Source of the DNA: Candidatus Thioglobus vulcanius
GTDB taxonomy: Bacteria; Pseudomonadota; Gammaproteobacteria; PS1; Pseudothioglobaceae
DNA length: 64,000 bases
Direction: 5' to 3'
Assembly: GCA_910595855.1 (NCBI GenBank)
Contig: CAJVCJ010000021.1
Location: forward strand, 13,534 to 77,533
The position numbers and the translations under genes were made by a program. Shown in pieces: positions 1 through 64,000 of this stretch. Below the pieces are notes generated by a model. It ran no database searches. It worked only from the letters and a program-made list of their open reading frames with translations, and was not told the origin of the DNA. Position 1 is the first letter of the stretch. Each line of letters begins with the position of its first letter.

Positions 1-1711
1 ACATTCTTGGTACCACTGAGTAAGTGCCATCTTTTTGGATATTACCGTGCGAACGCTCATTAATAAATCGTGATTGCACATCATCTTCATAATCAGGGTT
101 GGCAGCCAATAAATAATAATTTACTTCAGGTCGGCACACGTGACAACCATCTGCATTTTCCCAATCCATCTTGGCAAACACCTCAAATACTGTGTCAAAA
201 TCATTCTTAAAAATGAAATCATGAACTTCTTGCTTAGTGTGTTCAGTACAAGCGCAAATTGGCTTTTTCTTTGGTGATTCTGAATATTCTCCACCTAGGG
301 TTGTGGCAATTAATTGCTCAACCAAACCCGTACAAGAGCCACATGAGCTTGATGCTTTGGTATGAGCCTGCACATCTTCTAAAGTAAAAAGATTTTTCTC
401 ATTAATGGCGCAAACAATGTCGCCCTTGGACACACCATTACAGCCACAAATCTCTGCTGAATCGTCCATGGCAGCAACCATATCAACTGCACCATGGCCA
501 GAATCTCCAACATGCGCCTGACCAAATAATAATCGGTCACGCATATCTGTAATGTTATTTTCATCTTTCATTAATTGAAAATACCACGACCCGTCAATCG
601 TATCGCCGTACAATACTGAGCCAATAATCATGTCATTCTCAATTACAATTTTTTTGTAAACGCCTTTAGCGACATCTTGAAAAACTAAATTTTCACTTTT
701 TTCTGTACCTTTAAAATTACCTGCAGAGAATAAATCAATACCGGTTACCTTCAATTTAGTAGAGGTGACTGAACCTTCATACATACCAATACCGTATTCT
801 GCTAAATGATTGGCGCAAACCTTAGCTTGTTCAAACAATGGCGCGACTAATCCATAACACAAGCCACGATGCTGAATACACTCGCCAACCGCATAAATAC
901 TTGGATCATAGGTTTGCATCGTATCATCTACAACAATACCACGTTCACAATGAATTCCAGATTCTTGTGCCAATGCAAAGTTTGGTCGAATACCCACTGC
1001 CATAACTACCAAATCTGCATTTAAAGAAGTCCCGTCTACAAACTCAATACTCTTTACTCGGCCACTATCATTGGAGTTTAATTTTTGAGTTTGTGCCTCC
1101 AGTTTAAAGGTCATACCTCTCTCTCTAAGAGAGGTTAATAACATTTGTGAAGCAGTAGAATCAAGTTGCATTTCCATAAGGTCTGTAAGTAAATGTACAA
1201 CAGTAACATTCATACCTTGCTTCATTAAACCGTTAGCCGCTTCTAGACCTAACAAACCACCGCCAATCACAATAGCATTTTTGTGATTCTTGGCAGCATC
1301 AATCATTTGATCAACATCAGCAATATCTCTAAAACCAATCACGCCATCTAAATCATGGCCTTCAATTGGTAGGATAAATGGATTAGATCCGGTTGCAATC
1401 AATAACTTGTCATAATCATAACTATTACCCTTATCATCAACCACAGTTTTACTGCTACGGTTGATACTAGTAATCGTACTATCAGTATGCAGATTAATGT
1501 CGTTGTCTTTATACCAATCTAGATCATTAATCATGATCTCATCGATAGTTTTTTCATCTGCCAGTACTGGAGATAACATGATACGATTGTAATTGCCATA
1601 TGGCTCACTACCAAATACGGTAATATCAAATTTTTCTTCGGTAATTTTAAAAAGCTCCTCCAGGGTTCTTACACCTGCCATACCATTTCCGATTAATACT
1701 ATCTTTTTCAT
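1..1711 (-). CDS. nirB: NAD(P)H-dependent assimilatory nitrite reductase large subunit (partial; C-terminus lies beyond the left edge)
   Basis: Absent from the ORF track because its stop is outside the window. Reverse-strand reading from ATG 1711-1709 (SD GGAG upstream) gives MKKIVLIGNGMAGVRTLEEL (Rossmann GxGxxG). Further on come LIATGSNP, AVGECIQHRG and the BFD-like Cys motifs CGCNGVSKG and CGSCTG. No minus-strand stop-bounded ORF interrupts 565-1711. Confidence 0.9.
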   Translation of the reverse strand, partial: MKKIVLIGNGMAGVRTLEELFKITEEKFDITVFGSEPYGNYNRIMLSPVLADEKTIDEIMINDLDWYKDNDINLHTDSTITSINRSSKTVVDDKGNSYDYDKLLIATGSNPFILPIEGHDLDGVIGFRDIADVDQMIDAAKNHKNAIVIGGGLLGLEAANGLMKQGMNVTVVHLLTDLMEMQLDSTASQMLLTSLRERGMTFKLEAQTQKLNSNDSGRVKSIEFVDGTSLNADLVVMAVGIRPNFALAQESGIHCERGIVVDDTMQTYDPSIYAVGECIQHRGLCYGLVAPLFEQAKVCANHLAEYGIGMYEGSVTSTKLKVTGIDLFSAGNFKGTEKSENLVFQDVAKGVYKKIVIENDMIIGSVLYGDTIDGSWYFQLMKDENNITDMRDRLLFGQAHVGDSGHGAVDMVAAMDDSAEICGCNGVSKGDIVCAINEKNLFTLEDVQAHTKASSSCGSCTGLVEQLIATTLGGEYSESPKKKPICACTEHTKQEVHDFIFKNDFDTVFEVFAKMDWENADGCHVCRPEVNYYLLAANPDYEDDVQSRFINERSHGNIQKDGTYSVVPRM

Positions 1712-1719
1712 AACTTCTC

Positions 1720-3420
1720 CTAACGCACTAATAACAATAACAAGAAGATATTAATTGCAAAAGATAGTGCGATTAATATCTTATATTTCTTCAACACAAG
1801 TCCTGAATCCTTAATGACTGATGCTGTTTTTAAAAAAGTTGAATTTGGGTGTTCCAAATCAAACAAAAATTCACTTAAAACTTCATAACGACTTTTGTAA
1901 TCTAGATTACAAGCCTTATGAACTGCACCATCTATCCAGATGGGTACATGAGGGTCATGTTTTAAAATTGATTCATAAGTCAACTGTGACAATTTCTTTG
2001 TGGTTAAACTTTTGTCTAGCTTATTCTGATACGGCAACTTACCCGCAAACATTTCATAAACAATCGCACCTAGGCTAAACTGATCGGACGCTTGCGCAAC
2101 CTTCTCACTTATAATCACTTCTGGTGCCGTATAACCTTGGGTACCTTGATTACCAACCGCTGCCACTGAACTGACTAACTCTGCAACGCCTGCAATTCTT
2201 GCCGAACCAAAATCTATTAATTTTACCTGTCCAATCTTATTAATCATAATATTTTCAGGTTTTAAGTCACAATGCAACATCTCTTGACGATGAAAAGCTC
2301 TAAGCCCTTGGATTATTTGCTTTACTAAACCAATAACCACTTTAATATCAGGCTGCGGATTATCTTGCATCCATTGTCTGAGTGTTTGGCCTTTGACATA
2401 CTCCATTGCATAGGCCAAAAATTTACTTTCATCACTACTGCTGTGAATTTTAACCACATTGGCACATTGAATTCTTTGTCCAACCCATTCTTCATACATA
2501 AAATGTTTTAAATATTGAGCATCATCTTCAAAATTAACTGAGGGTGTTTTCAATATTACCATTTCATTCGTTTGACTATCTTTAGCAAGATAGACTTGGG
2601 TTCTATTACTTGCATGTATTAAAGATTCAACTTCAAAGCCATTAATCTTCATGCCTTTCTCTAAATCTGGCGGAATCGGTCTTTTGGTTAACTTATCAAA
2701 TGTCTCACTTAAATTCTCATCTGGCAATTGATCTACTTTACAAATAATGGCTGAAATATTATCCTGAGAATCTGCTGCTAATGCTTTCTCTGACAGTTCA
2801 TCAGCAGAAACTCCATCACCAAGCAGTGAGCAAAGTGTTTTGTCAGTTAGATAATCATGCACACCATCAGTTGTCATTAAAAACACATCGTCTAATTTAA
2901 CTTTAGTCGTGTAATAATCGACATGAACCTTGAGATCAAAGCCCATAGCCCTGGCTAAATAGGTTTTTTCTTTGGCAAGATGTAACACGTGATCTTGTGT
3001 TAATTGCTCCAACTTGCCATCTCTATATCGATAAATACGGCTATCACCCACATGAAATATATGTGCCGTGTTAGATTTAACAATCAATACACTCATCGTC
3101 GAAAGCATAGAAGAATGTTCTTGCTCTCTGATCGACTGTGAATGCAGCCAATTATTCAAAGCTGAGATAACCTTACTAGCTGAATGCTCTGTACTCCACG
3201 AATCTGGCGTAGAATAATAATCACTCAAGAAGCTCTGCACACAACATGCGCTGGCATCCTTAGCTTTTTCTGAGGCACTGACACCATCTGCTATAACCGC
3301 TACTATGCCTTTATTATCCAACACCGGAGAGCTTGGAATGTAAAAACCGCAAGCATCTTGATTCTCAGGCTTAATTCCTGCCTGAGTATTGGATTGAAAA
3401 CTAAGTTTGAGTTTTTCCAT
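1720..3420 (-). CDS. Fusion protein: PP2C-type Ser/Thr phosphatase + Hanks-type Ser/Thr kinase + C-terminal membrane anchor
   Basis: 566 aa. PP2C motifs: ENQDAC, ADGVSAS, HVGDSR, TTDGVHD, QDNISAI. Kinase motifs: VILK, HCDLKPEN, DFG, GYTAPE, SDQFSLG. The last ~20 aa are hydrophobic (ILIALSFAINIFLLLLLV). The TAG stop overlaps the nirB SD. Confidence 0.85.
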   Translation of the reverse strand: MEKLKLSFQSNTQAGIKPENQDACGFYIPSSPVLDNKGIVAVIADGVSASEKAKDASACCVQSFLSDYYSTPDSWSTEHSASKVISALNNWLHSQSIREQEHSSMLSTMSVLIVKSNTAHIFHVGDSRIYRYRDGKLEQLTQDHVLHLAKEKTYLARAMGFDLKVHVDYYTTKVKLDDVFLMTTDGVHDYLTDKTLCSLLGDGVSADELSEKALAADSQDNISAIICKVDQLPDENLSETFDKLTKRPIPPDLEKGMKINGFEVESLIHASNRTQVYLAKDSQTNEMVILKTPSVNFEDDAQYLKHFMYEEWVGQRIQCANVVKIHSSSDESKFLAYAMEYVKGQTLRQWMQDNPQPDIKVVIGLVKQIIQGLRAFHRQEMLHCDLKPENIMINKIGQVKLIDFGSARIAGVAELVSSVAAVGNQGTQGYTAPEVIISEKVAQASDQFSLGAIVYEMFAGKLPYQNKLDKSLTTKKLSQLTYESILKHDPHVPIWIDGAVHKACNLDYKSRYEVLSEFLFDLEHPNSTFLKTASVIKDSGLVLKKYKILIALSFAINIFLLLLLVR

Positions 3421-3423
3421 TGA

Positions 3424-3448
3424 TTAATTTAATTTAATTTAATTTAAT
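3424..3448. repeat. Perfect pentanucleotide microsatellite (TTAAT)x5 across the narK stop codon and the spacer to the kinase-fusion start
   Basis: Read directly: tgaTTAATTTAATTTAATTTAATTTAATga. On the coding strand ATT AAA TTA AAT TAA appears twice (IKLN-stop, IKLN-stop). Confidence 0.95.
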
Positions 3449-4903
3449 GATCTGAATTGTGCCATCATCCAACACCTCTGTCATTTGATTCTTTGGCTCA
3501 TCCAAAAACAGTGCAATCAGCACTAATACACAAACAGAAACAATACCAATCAACATAAAGAACTGATCATATTCTACTAATGAGTTTACCGTTAAAAACA
3601 TTACCGATCCAGCAGCGCCAAAAGCGCCAACCATGCCAGCAATCTGTCCAGTTAAGCGTCTTTGAATCAATGGCACCATAGCAAATACTGCGCCCGATCC
3701 TGCTTGAGAAAAAATACCACCTAAAATTGTTAAACCCACGACCCAGCTAATAGACCAAGTGTCTTTATCAACATTACCAAGTATTAGGAAACTAATTGCA
3801 ATCCCGGTAAAAGCAATCATCAAAGTTAGCTTACGGCCAATCTTATCACTGATCCAGCCACCACCAGGTCGAGCAAATAAGTTAATAAACGGGTATGCAC
3901 CAGCCAAAAGCGCTGCAGTAATCTTAGGTAGCTCAAACCAATCAACATAAAACATAGCTAGAATTGATACCACTGCCAATTCGGTGCCAAAAGTTGCCAT
4001 ATAAGCCCAATCAAGAATGGCTACTTGCTTAAAGTGGTAACGACTTTGCTCGGGCACTGGTTTTTTGATAAATTCGGCATTAACATGCCAAATTTTAACC
4101 AATTGCAACACAAAGACAGCAACTAATATAAAGTACACTAACCAGGTAGTTTCCAATGAAATCATGCCAGCTTTAGCCGGTGATAATTTCCAAGTTAATA
4201 ATGCCAGAGCCAAATAAAGTGGGATATTCATCAGAATGTACAAAATTAAATCACCTCGACTGGTCACTTCCATTGCGCCTGATTTCTTTGGCTTAAAATA
4301 AGTAGATCCTTTAGGTGTGTTACTAACATTGAAATAATAAAACACACCATAGCTCATCGCAATAAGACTGGCAATTGTAATCGCATATCTCCACCCATCA
4401 ACATCTCCAAAACTTGCAGCTAGAAATGGCAAAGTAAACATAGCACCGGCAGAGCCAAAATTACCCCAGCCGCCATAAATACCTTGAGCAGTTCCTGTTT
4501 GTTTAGCTGGGAACCATTCTGAAATCATACGAATACCGACAACAAAACCAGCACCAATAAAACCAGCAAAGAATCTCATTAAAGCCAGCTGTTCATAGTT
4601 TTGCATCCAACTAAAGGCAATTGAGATCAGTCCACCCAAGATCAAAATCGACGAGAACATAATCTTCGGACCAAGTTTATCAACTAGCATTCCTACAACA
4701 ATCCTTGCAGGAATAGTAAGTCCAACATTTAATATTAACAAGACTTTTGCTTGTTGATCAGTAAGCTCTAAAGCTTCTTTGATAAACGGCATCATTGGCC
4801 CTAGACCCAGCCAAACAACAAAGGTCATGAAAAAGGCAAACCACGTTAAATGCAATATACGGTATTTACCTGTAAATGATAATATGTTTAACTTGTCTTC
4901 CAT
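3434..4903 (-). CDS. narK: Nitrate/nitrite transporter, MFS NNP (NarK/NasA) family, downstream paralog
   Basis: 489 aa polytopic membrane protein. NNP-type Gly-rich signatures GGWGNFGSAG and GMVGAFGAAG. ARPGGGWISDKIGRK loop. Lies in an operon with nirB. Confidence 0.85.
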   Translation of the reverse strand: MEDKLNILSFTGKYRILHLTWFAFFMTFVVWLGLGPMMPFIKEALELTDQQAKVLLILNVGLTIPARIVVGMLVDKLGPKIMFSSILILGGLISIAFSWMQNYEQLALMRFFAGFIGAGFVVGIRMISEWFPAKQTGTAQGIYGGWGNFGSAGAMFTLPFLAASFGDVDGWRYAITIASLIAMSYGVFYYFNVSNTPKGSTYFKPKKSGAMEVTSRGDLILYILMNIPLYLALALLTWKLSPAKAGMISLETTWLVYFILVAVFVLQLVKIWHVNAEFIKKPVPEQSRYHFKQVAILDWAYMATFGTELAVVSILAMFYVDWFELPKITAALLAGAYPFINLFARPGGGWISDKIGRKLTLMIAFTGIAISFLILGNVDKDTWSISWVVGLTILGGIFSQAGSGAVFAMVPLIQRRLTGQIAGMVGAFGAAGSVMFLTVNSLVEYDQFFMLIGIVSVCVLVLIALFLDEPKNQMTEVLDDGTIQIIKLN

Positions 4904-4925
4904 AACACTCCAAAAAAAATAAAAA

Positions 4926-6395
4926 TTAATTCAACTTAATAATTTCAACCGTGCCGTCATCTAGCACCTCTGTCATATGACCCTTAGGTTCATCTAAGAA
5001 TAGAACAATTAATGCCAATACAACAACTGACACAATACCAATAATCATAAAGAACTCATCGTACTCTACAAAGGTATTGACGGTTAAAAACATCACCGCG
5101 CCAACATTACCAAATGCGCCGACCATGCCAGCAATTTGCCCAGTCAATCGCCTCTGAATCAAAGGCACCATGGCAAAAATTGCACCTGAGCCAGCCTTAG
5201 AGAAAATACCACCTAAAATTGTCAATCCAACCACCCAAGTGATAGACCAAGTGTCTTTATCAACATTACCTAGCAATAAAAAACTAACTGCGATGCCAGA
5301 AAAAGTAATCATCAAGGTTAGCTTACGGCCAATCTTATCACTGATCCAGCCACCACCAGGTCGGGCAAATAAATTAATAAACGGATATACACCTGCTAAG
5401 AGTGCAGCCGTAATTTTAGGCAATTCAAACCAATCCACATAAAACATAGCCAACACAGAAACTACCGCTAGCTCTGTACCAAAAGTAACCAAATAAGCCC
5501 AGTCTAAGATAGCCACTTGCTTAAATTTATAACGGTGTTGTTCAGGTACAGGATTTTTAATAATTTCCGCATTCACATGCCAAATCTTGGCTAACTGCAT
5601 ACCGAACAATACTACTAGCGTAGTATATATTGCCCATGAAGTTTCTAATGAAATCAGCCCCATTTTAGTCGGAGAAAGTTTCCAGGTTAGTAATGCTAAG
5701 GCCAGATACAATGGAATATTCATGACAATATAAAGCACTAAATCGCCCATGGTGGAAACCTCCATAGCACCTGATTTTTTTGGTTTGAAGTAAGTAGAGC
5801 CCTTAGGTGTATTAGAGACACTGAAATAATAAATCACACCATAAACAATCGCCAATATACTAGCCATAGTAATAGCAATTCTCCAGCCATCATCGCCACC
5901 AAAACCTACCGCAATAAAAGGTAAAGTTGCCGCCGCACCGGCAGATCCAAAGTTACCCCAGCCGCCATAAATACCTTGAGCAGTTCCTGTTTGTTTAGCT
6001 GGGAACCATTCTGAAATCATACGAATACCGACAACAAAACCTGCACCAATAAAGCCTGCCAAGAAACGCATCATCGCTAATTGATCGTAAGTTTGCATCC
6101 AACTAAAAGCGATTGAAATCAGCCCGCCCAATATCAAAATCGAGGAAAACATAATCTTCGGGCCGAGTTTATCAACCAACATTCCAACAATAATTCTCGA
6201 GGGAATGGTCATTGCCACATTAAGAATAAGTAGAACCTTTGCCTGCTGCTCTGTGAGAGCTAACGCCTCTTGGATAAACGGCATCATTGGACCTAGACCT
6301 AGCCAAACCACAAAGGTCATGAAAAAGGCAAACCACGTCATGTGTAGGACACGGTACTTGCCTTTAAATGAAAATATATTTAACTTATCTTCCAT
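4926..6395 (-). CDS. narK: Nitrate/nitrite transporter, MFS NNP family, upstream paralog
   Basis: The track ORF extends to 6473. The ATG at 6395 (MEDKLNIFSF) aligns residue-for-residue with the paralog start and has GGAG 8 nt upstream. This gives 489 aa, collinear with the paralog. Confidence 0.85.
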   Translation of the reverse strand: MEDKLNIFSFKGKYRVLHMTWFAFFMTFVVWLGLGPMMPFIQEALALTEQQAKVLLILNVAMTIPSRIIVGMLVDKLGPKIMFSSILILGGLISIAFSWMQTYDQLAMMRFLAGFIGAGFVVGIRMISEWFPAKQTGTAQGIYGGWGNFGSAGAAATLPFIAVGFGGDDGWRIAITMASILAIVYGVIYYFSVSNTPKGSTYFKPKKSGAMEVSTMGDLVLYIVMNIPLYLALALLTWKLSPTKMGLISLETSWAIYTTLVVLFGMQLAKIWHVNAEIIKNPVPEQHRYKFKQVAILDWAYLVTFGTELAVVSVLAMFYVDWFELPKITAALLAGVYPFINLFARPGGGWISDKIGRKLTLMITFSGIAVSFLLLGNVDKDTWSITWVVGLTILGGIFSKAGSGAIFAMVPLIQRRLTGQIAGMVGAFGNVGAVMFLTVNTFVEYDEFFMIIGIVSVVVLALIVLFLDEPKGHMTEVLDDGTVEIIKLN

Positions 6396-6410
6396 GAAAT
6401 ACTCCAAAAT

Positions 6411-6441
6411 TATAAAAAGTTTGTAAAAGTTTATAAAAGTT
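6411..6441 (-). repeat. Three tandem 10-11 bp repeats (T[A/G]TAAAAGTT) immediately upstream of the narK SD
   Basis: Plus strand: tataaaaagtt / tgtaaaagtt / tataaaagtt. Coding strand: AACTTTTATA AACTTTTACA AACTTTTTATA, followed by ATTTTGGAGTATTTCATG. Confidence 0.8.
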
Positions 6442-6709
6442 ACAACATTAGTAACAATTCTCAAAAACTTCAATGTATAAATTTGGCTTCAATGCCAATA
6501 TCCGCAGAAAATAATTTACTACAGACGAAAAAAAACGCTTACCTAGCTTTTAATCTATAAAAAACCAGTGTAAACGTCAATGTTTATTTACTATCCATCG
6601 TTGGATAATGTGCGAGTATTATATCAAAAATTCTTACTTTATATTATTAATTTATAATATTTAGTGTAAATATTGATAAAAAAACACTACAAAAAGTTAA
6701 AATAAACCC

Positions 6710-7159
6710 ATGGATAAAATAATCATTCAACCACAGGACTTTGATTTAACCACTGAGGCCAGCCTTACCAAGGGCAGTGACAGCAATATTGGCGCTGTGG
6801 TCAGTTTTGTGGGTACGGTACGTGATTTAGACAATGAATCCATCACCAAGATGACGCTTGAACACTATCCGCAGATGACTGAAAAGGCCCTTACATCAAT
6901 CGCCAATCAAGCACATAAGCGCTGGCAGTTAGGCAATATCACTATTATTCATCGTATCGGCGATCTTTCAGTCAATGATCAAATTGTATTGGTAATTACC
7001 ACTAGTAAACACAGGAAATCAGCCTTTGAATCTTGTGAATTCATTATGGATTATCTAAAAACTCAGGCGCCTTTTTGGAAAAAAGAGCATACTCAAAGCT
7101 CTAGTAAATGGGTTGAATCTAAAATAACAGACGAAGATAAAAGTGACAGTTGGGATTAA
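6710..7159 (+). CDS. moaE: Molybdopterin synthase catalytic subunit
   Basis: 149 aa. VSFVGTVRD, LEHYPQM, IIHRIGDL and APFWKKE are typical of MoaE. Confidence 0.9.
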   Translation: MDKIIIQPQDFDLTTEASLTKGSDSNIGAVVSFVGTVRDLDNESITKMTLEHYPQMTEKALTSIANQAHKRWQLGNITIIHRIGDLSVNDQIVLVITTSKHRKSAFESCEFIMDYLKTQAPFWKKEHTQSSSKWVESKITDEDKSDSWD

Positions 7160-7731
7160 ATCTTATCGAAATCCTGCGGATTGTTCAAATTAATAAAAAC
7201 TTTAGGCTGATCTGAGAAATTCACCTTTTGAAAATTATTCTGCTCAATCCACAAGCCCAATTTACGCTCACCAGAGTCCAAAAAGACTAATAAATTATCT
7301 TTTAAGTTGGTTTTTATTAATGCGAAGGTTGGGTGGATGTGTGAACCATCATCAGCCACACATATGTTCACATTCTTATCTACCATACACTGAATTAATC
7401 GATTAATCACCACTTCATTAACCAATGGACTATCACAAGGTAGGATTAATAAATACGGCGTACTGACCACTGACATCGCCTTAGCAATGCCGGCTAATGG
7501 CCCTTGAAAATCGGTCAATTCATCAACAATCACTTCGCCATATAGTTGATACTCCTCAATATTTCGATTAGCACTAATCAATAATCGACCAACCTTACCA
7601 TCAACCACATCAGCCACGTAACTAATCAGCGGCTTATCATTTAGCAATATCAGACCTTTATCATCACCTTTCATTCGGCTTGAGCGTCCTCCAGAGAGGA
7701 TAACAGCAGTAATTTTGTTTTTATCAATCAT
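7156..7731 (-). CDS. mobA: Molybdenum cofactor guanylyltransferase
   Basis: 191 aa. N-terminal ITAVILSGGRSSRMKGDDKGL nucleotidyltransferase motif. Convergent with moaE, overlapping it by 4 nt. Confidence 0.85.
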   Translation of the reverse strand: MIDKNKITAVILSGGRSSRMKGDDKGLILLNDKPLISYVADVVDGKVGRLLISANRNIEEYQLYGEVIVDELTDFQGPLAGIAKAMSVVSTPYLLILPCDSPLVNEVVINRLIQCMVDKNVNICVADDGSHIHPTFALIKTNLKDNLLVFLDSGERKLGLWIEQNNFQKVNFSDQPKVFINLNNPQDFDKI

Positions 7732-7827
7732 TTTGTTAGGTCTATTGTTGCTTATCAGTTATAACGATATTAGATTATATTAGCATTCTATGATACAATC
7801 AATCCATCAGTTTGAGTTATATTTATT

Positions 7828-9093
7828 ATGAAAAATCAAGAAGTTGATTGCGGTTGCGATCAAGCACAACAGCCTTTATTGGCAATGGATGAAGCCCTAG
7901 ATTTTCTGCTTAATGCAGTAGTGATCAACACCAATACACATCTTGTATCGCTTGATAATTCACTTTATCAGGTACTGGCACAAGATGTATGTTCAACCAT
8001 TAATGTACCTGATTTTGATAATTCTGCGATGGATGGTTACGCCATCAACCTTAAAGAAAGCCAAGTTAATACTCCAGGCGGGGTTAATTTTAAAGTTACT
8101 GATCGAATCCCCGCAGGTAGCATAGGTAACACACTCCCCCCTGGGTGTGCTGCTCGCATATTTACTGGTGCACCAATCCCACAAGGTGCAAATACGGTGA
8201 TCATGCAAGAAGAGTGTGAAGTATCTGAAGATGACAATAGTATCGAAACTTGGCGCCCTCTATCACTGAGTGAAAACATTCGTCCGATGGGTAACGACAT
8301 TCAAACCAATGATGTAATTTTACGAGCTGGAATGCAACTGAAACCGCAAGATGTCGCTCTGGCAGCCTCTGTTGGTGTGGCTGAACTGGAAGTCTTTAAA
8401 AAACTTAAGGTTGGTGTATTTTTTACTGGAAATGAATTGGTTGAGCCTGGCAATGCTTTAAATATGGGTGAAATCTACAACTCTAATCGTTATGCACTGG
8501 TTGCCCTACTCAAACAACTAAATTGTGAAGTAATCAATCTAGGCAATATCAAAGATAACCTAGATTCAACTTGTAAGGCTTTAGAAACTTTGGCATCCGA
8601 TTGCGACTTAATTATGACTACTGGCGGCGTTTCTGTTGGCGAAGAGGATCATGTTAAGCCTGCAGTAGAAGAGCTTGGTAAGTTATCTTTATGGCGCATT
8701 AAAATGAAACCAGGTAAGCCATTGGCTTTTGGCAATGTTGGTAAAGCTGCCTTTATCGGCTTGCCCGGTAACCCGGTGTCAGCTATGGTGACGTTCTTTT
8801 TGTTTGCACGACCTTTTATTAAAAAAATGCAAGGTGTTAGTCAATATAAAAATCAAACTACTCAAGTGCAGACCAACTTTGATTGGCGCAGGCCAAGGCC
8901 ACGACGTGAGTTTGTAAGAGTAAAATTAGACCATTCCACTGTCCCAGCTTCAGCCAACCTCTATCCTAAACAGGGTTCAGATGTATTAAGTTCTGTGGTT
9001 TGGGCTGATGGTTTAATAGAAATACCTGAAAATAGCACATTCACTCAAGGAGAGGTGCTAAATTATTATTCATTAACTGAGTTAACCCTATGA
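7828..9093 (+). CDS. moeA: Molybdopterin molybdenumtransferase
   Basis: 421 aa. [25 protein letters not shown] and MKPGKP motifs. Confidence 0.9.
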
Positions 9094-9569
9094 GCAAACT
9101 AACCCATATTAACGATAAAGGTGATGCGCAAATGGTCGATGTGTCTGACAAGGCTATTACCACCCGTATTGCTGTAGCAAAATCAGTGGTACTCATGCAG
9201 CCATCGACCTTAGAGCTGATTACTTCGGGTCAACACAAAAAAGGTGATGTTTTGGCTGTGGCACGTATCGCTGGCATTCAAGCAGCTAAAAAGTGTGCCG
9301 ACCTTATTCCATTGTGCCACCCTCTAATGCTAACCAAGGTTAGTGTGGAATTAACTGCTAACACTAAGGATTCAAGTATTGAGATTATTGCCACCACTAA
9401 ACTCGCAGGTAAGACCGGAGTAGAAATGGAGGCGCTTACTGCAGCTAGCGTGGCAGCGCTCACTGTATACGACATGTGTAAGGCAGTTGATCGCGGTATG
9501 GTGATTAGCCAAACCCAAGTACTTGAAAAATCAGGTGGAAAGTCTGGAGATTGGAAAGTGCAGGCATGA
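9090..9569 (+). CDS. moaC: Cyclic pyranopterin monophosphate synthase accessory protein
   Basis: 159 aa. [40 protein letters not shown] and [10 protein letters not shown]. Confidence 0.9.
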
Positions 9570-10561
9570 AACAATTAACCGATCCATTTAATCGAAATAT
9601 TACCTATCTCAGGGTATCAGTAACGGATCATTGTAACTATCGTTGTCACTATTGTCGTGACGAAGATCATGTGACAGACACAACCAGGAATGATATATTA
9701 TCATACGAAGAGCTGGCTAGAATTGTACGATTGTTTGCTGAATTAGGAATTACTAAAGTCAGGTTAACAGGTGGTGAGCCACTTTTACGCAAAGATATTC
9801 TAAAGCTAGCAACCATGCTTGGTGAAATTCCTGGCATTGATGACATCCCTCTTTCAACCAATGCACATTTATTATCGCCAATCGCTAATCAACTACAAAA
9901 AGCCGGCATCAATCGGGTTAATATTTCTATTGATTCACTCAACCAAGATCGATTTGAACAGATTACTCGTGGCGGAGATTTAGATAAAGTCATTCAAGGC
10001 ATTGACAGCGCTATCGAATCAGGCATGAATCCTATTAAGTTAAATATGGTGGTGATGCGCGGTGTTAATGACGATGAGATCGAAGCCATGATTGACTTTG
10101 CCATTGAACGTAAAATTGACATTCGCTTTATCGAAACCATGCCAATTGGTGCAGCAGGAATTGACGCAGTAGATCATCACTATAGTGAAGCTGAAATCGT
10201 AAAAAGAATACGTGCGCACTTACCAGATCGATTGATTACAGTCAAATCTAAACAAACAGCAGGGCCTGCAAAATCTTACCTAATCAATAACACCGAAACA
10301 TCAGTAGGTACAATTTCTGCAGTTTCTAATAATTTTTGCAGCAGTTGTAACCGTGTCAGGCTAACCGCCAAAGGGCGGTTAATCTTATGCCTTGGTCAGG
10401 AAAATTCAATTTCATTGCGTGATGCGATTAGATCAAATATGAATGATAATGACATTAAGACTATGATTATTAATGCCATTACTCACAAACCTGAAAAACA
10501 TGAATTTGACACCAATATGAATAATATCAATAACGTCCAAATGGTGGAAATTGGCGGATGA
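9566..10561 (+). CDS. moaA: GTP 3',8-cyclase (radical SAM)
   Basis: CNYRCHYC radical-SAM cluster motif and C-terminal [13 protein letters not shown]. The track start at 9551 is TTG. ATG 9566 forms an ATGA overlap with the moaC stop. Confidence 0.9.
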
Positions 10562-10794
10562 ACATTTTATACTTTGCCTCACTAAAAGAATCTCTTAATA
10601 TTTCTAATGAAGAGATACTAGCAACCCCTGATATGACTGTAATAGAGCTAAGATCACTATTAATTAATCAACATGGAGAGCAGCATTTTCCAAGCAATAT
10701 TCTATGCGCTGTAAACCAGGTAATTGCCAACAACTCAACCCAATTAAACAATGACGATGAGGTGGCTTTTTATCCACCTGTTACTGGCGGATAA
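10558..10794 (+). CDS. moaD: Molybdopterin synthase sulfur-carrier subunit
   Basis: 78 aa, ubiquitin-like size, ends ...YPPVTGG. Start overlaps the moaA stop. Confidence 0.85.
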   Translation: MNILYFASLKESLNISNEEILATPDMTVIELRSLLINQHGEQHFPSNILCAVNQVIANNSTQLNNDDEVAFYPPVTGG

Positions 10795-10834
10795 TCCAAC
10801 TATTAAGCAAGCCTAATAATAACTTTATTTTTTA

Positions 10835-11170
10835 TTAGCCAGTACTCCAACCTCTGGGACGTCTCATACCCGATATTTTGCATGCTTGTTTGACGTAACC
10901 ATAAGGAAACATGGTGAATAATTTAGTTTTAGCAACTTTTTTATCAACACCAAAATCACTCACCATTTGTTTGGTTGTATGTCGTACGTCAGGTGCAACA
11001 CCATTATCATCGTAAAAATTACGCATAAAATTAAACACCGTCCAATAATCATCATTCAATTCAATATTTTCTGAATTGGCCAACTCAAGTGCCACATCAT
11101 GATCCCAATCTTCAGGATGAATTAAATACCCTTCCTCGTCTAATTCAATGTCTCGTTCATTAATTTTCAT
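10835..11170 (-). CDS. DsrC/TusE-family protein lacking the penultimate C-terminal cysteine
   Basis: 111 aa. Family hallmarks: EGYLIHPEDWD, YWTVFNFMRNFY and FPYGYVKQACKISGM. The C-terminus reads RRPRGWSTG instead of the ...TGCV-type arm. Confidence 0.75.
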   Translation of the reverse strand: MKINERDIELDEEGYLIHPEDWDHDVALELANSENIELNDDYWTVFNFMRNFYDDNGVAPDVRHTTKQMVSDFGVDKKVAKTKLFTMFPYGYVKQACKISGMRRPRGWSTG

Positions 11171-11484
11171 CTTAAAGTAAACTCCTTTTTGATATGGTTA
11201 CCATTAGCCTAAAAAAACTTAGATAACCAAAGCTTCATTAATAAAAAAAATTATATCAGCCTTTATCTTGAGTATCTTTACAATCAACTTTATATTCAGT
11301 TGTAAATCTCAACCTCTCTATTTATAGATTATCAAAGCAGGCATTGATAATTAAAAAAAATTTTAATTCACTCAACCTATCTCAAAAAAAACTCTCATTT
11401 AAGATGTTATGACTTATATTTTTTCGAATTCAGCAAAAACTTCAGGTTAAAATTAATCACAATTTATTAAATAGACGTTAGAAA

Positions 11485-12015
11485 ATGAATACTACAAAAA
11501 TAAAGGTTGGATTTATTACAATATCAGATCGAGCTGCTCGTGGTGAATACGAAGATATTGGTGGACCTGCCATGCAAGACTGGATCAAGAGTGCCATACT
11601 TTCTCCTTATGAGGTTGAGCACATTATTATTGAAGATGAGCAAGCTTTGATCGAACAAACTATGATTAGCTTTGCTGACGACCTGCAGTGTAATTTAATT
11701 CTAACCACCGGTGGCACAGGACCAACCACACGCGACGTTACCCCTGAAGCAACGCATGCTGTATGTGAACGAATCTTTGATGGCTTTGCCGAGCAAATGC
11801 GTAATGTTAGTTTACGCACGGTCCCAACCGCTATTTTGTCACGTCAAACAGCTGGCACACGAGGATCAAGCTTAATCATCAATCTACCGGGAAAACCCGC
11901 AGCAATAGCTGTATGCTTAGGTGCAGTATTCCTAGCTGTACCCAAATGTTTAGAATTATTAGACAATTCCAATATTCAAATAGATCTTAATTTTGTCGAG
12001 CAAGAATTTGAATAA
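11485..12015 (+). CDS. mog: Molybdopterin adenylyltransferase (Mog/MoaB family)
   Basis: 176 aa. ISDRAARGEYEDIGGPA, LILTTGGTGPTTRDVTPEAT and TAILSRQ closely track E. coli MogA. Confidence 0.85.
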   Translation: MNTTKIKVGFITISDRAARGEYEDIGGPAMQDWIKSAILSPYEVEHIIIEDEQALIEQTMISFADDLQCNLILTTGGTGPTTRDVTPEATHAVCERIFDGFAEQMRNVSLRTVPTAILSRQTAGTRGSSLIINLPGKPAAIAVCLGAVFLAVPKCLELLDNSNIQIDLNFVEQEFE

Positions 12016-12087
12016 CATTAAGCTATGTAAAACCCACAATCTACTTTTATATTTTCACTGATTTAGCAATATATTTAAATCATATGC

Positions 12088-12119
12088 AAAAAAAAACCCC
12101 GTAAAACGGGGTTTTTTTT
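12088..12119. terminator. Bidirectional rho-independent terminator between convergent mog and groEL
   Basis: A9-CCCCG-taaaa-CGGGG-T8, read directly. Confidence 0.85.
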
Positions 12120-12144
12120 GTACTTAGAAAATCACGTTATATGA

Positions 12145-14075
<1,931 letters not shown>

Positions 14076-14184
14076 TGTTTTCTCCTAAATTAAAAATATA
14101 GACTAAATTCTAAAGGCTTGTGTATAGCTGTAGCGTTGTGATACTAATGCATTTAACAAAAACACTTTGATTATCTAATTGGAT

Positions 14185-14212
14185 ATATGGGGTTGTTTTT
14201 TATACTTTCAAG
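14185..14212 (-). promoter_or_regulatory. Sigma-32 (RpoH) heat-shock promoter for groES-groEL
   Basis: Minus strand reads CTTGAAA-N13-CCCCATAT, against the consensus CTTGAAA-N13-15-CCCCATNT. About 110 nt upstream of the groES ATG. Confidence 0.8.
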
Positions 14213-14282
14213 CATCTAGTATAAAAAAATATAGTAAGTTTGGCTAATAAGCTAACGGTAATTAATGTTTTTAAAATAAATA

Positions 14283-15161
14283 TCACTCACTGATTGAATT
14301 AGCCAATTGACGTCGGTAATTAGCACTCATTTCTGGATTAGTTTTTTCTAGCATATTGCATATCATGCCAATCATCTCTCTAGCAGCACCTTCTCTAAAT
14401 TTATCATCATTTTGTTGAATCTTAAATAACAACTCAACGCCTTTTTCAATGTTATGTTGGGCAATGAAGCAAACGGCCAAATCAAAAAGAGCCTGGTTGT
14501 TATCTGGTTCTTTTAATAACAATACTTGTAATGATTCAATTCCTATTGTCTCTTGTGCTAATTTTTTAAAATTTAATTGGCTCGAAATAGATAATCCGAT
14601 TTCACTATTTCTCGCCTCATCACCCAATCTAGAAAACAAACCTTCAGCTTGCTCAAGTTCGTTAATATCAAGAAATATTTGAACCATATCAAGCGCCACT
14701 CTGACATTACTCGGATCAGATTTAATGGCTTGCGTTAATAGCATGATCGCCTCAGAAGTTTCGCCTAATAAATGTTGTTCACGCGCTTTTTCACGTACTT
14801 CATCAGACTCTCTAAATACACCATAATGCTTTAACAACAATCTTAACTCATCAGTTCGGTACTGTCCTTCTTCTCTTTGTACTTCAACACCATCTTTAAA
14901 AACGACAATAGTTGGCACGTTTTTAACTGCAAACTGATCTTTTAACTCTTCTTGCTCATCAATATCAATTTTTGCAAAAATAAAATCACCAGGAAATTCT
15001 GTTGCTAATTGTGAAAGTTCGTCTGACATTTGAATACATGGCCCAGCCCAAACAGCCATAAATTCAACAATTACAGGAATGTGTGATGAATTGTGGATAA
15101 CTAGGTCTTCAAAATTACTTTTACTGACTTCAAAAATTAGAGGTTTATTTTCGGTATTCAC
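14283..15161 (-). CDS. cnoX: Thioredoxin-fold + TPR co-chaperone (YbbN/CnoX family)
   Basis: 292 aa. Trx-like N-domain with the monothiol motif WAGPC. TPR-like C-domain ending ANYRRQLANSISE (E. coli YbbN has KYRRQLYALLY). GTG start with an AAGGAAA SD. Confidence 0.8.
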   Translation of the reverse strand: MNTENKPLIFEVSKSNFEDLVIHNSSHIPVIVEFMAVWAGPCIQMSDELSQLATEFPGDFIFAKIDIDEQEELKDQFAVKNVPTIVVFKDGVEVQREEGQYRTDELRLLLKHYGVFRESDEVREKAREQHLLGETSEAIMLLTQAIKSDPSNVRVALDMVQIFLDINELEQAEGLFSRLGDEARNSEIGLSISSQLNFKKLAQETIGIESLQVLLLKEPDNNQALFDLAVCFIAQHNIEKGVELLFKIQQNDDKFREGAAREMIGMICNMLEKTNPEMSANYRRQLANSISE

Positions 15162-15184
15162 AGAATTTCCTTTTGTTTATTTAT

Positions 15185-15439
15185 TTAACGGGGTTGGAAC
15201 AAAATCGCTTTAATCGATTGATAGTTAGTGGCTATATTGCGTAAATTTTCTTCACCCAATTCTGAATCTATCCTTCCTTGATTGAGATCTTTAACTTGAT
15301 CTGCATACATTTTTTTAAGCGTATCTAATGTTGCAGAAATCTCATACACGGTAGGATTGCCTGACTCCGCCCAATCTTGAGGTAACGTATGAGGATATTT
15401 CGGAACAAACTCAATGAGTTTTTCATCATCCTCAAACAT
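15185..15439 (-). CDS. Hypothetical 84-aa protein directly downstream of cbbO
   Basis: ATG lies 4 nt after the cbbO stop. No recognisable motif or obvious SD. Coding status inferred from packing only. Confidence 0.5.
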   Translation of the reverse strand: MFEDDEKLIEFVPKYPHTLPQDWAESGNPTVYEISATLDTLKKMYADQVKDLNQGRIDSELGEENLRNIATNYQSIKAILFQPR

Positions 15440-15443
15440 TTAC

Positions 15444-17789
15444 TTAGGCAGTCAAGCTGGCAAACAACAGTGGTAGCTGTTCAGGAAGTTTTTCAACATT
15501 CTCAATAACCGTATAGTTGTTTTCACCAAAAATTCTCTTAACATAACTATCAGCATTTGGATCCAGAGTTAAACAGTACGTTAAGACACCCGTTGAATAA
15601 AGCTCTTCTACAGCCTTCTTGGTATCAAAACGCAAGTGTTGCGGATCTGTCTCATCAATATCTGCCGGTTCACCATCAGTTACTAATAAGATCAACTTAC
15701 GCTTTTCTTGTTGTTTATGCAAATGAGCACCTGCATGCCTTAATGCAGCACCCATTCGAGTGGATAAGCCACCCTGCATGCCAGCAAGACGCGCCTTGGC
15801 TTCATCATCAAAATGCTGATTGAAATCTTTAAAACGGAAATATTGAACGTCATGACGTCCATCGGAGGCAAAACCATGCAGTGCAAATGGATCGCCAATA
15901 CCTTCCATGGCAACAGATACCAAAGTAGCTGCTTCTCGAGTGAGCTGTAAAATGGTTTTATCACTATCACCCACATACTCGTTAGTTGATTCAGAAAGAT
16001 CAAGCAAAACAACAATAGACAAATCTCTAGTATTAAGCACATTACGCATAGTGATGCGTGGATTTGGCTGATCACCCATGCGTATAGATATCATAGCATC
16101 AATCGCTGCATTAATATCAACCTCGTCACCATCCTCCAGGCCACGCTTACGCTGTACACCTGCAGGTGCTAATAAATCAATAATTTGTCGAATTTTATGG
16201 GCGATCGGCTTATGTACTTGCAGGATATCTTCAATATCCTCCGGGTTACCTTTGATAGGACGGCGCTCGTAAATGGTCGCCCAATCTGGACGGTGTAACT
16301 GAATTTGATAATCCCACTCATGATAATGATAAGGATCTGAAATTGGCTCTGTACCCCAAGCATCATTAAATGAGTGAGCAGTATCTGTTAAGTCATCTTC
16401 ATAAAAGCGCATTAAATCTTTACAAGTCCATACGACTTGAGCATCATCACCAGCAAGCTCACAATCAACCTCGTGTGCCATCATTAATGGACTTACTTCG
16501 AATCGTTGTTGAGCCTGACTAGCAGCGATATATTCATCACCCATATCCCAATTAACATCTTCAAAATGCCAGATAATACGATTGTCATCTCTATAGTCAA
16601 CTCGGTAACGCTCTAAAATTCTTAAACTAGGCACCGCCTTACGGCCAGAGAATAAGTTATAAAGCTCAATACCCATTAACCAAGCAAAACGATTATCATC
16701 TTTATTTTCTTCGATATTGGCGTGGAATTTAGCAGCGAACTCATTTAGTTGAGCATCACTACCTTGGGCATCTTTATCAAGTAACTGCAAAGCAAAACCC
16801 TCAAGAATTTCCATGGTTTTATGCTCTGCTGGCTCTTCATGCTCCAGCAACATTAAAGAACGCCATAATTTCTTTAGTCCTGGGAAATCTTGTGCCGCTT
16901 TATATTCAACACGTGCGTCCTCAAGAAGGCCAACAAAAAACATTTGTGCTGGACTAAGTTGATCTGCGGACATTGATTTGTCGGTATACATCATATGTGC
17001 CGCCATATGCGCGACTGTAGCACGGTAGATTTCCAAACCTTCAATACCTTCAATATCATCAAGTGCATCAGGAACATACATGATACGAGTATCCACGTAT
17101 GGTCTAAAATCTGTGTATTCAGCCCCTGTTGGGCGAATAAAGAAATCACGACCCCATAAAGCACGTAGATAGAAGTTTAACTTTCGCTGAACTCTAACAA
17201 ACAAAACACCACGCCTTTCACGCTCCAGCATGGCACGTGAATCTTGAGATTCTAATGAGAAGTAAGAGGTAAGATTTTTAAAGTCTCTTCGATACGCTTT
17301 GGCACCAAATTGAGCCCAGCGACGTAAACCACTTAACGTTAATTTAGAGAGTAATTGATCAATGTTAATTAACATTGGACGAATACCTCTAGAGGCTGTC
17401 GATGCCAATTGGTGGATTAACGTTAGATATCCACGTACAAGCTGTGCATCACCTAAATGGCGAGCAACCAACGGCAAAGTGGAAAGCAATAACGAGATAA
17501 CTTCACCTGAGGTCAAAGATGAAGCCTTCATTGCAGCAGTAACACAGTCAGGAATGATATCCTCACCACATTCTTTTGCAATTTGCGGCATAACTTCTAG
17601 ATAAGTAATTACCAAGTCATTACCTCTGCCCAAACCGCACAATGACTTAGCACCATCTAAATAATCTTTTAATCCTGCTGGTGATATAACACGAGCAGCA
17701 TCCTGAAAAGTTGCATCCAAAACACCTCTTACTTCAGGTGCAATTTTTTCTAGAAACTCTGCATAATCTTCAAGTACAACTTTTGACAT
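15444..17789 (-). CDS. cbbO: RuBisCO activase adaptor subunit CbbO (C-terminal VWA domain)
   Basis: 781 aa downstream of cbbQ. VWA MIDAS motif VVLLDLSESTN, then LILLVTDGEPADID. Confidence 0.9.
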   Translation of the reverse strand: MSKVVLEDYAEFLEKIAPEVRGVLDATFQDAARVISPAGLKDYLDGAKSLCGLGRGNDLVITYLEVMPQIAKECGEDIIPDCVTAAMKASSLTSGEVISLLLSTLPLVARHLGDAQLVRGYLTLIHQLASTASRGIRPMLINIDQLLSKLTLSGLRRWAQFGAKAYRRDFKNLTSYFSLESQDSRAMLERERRGVLFVRVQRKLNFYLRALWGRDFFIRPTGAEYTDFRPYVDTRIMYVPDALDDIEGIEGLEIYRATVAHMAAHMMYTDKSMSADQLSPAQMFFVGLLEDARVEYKAAQDFPGLKKLWRSLMLLEHEEPAEHKTMEILEGFALQLLDKDAQGSDAQLNEFAAKFHANIEENKDDNRFAWLMGIELYNLFSGRKAVPSLRILERYRVDYRDDNRIIWHFEDVNWDMGDEYIAASQAQQRFEVSPLMMAHEVDCELAGDDAQVVWTCKDLMRFYEDDLTDTAHSFNDAWGTEPISDPYHYHEWDYQIQLHRPDWATIYERRPIKGNPEDIEDILQVHKPIAHKIRQIIDLLAPAGVQRKRGLEDGDEVDINAAIDAMISIRMGDQPNPRITMRNVLNTRDLSIVVLLDLSESTNEYVGDSDKTILQLTREAATLVSVAMEGIGDPFALHGFASDGRHDVQYFRFKDFNQHFDDEAKARLAGMQGGLSTRMGAALRHAGAHLHKQQEKRKLILLVTDGEPADIDETDPQHLRFDTKKAVEELYSTGVLTYCLTLDPNADSYVKRIFGENNYTVIENVEKLPEQLPLLFASLTA

Positions 17790-17886
17790 AATAATCTACC
17801 TTGATTAATCACTTCAAACTAAGCCCATTAGATTTTAAAATTAATCTATCTAATAAACTCTCTTATTAACAATAAGTGGCCTTTAT

Positions 17887-18702
17887 TTAGCCAAGAAACG
17901 TTTGTACAGCAGCTTGAAGTGTATCACGCATATCAGGATCATCCGTTAATGGAGTGATCATTGTCATACTACATGCCGATTCAGCATCAACACCTTGTGC
18001 GATTAACTGACCTGCGTATACCAATAAACGAGTAGAGATACCCTCATCAAGACCATGACCCTTAAGGTTACGAGCACGATGTGCAATTTGCACCAACTTT
18101 TCAGCGGTAGCTTGATCAACACCAGACTCTTTAGTGACAATCGCCACCTCCAACTCAGTTTCAGGGTAATCAAAATCCATTCCACCAAAACGTTGCTTAG
18201 TAGATTGCTTAAGATCTTTCATCAAACTTTGGTAACCAGGGTTATATGAAATAACTAATTGGAAATCAGGATGAGCCTTAACAAGCTCACCTTTTTTATC
18301 AAGTGGTAACTCACGACGGTGGTCTGTTAATGGGTGAATAACAACTGTAGTATCCTGACGTGCTTCAACAATTTCATCCAAATAACAAATTGCACCAATT
18401 CGAGCTGCAGTTGTTAAGGGTCCGTCCTGCCATTTTGTGCCGTCTTTGTCTAAAAGAAAACGACCAACCAAATCAGAGGCTGTCATGTCTTCGTTACAAG
18501 CAACACTAATTAAAGGTCGACCTAATTTCCAAGCCATATACTCAACAAAACGAGATTTACCACAACCTGTTGGACCTTTAATCATCATTGGCATACGAAC
18601 ATCGTATGCTGATTCATAAAGTTCTACTTCATTCGTTACCGATTCATAATACGGCTCATCTTTAATGATATATTGATTTGGATCTACTTTTATTTCAGAC
18701 AT
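17887..18702 (-). CDS. cbbQ: RuBisCO activase MoxR-type AAA+ ATPase CbbQ
   Basis: 271 aa. Walker A GPTGCGKS, Walker [11 protein letters not shown]. Strong SD GGAAGGG. Confidence 0.92.
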
Positions 18703-18718
18703 AATTTCCCTTCCTTAT

Positions 18719-19033
18719 TTATTCATCTTCATCATCTGTTTCATGCTCACCTGACCAGCCTGAGTTCTTAGCAAACTGAATAGCATTATCATGAATACGT
18801 TGATGACGTTCTCGCAACTCTGGTGGTAAATAACCCACCATACAGCCATATTTATCCCATTCAGCATTGACTTTTTGCAATAATGCGTCAATTCCACCTA
18901 GGTTCCAACCTTCACAGGTCTCTGTTTCTTCGATCAGGCCAAAAACCCAAGCGTCTCTAATTATCTTACCAATAGTGGTCATACCACCGTGGATTTCGTT
19001 GTTAATTCCAACATATGTTTTAGGTTTATTCAT
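18719..19033 (-). CDS. Hypothetical 104-aa acidic-tailed protein between cbbS and cbbQ
   Basis: ORF ends 16 nt before the cbbQ ATG. No known motif. C-terminus EHETDDEDE. Weak SD at 19033. The alternative start M18 (18982) is preceded by GGTGGT. Confidence 0.55.
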   Translation of the reverse strand: MNKPKTYVGINNEIHGGMTTIGKIIRDAWVFGLIEETETCEGWNLGGIDALLQKVNAEWDKYGCMVGYLPPELRERHQRIHDNAIQFAKNSGWSGEHETDDEDE

Positions 19034-19050
19034 AGGCTTATTTTATAGCA

Positions 19051-19086
19051 AAAAAAAACCCCAACTACAAGAGTTGGGGTTTTTTT
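19051..19086 (-). terminator. Strong rho-independent hairpin immediately after cbbS
   Basis: A8-CCCCAACT-acaag-AGTTGGGG-T7. On the minus strand the stem is followed by a T8 run. Confidence 0.85.
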
Positions 19087-19105
19087 GCTTAGAACTTAGT
19101 AACTA

Positions 19106-19453
19106 TTAAACCGTTTTGCCACGGTAAATAACCATTGAAGTACCAGCACATTGTGCGAAGTTGTCTAAACCTAACAAACGAACGTGATTGTCCGGATGTG
19201 CAGTATGACAATTTTCAATTTCTTGAAGAATCGCGTCAACGTCTGTTTCACCAAACATTGGTAGTTTCCACATGTACCAAAATGAACCAGCAGCGTGCTG
19301 TGGCTCAGTGTGTTCGATACTTGGATTCCAACCTTTATCAATAATATATTGAATCTGCACACGCATTTGCTCTGCAGTTAATGTTGGTAGGTATGAGAAA
19401 GTCTCAAATTTACGACTGTCAGTGTTACCTAAACTTGATTGATAATCTTGCAT
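19106..19453 (-). CDS. cbbS: RuBisCO small subunit (form I)
   Basis: 115 aa. [21 protein letters not shown] and WYMWKLPMF. Confidence 0.95.
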
Positions 19454-19516
19454 ATTAATGCTCCTTATATTTTAGTTAATTAACAAGATGTCAAAAAACA
19501 CCTTGTTAGTGACACT

Positions 19517-20935
19517 TTACTTATGTGCTGCGTCAATCTTGTCAACTGTATCGAATTCAAACTTGATTTCTTTCCAAGTTTCCATTGCGATAGCAAGTTC
19601 AGGACTGTGTTTAGCTGCTGAAGTAAGGATATCTTTACCTTCTTTCTCTAATTCACGACCAGAGTTACGAGCTTCAACACAAGCTTCAACCGCTACACGG
19701 TTTGCTGCTGCGCCTGCTGCGTTACCCCACGGGTGACCTAATGTACCACCACCAAACTGTAGACATGAATCGTCACCGAAAATGTTTACTAGTGCTGGCA
19801 TGTGCCATACGTGAATACCACCAGAAGCTACAGGGATTACACCCGGCATAGAGCCCCAGTCTTGATCAAAGAAAATACCGCGTGAACGATCTTCTTTAAT
19901 AAATGAATCACGCATAATGTCGATCCAACCCAATGTTGCTTCGCGGTCGCCTTCAAGCTTACCAACAACAGTACCTGAGTGTAAATGATCACCACCAGAT
20001 AAACGTAAGATCTTAGTCAATACGCGGAAATGGATACCGTGATGTGGGTTACGATCTAATACAGCGTGCATTGCACGGTGAATGTGTAACAACATACCAT
20101 TGTCTTGACACCATTGTGCTAGCTGCGTGTTAGCAGTCCAACCACCAGTGATGTAGTCATGCATAATGATCGGAGAACCGATTTCTTTAGCATACTCAGC
20201 ACGTTGCATCATTTGATCAGAAGTAGGGGCTGTAACGTTTAGGTAGTGACCTTTACGCTCACCAGTTTCAGCTTCAGCTTTCTCGATTGCCTCTTGTACG
20301 AAGTCAAAACGAGCTCTCCAACGCATGAACGGCTGAGAGTTAATGTTTTCATCATCTTTCGTGAAGTCTAAACCACCACGAAGACCTTCATAACATGCAC
20401 GACCGTAGTTCTTAGCAGATAAACCTAACTTAGGCTTAATAGTACAACCCAATAAAGGACGACCATATTTGTTAAGAATATCACGTTCCATCTGGATACC
20501 TTGTGGCGGACCATTACAAGTCATTACATATGCAATAGGGAATCTAATGTCTTCAAGTCTAAGTGCACGTAAAGCTTTAAAGCCGAATACGTTACCAACT
20601 AGAGAAGTCATTACGTTTACAACTGAGCCTTCTTCAAAAAGATCAATTGGGTATGCAACAAATGCATAGAAACATGTGTCGTCGCCCGGAACATCTTCGA
20701 TCGCGTATGCACGACCCTTGTAGTGATCAAGATCTGTTAATAGATCTGTCCATACAGTTGTCCAAGTACCCGTTGAAGACTCAGCTGCTACTGCTGCTGC
20801 AATCTCTTCACGAGGAACACCTTCTTGAGGTGTTACTTTAAAACATGCCAGGATATCCGTTTCTAACGTTTGATAATCCGGCATCCAATATGTATCGCGG
20901 TAGTCTTTAACACCCGCATCATAAACCTTTGCCAT
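19517..20935 (-). CDS. cbbL: RuBisCO large subunit, form IA
   Basis: 472 aa. [13 protein letters not shown] (active-site Lys), [16 protein letters not shown] and [11 protein letters not shown]. The cbbQ/cbbO context and the absence of carboxysome genes point to the IAq type. Confidence 0.97.
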
Positions 20936-20986
20936 TATTTTAGCTCCTTATTAAAAGAACCACCATCATACAATATCTAACATTTA

Positions 20987-21010
20987 ATGTAAAATAATAT
21001 TTATTTACAT
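20987..21010. promoter_or_regulatory. Inverted repeat ATGTAAA-N10-TTTACAT in the 92-bp cbbR/cbbL divergent region (candidate CbbR operator)
   Basis: Perfect 7-bp arms read directly, flanked by the direct repeat TAACATTTA at 20978-20986 and 21016-21024. LysR regulators bind dyads in such regions. Confidence 0.45.
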
Positions 21011-21027
21011 AATAATAACATTTACTT

Positions 21028-21912
21028 ATGATTAATTACACATTAAAACAGCTGTATAGTTTTGAAGCTGTCATCCGAACTAAAAGTTTTACAAAGGCCA
21101 GTAAAGAGCTTTTTGTAACCCAGCCTGCTGTATATATGCAGGTGCAGCAATTATCAAAAAATGTTGGATCTGACTTGATTAGAACTAATGGTAAAGTCAT
21201 TATACCAACATTCATTGGCAAGAAGCTTTACCAAACCTGTTTAGAGGTTATTAGTACGCTTGAAAGCTCGCGCTCAGACATTGAGCAAACTCTTAATCCA
21301 GATTCTGGTCACTTGCAAATTGCTGTTGCCACGACAACCAACTCCTTTGTAAGTCGAATATTGGCAAAATTTAAAAAAAAATATCCACAGATGACTTTTC
21401 ATCTAGAGGTTACAAATAGAAAATTACTATTAGAAAAGTTGAGTAATCATTCTGCCGATTTGGTTATTATGGGTGAACCACCCTCTGACCTTCCCTTAGA
21501 AACTCAACCGTTCATGGAGAACCCATTAATTGCCATTGCCCATCCTGAGCACCCATTATTAGCCAATAAAAAAAATAGTATTAAAACTTTGGTAAAGGAG
21601 ACACTAATTACTAGAGAACAAGGCTCAGGTACTCGAATCACCATTGAGCGAATCACTGGCATGAAATTTAATTCAGATATTGAGATCAACTCTAATGAGG
21701 CGATTATTGAGGCAGTTCAAGCTGGACTAGGCATTGGATTTGTATCAAAGCACACGGTTAAGCTTGAATTAGAAAATGGCATTATCAACCAACTTAATGT
21801 GGATAACTTTCCGGTAACTCGTCATTGGTATGTTGTTCATCAATCGAAAAGTAAGCTATCACCAATTGCTCAGCGTTTTAAAGATTTTATTATCGACAAC
21901 AGTGTGTTGTAA
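21028..21912 (+). CDS. cbbR: LysR-family transcriptional regulator of the cbb operon
   Basis: 294 aa. N-terminal HTH SFTKASKELFVTQPAVYMQVQQL. Divergent from cbbL. Confidence 0.88.
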   Translation: MINYTLKQLYSFEAVIRTKSFTKASKELFVTQPAVYMQVQQLSKNVGSDLIRTNGKVIIPTFIGKKLYQTCLEVISTLESSRSDIEQTLNPDSGHLQIAVATTTNSFVSRILAKFKKKYPQMTFHLEVTNRKLLLEKLSNHSADLVIMGEPPSDLPLETQPFMENPLIAIAHPEHPLLANKKNSIKTLVKETLITREQGSGTRITIERITGMKFNSDIEINSNEAIIEAVQAGLGIGFVSKHTVKLELENGIINQLNVDNFPVTRHWYVVHQSKSKLSPIAQRFKDFIIDNSVL

Positions 21913-22032
21913 TTAAATTAGTTGAATACGACAGTTTTATTATAATGCTGCCAGCACGCTCAAAGATAAACTGACTAATTTTAGCTATCAGTCCATGTAC
22001 ATCTGTACAAGAAATTAATAATCGATATACAC

Positions 22033-23223
22033 TTATGTTCGATATTCTGCGTTAATCTTAACGTAATCATAAGAGAAGTCTGTTGTCCAAACACTCTCAA
22101 CCAAATTACTCTGTCCTATGTGAATGGTAATGGTGATATCTTCTTTGGCCATTTCAGCACTACCCGCTGCTTCAGTATAGCTCTCATCTGGCTCACCAGC
22201 TTTAACAATGCTGACAGAGTTTAATGAGATATTAATATCTTCAATACTCAAGTTGTTAATATTGGCACGACCTACTGCTGCCAAAATACGACCCCAATTA
22301 GCATCTGAGGCAAATAATGCAGTTTTAACTAATGGAGAATGGGCGACGGTATAAGCCACCTCTAAGCAATCATCATTAGATTCACCACCCTTTACACATA
22401 CCTCAACAAATTTAGTTGCACCCTCACCATCTTTAATAATCTGGTGCGCTAAAGATTGTGCCACTTCATTTAGCACCTGCTGAAAATCAGACGCACAATC
22501 AGCTAACTTAACACCACTTTTAGCGGTGGCACTCAGTGTGCATGCGTCGTTAGTCGAAGTATCACCATCAACAGTAATCCGATTAAAGGATTGATTAACA
22601 GCCTTGCTTAAGCACTCTTGTAGTTGTGCTTGAGTGGCACCAATATCAGTAAAAATAAAACTAAGCATGGTGGCCATATTCGGACGAATCATGCCGGATC
22701 CTTTAGCAATACCGGTAATATTAACCATCTTGCCATTTACTTCAAAAGTTTTAGAATAAGTTTTTTCTACTAAGTCCGTGGTCAAAATACCCTTGGCAAC
22801 CATCCCAAGATTATCAGCAGAAAGTTGGGTAGTTGCCAGAGGGATGCTTACTTCAAATTTTGAAACATCCAACTGCTGACCAATCACACCGGTTGAAAAT
22901 GGTAATACCTGCTCAAGCTTAATACCAAGTTCATTCGCAAGTATTTTACAAGTTGTGACTGTATTTTGCATGCCTTGCGTGCCCGTGCCAGCATTGGCAT
23001 TACCACTATTAATCAACAATGCCAAGGGCGAATTTTGCAAGTGATTTTTAGCTACAAGTACAGGAGCGGCGCAGAATACATTTTGAGTAAATACGCCAGC
23101 TGTTGTTGTGCCTTCTGTTAAATGAATAACAGACAAATCCAATGCGTCATTATTTTTAATCTGTGCATTGATAGCTGCACTGCTAATGCCTTTAATGTTT
23201 AACAATGTATTACTCATGCTCAA
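22033..23223 (-). CDS. argJ: Bifunctional ornithine acetyltransferase / N-acetylglutamate synthase
   Basis: 396 aa. GMIRPNMATMLSFIFTD autoprocessing site, TVDGDTSTND, DANWGRI and C-terminal YVKINAEYRT. Confidence 0.92.
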   Translation of the reverse strand: MSMSNTLLNIKGISSAAINAQIKNNDALDLSVIHLTEGTTTAGVFTQNVFCAAPVLVAKNHLQNSPLALLINSGNANAGTGTQGMQNTVTTCKILANELGIKLEQVLPFSTGVIGQQLDVSKFEVSIPLATTQLSADNLGMVAKGILTTDLVEKTYSKTFEVNGKMVNITGIAKGSGMIRPNMATMLSFIFTDIGATQAQLQECLSKAVNQSFNRITVDGDTSTNDACTLSATAKSGVKLADCASDFQQVLNEVAQSLAHQIIKDGEGATKFVEVCVKGGESNDDCLEVAYTVAHSPLVKTALFASDANWGRILAAVGRANINNLSIEDINISLNSVSIVKAGEPDESYTEAAGSAEMAKEDITITIHIGQSNLVESVWTTDFSYDYVKINAEYRT

Positions 23224-23258
23224 TAAAATCCTTAATAGTTAAAGGGTATTTTACTGAC

Positions 23259-24869
23259 TTAAGAAGTTCTAGAAGATTTTTTATCCAAGTACTGGAACAC
23301 AGCCATTAGTAGCGCACCAAATACAACCATTATTAATGCTGGCACAGCAGCACGCTCGTACAAACCCTCAGCACTTAGCTCGTAGGTTTGAATAGCGAGT
23401 GTATCCCAGCCAAATGGGCGCAGTAGATAAGTTGCTGGCAATTCTTTCATTACATCCACTGCTACCAACAAGCCACCCGCTAGAATACCAGGTGTCATCA
23501 TTGGTAAATACACCTGCCAGATTAGTCGCAAACGCGATGCGCCTAATAAGCGTGCACTTTGAGTGAAGACAGGTTTAATTTGCTGAGCGCTAGCCTCAAT
23601 CGAACTATAGGCAATTGCCATAAAGCGTGACACATAAGCGAACAATAACAATGTTATCGAGCCATAAATAATATGATTAATACTTTCACCGCCAAAATGA
23701 ATATTAATGATTGAAATTTGATTGATACCATATAACAAGCCCACCGCCATCACAGAGCCTGGCAATGCGTAGCCTAACGTCGCTAACCGAATCACACTCT
23801 TAAGCCAAATGCTGGCTTTCTTACATTGGCTTGGCAATGCTAAAAAAGTAGCAAGCATTACCGTGATTAGTGCAGCAGAAATTGTCAAGATAGAGGTTGA
23901 AGCAATTAAATCAAAATATTTGGCGCTCCACTCATCCGCAACGGACGACCAACCCCAAATAACGAGTTGTAACATCGGCATAGCGAAAGACAACATAAAC
24001 ACACCAAAAACAAATAAGCTTATTAGCCAGGCTGTTAACCCGGTTGCTTGATATGGCTTTTTATTAGTAACGTCAGAAGAATAGTATTTAGCCTGGCCAC
24101 GTGATTTTTTCTCAAAATAAATTAATAAAAATGCCACCAAAACTAGCAAAGAGGCCAGCTGAGCAGCTACTTCAATAGATCTAAAATCGCCCCAAGCGGA
24201 GTAAATTGCCGTGGTAAATGTATCGTAATTAAACAAGCTCACCACACCAAAATCTGCCAAAGTCTCCATTAAAGTAACCAGCACACCCGCTGCTACAGCA
24301 GGTCGGGCTAATGGCAATGACACCTGGAAAAATACACGTAATGGGCTTGCACCTAACAATCTTCCGGCTTCAATCATATTGAGTTTTTGACGCTTGAAAG
24401 ATGCTCGCGTCATCATATAAACATACGGATAAAAAACCAAAACAAAAGTAAGGATAATCGCCCATGATCCTGCTCTGACATCAAACCCAGGTAAGTCAAG
24501 TGCCTCGCGCATCCATACTTGCGCATAGCCTGAATAATCAAATACACCTAGATATACAAATGCCAATACATAAGCAGGAATAGCAAATGGTAAGAACAGT
24601 GCCCACTCTAGCCACTTTCCACCTGGGAACTCTACCATCACCACCAAGTATGCCAGCACAGTACCAAGCAGCATAACACCAACACCAACACCAAGTAACA
24701 ACACAAGTGTTGAGCTAATTAACCCAGATAAGATGTTTTCAGAAAAATGCGCCCATAATTCATGCTCAGGCATAGCCCAAGAAAAAGCCACTACAAAGAT
24801 TGGCATTGCTACCAATAAAGCAATAAAGCTTATCCATATCTTTGATTTAATGCATTTCTCTTTCAACAT
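23259..24869 (-). CDS. fbpB: Fe(3+) ABC transporter permease (two fused permease domains)
   Basis: 536 aa, about 12 TM. Two copies of the ABC permease EAA-type loops (EAGRLLGASPLRVF and QSARLLGASRLRLI). Confidence 0.8.
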   Translation of the reverse strand: MLKEKCIKSKIWISFIALLVAMPIFVVAFSWAMPEHELWAHFSENILSGLISSTLVLLLGVGVGVMLLGTVLAYLVVMVEFPGGKWLEWALFLPFAIPAYVLAFVYLGVFDYSGYAQVWMREALDLPGFDVRAGSWAIILTFVLVFYPYVYMMTRASFKRQKLNMIEAGRLLGASPLRVFFQVSLPLARPAVAAGVLVTLMETLADFGVVSLFNYDTFTTAIYSAWGDFRSIEVAAQLASLLVLVAFLLIYFEKKSRGQAKYYSSDVTNKKPYQATGLTAWLISLFVFGVFMLSFAMPMLQLVIWGWSSVADEWSAKYFDLIASTSILTISAALITVMLATFLALPSQCKKASIWLKSVIRLATLGYALPGSVMAVGLLYGINQISIINIHFGGESINHIIYGSITLLLFAYVSRFMAIAYSSIEASAQQIKPVFTQSARLLGASRLRLIWQVYLPMMTPGILAGGLLVAVDVMKELPATYLLRPFGWDTLAIQTYELSAEGLYERAAVPALIMVVFGALLMAVFQYLDKKSSRTS

Positions 24870-24906
24870 TTATCCTTAATTATTGCTCATTATTTTAAAA
24901 CAACAA

Positions 24907-24934
24907 AACCCAAGACTCTGCCAAGCCTTGGGTT
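24907..24934 (-). other. Intra-operon hairpin between the binding-protein and permease genes
   Basis: AACCCAAG-N12-CTTGGGTT, 8-bp stem, no T-run. Possible mRNA-stabilising or attenuating structure. Confidence 0.35.
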
Positions 24935-24953
24935 GTGATTGATCTTTGTAAGA

Positions 24954-26000
24954 TTATCTATATCCTTTTATTTGCATTAATCTTACCGCCCTAGCTTGCA
25001 GTAATCCTGCTTGAGATAAGTTCATTTCATCTTGCTTGAATGATCCCCATTCAGATACCACATCATCAGAAGCAACTTTCTGATTAGCTGGATATTCTTT
25101 ATTTAAAGAGCCGTAAATAACCTGAGCTTTTGCAGATGACAACCACTCTAACAACTGAACCGCACCTTCTTTATTTGACGCATGTTTAGTTACTCCAGCT
25201 CCAGATACATTTACATGTACACCTGTTGTATCTTGGTTAGCCCAAAATAACTTTAACGGAGAATCAGGGGTTTTAGCGATCAAACGACCAAAGTAATATG
25301 TATTAACAATACCGACATCACACTGACCTGCAAGAATACTATTCATCACATGTGAGTCTTTTGCATTTGGCGTAGCACTTAGATTATTCACCCAGCCACT
25401 AATAATGTCACCTGTTTTATCTTCTCCTTGATTGTAAATCATAGAAGCAACTAATGACTTGCTGTAAACTTTTTTACTGGTTCTTAAACATAATCTATCT
25501 TTCCATTGATCAGTTGCTAAATTTGCATAGGTAGATAAGTCTTGCTCTTTTACTCGATCTGTTGAATAAACGATTGTACGTGCACGAACTGACAGACCCG
25601 TCCATAAGCCTTTAGGATCTCTCAAATGTACTGGAATATTACTTTTAATAGTTTCAGTTTGTACCGATTGAAATAGATCTTGTGAGCCAGCGTACCAAAG
25701 ATTTCCAGCATCAACTGTCATAAACATATCAGCTTGTGTATTGTCACCTTCAAGCTTTAGACGCTCAATTAATGCACCACCCTTACCGGTTAAATATTCA
25801 ACCTTAATGCCAGTATCTTTTGTAAAGGCTTCGAACAATGGCTTAATTAAATGCTCTTTTCTAGAGCTATAGACAGTTACTGTCTCATCACTTACTGCTT
25901 GCACTTCTGGACTGCTGTATGTCGCCTGCACTGCTGTAATGCTTGATACAGTCAATACTGAAAATACAATCGTTGATGAAATTATTTTTTTCATATCCAT
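24954..26000 (-). CDS. fbpA: Periplasmic Fe(3+)-binding protein (FbpA/HitA/FutA-like)
   Basis: 348 aa with a signal peptide. VTVYSSRKEHLIKPLFEAFTKDTGIKV and VNTYY(F) are typical of ferric-binding proteins. Confidence 0.8.
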   Translation of the reverse strand: MDMKKIISSTIVFSVLTVSSITAVQATYSSPEVQAVSDETVTVYSSRKEHLIKPLFEAFTKDTGIKVEYLTGKGGALIERLKLEGDNTQADMFMTVDAGNLWYAGSQDLFQSVQTETIKSNIPVHLRDPKGLWTGLSVRARTIVYSTDRVKEQDLSTYANLATDQWKDRLCLRTSKKVYSKSLVASMIYNQGEDKTGDIISGWVNNLSATPNAKDSHVMNSILAGQCDVGIVNTYYFGRLIAKTPDSPLKLFWANQDTTGVHVNVSGAGVTKHASNKEGAVQLLEWLSSAKAQVIYGSLNKEYPANQKVASDDVVSEWGSFKQDEMNLSQAGLLQARAVRLMQIKGYR

Positions 26001-26030
26001 TTTTTATTTGACCTTTTTTAGATTTATGTA

Positions 26031-26049
26031 ATTGATAATGATTATCAAT
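26031..26049. promoter_or_regulatory. Fur box upstream of fbpA
   Basis: ATTGATAAT-G-ATTATCAAT, a perfect 9-1-9 palindrome. About 15/19 match to GATAATGATAATCATTATC by eye. Confidence 0.8.
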
Positions 26050-26067
26050 TGCGAATGATACTCATTA

Positions 26068-26718
26068 TTATTTAAATGTCAACTGCTTATTATTAATAAT
26101 ACCAACAACATCAGCAAAGGAATCAGCTTCAGTTTCATCATGCGTCACCAGAATGGAAGTGACTTGTGCTTTTTTAAGAATGGAACGAACTTGAAGAACT
26201 AATTGATCACGATGATTTTTATCCAAACTTGAAAAAGGCTCATCTAACAATAGTAAATTGGGTGCAGGTGCTAAAGCACGAGCAAGTGCTACACGCTGTT
26301 GCTCACCGCCAGAGAGTTGGTGTGGATATTTCTTTTCAATTCCTTCTAAGCCAATCAAAGCTAACAACTCTGTAACGCGAGCCCGCTGTTTAACTTTAGG
26401 CTGAGCAACAAGCCCAAAGGAAATATTTTTCTCAATATTCATATGAGGGAATAATGCATAATCTTGAAACACCATACCAACCCCTCTTGATTCTGCTGGA
26501 ATTAGGTGGCTGCCATTACTAGATAAAGCCTTACCATCAAGCTCAATACTGCCACTTGTAACAGTATCTAAACCGGCAATAAACCTTAATGCAGAACTTT
26601 TTCCACTACCACTATCACCAAGCAAGGCCAAGATATCCCCATGTTTAAGACTTAGATTAAAGTCATTTAAAACTTGGGTGTTTTTATAGGTAATTGATAG
26701 ATTTGTAACACTTAGCAT
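26068..26718 (-). CDS. fbpC: ABC transporter ATP-binding protein (short form, no C-terminal regulatory domain)
   Basis: 216 aa. Walker A GDSGSGKS, signature LSGGEQQR, Walker B LLLLDEP. Confidence 0.8.
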
Positions 26719-26740
26719 CAGATAATGTAAATACTAATAA

Positions 26741-26780
26741 GAATGATTATCAATATTATATAAGAAATTGATAATAATAA
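26741..26780. promoter_or_regulatory. Fur-box-like sites in the divergent fbpC / CDF promoter region
   Basis: GAATGATTATCAAT (26741-26754) shares the TGATTATCAAT half with the fbpA box. AATTGATAATAATAA (26766-26780) carries a TGATAAT half-site. Confidence 0.55.
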
Positions 26781-26966
26781 GTAAGACTTATCTAGAGTAT
26801 CAACAACATGTCTCAGTTGCAATTGGAATATTAACACAACATATGTTTTCTTTAATTCAATATCATGCAATGTAAATATAAATTTATAAGTAAAAAACTA
26901 ACTAGATACAAATTAATATTCAGTTATCATAAAATATGAAAAAAACAATCAACAAATAAGATAGCC

Positions 26967-28106
26967 ATGGAACAATCAAATCGCACTAAAGACGCTCAAA
27001 AAATCACCCTTATTGGTGTATCTGTTGATTTTTTATTGGCAATTTTTAAAGTGATCGCCGGAGTAATTGGTAATTCAGGCGCTTTAATCGCTGATGGCAT
27101 CCACTCATTCTCTGATTTGATTTCTGACGGTATTGTGCTTTATGCAATTAAACACTCTCAAGATGAGGCGGATGAAGCCCATCCATATGGACATCAAAAA
27201 TTTGAAACAGTTGCCACTCTTGGTTTGGCAATGATTTTGGCAATGATTGGTCTTGGTATTATTATTGATAGTTTTGATCGACTTAACAACCCTGTAACAC
27301 CGACTCACATTAACTTGCTTCTTGGTGTTGCGGGTATCTCTATTTTTTCTAAAGAGATGCTTTACTGGTATACACTAAAAGTTGCTAAAACACATAACTC
27401 CGATATGATGAAGGCTAATGCTTGGCATCATCGCTCTGACGCCCTATCGTCTGTAGTTGTATTTACGGGTATTTTAGGAGCTAGCATTGGTTATATCTAT
27501 TTAGATGCCATTGCTGCTATAGTTGTTGGCCTAATGATCCTTTACATCGCCTGGGAGCTTGGTGCAAGAGCTACCAAGGAGTTAGTTGATACTTCTATTG
27601 ATGCTGAAGAAATTACAAAAATACGCTATAAGCTTGGGCAAATAAGCGGTGTAAACAGTGTGAATTCATTACGCACGCGAAAAAGTGGCCATACAATTTC
27701 AGCAGATGTACATGTACAAGTAGATCCATTCTTAAGTGTTAGTGAAGGCCATATAATTAGTGTTAGCGTTGAACGTGTGGCTAAAGAGTGCCTTGCGGAA
27801 CTAACCGACGTAACCGTACACATTGACCCTGAAGACGATGAGACTGTAGCGCCATATGAAAACCTACCAGAACGTGCTGAAGCATTAGGAATCTTAACCA
27901 AGGCTTTATATAGTAATCAATGTGATGGTGAAATTAACCGTATTCAGCTACATTATTTAGCTGGAAAAATTCATGTGGATTTTTTCCTGCCATTAAGTTG
28001 TTTGGTTAATGACAAAAGTCATGAAGAGATACTAACTAAATTAAATCAAACAACCAAAGAATTACCTAGCTTTGGTCACATTAGGGTTTACTTCGGTAAA
28101 GACTAA
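26967..28106 (+). CDS. Cation diffusion facilitator (CDF) family metal transporter with an extended C-terminus
   Basis: 379 aa. TM2 HSFSDLISD and TM5 HHRSDALSS metal-site motifs. Cytoplasmic domain followed by an extra ~85 aa. Confidence 0.85.
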   Translation: MEQSNRTKDAQKITLIGVSVDFLLAIFKVIAGVIGNSGALIADGIHSFSDLISDGIVLYAIKHSQDEADEAHPYGHQKFETVATLGLAMILAMIGLGIIIDSFDRLNNPVTPTHINLLLGVAGISIFSKEMLYWYTLKVAKTHNSDMMKANAWHHRSDALSSVVVFTGILGASIGYIYLDAIAAIVVGLMILYIAWELGARATKELVDTSIDAEEITKIRYKLGQISGVNSVNSLRTRKSGHTISADVHVQVDPFLSVSEGHIISVSVERVAKECLAELTDVTVHIDPEDDETVAPYENLPERAEALGILTKALYSNQCDGEINRIQLHYLAGKIHVDFFLPLSCLVNDKSHEEILTKLNQTTKELPSFGHIRVYFGKD

Positions 28107-28573
28107 AGACAATGATAAGCATGGCACATAGCGCCAGCTAATGCATCTGACGCATCTTCTTGTGGCGCTTTATTAAGCTTTAATGACTCGCACACCATAA
28201 ACGATACTTGGTCTTTAGCGGCATGCCCCTTACCTACCACTGCTTTTTTAATTTGGTTGGGGCTATATTCAACCATTGTAATACCATTCATACCTGCTGC
28301 AGAAATAATAGCACCTCGAGCATGGCCAAGCTTAATTGCAGCATCTGGATTGGGACGATCAGGTCGCATAAATGCGCGCTCAATCACGACAATATCAGGC
28401 TGATATTTTTTGATCACTTGATCAATTTCTAAAAAAATCGTTGTAATACGATCTGTTAACTCACCCTTAGTGCGAATACATCCACTCGCTAAATACGTAA
28501 ACTTTAGCTTTTGCGCTTCAATTAAACCAAAGCCTGTGATTCTTGAGCCGGGATCAACACCTAAAATTTTCAT
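28103..28573 (-). CDS. ruvC: Holliday junction resolvase
   Basis: 156 aa. MKILGVDPGSRITGFGLIE, and a C-terminal DASDALAGAM catalytic acidic residue. Confidence 0.92.
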   Translation of the reverse strand: MKILGVDPGSRITGFGLIEAQKLKFTYLASGCIRTKGELTDRITTIFLEIDQVIKKYQPDIVVIERAFMRPDRPNPDAAIKLGHARGAIISAAGMNGITMVEYSPNQIKKAVVGKGHAAKDQVSFMVCESLKLNKAPQEDASDALAGAMCHAYHCL

Positions 28574-28727
28574 GTAATTTGTGTATCAATAATTTGAAAT
28601 TAGTTTACTACAGTGAAATCATTCTTTAATTATTATTTACAACACAATAAAAACACCATAAATTTCCCTGTATATAAGGCTATTATGATATACTTTATTT
28701 TTTATACACATATTACAAGGAAACCTC

Positions 28728-29096
28728 ATGGCAGTATTAGAGCTAAACAAAAGTAACTTTGACGACACAATTAAAAACAATGACATTGTTATCTTGGATT
28801 TTTGGGCACCGTGGTGTGGTCCTTGTAAATCATTTGCACCAACTTATGAAGCCATGAGCGAAAAAATTGACGGCATTACATTTGCAAAAATCAATACTGA
28901 AGATGAACAAGAATTAGCAGGCCAATTCCAAATTCGCTCAATTCCAACATTAATGATCTTTAGAGAGCAAATTGCAATTTTCTCTCAACCAGGTGCCATG
29001 GCTGAAGCTGACTTAGCAACAGTATTAAATAAAGCTAAAGAGCTTGATATGGCTGAAGTTCGCAAGGAAATTGAAGATCAGAATAAGGAAGGCTAG
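28728..29096 (+). CDS. trxA: Thioredoxin
   Basis: 122 aa. WAPWCGPCK active site, IRSIPTLMIF. Confidence 0.92.
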   Translation: MAVLELNKSNFDDTIKNNDIVILDFWAPWCGPCKSFAPTYEAMSEKIDGITFAKINTEDEQELAGQFQIRSIPTLMIFREQIAIFSQPGAMAEADLATVLNKAKELDMAEVRKEIEDQNKEG

Positions 29097-29419
29097 ATTA
29101 AATCTGAATAGGTTTTTTCACTAAACCCAACTTTAATATTAGCACCTATTACTAATATAGGTCGCTTTATTAGAGTTGGGTTTTTTAACGTCAACTCTAT
29201 AGTGATATCGCTCTTTTGCTCGTCGGTTAAATTACGATAGGTAGTTGAGCGCTTGTTAATTACTTTCTCCCAGCCTAGTGCATCAACAAACTTTAGCAAT
29301 GTCACTTCATCAAGTGGTTGATCACGAAAATCAATAAATTCGAAATTAACATTGTGACTGCTTAGGTATTTTTGTGCCTTTTTAATGGTGTCACAATTTT
29401 TAATGCCGTACATTTTCAT
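29093..29419 (-). CDS. yffB: ArsC/Spx-superfamily protein, YffB-like
   Basis: 108 aa. MYGIKNCDTIKKAQKYL and LIKRPIL, collinear with E. coli YffB. Confidence 0.8.
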   Translation of the reverse strand: MKMYGIKNCDTIKKAQKYLSSHNVNFEFIDFRDQPLDEVTLLKFVDALGWEKVINKRSTTYRNLTDEQKSDITIELTLKNPTLIKRPILVIGANIKVGFSEKTYSDLI

Positions 29420-29428
29420 GAGTATTTT

Positions 29429-30052
29429 CTATTGATTGTAAAATTCAAGAATATCTTTTTGCTCATCGTCCATAATGATTTTTAGTCCTTTTTCCGGATA
29501 ATGCCAATACGAAATACCTTGATCTGAAAGATCCACCCTATCTGGCTTACCAAATAAATCTATCACCACATTTTCAGGTAAATCTGCACGAGGGATAAAG
29601 GTTAATGATTTAATCGTAAATCGAGACATTAATGATTCAGCCTTTGCCTTAAACGTGGTTTTTTTAACGCCAGATGGCATCATCATTGATACGTCAATAT
29701 TATCACGCAGGATATCTATATTTTGCTTGTTAAGCGCTAAATTAAGAATGATTCTAGCGCTAATACCACCAACCTTGGTGCTTGAAAAATACACCTCTAA
29801 CTCTGGATCAACATTCTCATTTTCAAATAATGATGCTTCGATCTCAGTGCCAAATAAACGTGCAGCATCTAGTAGCTTGCTTTGACCCATGGTCAAATCA
29901 AACACTACGGTTTGATCCTGATCATTAATATAACTTTGCCACGGCATGGCTTGATTTTCAGGTGTTTGTATGTCACGTGTTAATAAAAACATAATAGCAA
30001 ATGCTATGAATGCTGCCAACAATGTATAACCGACTATGTGTCTTTCTTTCAT
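29429..30052 (-). CDS. Hypothetical membrane-anchored protein
   Basis: 207 aa. One N-terminal TM helix (VGYTLLAAFIAFAIMFLL). No recognised motif. Confidence 0.6.
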   Translation of the reverse strand: MKERHIVGYTLLAAFIAFAIMFLLTRDIQTPENQAMPWQSYINDQDQTVVFDLTMGQSKLLDAARLFGTEIEASLFENENVDPELEVYFSSTKVGGISARIILNLALNKQNIDILRDNIDVSMMMPSGVKKTTFKAKAESLMSRFTIKSLTFIPRADLPENVVIDLFGKPDRVDLSDQGISYWHYPEKGLKIIMDDEQKDILEFYNQ

Positions 30053-30459
30053 CGTGTAAATGGGGATTTTCCAGCTTTATTACGTAGCCAATTCAGCGCT
30101 CTAAAAGTAGGGTTATGTTTAATAAATTTAAGCTCTAATTTTCGCTTTCCCGGAAACTCCATTAAAAATAAACCCAGTAAAATGGTGATGATGCCCTGGC
30201 CTGGGGTTACCAGCATAATAATGCCGACAATTAAAAGTACAAAGCCAATCAGGGTTCTAATAACGACAATGATCAGATGACCAAGGTGTTCGATTTCAAC
30301 CTTATGTTGATTTGTATGGATAAAATAATCCTGAGGAATTTTTCCTAATAATAATGGAGTTAATAAAAGACTGGCAATAAAAACAACAAAAGACACTATC
30401 CCCATCCAGATAAAATACTGATGATAGTCTGCTGTGGCTTGAGTAATCAAATCTAACAT
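30049..30459 (-). CDS. Small integral membrane protein of unknown function
   Basis: 136 aa, three hydrophobic helices. TPGQGIITILLGLFLMEFPGKRKL resembles PGPGW-type membrane proteins (from memory). Confidence 0.6.
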   Translation of the reverse strand: MLDLITQATADYHQYFIWMGIVSFVVFIASLLLTPLLLGKIPQDYFIHTNQHKVEIEHLGHLIIVVIRTLIGFVLLIVGIIMLVTPGQGIITILLGLFLMEFPGKRKLELKFIKHNPTFRALNWLRNKAGKSPFTR

Positions 30460-30890
30460 TTTAATAAGAAAGTTACTGGGCCGTCATTGGTGAGTGATAC
30501 TTGCATATCAGCACCAAACATACCTGTGGCAACTGTGTCATGTGCTTTTTGCATTTGATGAACAAAATAGTTATACAATTCTTCAGCTTCTTTAGGTGGT
30601 TTCGCGGTAGAAAATCCAGGGCGTGTTCCAGAGTTGGTATCTGCAACCAAGGTAAATTGTGAAACAAGCAAAACACCACCTTTGATATCACTAACCGATA
30701 GATTCATTTTATCGTCAGTATCGTAAAATATACGATACGATAACAGGCGCTTAATCATTTTGTCAGCTTCGGCTAATTCATCGTATTTTTCAATGCCGAT
30801 AAATACCAACAATCCTTGGTCAATTTCACCAACAATGGTTGACTCTACTTCAACTTTTGCACTAGAAACGCGCTGAATCAAGGCTTTCAT
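30453..30890 (-). CDS. dtd: D-aminoacyl-tRNA deacylase
   Basis: 145 aa. MKALIQRVSSAKVEV, LLVSQFTLVADTNSGTRPGF. Confidence 0.92.
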   Translation of the reverse strand: MKALIQRVSSAKVEVESTIVGEIDQGLLVFIGIEKYDELAEADKMIKRLLSYRIFYDTDDKMNLSVSDIKGGVLLVSQFTLVADTNSGTRPGFSTAKPPKEAEELYNYFVHQMQKAHDTVATGMFGADMQVSLTNDGPVTFLLKC

Positions 30891-30900
30891 AAACTTAAGG

Positions 30901-32934
30901 CTAACTTAAATAAGAAACATCTGCTACTGATAAGAATAAAGACCTTACCCAGTTGATAAGACTCAAGCGAGCCTGCTTGAGTTGCTTGTCATCGGCATTA
31001 ACCATCACTTCATCAAAAAAGGTGTCGATACTCACCTTTAGCGAGATTAGCTGTTGCATGTTATCAATGTAATTTGTTGATTTAGCGAGCTTAGATGCCA
31101 CCAATCCAGTTGCTTCAAATAATGCTTTTTCAGCTGATTCTATTAAAATTGACTGATCAACCTCAATAGACAACCCTTGATGATCCTTAAGCATATTTGC
31201 AATACGCTTGTTCGCTTCAATTAAACTTGCTGATGCCTCGTTCTTAGTAAAGATATCTAGTGCTTCTACACGTAGGTGAAAATCAAATGGCGATTCTGGC
31301 TTAACGGCTAATACCGCTTCAAACGCCTTGGCACTTAATTTTTGCTCTTTATAGTAAGCACGCAAACGATCCATCATAAACTTATAAATAGCAGGTGCGC
31401 ATTCACTATCCACATCATCTGAATGGGCGGCTAGTGACGCCGAAATTAATGCTTTAAGATTAAGCTCAAGCTTACTTTCCACCATGATGCGTAATAATCC
31501 AAGTGCCATTCTACGTAAAGCATATGGGTCTTTAGATCCTGTAGGACCTTGACCAATGCCGTAGATGCCTGTAATTGTGTCTAATTTATCAGCAATGGCA
31601 ACAACCAATCCTTCTTCAGTAGATGGCAATGTATCGCCTGCAAATCTAGGGTGGTAATGCTCACTAATAGCAGTTGCCACAGCAGGATTTTCACCATCAT
31701 TTAATGCATAATAACCACCCATAACACCTTGCAAATCTGCAAACTCGCCAACCATTTCAGTAACTAAATCTGTTTTACAAAGTAGTCCTGCGCGCTTTGA
31801 ATCTTGCTTATTAGCGCCCATCATCACAGCAATTGAACCTGACAACTCTTCGATGCGCTTTGCTTTATCGCCCATTGATCCTAATGACTTCATGAACAAA
31901 ACTCGCTCAAGGTTTTGTAAACGTGACTCTAGTGTTTGACTCTTATCTTGATCCCAGAAAAATTCTGAATCGGCCAATCTAGGGCGAATAACACGCTCAT
32001 TGCCGTCAATAATGACAGAAATATCACTAGACTCAATATTGGCAACAGAAATAAAGCTTGGTAGTAATTTTCCATTTGAATCAAGCATATGGAAATATTT
32101 TTGATGAGATTTCATTGCTGAGATTAGCGCCTCTTCAGGCACTACCAAAAATGACTCATTAAAGCCACCAGAGAAAGCACACGGATATTCTACCAATGCA
32201 CAGACTTCACTTAAAAGCGCCTCATCGATCACAGCCACTGCGTTATTATCATTGGCAACTTGTATGACTTGCTGACGAACAATTTCTTTTCTAAGATTAA
32301 AATCAACTTCAATTTTTGACTGATCCAGTATTATTTGACGATAATTTTTCGCCTCATTAATACTAAATTCTTGCTGACCAGTAAACCTTAATCCTCGAGT
32401 TACATTGCCAGCAGCTAAGCCCATAATACTCGCCTCAACAACATCACTACCCAGTAACATCACCAACCAATGAGTAGGACGAACAAACTGCATTTCTGAA
32501 TCACCCCAGCGCATTGGTCTAGCAATTGGAATATTTTTAATAGCTGTATCTACAACTTGTTGCAATAAGCCTTTGGTTTCCAAGCCTTTTTGCTCTTTAC
32601 TAAAAAAGTAATAATCTGACTTGCCAAAAGGTTTTTGCTGCAGATCAGATTTTGATACACCACATGATTTAGCAAAACCATCGACCGCTTGATCAGGTGC
32701 ACTAACCGATGGACCCTTGCGCTCAATAATTTGATCTTCTTGTTGTAATTCTAAATCGTGTACTAACACTGCCAAACGACGTGGCGTGGCAAATGACTCA
32801 ACCGCTGAAAAATTCAGCTTCAAACTGTTTAATTCATTAACGATATTATCTGTCAATGCTTTTGAAAGCTTAGGTAATAACTTAGGTGGCAGCTCTTCAG
32901 TGCCTAGCTCTAATAAAAAATCTTGTGTTTTCAT
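30901..32934 (-). CDS. glyS: Glycine--tRNA ligase beta subunit
   Basis: [18 protein letters not shown] matches the GlyS N-terminus. The track start at 32943 is TTG, and ATG at 32934 is preferred. Confidence 0.92.
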
Positions 32935-32945
32935 AATAGTCAATA

Positions 32946-33659
32946 TTAAATAATCTGGAATCGAAGCTGGCCATTAACCAAATCGATCATAATGGAACGA
33001 GCGTAAAGTTTGGTTGGAACCACATCGAATTTTTTGTATACACCTGCAATAGATACCAACTCTGCATTAAATGATTGCACAAAAATCGTGGCCTTTTCAT
33101 CACCCTGAATACCGGCAAATAAATTACCCTGAACCTCTTTGTAAGCTGAAATTGATCCGTAAGACATAATATCAGCACCAGACTTTACCTTTGATAATAA
33201 AACCAAGTCTCTATCATGTGCAATCACTTGTTGGAATGAATACACTTTGTTAGTGATAATTTTTGGAGCCTGATAAATCTTATCTTGATGTGGGTTTGGC
33301 ACTTCAGCTTCAGGCTGCTCAATTTCTTGAGTTTTAATTTTATTTTTTTTGCTCGGTGATAATGATTTCCCGAATACTGCTAAACCTGAAAATTTTGCAA
33401 AATCAATTAACTCTTGTTTTTGTGAGCGAATACCCACGGCAACCATTTCATTTTGCGATAATATTTCAATTAATACAGCTAGTTCATTAGCCTGGAAATT
33501 ACGACTTTCAATTTCCAAGATAACAGGCGCATGCTGAAATTGAGCTTTGTTGTTTTTAGCAAGCGAGTTGATCTCGTCTACCAGTGCATCAGTATTATTG
33601 GACAGAACTCTTAACGTATATAAAGCTTCGGTTTGAGTAATGACTTCAATTTTACTCAA
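32946..33659 (-). CDS. minC: Septum site-determining protein MinC (orphan: no minD/minE adjacent)
   Basis: [10 protein letters not shown] and the C-terminal [19 protein letters not shown] parallel E. coli MinC ([25 protein letters not shown]). TTG at 33659 forms a TTGA overlap with the upstream stop. A longer TTG start at 33680 is also open. Confidence 0.8.
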
Positions 33660-34075
33660 CTGCGCCAGCCTTGTGTGCAATCAAGAAAATGCCACACACG
33701 ATTCATACCTGAATCACCGCTCAGCATAAGTTCCAAAGGGGTTTTGTGTTTGAATTTTTTTACACTGCGCTTTAACCAAACACTTGCATATTCTTTATTG
33801 GTAGGGAATGTTGTGCCCAATGACTCATCAATACCCAAGATCATTTTTGTGCGCTTCACCATATCATTAGTGAAATCAAACGCCTTATCGCCACGACGAT
33901 ACATGTACAAATGTCTTGGCTTTAGAATATCTTCAAGACTAAGAATGCATAATTGATCGGCATCTTCTAGTTTCCAATTTTCTAGAATTTGACAAAGCTG
34001 AAAGGTTAACTTATTTTTTTCGTCTTCGCTTAGATCAATACTGATTTCTTTACTGTTAGTTATACTTGCTGACAT
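33656..34075 (-). CDS. DUF2384-like protein (Xre/MbcA/ParS antitoxin C-terminal-domain family)
   Basis: 139 aa. C-terminal WLKRSVKKFKHKTPLELMLSGDSGMNRVWHFLD fits the W-L..p...L.g.tPlell.t..G...v...L pattern of that domain (recalled, not searched). The ATG overlaps the tolA TAA (TAATG). Confidence 0.6.
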   Translation of the reverse strand: MSASITNSKEISIDLSEDEKNKLTFQLCQILENWKLEDADQLCILSLEDILKPRHLYMYRRGDKAFDFTNDMVKRTKMILGIDESLGTTFPTNKEYASVWLKRSVKKFKHKTPLELMLSGDSGMNRVWHFLDCTQGWRS

Positions 34076-35025
34076 TAATTTACCCTAAAGTGGAATAATA
34101 TTTCACGATCAAACACGCTTTTGTCTGGCGCATGAGGTAGTGGCGAGGCCTTATAAACTGCGCGCTCAATGGCATTTTTAAATGCCCTTTCTTTTGCATT
34201 GTTGTTAATGTTACAAGACTGCAATTTAACACTTTGCACATTACCTTTTAGATCTTGAAGAATGTAAACGTCACACCCCCAATTATCTTTCGCACCTTGG
34301 TAGCGCCATTTTTCTTTTACTCTTGAAGCAATTTGATTAATGTAATTTGCCTTTAGCTCATTCAAAATATCTTCTTGAGCAATTTCACGTTCTTGATCTT
34401 CTTCTGCTTGAATCTCTTTCTTTAGAGAACGATTATCTTGTTCTTTTTCAAACTTATTAGATTCAACTTGGCGTAGTTTTTCAATATCTTGTTTCTTTTT
34501 CTCAGCAACCTTAGCTTTTTTCTCAGCTTCTTTGGCTTTCTTTTCAGCTAGGTTTTTCTTTTTGATGGCTTCTTTGGTTTTCTTCTCAGCGATTTTCTTT
34601 TTATTTATTGCTTGCTGGATTTTTTGCTCAGCCTTTTTTCTGCTTTTTTCTGCTTTTATCTTGGCTTGCTTTTCTTTTTTAACATTGGCCTTTAATTTTT
34701 TAAGACGCTGTTGCTCTTTATAGCGCTCATTTTCAACGCGTTTTTCTGCAAGCTTGAGTTCAGCTAAACGCTTTTCACGTTTTTGCTTAATGTTAATTAA
34801 ACGTTGCTTTTCTTTCTTGATTTCAGTTAAATCAATGGTGACTGCTTTTGGCACTGCAGTGTTTGAAGATTTTGCAGCTTGCTTTGGAATATCCCAACGC
34901 TGAACGTTAGTAAATACTAAACCAATCACTAGTGCGACATGCAATGCGATCGCCGTCCAGAATGCAAAAGGATGTTTTTTTGCAATCTTTGGTAGCTTTA
35001 ACTTTTTAATTAAATCAGTTTTCAT
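34075..35025 (-). CDS. tolA: Tol-Pal system protein TolA
   Basis: 316 aa. N-terminal TM, long Lys/Glu/Ala-rich helix (KKAKEAEKKAKVAEKKK) and a C-terminal globular domain. Follows tolQ-tolR. Confidence 0.88.
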   Translation of the reverse strand: MKTDLIKKLKLPKIAKKHPFAFWTAIALHVALVIGLVFTNVQRWDIPKQAAKSSNTAVPKAVTIDLTEIKKEKQRLINIKQKREKRLAELKLAEKRVENERYKEQQRLKKLKANVKKEKQAKIKAEKSRKKAEQKIQQAINKKKIAEKKTKEAIKKKNLAEKKAKEAEKKAKVAEKKKQDIEKLRQVESNKFEKEQDNRSLKKEIQAEEDQEREIAQEDILNELKANYINQIASRVKEKWRYQGAKDNWGCDVYILQDLKGNVQSVKLQSCNINNNAKERAFKNAIERAVYKASPLPHAPDKSVFDREILFHFRVN

Positions 35026-35477
35026 TAGTTTTCTAAGGCTGATTCAGTAACAATACCAACTTTATCCACACCTTGCTTTTGCAAAAATGACATAAGCGAG
35101 ACAACAGAGCCATAAGCAACATTAGCATCACCTCGTACAAATACTTTCATACTTGGGTAGATTTCTAAACGAGCACTTACGCGTCCGGCAATAATGCCCA
35201 ATGGTAATTTTTCACCCTGGGCGATATCAGAATTATCCTCATTAAGTGAATTAATGAAATATTCACCATCTTTATTGATGGTGATAATAGTTGGTTGTTG
35301 CTCAGTAAAATCAACCATTTTGGCATCGGCAGTAGGTAAATCTACTTCGATCCCTTGTTCAATGATTGGCGTTGTCATCATAAAGATAACCAGTAACACC
35401 AGCATGACATCAATATACGGCACAATGTTAATGCTTGCATCAACACTAGGCCTATGACGTTGTGGTAATTCAATCAT
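35025..35477 (-). CDS. tolR: Tol-Pal system protein TolR (ExbD family)
   Basis: 150 aa. INIVPYIDVMLVLLVIFM. Confidence 0.9.
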   Translation of the reverse strand: MIELPQRHRPSVDASINIVPYIDVMLVLLVIFMMTTPIIEQGIEVDLPTADAKMVDFTEQQPTIITINKDGEYFINSLNEDNSDIAQGEKLPLGIIAGRVSARLEIYPSMKVFVRGDANVAYGSVVSLMSFLQKQGVDKVGIVTESALEN

Positions 35478-35486
35478 AATTCGAGC

Positions 35487-36155
35487 TTACTTTTGTCTTT
35501 GGAAAGTAACAAATAATTCCTCTACGAAAGAGGTGTACTTGTTATTAATTTCACCCACTTGAGTGATTAATCGATTGTAAGCGATAGTTGCAGGAATAGC
35601 CGCAAACAAACCAAAAGCAGTTGCAATCAACGCTTCGGCAATACCGGGTGCTACAATTGAAATTGTTGCCTGCTTAACAGAAGCTAGACCAATGAAAGAA
35701 TGCATGATTCCCCATACCGTTCCAAATAAGCCAATATAAGGGCTTGATGAAGCGATCATTGCTAGTATGCTTAAGCCATGGTCCAAACGATCAACCTCAT
35801 TATTAACTGCTGTATTCATTGAGCGATAAGCTCGTTCAGAATTCATAACCAAAGCTTGATTTGAAGCAGAAGTTGTATGGGAAAACTCACCATAACCAGC
35901 ACCAAAAATATGTTCCATCGCTGTGCGATTAGATACTTGATTAGGAATTTGACCGTGCAATAAGGCCAAATCAGCATCTGCTAAAAAGTTATTGTGAAAA
36001 ACTTTAATATCTTTATCAGCATCCATAAGTGACTTCTTCTTTGACATGATAATCGTCCAAGAATAAATACTCATTAATACCAAGATAAACATAACCACTT
36101 GCACAACGAAGCCAGCGCTGATAATTAGGCTTAAAATTGATAAACTATTGTCCAT
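35487..36155 (-). CDS. tolQ: Tol-Pal system protein TolQ (MotA/ExbB family)
   Basis: 222 aa. SSPYIGLFGTVWGIM, APGIAEALIATAFGLF. Confidence 0.92.
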   Translation of the reverse strand: MDNSLSILSLIISAGFVVQVVMFILVLMSIYSWTIIMSKKKSLMDADKDIKVFHNNFLADADLALLHGQIPNQVSNRTAMEHIFGAGYGEFSHTTSASNQALVMNSERAYRSMNTAVNNEVDRLDHGLSILAMIASSSPYIGLFGTVWGIMHSFIGLASVKQATISIVAPGIAEALIATAFGLFAAIPATIAYNRLITQVGEINNKYTSFVEELFVTFQRQK

Positions 36156-36546
36156 TTATTTTCTCCAGAATGTTGCTGGGAATGGCGCTAGGTTTAAAAC
36201 TTTGCGCATTCAAACAAGCAACGGTAATTTGTGCCTCAAATAATACCTTATTTTGTTTAAGATCCTTGATTTTCTGCGAAAAAATCAAGCTGGCATGTCG
36301 AGTTTTTTCTATCTCGGTACTAACACTAAGTAAATCATTAAAACGAGCGGGTGATAAGTAATCTGCCTGAATTGATTTCACTGCAAAAATAATGTTTTTT
36401 TGAACTATTAATTGATCTTGTTCAAAGCCCATTTCCCGCAAAAATTCACTGCGCCCACGTTCGATAAATTTTAGATAATTTGCATAATAAACCACACCAC
36501 CACTATCGGTATCTTCGTAATAAATTCTTACTTGTAAATCACTCAT
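36145..36546 (-). CDS. ybgC: Tol-Pal-associated acyl-CoA thioesterase
   Basis: [27 protein letters not shown], a hotdog-fold 4HBT motif. ATG 36546 overlaps the ruvB end by 8 nt. The track start at 36582 is less likely. Confidence 0.88.
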
Positions 36547-37567
36547 TAAATAAGCCTTGACGGCTAGAAGGCGTTGACACACCTAAATGCTCATAAGCTA
36601 GATTAGTGGCACTTCGCCCTCTAGGGGTGCGATGTATAAATCCTTGTTGAATTAAATAAGGCTCAACCATATCTTCTAGTGTGCCACGTTCTTCACCAAT
36701 AGCAGTGGCTAACGTATCCAATCCAACAGGCCCACCTGAGAACTTATGAATCATAATGGATAAATAATCTCGATCAAGCTGCTCCAATCCTAATTCATCG
36801 ACTTTTAAAATACCTAGCGCTTCGTTGGCAATTTTCTGATGAATAATGCCATCTGTTTTGACATCGGCAAAATCTCTAACACGGCGTAACAATCTATTTG
36901 CAATTCTTGGTGTGCCACGCGAACGTCTAGCGACCTCATATGCGCCGCTTGATTCAATTTCAATATTTAAGATTCTGGCTGATCGCTCAACAATAACTTG
37001 CAAATCTTTATTGTTATAGAATTCTAAACGCTGAACAATGCCGAAACGATCACGTAAAGGTGAGGTTAGCATGCCAGCACGTGTGGTTGCACCAATTAAT
37101 GTAAAGGGTGGTAGGTCAAGTTGCACCGAATGCGCAGCCACCCCCTCTCCCACCATAATGTCTAACTTAAAATCCTCCAAAGCTGGATAGAGAATCTCTT
37201 CAACCACAGGATTTAGACGATGAATTTCATCAATAAATAAAACATCATAAGGCTCTAATTTCGTCAAAATTGCTGCTAAATCACCAGAACGTTCTAAAAC
37301 TGGGCCAGATGTTTGTTTAAACCCTGCACCCATTTGATTTGAAATAACATTGGCCAATGTAGTTTTTCCAAGCCCAGGAGGGCCATAAATCAAACAATGA
37401 TCAAGCGCATCTCCGCGCTTTTTAGCTGCCTCAATAAAAAGTGCCATTTGAGATTTGACATCATCCTGTCCAATATACTCAGACAAGCAATCTGGACGTA
37501 CAGAAGTCATAACGATATCTTCGCTACCTTGGTCTGCTCCACCTACTAAAGAATCTTCTTCTATCAT
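36539..37567 (-). CDS. ruvB: Holliday junction branch migration ATPase
   Basis: 342 aa. [25 protein letters not shown]. Confidence 0.97.
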
Positions 37568-37607
37568 GTTGATTTAATGAGTTTTTCAATCATTTTAACG
37601 TGAGACC

Positions 37608-38123
37608 TCAATCCAAAGTGGGCAAAATTTTCTGGAACAATAGTTTGATTTTAATAGCTTGAGTTGAATGCTTTAATTTCGCCACTTTGGCAACACTAAC
37701 ACCTTGATATGATCCAAATTTAGTGATAGTTAATTGCCACTCCTCCTCTGTATTTAAACGATGTTTAAATACAATATTACCCAGGTTTTTGACTGGAAAA
37801 TACCAGCCAAATTCTTTAATCATTAGTTGTTTTAAATCTTGTGATGATTGATGTCCATTAATATACAACCCATCATTATTTGAAACAATATCAACCTGCC
37901 CTAAGCCTAGCATGCCAGTTAAAGTTAGGTTAAATTCCTGCTCTTTAAATTTAATATTAAAGCCAAAATTTTGAACATTATCAAGTGATACAATACCAAG
38001 CCTACCTTTGAGTTGCCACTGACTAGGGGTGTCACCTGAAAGTATGGCTTTCTGAGGTTGTACTGACAGTGTTGAACAACCTTGTAATAGCAACAAAATA
38101 AAGAATGTTAGAAGTAATTTCAT
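37608..38123 (-). CDS. lolB: Outer-membrane lipoprotein receptor LolB
   Basis: Lipobox LLLQGCS after MKLLLTFFIL (start 38123; the track start is 38159). Divergent from hemA, as in enterics. Confidence 0.75.
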   Translation of the reverse strand: MKLLLTFFILLLLQGCSTLSVQPQKAILSGDTPSQWQLKGRLGIVSLDNVQNFGFNIKFKEQEFNLTLTGMLGLGQVDIVSNNDGLYINGHQSSQDLKQLMIKEFGWYFPVKNLGNIVFKHRLNTEEEWQLTITKFGSYQGVSVAKVAKLKHSTQAIKIKLLFQKILPTLD

Positions 38124-38221
38124 AAGCGAAACTATTCTAACATCCAAGGATAATAGCAAATACCTAAAAAACCGTGATTAAGGTATAATCAAGCGCTTAT
38201 TTGTCATTGTTATTTGGGTTT

Positions 38222-39472
38222 ATGTCACGCATTGCTATTTTAAGTGTTAATCATGCACAAGCGCCAGTTGCAGTTCGTGAGCGTGTGGCGTTTGCACCTA
38301 ACCTTCTAACCAACGAATTGCAAAAACTCAACACCATCGATGGTGTTGAGGCATGTGTTATTTTGTCGACATGTAATCGTTCAGAAATTTACGCTGTAAT
38401 TGAAGATAAAAACGCTGAAGAAATTCTAAGCAGCTATTTATCGCAAACACATAATATTCCCAGAGCTGAGATCGACCCTTATTTGGTTTATTTTGAAGCA
38501 GATGATGCTTTGTCACATATTTGCAATGTGGCTTGTGGACTTGATTCATTAGTATTAGGCGAACCTCAGATTTTAGGCCAATTAAAAGATGCTTATCACG
38601 CCGCCAAACTAGCTGAAACTTTAGACAAAAAATTAGAAAAGCTATTCCAACATGCTTTTTCAACAGCTAAAAAAGTTCGCACAGATACTCAAATCGGCTC
38701 ATCACCAGTCTCTATTGCTTATTGTGCTGTTAAGCTCAGTGAAAAGATCTTTACGGATTTATCAGAGCAAACAGTACTGCTGATTGGCGCTGGAGAAATG
38801 ATAGAGTTGTGTGCTCAGCACCTGAATCAAAAAGGCGTTCGCAATATGATTGTCGCTAATAGAACCGTTGAAAATGCAAAAAAAATTGCTGATCAATATG
38901 GTGCGCAATCCGTCAGTTTAAAGCAATTTTCAAGCATTATTCATGAAGCTGATATCATTATTTCATCAACTGCTGCATCGATACCTATTATCGGCAAAGG
39001 ACTGATTGAGAGTGCACTCAAGCAACGCAAGCATAAGCCAATGTTCATGCTTGATATTGCCATTCCAAGAGATATCGAACCTGAAGTTGGGCAGTTAGAT
39101 GACGCCTATCTTTACACCATTGATGATTTAGAGCAAGTGGTGAGTGATAACATCGGCTCTCGTAAAAAAGAGAAGGTTCTAGCACAAGAAATTATTATTA
39201 AACAATCTCAAGTATTTAATCAGTGGTTGTCAATTTTACCAAACGAACAACTGATTCAAAACTATCGGACCAATGTAAATCAGATTAAAAGTGATGCGGT
39301 TGAAGATGCCTTGAAGCGCCTTAAAAACGGCGGCGATAACGAACAAATTATTAAAAAATTGGCCGATCAGCTAACCAATAAAATACTTCACACCACTTTT
39401 AAAAACATCAAGCAAACTTCACTTACCGGCCTAGATCAATGTGAAGGCTGTATTCCCAATATTAAAAAATAA
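38222..39472 (+). CDS. hemA: Glutamyl-tRNA reductase
   Basis: [24 protein letters not shown], active-site [12 protein letters not shown] site IGAGEM. The track start at 38201 is TTG. Confidence 0.93.
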
Positions 39473-40563
39473 TGAATGAATCAATCCTTTCTAAATTAGA
39501 ACAAATGTCCATGCGCCTTGAAGAAGTTGGTGCCATGCTTAGTGATCCACAAGTAGCCAGTGATGCTAAGCAATTTAGAGAACTGTCTATTGAGTATTCT
39601 CAGTTAACCCCCGTTAATGATCAATACCAAGATTATCTAACGACTATGCGAAATCTTGAAGACGCCAAAATGATGCTTGAAGAAGATGATGCAGAAATTA
39701 AAGCGATGGCCAAAGAAGAAATTAATGACGCCAAGCAAAATTTAGAGCGCTTAGATATTGAACTTAAGAAATCCCTCCTACCCAAAGATCCAAATGACTC
39801 TCGTAACATTATTGTTGAAATACGCGCAGGTACTGGTGGAGATGAAGCTTCTATTTTTTCTGGCGACCTATTCAGAATGTACTCTCGCTACGCGGAAAAA
39901 CAAAAATGGCAGTTAGAAATAATGAGCTCGAATACAGGAGATCATGGCGGTTATAAAGAAATCATTGCACGCATTACCGGTACTGATGTTTATTCAAAGC
40001 TTAAATTTGAATCAGGCGCACATCGAGTTCAACGTGTGCCAGAAACTGAAAGCCAAGGGCGTGTGCATACTTCAGCTTGTACAGTTGCCGTAATGCCGGA
40101 AGTTGAAAATATTGAAGAAGTTAACATTAATATGTCCGACGTTAGGGTGGATACATTTAGAGCAAGTGGTGCTGGTGGACAGCACGTTAACAAAACTGAT
40201 TCAGCCGTACGTGTTACTCATATTCCAACTGGCACTGTGGTTGAGTGTCAAGATGGACGATCACAACACAAAAACAAAGCTCAAGCGATGTCTGTTCTAG
40301 CTTCAAGAATTCTAGATGCACAACAACAGATTCAGCACAAAGAACAAGCATCAACACGTAAAGAGTTAGTTGGTAGTGGTGATCGCTCTCAGAGAATTCG
40401 CACTTACAATTACCCGCAAGGACGTATTACCGATCATCGTATTAATCTAACTTTATACAAGTTAGCAGAAATTATGGAGGGTGATTTAGAGTCAATTATT
40501 GAGCTTTTAGTTGTTGAACAACAAACTAACCAACTAAGTGATCTAAACGACGCCTTAGCTTAG
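39472..40563 (+). CDS. prfA: Peptide chain release factor 1
   Basis: 363 aa. PET tripeptide and GGQHVN motifs. TAATG overlap with hemA. Confidence 0.97.
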
Positions 40564-41343
40564 CCTTCTCGGTAACAGCTGAGAAGCTACAAACAACACA
40601 CCCAAAGCAATTACAATCATTGGTCCTGTGGCCAAATCATAAAAGAGTGAAGCGCTCAAGCCCATTAGTACAGCTGCTATAGATATACCAATTGACTGAA
40701 ACGCCATAGCTTTTGGTGTACGTGCAAACATCCTTGCCACCGCAGGTGGAATAATCAATAACGAAGTAATTAACAGCACGCCAACAATTTGTACAGAGAC
40801 TGACACTGTTAGTGCGATCATCAACATAAACAACAACTGATAAATCGTGCTATTAAGCCCTTGGGAAACAGCCAACTCTTCGTTAAGAGTAAGTAGCAAT
40901 AAACGCTGCCAAAATATCACTAGCAATCCAACAACAATTATTAAAATGGCATAAATCCAAATTATGTCTTGACGGGTGATTGATAAAATATCACCAAATA
41001 AAAGAGAGAAATAATCTGTATTTGAGCCGCCGACAATACTCAAGATGACAATACCTAATGATAAGGCCAAATGAGAAAATATACCCAATATAGCATCATT
41101 TGATAGAATCTTTCTTTGTTGTAAAACAACAATCAAGCTGGCAAAAATAACACCAATTACTACTAATCCAGTATGAATACCTAAACCGGTAGCCAATCCT
41201 AATGAAACACCTAGTAAGGCTGAATGAGAAATAGATTCAGAGAAATAACTCATGCGCTTCCAAATCACAAAGCAGCCAAGTGAGCCTGTAATAATAGAAA
41301 TTCCGAGTGCTGCAATCAGCGCTCTAATAATAAAATCTTCCAC
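40555..41343 (-). CDS. znuB: ABC-3 family metal (zinc-type) transporter permease
   Basis: 262 aa. [30 protein letters not shown] parallels E. coli ZnuB. No ATPase or binding-protein gene is adjacent. Confidence 0.8.
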
Positions 41344-41359
41344 AATTAGTGCTGTTTAT

Positions 41360-41767
41360 TTATTGACAATCTTCACACAGACCATAAAGGTACAAACAAT
41401 GGTCTGTTAACTGATAGCCATGTTTAGTGGCAATATCGTGTTGATGCTGCTCAATCACTTCATCGTTAAATTCATCAATCTTGCCACATTTAATACATAA
41501 CAAATGATCATGGTGTTCAGCATTCGATAATTCGTACATACTTTGACCATTATCAAAATTTAGTTTATTGATCATGCCTGCTTCTTCAAATTGAGTAAGT
41601 ACACGATAGATAGTTGCTACACCCACCTCTTCGCCTTGCATGACTAACGCACGATAAATATCCTCAGCACTCATGTGATGATTTTCACCCTTTTCTAAAA
41701 TCTCTAAAATTTTAAGTCTAGGTAGTGTCACCTTAAGACCGGCAGTTTTTAAATCTTGAGCATCCAT
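41360..41767 (-). CDS. fur: Ferric uptake regulator
   Basis: 135 aa. LKTAGLKVTLPRLKILEILE, HHMSAEDIY and HHDHLLCIKCGK closely track E. coli Fur and do not resemble Zur. Confidence 0.92.
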   Translation of the reverse strand: MDAQDLKTAGLKVTLPRLKILEILEKGENHHMSAEDIYRALVMQGEEVGVATIYRVLTQFEEAGMINKLNFDNGQSMYELSNAEHHDHLLCIKCGKIDEFNDEVIEQHQHDIATKHGYQLTDHCLYLYGLCEDCQ

Positions 41768-41830
41768 ATTCTCATCCTTGAGGTAAAATCAGATAAATAA
41801 TTCTTAATCATTTTAATCAATTAATTACAA

Positions 41831-42622
41831 ATGAACAAACTAACTTTGATTGCATTCTCATTCTCATTCTCATTTTTATCTGCATGTTCGCCTTCTATGC
41901 CAAGCATGCCACAGCTTCCTGATATGCCGGATATTATTCCTGATATGTCATTGCCAACGCTTTATAAGGATGATATCAATCAAGGTTCAGTTTTAGATAG
42001 ATTCAAGATTAATCAACTTAAGCTTGGCATGTCACAAGCACAAGTGCAAGATTTAATTGGCTCGCCAAGCATTATTGATCCGTTTCATAACAAACAATGG
42101 AACTACATCAATCATTCTACTTTGCATGAAAAAGACGATATTCATTACCGTTTGACATTAACCTTTAGCAATAAAAAACTAACAGAAATTGACACATCAG
42201 GCATTAGCAGTCTATCCGCATTAACCAAGAAAGAAAAAGAACTAGAAGACCAGCGCATTGCAGAAGAAAAAGCAGCGGTAGTAGCAGCTAAAAAAATAGC
42301 TGCTGAAAAGCTTGCTGCTGAAAAGCTTGCTGCTGAAAAGCTTGCTGCTGAAAAAGCACGTGCAGCAGAACAGGCTCGACTCGCTAACGAACAGCGAATT
42401 GCCAATGAAAAACTTGCTACTGAAAAAGCTCAAGCTGAAGCTTTAAAAAAAAAGAACGAACTAGCACAAATTAAGCAGCGCAAAGCTAACCAACAAAAAG
42501 CCATTAAAGCTGCTGAGGAAAAAATAATCATTCAGCAGCCTAAGTCAACAACTAACAACAAACCTCCAGTACCGCCTAAAGAAGAAGAAAGTACAGATAA
42601 GCCTTGGTATCAATTCTGGTAG
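41831..42622 (+). CDS. bamE: BamE (SmpA/OmlA) lipoprotein with a ~140-aa Ala/Lys/Glu-rich C-terminal extension
   Basis: Lipobox FLSACS. BamE core DINQGSVL...LKLGMSQAQVQDLIGSP...DPF...W.Y...TLTFSNKKLTEID. This is followed by an (AEKLA)n tract and ends PWYQFW. Divergent from fur, as recalled for Pseudomonas omlA-fur. Confidence 0.85.
   Translation: MNKLTLIAFSFSFSFLSACSPSMPSMPQLPDMPDIIPDMSLPTLYKDDINQGSVLDRFKINQLKLGMSQAQVQDLIGSPSIIDPFHNKQWNYINHSTLHEKDDIHYRLTLTFSNKKLTEIDTSGISSLSALTKKEKELEDQRIAEEKAAVVAAKKIAAEKLAAEKLAAEKLAAEKARAAEQARLANEQRIANEKLATEKAQAEALKKKNELAQIKQRKANQQKAIKAAEEKIIIQQPKSTTNNKPPVPPKEEESTDKPWYQFW
41853..41876 (+). repeat. Hexanucleotide repeat (CATTCT)x3 + CATTTT inside the bamE signal-peptide codons
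   Basis: Read directly. Encodes FSFSFSF. Confidence 0.9.
42299..42357 (+). repeat. 15-bp in-frame tandem repeat (GCTGCTGAAAAGCTT) x3 plus a partial fourth copy
   Basis: Three perfect units at 42299-42343 and a diverged partial unit. Encodes AAEKL x3. Confidence 0.95.
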
Positions 42623-42634
42623 GACTGTCAATTC

Positions 42635-43237
42635 ATGTCATCACTTGTTATTAGCGATTTAGATTGTCAAAGAGGCTACAATCAGCTCTTTAGCAATCTA
42701 TCTTTTCAGGTAAGTGCTGGCGAGGTATTGCGTATTACTGGCACAAATGGCAGTGGTAAAACATCCTTATTAAAAATTTTAGCAGGCATTAGTGCGAGCG
42801 AGAATGGCGACATTAATTGGGAAAACCATTTAGTTAAATCTGACGAATACCAACAAGAAATTTTCTATCTTGGTCATCATGCAGCATTAAGTGGTGAACT
42901 GAACAGTCTTGAAAATTTAGAATTTTTAAGTGCCTTAAATAAAAGCACCGATCAACGTAAACTAATCCAAGCATTAAACGATATTGGCCTTAAAGGTTAT
43001 GAAGAGGAATATTGCACCAACCTTTCTGCTGGACAAAAACGTCGTGTTATTTTGGCTGGACTTTTTGTGTCAACAGCCAAAATATGGCTACTAGATGAGC
43101 CTTTTACTGCACTAGACCCTGCGGGCGTAAAGATTGTAGAAAGTCGAATTGAACAACACTGTCAAAATGGTGGTTTGTGTATATTTACCACTCATCAAGA
43201 TTCAGCATTGGCCAATCAACGAGTGTTGGCATTATGA
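42635..43237 (+). CDS. ccmA: Cytochrome c maturation heme exporter ATP-binding protein
   Basis: 200 aa. GTNGSGKTS, LSAGQKRR, WLLDEP. Followed by ccmB. Confidence 0.85.
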   Translation: MSSLVISDLDCQRGYNQLFSNLSFQVSAGEVLRITGTNGSGKTSLLKILAGISASENGDINWENHLVKSDEYQQEIFYLGHHAALSGELNSLENLEFLSALNKSTDQRKLIQALNDIGLKGYEEEYCTNLSAGQKRRVILAGLFVSTAKIWLLDEPFTALDPAGVKIVESRIEQHCQNGGLCIFTTHQDSALANQRVLAL

Positions 43238-43899
43238 ATGTTTATATAAAAACACTGAGTCGTGACCTACGCGTTGCTCTACGCAATCCTTCTAGTGTGC
43301 TCAATCCTTTACTGTTTTTTGTTATTTCTGTCTCTCTATTTCCACTAGCCATTAGCCCAGAAGCAGCCACACTTTCACAAATTGCTGCCGGTATTATTTG
43401 GGTGGCAAGCATGCTAGCTGTACTATTATCACTTAATGCCCTTTTTCATCATGATTACGAAAATGGTGTTTTAGAGCAAATGGTTAGTTCGCATCATTCT
43501 CTACCCTTATTAATACTATCTAAAATTTTTGCACATTGGCTACTCACTGGTATTCCAATTATTTTGCTATCGCCTTTATTAGGTGTCTTTTTATTTTTAG
43601 ACGATGAAGGTATAAAAGTATTAATGATTACCCTGCTATTAGCCACACCCAGCTTAAGTCTGATTGGTAGTATTGGTGCTTCGCTGATTGTTGGGGTTAA
43701 AAATTCAGGCATGTTGTTGTCGTTATTAATCTTACCACTCTATATCCCTATTCTAATTTTTGCTTCAAGTGCTGTATCTCAAGCCCAGTTTGGTCTCGCT
43801 ATTGATGGACAATTATATTTCTTGGCAATGTTTTTAGTGCTTAGTCTAATGAGCGCACCGCTTGTCAGCGCTATCGCTCTAAAAATAAGCCTGGAATAA
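43234..43899 (+). CDS. ccmB: Cytochrome c maturation heme exporter permease
   Basis: MNVYIKTLSRDLRVALRNP..., six hydrophobic helices. ATGA overlap with the ccmA stop. The track start at 43177 is unlikely. Confidence 0.85.
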   Translation: MNVYIKTLSRDLRVALRNPSSVLNPLLFFVISVSLFPLAISPEAATLSQIAAGIIWVASMLAVLLSLNALFHHDYENGVLEQMVSSHHSLPLLILSKIFAHWLLTGIPIILLSPLLGVFLFLDDEGIKVLMITLLLATPSLSLIGSIGASLIVGVKNSGMLLSLLILPLYIPILIFASSAVSQAQFGLAIDGQLYFLAMFLVLSLMSAPLVSAIALKISLE

Positions 43900-43911
43900 G
43901 TTGTACTTTTT

Positions 43912-43920
43912 TGTTATAAT
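43912..43920 (+). promoter_or_regulatory. Extended -10 promoter element (TGtTATAAT) for metK
   Basis: Read directly. The predicted TSS falls just before the structured leader. Confidence 0.45.
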
Positions 43921-43928
43921 AACTTAAC

Positions 43929-43989
43929 ACGCTGATTTGTCCCGATTGCTAGCGTTACTACCTAGAGTAGTTAAAACAAGCTAAAGCAG
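43929..43989 (+). promoter_or_regulatory. Candidate SAM-responsive H-type pseudoknot leader (SAM-II/SAM-V-like) upstream of metK
   Basis: Stem ACGCU(43929-33)/AGCGU(43951-55). The loop holds GAUUUG and UUGCU, and UUGCU can pair with AGCAG (43985-89). The 3' linker is A-rich (UUAAAACAAGCUAAAGC). The match to the SAM-II consensus is from memory only. Confidence 0.4.
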
Positions 43990-44005
43990 GCGTTCTTCTT
44001 AACTG

Positions 44006-44031
44006 AAAACCCTTCTTAATTATGGGTTTTT
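44006..44031 (+). terminator. Terminator-like hairpin in the metK leader (possible expression platform)
   Basis: AAAACCC-N11-GGGTTTT followed by T. Lies 25 nt before the metK ATG and upstream of the AAGGAG SD. Confidence 0.45.
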
Positions 44032-44055
44032 AACGTTCACAAGGAGAACTAAATA

Positions 44056-45189
44056 ATGATATTTACTTCTGAATCGGTGTCTGCAGGACACCCTGATAAG
44101 GTTTGCGATCAAATTTCTGACGCAATTTTAGACGCTGCATTAACACAAGACAAAAACTCACGAGTTGCTGTTGAAACTTTAGTTAAAGACAATCATGTAG
44201 TGCTAGCTGGTGAAATCACCACAGGTGCCAAGATTGACTATGAGAAAATCGTACGCGAAACCATTATTGGTATTGGCTATGATAAAGAAGAATACGGCTT
44301 TAATGGTCATACCTGCGATTTAACCAATTTATTGGGTGAGCAATCACAAGATATTGCCATGGGTGTTGATGAATTTACAGATCATGAGCAAGGTGCTGGC
44401 GATCAAGGCTTAATGTTTGGTTATGCTTGTGACGCAACTGATGTTTACATGCCTGCACCAATCTTGTATGCCCACCGTTTGGTGGCTAAGCAAGCTGAGC
44501 TAATGAAAAATGGCACACTACCGTGGTTACGTCCAGATGCAAAATCACAAGTATCTTGTATTTATGATGGTCATAAAATTGTTGGTATTGATGGGGTGGT
44601 ATTATCAACTCAGCATGACGCCGATATTTCATTAGACGATTTACGTGAAGCAATTTTAGAAGAAGTTATTAAGCCAGTATTGCCAGAAAAATGGCTTACT
44701 GACTCAACCAAATTTCACATCAACCCAACGGGTAATTTTGTCATTGGTGGCCCCGTGGGTGACGCCGGCCTAACAGGCCGTAAAATTATTGTTGATACTT
44801 ATGGTGGCATGGCTCGTCATGGTGGCGGTGCTTTTTCTGGAAAAGACCCTTCAAAGGTAGATCGATCTGCAGCTTATGCAACTCGCTATGTGGCTAAAAA
44901 TGTTGTTGCCGCTGGTTTAGCACATCGCTGCGAAATACAAGTATCTTATGCCATTGGTGTAGCTGAGCCAACATCGATCAGTGTTGAAACTTTTGGCACT
45001 GGCATAATCTCTAATGATGCAATTGAAGCACTAGTACGTGAACATTTTGACTTACGCCCAAAGGGTTTAATCGCTATGCTAGATTTGAAACGTCCGATCT
45101 ATCAACAAACAGCTAGTTATGGTCACTTTGGTCGTACAGAAGATGACATCAGTTGGGAAAAAACCGATCGCACTCATTTGTTGAAATAA
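44056..45189 (+). CDS. metK: S-adenosylmethionine synthase
   Basis: 377 aa. [55 protein letters not shown]. Confidence 0.98.
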
Positions 45190-45196
45190 ATTTATT

Positions 45197-45205
45197 TGGT
45201 ATAAT
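45197..45205 (+). promoter_or_regulatory. Extended -10 promoter element (TGgTATAAT) for ahcY
   Basis: Read directly. The predicted TSS falls about 7 nt before the riboswitch P1. Confidence 0.45.
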
Positions 45206-45212
45206 AACCAAA

Positions 45213-45283
45213 CTGCCAAGGAGCGTTGCGTTGAAATTAGTTTCAATCAGGCTTGGCGATCAGAATCATAAAACGACGCTCAT
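45213..45283 (+). promoter_or_regulatory. SAH riboswitch (S-adenosylhomocysteine-sensing leader of ahcY)
   Basis: P1 GCCAAG/CUUGGC. Conserved core AGGAGCGUUGCG. P2 UUGAAA-uuag-UUUCAA. Then CAGGCU, and a downstream AACGACGCUCA whose CGCUC pairs with GAGCG as a pseudoknot. This matches the recalled consensus, and the element sits in front of ahcY, its classic context. Confidence 0.85.
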
Positions 45284-45310
45284 TTTTTTAAATTTTCTAA
45301 AGGAGAAAAA

Positions 45311-46681
45311 ATGAGCAACAATACTTTAAACAATAACGACTATAAAGTAGCTGACATGAGCTTGGCTGATTACGGCCGCAAGGAAGTGGAACTAGCAGAA
45401 GCAGAGATGCCTGCGCTGATGACACTACGTAATAAATATCGCAACGAACAACCTCTAAAAGATGCTCGCATCTTAGGTTGTATTCACATGACCATTCAGA
45501 CAGCTGTATTAATGGAAACTTTAGTTGATTTAGGTGCTGAAGTTCGCTGGTCAAGTTGCAATATCTTTTCAACACAAGATCATGCAGCAGCCGCTATGGT
45601 AGCCGCAGACATCCCTACTTTTGCCTGGAAAGGTGAAACTGAAGAAGAATTCTTATGGTGTATCGAGCAAACTATTTTAGACAATGGCAAGCCTTGGAAC
45701 GCCAACATGGTGCTTGATGATGGTGGTGACCTTACTCAAATGCTTCATGAAAAATATCCAGAAATGCTTAATGACATTCACGGTATTAGTGAAGAAACCA
45801 CAACGGGTGTTCACCGTTTACTAGAAATGATGGAAGAAGGCTCATTGAAAGTGCCAGCTATCAACGTTAACGATTCAGTGACTAAATCTAAGAACGATAA
45901 CAAATATGGCTGTCGTCACTCATTAAACGATGCTATTAAGCGTGGTACTGATATGCTAATGTCAGGCAAAAAAGCGCTAGTAATTGGCTATGGTGATGTT
46001 GGAAAAGGTTCGGCACAGTCGCTTCGTCAAGAAGGTATGATCGTTAAAATTTCAGAAATTGATCCAATTTGTGCCATGCAAGCTTGCATGGATGGATTTG
46101 AAATTGTATCGCCTTACAATGGTGGTATCAACACTGGCACAGTAGCTGGCATCGATACACTTTTATTAGGTACAACTGATCTAATTGTAACCACAACTGG
46201 AAACATGAACGTATGTGATGATGCAATGCTTCAAACACTTAAAGCAGGCGCTGTCGTTTGTAATATTGGCCATTTCGACAACGAAATTGACACACAATAT
46301 ATGCGTGACAATTGGCAATGGGATGAAGTAAAGCCTCAGGTTCACCGCATCTTTAGAAGTGATGATAAATCTGATTACTTAATTTTATTATCTGAAGGTC
46401 GTCTGGTTAATCTAGGTAACGCAACTGGCCATCCAAGTCGTATCATGGACGGTTCATTTGCCAACCAAGTTTTGGCTCAAATGCATTTATTTGATGAAAA
46501 ATTTGCTGATAATGGTGGCGATATTTACGTTGAAGTTCTGCCTAAGAAACTTGACGAAGAAGTGGCCGCTGGTATGGTTGGTGGTTTTGGCGGTGTATTA
46601 ACGACACTTACTGATGCTCAAGCTAAATACATCAATGTACCTAAAGAAGGTCCATTTAAGCCAGAATCTTATAAATACTAG
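45311..46681 (+). CDS. ahcY: Adenosylhomocysteinase
   Basis: 456 aa. [41 protein letters not shown]. Confidence 0.97.
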
Positions 46682-46705
46682 ATTCAAGCTTTAGTAAAAT
46701 AGTAC

Positions 46706-46751
46706 ATTCCCCGCAAGGGAATATAAATGCGGCTTTCGAGCCGCATTTTTT
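46706..46751 (+). terminator. Tandem hairpins after ahcY; the second is a rho-independent terminator
   Basis: ATTCCC-cgcaa-GGGAAT, then ATGCGGCT-ttcg-AGCCGCAT followed by T6. Confidence 0.85.
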
Positions 46752-46905
46752 ATGTCATTTTCAATATTTACTAAATTTATAATAACTACAAATACAATTA
46801 GATAAAAATAGCCATAAATACTAATAAAATGGTATATTTTGGCTAAAATTTAATAATTTATAGCATTATATTGAAAATAATGAATATTTTTATACGGAAA
46901 AAACC

Positions 46906-47889
46906 ATGATTGACCCTATTTTTACCAATAATAAAAAATTTGAACAAGAATTTTCCAATAATTTGGAAAAAATGCTAGAAAATGATGAGCTAGGCGTGTT
47001 TATTTTAGTACTTGCTAATGCATTGTCTGATGAAAAACTCTGGCGACAACTTAAACCAGGTTTAAAGCAAAAATTTGAACAGCTTAAATCAAAAGAACCT
47101 CAAGGCGCAGCTGATGATATTGATGTTTTTAATCAACTGATTGAGTTAGATTTAAACGATCTTGAAGTGACTAACTATAAAGATCTTGGTAACTTTGAAT
47201 TGCAATACAACCGATTAAGAGCCTTGCGTCCAAAAAGAATGTCTGGCGTAAGCACTAAAGGAATGAGTCTTGATTTTGATGAGAATACTTTTAACTTCAA
47301 TAAGCCGTTTTTACAAAAAGAGTTGTTTTGGCAGGGTAAGTTTTTTTCGAAAAATATATCACTTTTTTACAATAAATTCCCATTTGCTAAGCTTCACGGC
47401 TTAGTGGTGGTTGAAGCCGAACAGCAACACCCTCAATTAATGAGCGCTGAGCTTCATCAGTTTGCTTGGATGATGGCCAACAGTATTGGCTTAAACATTA
47501 AAGGCTTTAGTTTGGCTTACAATTCCTATGGCGCTTATGCATCGGTGAATCATTTTCACCTACAATGCTTTATTAGAGAAAAGCCTCTACCAATTGAAAA
47601 CAACGACAAGCATCCATTGATAAACTATTGGTTTAATTCAGTTGGTGATGCTTGGGAATTTATTGAAAGCTTACATCGTGATGAGCAGCCTTATCATTTG
47701 ATTTATCGCGATCAAGCTATTTTATGTGTTGTCCGTCAGCGTCAAGATGACTACAAGCATGCTGATTGGACCTCTGGCTACGCTTGGTATGAAGCTTGTG
47801 GTGGTTTGAGCACTTACACACTGGAAGATTTTGATCAGCTAACTGAAGCGCAACTTAATAAAGAATTATTAAAATTAAAAATAACCTAG
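46906..47889 (+). CDS. GalT/Apa-branch HIT-superfamily nucleotidyltransferase/phosphorylase-like protein
   Basis: 327 aa. LFYNKFPFAKLHGLVVV and NSYGAYASVNHFHLQCF, an HxHxQ triad variant as in Ap4A phosphorylase, GDP-L-galactose phosphorylase and APS:phosphate adenylyltransferase. Confidence 0.6.
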   Translation: MIDPIFTNNKKFEQEFSNNLEKMLENDELGVFILVLANALSDEKLWRQLKPGLKQKFEQLKSKEPQGAADDIDVFNQLIELDLNDLEVTNYKDLGNFELQYNRLRALRPKRMSGVSTKGMSLDFDENTFNFNKPFLQKELFWQGKFFSKNISLFYNKFPFAKLHGLVVVEAEQQHPQLMSAELHQFAWMMANSIGLNIKGFSLAYNSYGAYASVNHFHLQCFIREKPLPIENNDKHPLINYWFNSVGDAWEFIESLHRDEQPYHLIYRDQAILCVVRQRQDDYKHADWTSGYAWYEACGGLSTYTLEDFDQLTEAQLNKELLKLKIT

Positions 47890-47915
47890 TAATATTGATA
47901 TTTTTTTTCAAATCG

Positions 47916-47929
47916 TTTTTTTTTTTTTT
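47916..47929. repeat. Homopolymeric T14 tract (preceded by T8 at 47901-47908)
   Basis: Read directly in the intergenic region after the HIT-like gene. Confidence 0.95.
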
Positions 47930-47943
47930 GCTATACTTGCCTT

Positions 47944-47972
47944 GTTATTAAACATCCTCAATGTTTAATAAC
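47944..47972. other. Perfect 12-bp inverted repeat GTTATTAAACAT-cctca-ATGTTTAATAAC
   Basis: Read directly. No flanking T-run, so it is either an operator or a weak hairpin. Confidence 0.7.
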
Positions 47973-48013
47973 TGCTAAAAAAGGTTTTATCTCCATATTT
48001 CTTTTTTAGTATC

Positions 48014-48062
48014 TTGGGGGCTTCATGTTAAATCTTCTCGGCTTTATAAAAAAAGCCCCCAA
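48014..48062. other. 10-bp GC-cored inverted repeat TTGGGGGCTT-N29-AAGCCCCCAA with a competing inner stem
   Basis: Read directly. The inner alternative is GGCTTT(48040-45)/AAAGCC(48052-57). Lies about 100 nt upstream of glyQ. Confidence 0.6.
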
Positions 48063-48157
48063 CCTTTCACATCATCTGTATTTACAAATACCTTATCGAG
48101 TAAGACTTGATGCGGTAAAATTTTTGTAATTTTTAGACTTATTTAAGCTGATTTATT

Positions 48158-49057
48158 ATGTCAATTTCAGAGCTAGATGCAACTGCCTCTTTTCAAAATT
48201 TAATCTTAAAGCTACAAACTTTTTGGGCATCAAAAGGTTGCACATTGTTACAACCTTTTGACATGGAAATGGGTGCAGGCACCTTCCATCCAGCAACTTT
48301 TTTACGCGCTATTGGCCCTGAGCCATGGAATGCAGCTTATGTTCAACCGTCACGCCGTCCAACTGATGGTCGCTATGGTAAGAACCCAAATCGCTTACAG
48401 CACTATTATCAGTTTCAAGTTATTCTTAAGCCATCCCCTAAAAATATTCAAGATTTATATCTAGAATCTTTAGCGGAAATTGGCATTGATTTAACCAAGC
48501 ACGATGTTCGTTTTGTTGAGGATAACTGGGAATCACCAACGTTAGGCGCTTGGGGATTGGGCTGGGAGATTTGGCTTAATGGCATGGAAGTATCTCAATT
48601 TACCTATTTTCAGCAGATTGGTGGCTTAGCTTGCAAACCTGTTGCGGGTGAGTTAACTTATGGTCTTGAACGATTAGCCATGTACCTTCAAGGTGTTGAC
48701 TCTGTGTTTGATTTAGTTTGGACTGAAGGTGTTAGCTATGGCGATGTATTCCATCAAAATGAAGTTGAGCAATCAACCTATAATTTTGAAATCGCTGATA
48801 CTGACGTATTGTTTAAGCAGTTTGATGAAGCGGAAGCCATGAATCAGCAATTGATTGAAAAAGCCTTATCGTATCCTGCTTACGAGCAAGTCATGAAAGC
48901 CTCTCACTTATTTAACCTACTTGATGCCCGCCATGCAATTAGTGTGACAGATCGTGCTCGCTTTATTCGTCGAGTGCGTGCCATGAGCCAAAAAGTAGCA
49001 CAAACATATTATGATTCACGCGAAGCGTTAGGCTTTCCAATGGTGAAAGATAGCTAA
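48158..49057 (+). CDS. glyQ: Glycine--tRNA ligase alpha subunit
   Basis: 299 aa. [42 protein letters not shown]. Confidence 0.97.
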
Positions 49058-49063
49058 ACTTGC

Positions 49064-49636
49064 ATGAAAATTTTTTCTAAACTTTATCAAAAATCATTAG
49101 ATTGGGCGCAAAGTAAATTTGCCATTTATTGGTTAGCGGTTGTTAGTTTTTTAGAATCTAGCGTTTTACCCTACCCGCCACCTGATATTTTATTGGCACC
49201 AATGGCTTTACAACGAACTGATAAAGCCTATTATTTTGCCTTTATAGCAACTATATTCTCAGTGTTAGGTGGATTAGTGGGCTATCTACTTGGCGATATT
49301 TTGCTTAGTTTTTTACTTAATTATGGGCTTATTAAGCCTGTATCAGTTGATTTGATTAAAGAATTTTTTGATCAATATGGTATTTTGGTAGTTGGTATTG
49401 CTGCGTTCAGCCCCATTCCTTATAAGCTTGCTACCATTAGTGCTGGCAGCATGGCAATGCCTTTATTGCCATTTATTGCTATTTCATTAGTGGCTCGTGG
49501 TGCTCGCTATTATCTAGTTGCTGGACTGGTTAAAGCCTACGGTAGTGCTTGCGACCAATGGTTACAAAAGTACATGGATCGCTTAGGCTATGGGTTGGTT
49601 GTATTGGTTATTTTTGGAGCTTGGTATGTGGGTTAA
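49064..49636 (+). CDS. YqaA/DedA-superfamily inner-membrane protein
   Basis: 190 aa, several TM helices. FLESSVLPYPPPDILLAPMAL motif region. Confidence 0.7.
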   Translation: MKIFSKLYQKSLDWAQSKFAIYWLAVVSFLESSVLPYPPPDILLAPMALQRTDKAYYFAFIATIFSVLGGLVGYLLGDILLSFLLNYGLIKPVSVDLIKEFFDQYGILVVGIAAFSPIPYKLATISAGSMAMPLLPFIAISLVARGARYYLVAGLVKAYGSACDQWLQKYMDRLGYGLVVLVIFGAWYVG

Positions 49637-50204
49637 ATTATTTAGTGTCGTGATTTTACTGTCTCTAAATGGTTGTTATTCTCAAGCACCAAAACAAGCG
49701 ATTATCGTTATTGAAAAATCTTCAAATTTGGAGAATATCAATCATCAGCGTTTCGGAAAAATAGATAAAGTTGAGAAAAAAACTCGCAGAATAACAGACT
49801 ATACAGTCATTAAAAAAGTACATAAGACTCAGAAAAAAAATGTAGCAAAAACTCACAAGGCGTCTTCAAGTTGGAAGACGCCAATCAACAGTAAAGTAAG
49901 TAAAACCTACTCTAAAAAACACCCAGGTTTAACTTTTAGTTCACATCAGGGGCAAGAAGTACGTGTTATTCGCGATGGAAAAATTATCTACATTGGCGAT
50001 AAAATGAAAAGTTATGGGCAAATGATTATCGTTCGCCATCCACTTGGGTTTAATAGTACCTACACTCAAACCCAATCATTACAAGCCTCTCTGGGTGATT
50101 CGGTTGATAAAGGACAAGTCATTGCAATGACAACTGATCAGCCTTTTTACTTTGAAATGACCAAATTTGAGCAAACGATTAATCCGCTCAAATATTTGAA
50201 ATAA
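49626..50204 (+). CDS. Lipoprotein with a degenerate LytM (M23-like) domain, probably non-catalytic
   Basis: Start MWVKLFSVVILLSLNGC (lipobox) at 49626. The C-terminal GQEVRVIRDGKIIYIGD...GQMIIVRHPLGFNSTY lacks the HxxxD and HxH zinc ligands. Confidence 0.7.
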   Translation: MWVKLFSVVILLSLNGCYSQAPKQAIIVIEKSSNLENINHQRFGKIDKVEKKTRRITDYTVIKKVHKTQKKNVAKTHKASSSWKTPINSKVSKTYSKKHPGLTFSSHQGQEVRVIRDGKIIYIGDKMKSYGQMIIVRHPLGFNSTYTQTQSLQASLGDSVDKGQVIAMTTDQPFYFEMTKFEQTINPLKYLK

Positions 50205-50221
50205 GCGCTAAAATATTTATT

Positions 50222-51259
50222 ATGAATGAATTTTTACAAAATATACCTCCCTACCAGACTGCTGGAATTTTATTTATCGTAGCACTAGTTGCTCATACAG
50301 TCTTAGGTTTCGCCTTAAAGCAAATTACTAAACATACAAGTCGAACTAAAAATCAGTTTGATGACCATTTAATCAATGCTGTCTCTCCACCATTAAAAGT
50401 ATTGATTTGGTTTGCTTGGGTGTTTTTCTCTATCAATGCATTTAAAGCAGATATTACCGCACTAAGTATTGTTGTTGAGTATATCGATATCACTCCAATC
50501 TTTATTGTTACCTGGGGTGTAGTACGTGTTATCTCTGGTGTTGAGTCCTATTTAGTTGAAGCTGATAATAGTGTTAATAACGATTCAGTCCGCCTATTTA
50601 CACGATTGATTAAGATTTTGGTTATTGTTGCCATTCTTCTAGGGATTGCTCAACACCTTGGATTTTCAATTTCAAGCCTACTAACCTTTGGTGGTGTGGG
50701 TGGTATTGTGATGGGCTTTGCTGCTAAGGACATGTTAAGTAACATCTTTGGTGGCCTAATGATTCAAATGGATAAGCCGTTTTCAACAGGTGATTGGATT
50801 CGTTCTAGTGAATTCGAAGGTACGGTAGAGAAAATCGGCTGGCGCATGACCCGTATTCGCACTTTTAGCAAAAACCCTGTTTATATTCCAAACTCTATTT
50901 TTGCCTCAATTCCAATTGAAACACCTTCACGCATGACCAATCGTCGTATCAAAGAAATTGTTGGCATTCGTTATGATGACATTAAGCAAATTCCAGGTAT
51001 TGTGACCGATGTAGAAGAGCTACTTAGAAAACACAAAGATATTGATCAATCTCAATCATTGCGTGTTTACTTTAATTATTTCAATGCATCGTCGCTTGAT
51101 TTTAATATCTACGCCTTTACCAATACCACCAGTAAAGACAATTATCAAAAAATCAAACAAGAAATTTTACTAGCTGTTGCTGATATCATTGAACAGCACA
51201 AAGCTGAAATCGCTTACCCAACACAAACATTACACATTCAGAAAAACGCTGAATCTTAA
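50222..51259 (+). CDS. Small-conductance mechanosensitive channel (MscS family)
   Basis: 345 aa. GGVGGIVMGFAAKDMLSNIFGG, DKPFSTGDWI, GTVEKIGWRMTRIRT. Confidence 0.88.
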   Translation: MNEFLQNIPPYQTAGILFIVALVAHTVLGFALKQITKHTSRTKNQFDDHLINAVSPPLKVLIWFAWVFFSINAFKADITALSIVVEYIDITPIFIVTWGVVRVISGVESYLVEADNSVNNDSVRLFTRLIKILVIVAILLGIAQHLGFSISSLLTFGGVGGIVMGFAAKDMLSNIFGGLMIQMDKPFSTGDWIRSSEFEGTVEKIGWRMTRIRTFSKNPVYIPNSIFASIPIETPSRMTNRRIKEIVGIRYDDIKQIPGIVTDVEELLRKHKDIDQSQSLRVYFNYFNASSLDFNIYAFTNTTSKDNYQKIKQEILLAVADIIEQHKAEIAYPTQTLHIQKNAES

Positions 51260-51273
51260 TTAGCTAGCCCATT

Positions 51274-52593
51274 ATGAATAAATTACACATCCGTACTTTC
51301 GGCTGTCAGATGAATGAGTACGACTCAGATCAGATGGTTAACGTACTAAAACATTCTCACAATTTAAGCCTGACAGATAAGCCTGAAGAGGCTGACGTAT
51401 TGCTACTTAATACTTGCTCGATTCGTGAAAAAGCGCAAGAAAAGTTGTTCCATCAATTGGGTCGCTGGCGTAAACTTAAAGAAAAAAATCCAGCGCTTAT
51501 TATTGGTGTTGGCGGCTGTGTTGCCTCTCAAGAAGGTGAGCTTATTCTTAAACGCGCACCTTACGTTGATATTATTTTTGGCCCGCAAACTTTGCACCGC
51601 CTGCCAGCAATGGTCAATGAAGTACTGGGTGATAAAAAAACCAGTATTGATATCTCTTTTCCTGAAATTGAAAAATTTGACCACCTGCCTGAACCCGAAT
51701 CAAACGGTGTCAGTGCCTTTGTTTCCATTATGGAAGGCTGTAGCAAATATTGTACGTTTTGTGTGGTTCCATATACCCGTGGTGAGGAAGTTTCACGTCC
51801 ATTTAATGATGTTATTAAAGAAGTTGAAATCTTAGCTTCTCAGGGCGTTCGCGAGGTTAACTTACTTGGGCAAAATGTTAATGCTTATCAAGGTTTAATG
51901 GATGATGAGGAGATGGCTGACCTAGCCCTACTCATTAATATTATTGCACAAATTGACGGTATTGATCGTATTCGTTATACCACCTCACATCCGGTTGAAT
52001 TTTCAGAAAGCTTGATTCAAGCGTATGCGGAAGTGCCTGAATTGGTTTCTCATTTACACTTACCAATTCAAAGTGGCTCTGACAAAATTTTAGGATTGAT
52101 GAAGCGCGGCCATATGGCCATTGAGTATAAATCTAAGATTAGAAAGCTGCGTGAAATTCGCCCAGATATCTCAATCTCGAGTGATTTTATTATTGGCTTT
52201 CCAGGTGAAAATGATCAGGATTTTGAAGACACAATGAAACTTATTAATGACATTGGTTTTGACAAATCTTTCAGCTTTATTTATTCAGCACGTCCTGGTA
52301 CGCCAGCGTCTAGTTATCCTGACGATGTCAGTATGGCGGTCAAAAAAGAACGACTAAAGCGCGTCCAACTAACCATTGATGCATCTACCGAGGTAATTTC
52401 AAAATCTATGGTTGGTAGCATTCAAAAAGTATTGGTAGAAAATAAAGCCAGAAAAGACGACAACATGTTTGGTCGTACAGAAAATATGCGTAATACGCAT
52501 TTCAAAGGTGATGAGTCGCTTATTGGTCAAATTGTTAATGTGAGAATTACGGCTGCACGTGGCAATTCATTAGTAGGTGAATTATGCATCTAA
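51274..52593 (+). CDS. miaB: tRNA-2-methylthio-N6-dimethylallyladenosine synthase
   Basis: 439 aa. [13 protein letters not shown], radical-SAM [11 protein letters not shown]. Confidence 0.95.
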
Positions 52594-53501
52594 GCCTTGA
52601 AATAGACAATCCCGAACAATTAGCTGCTGTTTGCGGGTCTTTTGATCGAAACTTAGAAACCATTGCCAAAAGCCTTGATGTAGAGATCAACAACAAAGGT
52701 GCGGAATTTGTTATCCGTGGCGAGGACAAGCATTTGGCTGCTCGCATACTTAAAGACTTAAGTCTTCTTGCTAGATCTCAATCTATCAGCTCTCATGATG
52801 TAGAGATGAGCATAAAAGCTTATACTCAAGATAATCCACCAAATGAATCGGTCAATATCAAGACCAAGCGTAAATTCATTCATGTACGCTCCCTTAATCA
52901 GCAACTTTACGTAAAAGCCATTAAAGACCAAGATTGTACTTTTGGTATTGGCCCTGCTGGTACCGGTAAAACCTATCTTGCTGTGGCGCGCGCAGTAGAA
53001 GCATTAGAAAGATCTGACGTACGTCGCATTGTATTGGTTCGACCTGCTGTTGAAGCGGGTGAAAAATTGGGTTTTTTACCTGGTGATCTTAGTGAAAAAA
53101 TAGACCCTTATTTACGTCCAATTTACGATGCACTATACGAAATGATGGGGTTTGACAAAGTCACCAAATTATTGGATAAAAACATCATTGAAGTGGCGCC
53201 ACTTGCTTTTATGCGAGGTCGAACTCTAAATGAATCATTTATTATTTTAGATGAGGCTCAAAACACCACCACCGAGCAAATGAAAATGTTTTTAACACGC
53301 ATGGGTTTCGGCTCAAAAATGGTGATTACTGGTGACATCACCCAAATAGATTTAGCACGCCCAAGTCAATCAGGCTTATTACATGTAATGAAGGTACTGG
53401 AAAATGAAACAAAAATTTCATTTTGTCATTTTAACTCCAGAGATGTTGTACGACATAAGCTAGTTCAACGCATTGTACAAGCGTATGAAATCTTTGAATA
53501 A
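52584..53501 (+). CDS. ybeZ: PhoH-like ATPase (YbeZ)
   Basis: 305 aa. [22 protein letters not shown]. Follows miaB as in enterics. Confidence 0.9.
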
Positions 53502-54579
53502 GTCAGAAAAAATAATCGTCGGACTTTCCGGCGGTGTTGATTCATCTGTTGCGACTTTAATGTTGTTGGAGCAAGGTTATAACGTAGAAGCCTTGTTTAT
53601 GAAAAACTGGGATGAAGACGATAGCGAGGGCTATTGTACAGCCGAGCAAGATCTTGCAGATGCGCAAAAAGTTGCTGATAAATTAGGTGTTAAATTACAC
53701 ACTAAAAACTTTTCGTCAGATTACTGGGAAGATGTTTTTGAAGATTTTTTACAAGAGCATAAAAAAGGTAGGACGCCAAATCCAGATGTTTTATGCAATC
53801 AAAAAATAAAGTTCAAAGTATTTCTTGAATACGCATTATCTCTTGGTGCGGACAAAATCGCCACTGGCCACTATGCAAGGATTTCGCATAGCGATCATCA
53901 ATATCAATTAAAAACAGGTTTAGATAATAATAAAGATCAGAGTTATTTTTTATATTTACTTGGTCAATACCAACTTAGTAAAAGCTTGTTTCCATTAGGT
54001 GATATTAGTAAAACAAAAGTTAGAGAAATTGCCACTCAACACGATTTAATCACAGCAGATAAAAAAGATTCAACCGGTATTTGCTTTATTGGAGAGCGTA
54101 ATTTCTCTGAATTTTTACAAACCTACCTACCCAAACAATCAGGTGATATAGTTGATGAAAACGGACAATTTATTAAACACCATCAAGGTTTGGCTTTTTA
54201 TACCATTGGTCAAAGAAAAGGTTTAGAAATTGGTGGCGGCTTTAGTGACTCACCTGAGCCTTGGTTTGTGGCTGACAAAAGAATTGATAGTAATGAACTG
54301 CTCGTTGTACAGGGCGACCATCCATTGCTATATCACAACAGTCTAAGTACATCAAAAAATCACTGGGTTGGTAATGATCCTGACTTTCCTTTAGATTGTC
54401 AGGCTAAGATTCGTTATCGACAAGCCTCTCAAGACTGTACAATTATTAAAAATGGTGACACCATTAAAGTTATTTTTAATGACCCTCAGAGGGCCGTCAC
54501 ACCTGGTCAATCTATCGTTTTTTATCAGGATGATGTTTGCCTAGGCGGCGCAATTATTGAGCAACGTAGCAATGAATAA
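53485..54579 (+). CDS. mnmA: tRNA-specific 2-thiouridylase
   Basis: [15 protein letters not shown]-loop, [24 protein letters not shown] 53485 is preferred over the TTG at 53473. Confidence 0.95.
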
Positions 54580-55186
54580 AATAAACAATCAAACTCTCGC
54601 ACTTGCAGGCATATTACAAAGTGTTATGTTAGTCGATCAACTGGCTTCAAAAGGTGAGTGTGATACTGACTGCTCAATTGTAAGCTTAAATAGCATCACT
54701 TCTAAAAGTGCCAATGTTTATGAGGTGTTCGAATCTCCAGTGCAGCTATCAATAGGTATGGCAGCATTAAGAGTCGCCCTAGGCAAACAAACTAAATCCA
54801 TACAAACGGTTATTTTTTATGCTTTATCATTAATCAATCTTGAAAAAAAATTAATGAAAAATTCAGCTTTACTAGGTGTGATAAGCACTGAGATTAATGC
54901 TTTAAACAAGCAAGAATTTTTTGAAATAACACACAGCAATTCAATTGCTAGATTAGGAGAGTTATACAAAACCACATTGGGCGAGCTAAGTCCAAGAATT
55001 ATGGTTAAAGGTGAACAACTCCATTTATCAAACCAACGTACGGCCAACCATATTAGGGCGTTATTGTTAGCCGGAATACGTGCAGTTTCACTTTGGAAAT
55101 CTCAAGGTGGAAAAACTTGGCACTTGATTTTAAACAAGAAAAAAATATTGAGTGCGATTGATGCATTGGATCGTATTGGTAGCTAA
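54572..55186 (+). CDS. hflD: High-frequency-of-lysogenization protein HflD homolog
   Basis: [18 protein letters not shown] and [13 protein letters not shown] parallel E. coli HflD. mnmA-hflD synteny. ATG 54572 overlaps the mnmA stop. Confidence 0.85.
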
Positions 55187-55269
55187 TTTAAATTCAATTT
55201 ACCCCTAGACTTTTTCCAACTAAGACTTTATAATTACGCCTTTACTAATTTAACTCTTATATATCAAAG

Positions 55270-55530
55270 ATGGCTAATTCAGCAGGTTCAAAAAAACGCG
55301 CAAGACAATCAACAAAACGCAACAAGCATAATTCGCAAATTCGCGCTAAAGTTCGTACTTTTATCAAGAAAGTAAATTACGCATTAGAAGCTGGCAATAA
55401 AGAAGAAGCACAGAATGGTTACGGTATCATGCAAAAAATGATTGACCAGGCAGTAAGCAAAGGCTTAATGCATAAGAACCAAGCATCTAGAAAAAAATCT
55501 AGAATCAATGCACAAATTAAAGCTCTATAA
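55270..55530 (+). CDS. rpsT: 30S ribosomal protein S20
   Basis: 86 aa. MANSAGSKKRARQSTKRNKHN.... Confidence 0.95.
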   Translation: MANSAGSKKRARQSTKRNKHNSQIRAKVRTFIKKVNYALEAGNKEEAQNGYGIMQKMIDQAVSKGLMHKNQASRKKSRINAQIKAL

Positions 55531-55556
55531 AACCTTTAATTAACATTGCTATAATT

Positions 55557-55579
55557 AAGCCCTCTTTTGAGGGCTTTTT
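55557..55579 (+). terminator. Rho-independent terminator after rpsT
   Basis: AAGCCCTC-tttt-GAGGGCTT followed by a T run. Confidence 0.85.
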
Positions 55580-55594
55580 AATGCACAACCATCT

Positions 55595-56077
55595 ATGATT
55601 AACGACGAAGACAAACAACTATTCAGATCCAGTGTTGATGCAACTGCTCCCATTGATAAAGATAATCATACACAACCTAGTGGAAGAATAAGCCAACCAG
55701 CCTTTACAGCTTATAGTTATATTACCGAAGCCCGTTTGAGTGGCTCTGAAATAATCGCTTATGCTAAAAATGGACTTTCACCTAAAATCATCAAAAAAAT
55801 GAAACGTGGTAATATTGATCATGCTCCAGTACTGGATCTTCACGGGCAAACGGTTATTGAGGCTTGCGAAGCTATGAGTCAATTTATGTATCATTATCAG
55901 CATGAAGAGTTTATTCATATTATTCATGGCAAAGGTTATCACTCTGACAATAGCATGAGTATTTTAAAAACCCAAGTCGTGAGCTTCCTAAATCAACATC
56001 CACAAGTAATGGCATTTAACTCTTGCCCTGATAAAGATGGCGGAACTGGCGCTGTATTTGTTTTACTTAAAAAATAG
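55595..56077 (+). CDS. smrB: Smr-domain endonuclease (SmrB-like)
   Basis: 160 aa. LDLHGQTVIEA, IIHGKG and HPQVMAFNS parallel E. coli SmrB. Confidence 0.8.
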   Translation: MINDEDKQLFRSSVDATAPIDKDNHTQPSGRISQPAFTAYSYITEARLSGSEIIAYAKNGLSPKIIKKMKRGNIDHAPVLDLHGQTVIEACEAMSQFMYHYQHEEFIHIIHGKGYHSDNSMSILKTQVVSFLNQHPQVMAFNSCPDKDGGTGAVFVLLKK

Positions 56078-56080
56078 ACA

Positions 56081-57481
56081 ATGTTTGACTTAGATGAAAT
56101 CTACAGTGTTTCCAGCTTTTTATCACTGTGCAATAAAACCGTTGAAAACAATATTCCAACTTGCTGGCTTCAAGGTGAGATTTCTAATTTAGCACGCCCT
56201 GCTTCAGGACATTGGTATTTTTCACTTAAGGACAATCGTGGTCAAGTGCGTTGTGCGCTATTTCGCCTTAATCAGCGAAATATTAAATTCACACCTGAAA
56301 ATGGCATGGAAGTGTTGGTGCGTGCAGCGCCAACACTCTACGAAGCACGTGGTGATTTCCAATTAATCATTCAGCATATTGAACCTATTGGTGCTGGAAA
56401 CCTTAATCTTGCCTTTGAACAGCTAAAAAGTCAATTATCTAAAGAGGGTCTGTTTGATTCGATTCATAAAAAGCCACTACCAACAATAGTTAACACCATT
56501 GGTGTTATTTCTTCTTCAACAGGTGCGGTGATACAGGACATTATTAGAGTTTTGCATAAGCGCTACCCTTTTGCTGAAATATTATTATTTGACTCTGTAG
56601 TCCAGGGCGAAGGCTCAGAAATTAAGCTAGCTCAGGCTATTGAAGCAGCCGATCAATCAAATCGATGTGACGTGTTAATTTTGGCGCGTGGTGGTGGCTC
56701 ATTAGAAGATTTATGGGCATTTAATGAAGAATCCTTAGCGCGCGTTATCTTTGCTACTAATACGCCCATTATTAGCGCCATTGGTCATGAAACTGATACC
56801 ACCATTGCTGACTTTGTAGCTGATGTGCGTGCACCAACACCAAGTGCTGCAGCCATGCTGGCCACGCCGGATCGATTAGAGATATTATCAAGTCTTGATA
56901 AGTTAACTGGATTATTACAACAGCATGCACGTCAATATCAACAACACCAGCAAGCACAGCTTGATCTGCTAAAGCTTAGAATCCCAACACCAACCAAAAC
57001 CATTAACTACTTATCTCAACAATTGGACTATTTATCACATAGATTAACCACAAGTGCAATAAGTCGAGTTAGTAATGATGAATCAAGGTTAAGCACTTTA
57101 TACGCTACTTTAAAACAGCACTCTCCTAAAGAGCATATTCGTCATTCGATTGAGTTAAACAAACTATCTGTTCATCAACTCAATCAACAAATCAATAAGA
57201 CCATCAGTGATAATACTAACATCCTAGATTCACTTAAAAATCGACTAAAAAACTCAAGCGTACAAATGGTTGATCGCTATAAAAATGCATTGTCAATTCA
57301 TGCCAATACATTAAACCTTTTGTCACCTCTAAGCACGCTTTCAAGAGGCTACAGCATTACTACAGATGTTGAAAACAAAGTGTTATCATCCATTGAAAAT
57401 ATTGACAAAAATCAAATGATTAGCACTCGACTTAGTAGTGGCATCATTCATTCCAAGGTGGTAAAAATTGAAAAAAATTAA
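56081..57481 (+). CDS. xseA: Exodeoxyribonuclease VII large subunit
   Basis: 466 aa. WLQGEISNLARPASGHWYFSLKD, ARGGGSLEDLWAFNEE, SAIGHETD. Confidence 0.93.
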   Translation: MFDLDEIYSVSSFLSLCNKTVENNIPTCWLQGEISNLARPASGHWYFSLKDNRGQVRCALFRLNQRNIKFTPENGMEVLVRAAPTLYEARGDFQLIIQHIEPIGAGNLNLAFEQLKSQLSKEGLFDSIHKKPLPTIVNTIGVISSSTGAVIQDIIRVLHKRYPFAEILLFDSVVQGEGSEIKLAQAIEAADQSNRCDVLILARGGGSLEDLWAFNEESLARVIFATNTPIISAIGHETDTTIADFVADVRAPTPSAAAMLATPDRLEILSSLDKLTGLLQQHARQYQQHQQAQLDLLKLRIPTPTKTINYLSQQLDYLSHRLTTSAISRVSNDESRLSTLYATLKQHSPKEHIRHSIELNKLSVHQLNQQINKTISDNTNILDSLKNRLKNSSVQMVDRYKNALSIHANTLNLLSPLSTLSRGYSITTDVENKVLSSIENIDKNQMISTRLSSGIIHSKVVKIEKN

Positions 57482-58298
57482 CTTAATAACGTTGTTGTTA
57501 TTACCATTTTCTGCGCTAGCTACTCTTAACGTCAATAATACTGCTATTCCAGGTGGCATTGCAGTGGTTGATTTTTATACAAACCATGCCAACCCAAAAG
57601 CTTTTTATAGTAATGTTCCAGTCTATCTACAGCGCAAGAAAGACTCACATTGGCAAGCCCTAGTTGGTATTCCACTATTAGCAAAAACAGGGGGTAAACA
57701 ATTAATTATTAAAGATTTTTCTGAACGAAAAATAGCTTTTAATGTTATGCCTCATGGTTATAAAGAACAACATATCACCTTGACTGGAAAGAACAAAAAA
57801 TATGTCAATCCAAACCTTGCGCACATGGATAGAATCACTCGAGAGCGTCCAATTTTAGCTGTAGCACGCAATACTTTTTCTACTCAAGTATTTAACAATT
57901 CTAGTTTTATCCGTCCTGTTTCTGGCGTCACAACCAGCCCTTTTGGATTTAAACGATTCTACAATGGTCAGGCTCGACGTCCACATACTGGATTAGACTA
58001 TGCAGGAAAAACTGGTACACCCATAAAGGCTACTGCAGCCGGAAAGGTAATCATTAGTGATGAATTTTTCTTCAATGGCAATGCAGTTTTTATTGACCAT
58101 GGACAAGGGTTAATCAGTGTCTATATTCACATGAATGAACGCTTAGTTAAGCCTGGACAAATAATCAATCAAGGTGATATTATTGGCACAATTGGGCAGA
58201 CTGGAAGAGCAACAGGCCCACACCTTCACTTTGGCATCTATCTTAACAAAACTGTCATTAATCCAAACATTCTAATCAAGGACACACCAAAATCATGA
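57468..58298 (+). CDS. Secreted M23-family (LytM) metallopeptidase, catalytic motifs intact
   Basis: 276 aa with a signal peptide. HTGLDYAG and GPHLHFGI zinc-ligand motifs. Confidence 0.88.
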   Translation: MKKINLITLLLLPFSALATLNVNNTAIPGGIAVVDFYTNHANPKAFYSNVPVYLQRKKDSHWQALVGIPLLAKTGGKQLIIKDFSERKIAFNVMPHGYKEQHITLTGKNKKYVNPNLAHMDRITRERPILAVARNTFSTQVFNNSSFIRPVSGVTTSPFGFKRFYNGQARRPHTGLDYAGKTGTPIKATAAGKVIISDEFFFNGNAVFIDHGQGLISVYIHMNERLVKPGQIINQGDIIGTIGQTGRATGPHLHFGIYLNKTVINPNILIKDTPKS

Positions 58299-58690
58299 CC
58301 TCCAATGTTTCTTTATTGCGCCGATTGGGTGCTGTTTTTTACGATATATGTTTAGCCTTTTCGTTAATATTTTTTGTCGGTATCGTTGTTAATGCTTTTA
58401 TCGGTGAAATAGGTGACGCCTTTTTCTATCTAATCACCCTTCCAGGTGTTTACTTGTATTTTGTTGTTTCATGGGTTAAAGGGCGTCAAACAATTGGCAT
58501 GAAGGCTTGGAAATTCCAAGTCGTTCAACACAATCAAAAAAATATCACCTATCAACAGGCGTTTATCCGATCTAGCCTTGGGTTTGTTTCTTTTATGCTG
58601 TTCGGGCTTGGATTTCTGTACCAACTATTTAATAAAGATAAGCTTTCATGGCACGATAAAATTTCAAATACACTATTGATAAAAAATTAA
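58295..58690 (+). CDS. RDD-family membrane protein
   Basis: 131 aa. N-terminal RRLGAVFYD, three hydrophobic segments and a C-terminal LSWHDKISNT. Confidence 0.7.
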   Translation: MTSNVSLLRRLGAVFYDICLAFSLIFFVGIVVNAFIGEIGDAFFYLITLPGVYLYFVVSWVKGRQTIGMKAWKFQVVQHNQKNITYQQAFIRSSLGFVSFMLFGLGFLYQLFNKDKLSWHDKISNTLLIKN

Positions 58691-58758
58691 CCTCGATCAA
58701 TAATTAAAAAAAACCTGTGCTATAATATTAACATTATAAAACACTCTTGGAAATAGGT

Positions 58759-58995
58759 ATGAGCGCTACAGACAACAGCACTAAAAAAGGTCATATATTA
58801 ATGGTAAGCACTATGGCTGTTACCCTTATAGCACCACTCGCTCTAATCATCCTTTCTTATATTGGTGCAGTTTCTGGCACTGCTGAATATGTCGCAGCAT
58901 TTGGCGTGATTGCCTCAACAATCTATATTATTGGTGGCTCTATTTGGATGTTTTCTCAAGATGCTACAGATGGAAAAAATCTTGCTGATGGCTAA
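58759..58995 (+). CDS. Small two-TM membrane protein of unknown function
   Basis: 78 aa from ATG 58759 (the track TTG is at 58747). Two hydrophobic helices. No motif. Confidence 0.5.
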   Translation: MSATDNSTKKGHILMVSTMAVTLIAPLALIILSYIGAVSGTAEYVAAFGVIASTIYIIGGSIWMFSQDATDGKNLADG

Positions 58996-59003
58996 TTAAT
59001 AGC

Positions 59004-59366
59004 TTGAACATTAAATCTCATTTACGCCCAGTCATTGGGCTTATAAAAAAGCCAAATAATTTATTTGGCTTTTTTTATCGCCATTGGTTTAGTCTTGTAT
59101 TGATTGTAATTCTGATTACTTTATTTCGTCAAAATTTTATTAGTAATAATTTTCCATTTGATATTTACGATAAGCAAAATTTACTTATACAAAGCATTGC
59201 TGACAACAGACAACTTGAGCAAGAAAATATACAACTCAAACTAGAATCAGCCGCCAAATCTGATGATAAATTAGAAATCTTAGAATCTATGGCAAGGCAA
59301 AAATTTGGATTGATTAAATCGGGCGAAAGATACTATCAATTTAACATTTCTGAGCAAAATCAATAA
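59004..59366 (+). CDS. ftsB: Cell division protein FtsB
   Basis: TM helix WFSLVLIVILITLF, coiled coil, and MARQKFGLIKSGERYYQF (E. coli has ARNELSMVRPGETFYRL). ftsB-ispD-ispF synteny. The only in-frame start before the TM is TTG 59004, so the start is uncertain. Confidence 0.75.
   Translation: MNIKSHLRPVIGLIKKPNNLFGFFYRHWFSLVLIVILITLFRQNFISNNFPFDIYDKQNLLIQSIADNRQLEQENIQLKLESAAKSDDKLEILESMARQKFGLIKSGERYYQFNISEQNQ
59045..59076 (+). terminator. Terminator-like hairpin A6-GCCAAATAA-t-TTATTTGGC-T7
   Basis: Read directly. Lies 50 nt after the stop of the small membrane gene but inside the 5' part of the ftsB reading frame. Confidence 0.6.
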
Positions 59367-59450
59367 CATTATCACTCTTCATTTTTAGCACTTGCTAAGT
59401 TTACTTTTGCTTGGGTATAATAAAAACAATCTATCTAATTATTAAGTCTT

Positions 59451-60155
59451 ATGTCGACCGATCAATGCTATCTTATTGTTCCTGCTAGTGGCATTGGATC
59501 ACGCATGAATGCAGGCATTCCTAAGCAATATTTAATGCTTGATAATGGTTTAAATATACTTGATCAAACTTTAAAAGCACTACTTAGTATTGATCAAATT
59601 AAAGGTTTTGTTGTTGCGCTAGCAGAGCATGATATGCATTTTAAAGAATCTCAGTTTGCCCACCATACCAAGCTTTTAGCACTTGCCACAGGCGGTGAGC
59701 AACGTTACCATTCTGTGATCAATGCTCTACACACCTTAAAACCTTTTGTAAAAGATTCTGACTGGATTTTAGTGCATGATGCTGCGCGCCCTTGTATTGA
59801 TCCTGCCGATGTTATTAAGTTAATCAACCAGCTTAAACACAACTCTGTCGGGGGATTGTTGGCAACTAAAGTTGTAGACACTATTAAGAAAGCCGATAAA
59901 AATCTTACAATTGCAACTATTGATCGAAGCACTCTATGGCAAGCGCAAACGCCGCAAATGTATCGATTTGATGTACTGTTAAACGCCTTAACCTCAGCAT
60001 GTGATGACAAGATCAATATAACCGATGAAGCTAGTGCGATTGAACATATGGGCATGCAATCGCTACTGGTTGAATCATCTAAGCGTAACCTTAAAATAAC
60101 CAATCCAGAAGATCTAGCATTGGCAAACTTTTACTTAACTAACCAGCTAACATGA
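59451..60155 (+). CDS. ispD: 2-C-methyl-D-erythritol 4-phosphate cytidylyltransferase
   Basis: 234 aa. IVPASGIGSRM, VLVHDAARPC. Confidence 0.93.
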   Translation: MSTDQCYLIVPASGIGSRMNAGIPKQYLMLDNGLNILDQTLKALLSIDQIKGFVVALAEHDMHFKESQFAHHTKLLALATGGEQRYHSVINALHTLKPFVKDSDWILVHDAARPCIDPADVIKLINQLKHNSVGGLLATKVVDTIKKADKNLTIATIDRSTLWQAQTPQMYRFDVLLNALTSACDDKINITDEASAIEHMGMQSLLVESSKRNLKITNPEDLALANFYLTNQLT

Positions 60156-60625
60156 AATTTAAAACCGGCCTAGGGCAAGATTCACATGCTTTTGAAGATA
60201 ATAACAAGCCGTTATTATTAGCAGGGATTGATTTTGATTTTAATCAAGGCTTAAGAGCAAATAGCGATGGCGATGTATTGTTACATGCGCTGACTAATGC
60301 AATATCGTCAATAACTGGTGTTAATATACTCGGCATTAAGGCGGATGAATTATGTCAGCAAGGCGTTACTGATAGTAGTGAATATTTAAAACTAACCTTA
60401 CTCAACTTACACAACTGGGATATACAGCATGTTGCTATTTCTATTGAATGTTTAATGCCAAAAATCTCACCAAAAATTAATGAGATGAAAGCCAATTTGG
60501 CCAAATTATTAAATATTTCCACTGCGGATATTGGTATTACTGCCACTACGGGTGAAGGTCTTACTTCTTTTGGTAGAGGTGAAGGTATTCAAGTTTTATG
60601 CATTGTTAGCGTCACCCAATCATGA
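60152..60625 (+). CDS. ispF: 2-C-methyl-D-erythritol 2,4-cyclodiphosphate synthase
   Basis: 157 aa. GLGQDSHAF, SDGDVLLHALTNA. Confidence 0.93.
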   Translation: MKFKTGLGQDSHAFEDNNKPLLLAGIDFDFNQGLRANSDGDVLLHALTNAISSITGVNILGIKADELCQQGVTDSSEYLKLTLLNLHNWDIQHVAISIECLMPKISPKINEMKANLAKLLNISTADIGITATTGEGLTSFGRGEGIQVLCIVSVTQS

Positions 60626-62043
60626 AAAACTTAAGACAGATTTCTAAGTCTAGAATCAATAAAATACATTTTGTTGGTATTGGCGGCTCTGGCATGAGTG
60701 GCATTGCCGAAGTTCTACATAACCTAGGCTATCAAATTTCTGGCTCAGATATTAATCAAAATAGCATTACCAAAAGACTATCCGATATGGGCTGCAAGAT
60801 CAGTCAAGGACACCATCAAGATAATATTGATCAAGCTCAAGCTGTGGTCATTTCAAGTGCTATTGATTCACTTAATGTTGAACTCGTTAAAGCTAAACAA
60901 TTACATCTTCCGATTGTCCCTAGAGCTGAAATGTTGGCAGAAATCATGCGTTTTAGATTTGGAATTGCTGTGTCAGGTACCCATGGAAAAACCACCACTA
61001 CCAGTATTATTACGCATATTCTCAATCAAGCAAATCTTGATCCAACTTATATTATTGGTGGTATTTTAAATTCAAATGGCATTAATGCAAAACTTGGTGA
61101 AAGTGATTATTTAGTTGCTGAAGCAGATGAATCGGATGCATCCTTTCTACACTTACAACCCATGCTTAGCGTAATTACTAATGTTGATGAAGATCACATG
61201 TCTACCTATGGAAATGACTATCAACAATTGAAAGATGCTTTTGTTAGCTTTGCTTCTAATCTGCCTTTTTATGGCGCATGTATTCTTTGTACAGATGATA
61301 CTGGGGTAAAAGATATTGTAGATGATATTCACCGCCCTATTGTTAGCTATGGTTTCAATTCAGAGGCTGACATACGTGCCACTAATGTCAAGCAAGCAGG
61401 AATGCAAATGCATTTTGATGTTGCTTGCTCGCACAATAAAGACAAATATAAAAAGTCTTTTCACATTCAATTAAATCTAATTGGTCGGCATAATATTCTG
61501 AATACTCTGGCTGCAATTGGAATTTGCTGTGAACTTGACATTGAGGTTGAGATCATTCAATCAGCACTAAATGAATTTTCAGGTGTTGCCAGAAGACTTG
61601 ATTATCATCAGCAATTAACTATTAACAAACAATCAGTTGAGCTCTTTGATGATTATGGCCACCACCCAGTTGAAGTAAGCGCCATTTTCAACTCATTAAA
61701 AAACACCTATCCGGATAAGCGTTTGGTGGTTATTTTTCAGCCACATCGATATTCTCGAACTCGAGATCTTTTCGATGACTTTGCCCGAGTCTTGTCAACA
61801 GCAGATAGTTTAATTTTATTGGACATCTACCCTGCGAGTGAACAACCTATTGCCCAAATTAGCAGCTCAACATTGGCAGAAGCTATTAGAAAAAGATCAA
61901 CTCTAAATCCAGTTGTCATTAAAAATACACAAGAAGTGTTGAGTGTTCTGCCAAACTTGATTAATAAAAATGATGTACTGTTAACTTTAGGTGCAGGTGA
62001 CATCCATGCATTGCCAAGCTTATTGAAAGCACATTACCATTAA
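60622..62043 (+). CDS. murC: UDP-N-acetylmuramate--L-alanine ligase
   Basis: 473 aa. IHFVGIGGSGMSGIAEVL, VSGTHGKTTTTS. Confidence 0.96.
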   Translation: MKNLRQISKSRINKIHFVGIGGSGMSGIAEVLHNLGYQISGSDINQNSITKRLSDMGCKISQGHHQDNIDQAQAVVISSAIDSLNVELVKAKQLHLPIVPRAEMLAEIMRFRFGIAVSGTHGKTTTTSIITHILNQANLDPTYIIGGILNSNGINAKLGESDYLVAEADESDASFLHLQPMLSVITNVDEDHMSTYGNDYQQLKDAFVSFASNLPFYGACILCTDDTGVKDIVDDIHRPIVSYGFNSEADIRATNVKQAGMQMHFDVACSHNKDKYKKSFHIQLNLIGRHNILNTLAAIGICCELDIEVEIIQSALNEFSGVARRLDYHQQLTINKQSVELFDDYGHHPVEVSAIFNSLKNTYPDKRLVVIFQPHRYSRTRDLFDDFARVLSTADSLILLDIYPASEQPIAQISSSTLAEAIRKRSTLNPVVIKNTQEVLSVLPNLINKNDVLLTLGAGDIHALPSLLKAHYH

Positions 62044-62053
62044 AAAATACAAT

Positions 62054-62887
62054 ATGCTAAAGCACAATGAGCCTATGGCCTTACACTGCTCTTTACGGGC
62101 CGGAGGTTTAGCTCAAGATTTTTACACGCCTGAAAGTGTTAGCAAGCTTGTTGATTTTCTAAAACAAAATGTACAGCCTGTTTTGTTTATTGGATTAGGT
62201 AGCAATCTGTTGATTCGAGATCAAGGCTTTAAAGGTGTTGTGATTAAACTCACCCTGCTTAAATCTATTAGTCTTGATAAGACTAAAATCACAGTAGATT
62301 CAGGGGTGACGTTAGCAAAATTATCTAGATTTTTATTGGCAAACAAGCTTTATGGTGGTGAGTTTTTAAGCGCCATTCCAGGTACGATTGGTGGTGCTTT
62401 AGCAATGAATGCTGGTGCTTTTGGCGCTGAATTTTGGCAGTTTGTTAATAGCGTAACAACCATCAATAATTCAGGAGAAGTATTTCAGCGTTATGTTGAG
62501 GATTTTGATATAGGCTATCGAAGTGTCAAACCTAACCATAAAGATGAATACTTTATTTCCGCAAAGTTAAGCTTTAGCAGCAAACTGTCTAATCAAAATA
62601 TTCAAGACTTATTAGATAAAAGAAATACCTCACAGCCAATTGGACTACCTAGTTGCGGCAGTGTTTTTAAAAATCCAATTAACTTATATGCTGCTCAGTT
62701 AATTGAACAAGCTGGACTTAAAGGATTTTGCATTGGTGGTGCTTGCATCTCTAGTAAACATGCTAATTTTATTATCAACAATAACAAGGCAAGTGCTAAT
62801 GACATTGAAAATTTAATTTTACACATTCAACAAGCCGTAAAATTAAACTCAAATATTGACTTAGAAACTGAGCTTAAAATTATATGA
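62054..62887 (+). CDS. murB: UDP-N-acetylenolpyruvoylglucosamine reductase
   Basis: 277 aa. GLGSNLLIRD, PSCGSVFKNP. Confidence 0.92.
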   Translation: MLKHNEPMALHCSLRAGGLAQDFYTPESVSKLVDFLKQNVQPVLFIGLGSNLLIRDQGFKGVVIKLTLLKSISLDKTKITVDSGVTLAKLSRFLLANKLYGGEFLSAIPGTIGGALAMNAGAFGAEFWQFVNSVTTINNSGEVFQRYVEDFDIGYRSVKPNHKDEYFISAKLSFSSKLSNQNIQDLLDKRNTSQPIGLPSCGSVFKNPINLYAAQLIEQAGLKGFCIGGACISSKHANFIINNNKASANDIENLILHIQQAVKLNSNIDLETELKII

Positions 62888-63765
62888 TTGCTGTATTAAT
62901 GGGTGGTAATTCTGCTGAACGAGAAGTCTCCCTAGTAAGTGGCGAAGCAGTTTATCAATCCCTGATAAGACAAGAAATTGAATGTTTTAAATTTGATTGG
63001 AAAGGTGATAATTTAGCTAAGCTTTGGGATGAAACATTTGATCTAGCCTTTATCATCCTTCATGGTCGTGGTGGTGAAGATGGTTATATTCAAATGCAGC
63101 TTGAGAAGCGAAATATTGCCTATACAGGGTCTAACTCTCAGTCAAGCGCCAATGGCATGAATAAACACCTAAGCAAGAAAATTTGGAAAAATTCAGAGCT
63201 TCCTTTAGCATCTTCTATCTTGGTTGATCGAAAGGATATTGTGCCTGATATAAATTTTGCACTACCTTGGGCAGTAAAACCCGTTTGTGAAGGTTCTAGT
63301 ATCGGCATTAGCAAGGTCGCTCAAATTCAAGACTTAGGCCAAGCACTAGAATTGGCTTGGCAATATGATGATCAAGTTTTGGTTGAACAGTGGATAGAAG
63401 GCGATGAATATACAGTGGCAATCCTAGGCGATAAAGCCCTGTCTGTTATTAAAATTGTGAGTGATCAAGATTTTTATAACTATGACTCTAAATACCACTC
63501 CAATACCACTCAATATCTTTGCCCTTGTGGCTTGAGTAGCTCGCAAGAATTACACATACAAGCGTTAGCACTCAAGGCTTTTGATTCTATTGGGGCGCAC
63601 GGATGGGGGCGCATTGACTTTATTGTCGATAAAAAAAATAAGCCTTATTTATTAGAAATCAACACCGTACCAGGCATGACTTCTCATTCTCTCGTACCAA
63701 TGGCAGCAAAAGCTAATGAGATAAGTTTTGATCAGCTGATCAAGTGTATTATTAATGAAATTTAA
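62884..63765 (+). CDS. ddl: D-alanine--D-alanine ligase
   Basis: 293 aa. GGNSAEREVSLVSG, HGRGGEDG, EINTVPGMTSHSL. Confidence 0.95.
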   Translation: MIAVLMGGNSAEREVSLVSGEAVYQSLIRQEIECFKFDWKGDNLAKLWDETFDLAFIILHGRGGEDGYIQMQLEKRNIAYTGSNSQSSANGMNKHLSKKIWKNSELPLASSILVDRKDIVPDINFALPWAVKPVCEGSSIGISKVAQIQDLGQALELAWQYDDQVLVEQWIEGDEYTVAILGDKALSVIKIVSDQDFYNYDSKYHSNTTQYLCPCGLSSSQELHIQALALKAFDSIGAHGWGRIDFIVDKKNKPYLLEINTVPGMTSHSLVPMAAKANEISFDQLIKCIINEI

Positions 63766-64000
63766 GAAAAAAAATAAACGTAAACTTTCCATTGCTCAGC
63801 ATCTAAAGCGCTGGATCAAGCCTTTGCTATTACTATTAGTGCTTTTAGTAATTAGCTGGAATATCTATCAATACAATCCAAGCGAATTATTAAAAGTATC
63901 TGTTAACTGGACAATTGATCGCACTCATTTAGTTGATAAACTCAGTTTAGAAAAGAAAATAGAACCTTTGGCTAATGAATTTCATCAGCTGGATTTACAT
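63755..64000 (+). CDS. ftsQ: Cell division protein FtsQ (N-terminal 82 codons; continues beyond the right edge)
   Basis: Not in the track (no stop in the window). ATG 63755 overlaps the ddl end by 11 nt. Reads MKFKKKNKRKLSIAQHLKRWIKPLLLLLVLLVISW (basic N-terminus plus TM), then a POTRA-like start. Occupies the position after ddl. Confidence 0.8.
   Translation, partial: MKFKKKNKRKLSIAQHLKRWIKPLLLLLVLLVISWNIYQYNPSELLKVSVNWTIDRTHLVDKLSLEKKIEPLANEFHQLDLH

Follow-up and report, generated by a model that had tools for sequence, protein, structure and literature searches.

A tail-anchored PP2C phosphatase/Ser/Thr kinase encoded beside nitrate/nitrite transporter genes in Candidatus Thioglobus vulcanius and other proteobacteria

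Gene arrangement of the locus

The locus described here, from a sulfur-oxidizing marine bacterium of the SUP05 group, lies at the start of the window, by which we mean the whole 64-kb stretch of DNA that was analysed, and all of its features are read from the minus strand.

1..1711, minus strand: nirB, NAD(P)H nitrite reductase large subunit (TIGR02374, 640 bits; first 570 aa only, cut at the window start)
1712..1719, minus strand: spacer of 8 nt ahead of the nirB ATG; its GAG and the preceding TAG of the kinase/phosphatase gene together make up the Shine-Dalgarno sequence of nirB
1720..3420, minus strand: gene for a predicted tail-anchored bifunctional PP2C phosphatase/Hanks-type Ser/Thr kinase (ORF, Pfam, NCBIfam, homologs; stop codon 1720-1722)
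1726..1785, minus strand: predicted transmembrane tail anchor at the C-terminus, formed by residues 546-565, YKILIALSFAINIFLLLLLV (hydropathy; AF2 helix 527-565)
1846..2640, minus strand: Ser/Thr kinase domain, residues 261-525 (Pfam, NCBIfam, alignments, structure match)
2731..3420, minus strand: PP2C (PPM) phosphatase domain, residues 1-230 (Pfam, NCBIfam, alignment to Stp1 5F1M/6IHW)
3421..3433, minus strand: spacer of 13 nt, all A or T, that separates the stop of narK2 from the ATG of the kinase/phosphatase gene
3434..4903, minus strand: narK2, NarK/NNP-family nitrate/nitrite MFS transporter, 489 aa (TIGR00886; conserved upstream partner)
4259..4318, minus strand: NarK2 central cytoplasmic loop T196-S215, TPKGSTYFKPKKSGAMEVTS, candidate phospho-acceptor region (conservation)
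4926..6395, minus strand: narK1, tandem paralog of narK2 and 84% identical to it (likely ATG at 6395)
5751..5810, minus strand: NarK1 counterpart of the candidate loop, TPKGSTYFKPKKSGAMEVST (translation, alignment)
6528..6578, minus strand: putative attenuator in the narK1 leader, a conserved hairpin with U8 behind it that resembles an intrinsic terminator (leader alignment, consensus fold)

The kinase/phosphatase gene is an intact ORF of 566 aa that begins with ATG. A preliminary description of this DNA had placed it in a tight operon, starting 13 nt past the second narK without a Shine-Dalgarno sequence and ending in a TAG that overlaps the Shine-Dalgarno sequence of nirB, whose ATG follows 8 nt on, and reading of both junctions bore out each of these points. 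On the upstream side, the TAA stop of narK2 is followed by the 13 nt ATTAAATTAATCA and then by the kinase/phosphatase ATG, and the lack of a Shine-Dalgarno sequence makes translational coupling with narK2 likely. In relatives, the genes at this junction either overlap or lie 0-13 nt apart. On the downstream side, the TAG stop directly precedes GAGAAGTT and the nirB ATG, so that TAGGAG overlaps the nirB ribosome-binding site. Both NarK proteins score 304 bits against TIGR00886, slightly under its cut-off of 311.7. The start of narK1 is probably the ATG at 6395, which is served by a GGAG Shine-Dalgarno sequence, rather than the TTG at 6473 of the mechanically called ORF, and this choice yields a protein of 489 aa, equal in length to NarK2.

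Domains, catalytic residues and membrane anchor

The proposed fusion of a PP2C phosphatase to a Ser/Thr kinase is supported by HMM matches for both domains. In Pfam, PP2C_2 (PF13672) matches residues 20-195 (E=1.3e-17) and Pkinase (PF00069) matches residues 274-497 (E=2.3e-42), while the NCBIfam models place an Stp1-type PP2C at 17-227 (NF033484, 119 bits, under the equivalog cut-off of 230) and a PknB-type kinase at 274-527 (NF033483). The latter match covers the kinase domain only, and its score of 164 is far under the cut-off of 450; the transmembrane segment also lies at the extreme C-terminus with nothing after it, so the protein falls outside the PASTA kinases. The PP2C metal-binding residues are D22, D45/G46, D126, D185/G186, and D220/N221, among which D22, D45-G46, D185-G186, and D220-N221 align to Stp1, as expected of a PPM/PP2C member. 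The Hanks-type catalytic core is likewise complete, with the beta3 Lys (K291), the alphaC Glu (E310), the HxD...N motif (H383-C-D385-L-K387-P-E-N390), DFG (D403-F-G405), and APE (A432-P-E434). The PP2C and kinase motifs listed in the preliminary description are all present, and in alignments with Stp1 and PknB/Stk1 of S. aureus they coincide with catalytic residues of those enzymes. The SUP05 kinase/phosphatase is of the non-RD type (HCD). A degenerate Gly-rich loop had also been noted, and this proved to be a trait of the whole family: the loop reads IHASNRTQV, contains zero glycines, and aligns to LGGGGMSTV of S. aureus PknB, and GxGxxG is absent in every family member examined.

A kinase whose G-loop lacks glycines is not guaranteed to be active, which raises the question of whether the protein has one activity only, either as a pseudokinase scaffold that docks the PP2C domain or with a PP2C that merely resets kinase autophosphorylation. 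The glycine-free (I/L)HxSxR(S/T)xVY that replaces GxGxxG in all members is in keeping with such a reading, as is the fact that the activation loop of the kinase and the flap of the PP2C domain are the low-confidence parts of the AF2 model. However, K291, E310, D385, N390, DFG (as DxG), and APE (as PE) are unchanged throughout the family, even in members at 27% identity, a pattern unusual for pseudokinases, and the PP2C metal ligands are likewise all invariant in three family alignments. We therefore consider a single activity improbable. The invariance of the catalytic residues from 91% to 27% identity argues for selection on both predicted activities, and we infer from it that the phosphatase and the kinase are probably both active.

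The single C-terminal transmembrane helix of the preliminary description was recovered by hydropathy as the sole hydrophobic stretch of the protein, at residues 546-565 (KD 19-mer maximum 2.62), followed by Arg566 and the stop, and the same kind of tail occurs in 103 of 122 full-length family cluster representatives. The AF2 model is good for the individual domains and uncertain for their relative orientation (pTM 0.56); the modelled phosphatase domain matches PstP with a TMt of 0.76 and the modelled kinase domain matches PknB with a TMt of 0.85. In this model the kinase C-lobe runs directly into the membrane helix, leaving no space for a sensor domain, and no extracytoplasmic or recognisable sensor domain was found in the 566 aa. 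These predictions are best read as an enzyme that faces the cytoplasm and is fixed to the inner membrane by its C-terminal tail. Asn557 within the helix had been considered as evidence of helix docking and was dropped, because its invariance is confined to the close subfamily and does not extend to the family as a whole.

The best matches for the separate domains are PknB-PstP of M. tuberculosis and Stk1-Stp1 of S. aureus (4EQM, E=1.3e-25; 5F1M/6IHW, about 4e-11), in which a kinase and a phosphatase act on shared substrates. These are separate proteins, however, and their kinases carry a mid-chain transmembrane segment and extracellular PASTA domains, whereas the window protein is a single, tail-anchored chain with a glycine-less G-loop.

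A family paired with transporter genes

The kinase/phosphatase has more than 5000 homologs with E<=1e-10, and at least 566 species genomes encode a full-length relative with both domains, which puts the feature far beyond chance. NCBI names this large proteobacterial family "bifunctional protein-serine/threonine kinase/phosphatase", with some records labelled "nitrite transporter-associated Ser/Thr kinase", and SUP05, Thioglobus, and Ruthia proteins that bear these names share 66-91% identity with the window protein along its whole length. The window protein has the family architecture of PP2C, kinase, and C-terminal transmembrane segment in one chain of ~560-600 aa and differs from the annotated family in nothing essential. 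P. aeruginosa PA1782 is presumably another member. This lineage is set apart from other members by a duplicated narK upstream, nirB fused downstream, and the non-RD HCD, and it lacks the PL(I/L)ER(N/D)PxxFW(Q/K) juxtamembrane motif that most of them carry. The family is defined by annotation, and no functional, biochemical, or genetic study of it was found in the literature searched. The 2013 genome paper of Pseudomonas sp. UW4 did describe a nasA-ppkB-nasDEC arrangement (PMC3596284), and its ppkB has the same length, domain order, and position behind a transporter gene, by which description, rather than by alignment, we count it as a member (PMC3596284).

The preliminary description regarded the gene as hard-wired into narK-narK-X-nirB, a claim that a survey of gene neighborhoods upheld only for the transporter. 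Among the surveyed loci, which were the best 80 per seed picked by similarity to two seed proteins and hence form a biased census of pairing frequencies, 73 of 76 related loci have narK as the immediate, co-oriented upstream neighbor, at gaps that start from 0 nt. The place of nirB is not fixed: of 77 narK-kinase loci, 10 have it downstream, 13 upstream, and 18 in divergent orientation, 6 have it elsewhere, and 30 lack it in the flank. Close relatives have a single narK rather than two, and the complete arrangement is found in this lineage only. The conserved partner is therefore the transporter and not nirB. In a sister clade drawn from the same similarity-picked survey, the gene lies downstream of an FNT/NirC-type channel gene in 60 of 67 loci, with cynS intervening in 3 more. 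Contig L138 carries both a NarK-type and an FNT-type pair, and a Thioclava plasmid carries narK and the kinase/phosphatase gene alone amid sugar genes. Partner type follows the kinase phylogeny: in each of 144 cases the nearest neighbor has the same type of partner, and the 68 FNT-paired proteins all belong to a single kinase clade.

It could be argued that such adjacency is meaningless and that a general-purpose Ser/Thr kinase/phosphatase simply rides in nitrogen-assimilation operons, as might be suggested by the three NarK-type loci (L027, L053, and L083) and the few FNT-type loci that have no upstream transporter gene. We regard this as highly improbable, given that adjacency is kept in 73/76 and 60/67 loci of Gamma- and Alphaproteobacteria down to about 30% identity, that the genes overlap or are near-contiguous, and that the partner type is clade-specific. 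The earlier proposal that the role of the gene is tied to nitrate/nitrite uptake is, for the family as a whole, strongly favored by these comparative genomic data, and the position of the family beside a nitrate/nitrite transporter gene suggests that it probably switches uptake on and off. Clustering of neighbor genes over 165 loci yielded no further recurrent partner, neither a regulator nor P-II. P-II was considered as a general target and set aside, being adjacent in two loci only (L004 and L005). A reading of the SUP05 loci L009-L024 as respiratory (narK-kinase-narG) was also rejected, as Pfam identifies the upstream enzyme as a reductase of NirB type and the downstream one as a short molybdopterin enzyme of assimilatory type.

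A candidate switch on nitrogen-anion uptake

Eukaryotic nitrate transporters are phospho-regulated, NRT1.1 at Thr101 by CIPK23, NRT2.1 in its C-tail, and Hansenula Ynt1 in its central loop. Reversible Ser/Thr phosphorylation sets uptake in these systems, as it would here if the switch proposed below exists, and the window NarK is of the same NNP/NRT2 superfamily type, with the Ser/Thr residues of its central loop and C-tail kept. The eukaryotic kinases differ in belonging to an unrelated lineage and in not being fused to a phosphatase. A phospho-switch acting on the transporter is not a new idea, since the UW4 genome paper of 2013 proposed it and already drew the analogy to Arabidopsis and Hansenula (PMC3596284).

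Both window NarK proteins contain the TPKGSTYFKPKKSGAMEV(TS/ST) segment that had been suggested as a possible target. Its loop is at least 95% conserved among the 73 kinase-paired NarK proteins, in which S200/T201 and T214/S215 stay Ser/Thr and the C-tail also retains conserved Ser/Thr residues. As to the specificity of the loop, the E. coli NarK/NarU structures are too distant and leave it unaligned, and the plasmid outgroups offer one case each way, with the Roseinatronobacter respiratory narK1 in favor and a Shewanella plasmid NarK, which has the motif and no kinase gene nearby, against. The suggested loop mechanism is not supported as a general one: because a whole sister clade is paired with the unrelated FNT (NirC-like) channel, a mechanism specific to the NarK loop cannot apply throughout the family.

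We propose that the protein is a membrane-tethered, reversible phospho-switch dedicated to the co-encoded nitrogen-anion transporter, a proposal to which we give an even chance of being right. The kinase/phosphatase would be produced in fixed proportion with the transporter encoded immediately upstream, which would serve as its substrate or partner. Kinase and phosphatase would then share one cytoplasmic target, most plausibly a cytoplasmic loop or tail of the transporter itself, and the balance between them would be set by a cytoplasmic signal, for which nitrogen status and nitrite load are candidates. Uptake could in this way be tuned within seconds, above the level of transcriptional control. 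Opposing activities on one protein, which can set the phosphorylated fraction of a target independently of enzyme amount, are known from AceK, HprK/P, and bifunctional two-component sensor kinases. Those proteins have other folds, with one active site or a histidine-kinase core, whereas two eukaryote-type domains are fused here. P-II control, through AmtB-GlnK or through cyanobacterial P-II and PphA on NrtABCD, serves the same purpose of fast shut-off of nitrogen uptake, and a PP2C partakes in the cyanobacterial case, but it acts by protein binding rather than through a transporter-linked kinase, and no P-II gene lies in or near the window operon.

Two unrelated transporter folds would need different phospho-sites, so a shared soluble target, or co-sensing, fits the pairing equally well. 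The transporter might accordingly be a co-sensor, its flux or conformation being read through membrane contact by the anchored enzyme, which would phosphorylate or dephosphorylate a soluble protein encoded elsewhere (such as P-II, an antiterminator, a transcription factor, or the nitrite/nitrate reductase) in the manner of a one-protein bifunctional sensor kinase. A common soluble target is the easier explanation for two unrelated folds. In L004/L005 the gene immediately before narK encodes P-II, in L003 and L088 the kinase/phosphatase gene is followed by regulators of LuxR and Crp type, and the putative attenuator in the operon leader would call for a nitrate-responsive regulator somewhere. 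There is also a precedent in the cyanobacterial PP2C PphA, which acts on P-II, the protein that controls nitrate uptake in those organisms. Nevertheless, the clustering found no recurrent regulator or P-II gene beside the pair, which mostly stands alone or only with reductase genes, and we consider co-sensing rather unlikely.

The dedicated transporter switch can be extended to the family at large, as a tentative and somewhat doubtful generalization. The family would then be a missing post-translational switch by which proteobacteria, SUP05, methanotrophs, Pseudomonas, Marinobacter, and Acinetobacter among them, start and stop the uptake of nitrate, nitrite, and perhaps also cyanate in a matter of seconds, with the tail-anchored enzyme docking in the membrane on its co-translated transporter and reversibly phosphorylating it, and with a single re-targeting from the MFS carrier NarK to the FNT channel. 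Physiological work has long described how ammonium quickly inhibits nitrate uptake by bacteria, and to our knowledge the molecular basis of this inhibition is known in cyanobacteria alone, via P-II. If the proposal is true, the transporter-dedicated kinase/phosphatase would be a concrete candidate for the ammonium switch on uptake in hundreds of proteobacterial species, including SUP05, with its part in the nitrogen and sulfur cycling of oxygen-minimum zones, vent mussel and clam symbionts, methanotrophs, and pseudomonads. As an instance of a transporter under Ser/Thr phospho-control, it would be rare among bacteria. Work on the family is feasible, since knock-outs and point mutants can be obtained in Pseudomonas, Marinobacter, or Acinetobacter, and the conserved transporter pairing shows experimenters the first place to look.

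Transcriptional control of the operon was considered as well. The preliminary description had seen no NasR, NasST, or ANTAR-type regulator in the window, and indeed no NIT/ANTAR or NasS/NasT regulator was found among the Pfam-scanned ORFs or translations of the 64 kb, in which LysR and Fur are the only regulators recognised. As an argument this absence is weak, owing to the conserved attenuator-like hairpin of the narK1 leader (MFE -23.8 kcal/mol, z=-5.4, one compensatory pair in the consensus fold), which together with its U8 would point to an antitermination regulator encoded elsewhere. The hairpin has no match in Rfam, and no ANTAR-type dual hexaloop was identified in it. Scans of positions 1-7200 for sigma-70 promoters and terminators gave sites not above chance and missed the hairpin, and a sigma-54 promoter candidate in the leader was rejected by eye for its wrong GG/GC spacing. 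Over the whole window, the sole Rfam match was an SAH riboswitch.

Domains and catalytic residues of the kinase/phosphatase

The kinase/phosphatase is encoded by a single uninterrupted gene.

1720..3420, - strand: kinase/phosphatase ORF, intact, 566 aa, ATG start

Pfam matched PP2C_2 to residues 20-195 of its product (E=1.3e-17) and Pkinase to residues 274-497 (E=2.3e-42), while NCBIfam placed a Stp1-type PP2C at 17-227 and a PknB-type kinase at 274-527. Both NCBIfam scores are far under the equivalog cut-offs, and thus the protein is neither Stp1 nor a PASTA kinase. The sole hydrophobic segment, residues 546-565, has just one Arg between it and the stop codon; because it lies at the extreme C-terminus, the protein is predicted to be tail-anchored with the PP2C and kinase domains both in the cytoplasm. 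These matches bear out the PP2C-kinase fusion with a C-terminal membrane helix proposed in the preliminary description, as do its catalytic motifs. Alignment to S. aureus Stp1 revealed that the PP2C metal ligands are all kept (D22, D45-G46, D126, D185-G186, and D220-N221), and alignment to S. aureus PknB/Stk1 and M. tuberculosis PknB gave the same result for the kinase residues (K291, E310, H383-x-D385-L-K-P-E-N390, DFG, and APE). The catalytic residues of both domains were invariant at 45-91% identity (alignments of 14 and 66 sequences) and the core ones still so at 27-40% identity (18-sequence alignment); the sequences indicate purifying selection on both catalytic domains. The Gly-rich loop, previously described as degenerate, does lack the canonical form, but this is not peculiar to the window protein: all members examined have a glycine-free loop, (I/L)HxSxR(S/T)xVY, which makes it a family trait. 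The SUP05 proteins are non-RD (HCD), with R, Q or G at the same position in other members. A pseudokinase or autoregulatory arrangement, for which the glycine-free loop speaks and against which the invariant catalytic residues speak, seems improbable to us.

An AlphaFold2 model built from 66 sequences (mean pLDDT 81) resembled PknB in its kinase (TMt 0.85) and PstP in its phosphatase (TMt 0.76), with an unreliable relative orientation of the two domains (pTM 0.56). Structure comparison of this model found no solved structures with PP2C and kinase domains on one chain. In the model, the kinase C-lobe runs directly into a long helix (527-565) whose end is the membrane segment, which would leave no space for a sensor domain.

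At 66-91% identity, the nearest relatives of the protein belong to the SUP05 clade, Candidatus Thioglobus, Thiodubiliella, Ruthia, and Bathymodiolus symbionts, and one database name for them is "bifunctional protein-serine/threonine kinase/phosphatase". When 1.84 billion representatives were searched exhaustively without a profile, full-length two-domain proteins about 560-600 aa long made up well over a hundred clusters at 50% identity; among the named members are Marinobacter, Acinetobacter, Glaciecola, Devosia, and Thioclava. Of 122 full-length representatives, 103 have a C-terminal tail anchor, preceded in most by the motif PL(I/L)ER(N/D)PxxFW(Q/K), which is missing from the SUP05 proteins.

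The conserved transporter partner

The tight operon position reported earlier was confirmed in full. An AT-only stretch of 13 nt without a Shine-Dalgarno sequence separates the narK2 stop from the kinase/phosphatase ATG, whose ORF ends in a TAG stop that overlaps the GGAG-like ribosome-binding site of nirB; the nirB ATG lies 8 nt beyond, and the gene is cut by the window edge. Upstream are two tandem NarK-type transporter genes (3434-6395, 84% identical), and the most likely start of narK1 is the ATG at 6395 rather than the ORF finder's TTG.

A scan using one genome per species located relatives in at least 566 genomes, from which the best 80 (44-91% identity) were kept. Sequence reaches 1.5 kb or more upstream in 76 of these loci, and in 73 of the 76 a NarK gene lies directly upstream on the same strand, with gaps of 0 to 445 nt, many of them 0-7 nt. 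Synteny with the nitrate transporter gene is therefore retained, but the proposed hard-wiring into narK-narK-X-nirB holds only for this lineage: across 77 narK-kinase loci, nirB is downstream of the pair in 10, upstream in 13, divergent in 18, at another place in the flank in 6, and missing from it in 30, and close relatives at 89% identity have a single narK, not two. A Thioclava plasmid has the narK-kinase pair by itself amid sugar-utilisation genes. In comparison with three surveyed loci (L001, L002, and L025), the tandem narK is shared with L025 but single in relatives at 89% identity, so the duplication is recent and lineage-specific. Loci from other SUP05, Bathymodiolus, and Ruthia lineages (L009-L024) show a second assimilation-cluster layout, nirB-like, narK, kinase, and a short 485-aa molybdopterin oxidoreductase, in which the pair is unbroken and the 793-aa nirB-like product is only about 44% identical to window-type NirB.

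Among more distant members, in Acinetobacter lwoffii and another lineage, a gene for an FNT channel (Form_Nir_trans, NirC-like) replaces the MFS NarK directly before the kinase/phosphatase. A metagenome scan seeded with this subfamily yielded no fewer than 573 loci. Of the 80 best, 67 had enough flank; FNT was directly upstream in 60 of these, and 3 more had a cyanase gene between. In this FNT-paired sister clade (metagenome and Acinetobacter loci L086, L087, and L089-L168), cyanase (cynS) is a frequent neighbour, often adjoining the pair or lying between both genes, a hint that uptake of nitrite and/or cyanate is involved. One contig (L138) carries a narK-kinase pair and an FNT-kinase pair together. 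Neighbour joining of 167 proteins placed all 68 FNT-paired ones in a single clade, and in 144 of 144 cases a protein's nearest neighbour shared its partner type. Clustering of neighbour ORFs across 165 loci recovered NarK (77/85) and FNT (68/80), plus NirB, NirD, NasA-like, CynS, MobA, and GlnA, and found no recurrent regulator or P-II gene beside the pair. Since the NarK or FNT pairing is kept while nirB position varies and no such third gene recurs, the invariant, judged from gene order, is a two-gene module of N-anion transporter and tail-anchored kinase/phosphatase. Given this pairing, we attach very little credence to the reading that transporter-kinase adjacency is meaningless.

Proposed mode of action

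We propose that the kinase/phosphatase works at the inner membrane face beside its own transporter, a site suggested by its lack of a sensor domain, the purifying selection on both domains, the membrane tether, co-translation with the transporter, and the clade-specific pairing. There, it may act as a reversible phospho-switch on, or with, the transporter to tune uptake post-translationally, a reading to which we give about an even chance. With both activities on one chain, the phosphorylated fraction would be set by a cytoplasmic cue and not by enzyme amount, by analogy with AceK and sensor kinases, which are bifunctional enzymes with opposing activities. The NarK central cytoplasmic loop and C-tail offer candidate phospho-acceptor sites: among 73 kinase-paired NarKs, the loop segment N195-TPKGSTYFKPKK-S208 is at least 95% conserved, and loop S200/T201 and T214/S215 and C-tail T482 are at least 90% Ser/Thr. 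The motif is absent from one respiratory narK1 without the kinase; a Shewanella plasmid NarK keeps it though no kinase gene is nearby, and its conservation is not proof of specificity to kinase pairing.

The main rival casts the transporter as a co-sensor, with a soluble nitrogen regulator or reductase as the substrate. Pairing with two unrelated transporter folds fits this alternative, as does a P-II (GlnB/GlnK) gene found in one lineage at 57% identity (positions 8145-8489 of L004/L005) immediately upstream of narK-kinase-nirBD, which we regard as a lead; overall, we consider this rival rather unlikely.

The interpretation given in the preliminary description is borne out in part, and the phospho-switch is not a new idea. 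The Pseudomonas sp. UW4 genome has the order nasST-nasA-ppkB-nasDEC-cobA, in which ppkB, the gene right after that of the nitrate transporter, encodes a Ser/Thr kinase; the authors draw a parallel with transporter phosphorylation in Arabidopsis and Hansenula (PMC3596284), and the earlier proposal restates their suggestion. P. aeruginosa PA1782 is mentioned simply among three Ser/Thr kinases (PMC8560001). Transporter adjacency is already reflected in one database name of the family, and no functional study of it was found in a full-text literature that takes in few subscription-journal papers. The SUP05 protein is a further member of this already annotated, uncharacterised family, to which the present analysis adds that the conserved partner is the transporter and not nirB, the FNT-paired sister clade, the family-wide tail anchor and glycine-less loop, and the lack of a recurrent third partner. 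Its members occur widely in bacteria of environmental importance and lend themselves to experiment, and they could account for rapid control of nitrate/nitrite uptake, the mechanism here being a proposal.

The narK1 leader and other genes in the window

In agreement with the preliminary description, no NIT/ANTAR, NasS/NasT or NasR gene was found in the 64-kb window (translations, with part of the ORFs searched by HMM); the only regulators seen were a LysR beside RuBisCO genes and a Fur homolog. However, the narK1 leader points to a factor encoded elsewhere. This leader of ~230 nt (6396-6640) is conserved among SUP05 relatives and includes a conserved structure ~130 nt upstream of narK1.

6528-6578, - strand: long hairpin followed by eight U residues (U8), z=-5.4, one compensatory pair

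With a smaller conserved hairpin, AUUAUCCA-ACGA-UGGAUAGU, ahead of it, this structure looks like an attenuator-type terminator, which suggests that a regulator encoded outside the window controls the operon by transcriptional antitermination; the kinase/phosphatase would then be an additional control layer, not a substitute. A palindrome 3' of the terminator, TTGGC-N6-GCCAA (~6455-6470, - strand), is partly kept in L025 and L001 (TTGGT...GCCAA) and might bind a protein or simply form a small hairpin.

Molybdenum-cofactor genes (moaE, mobA, moeA, moaC, moaA, and mog-like; 6710-12015) flank the nitrate operon, as in L001/L002, with a DsrC-like gene (10835-11170, Pfam E=1.5e-31) among them. A carbon-fixation cluster occupies 15444-21912.

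15444-17789: CbbO-like ORF, by eye from translation
17887-18702: CbbQ-like ORF, by eye from translation
19517-20935: RuBisCO large-subunit-like ORF, by eye from translation
21028-21912: LysR regulator, divergent, Pfam-confirmed

A RuBisCO small-subunit gene too short for the ORF cut-off probably lies in the 0.8-kb gap at 18702-19517. Further along, a metK-like ORF (44056-45189) precedes an SAH riboswitch (RF01057, 46.9 bits; 45212-45288, + strand), which lies directly upstream of an S-adenosylhomocysteine hydrolase ORF (45311-46681).
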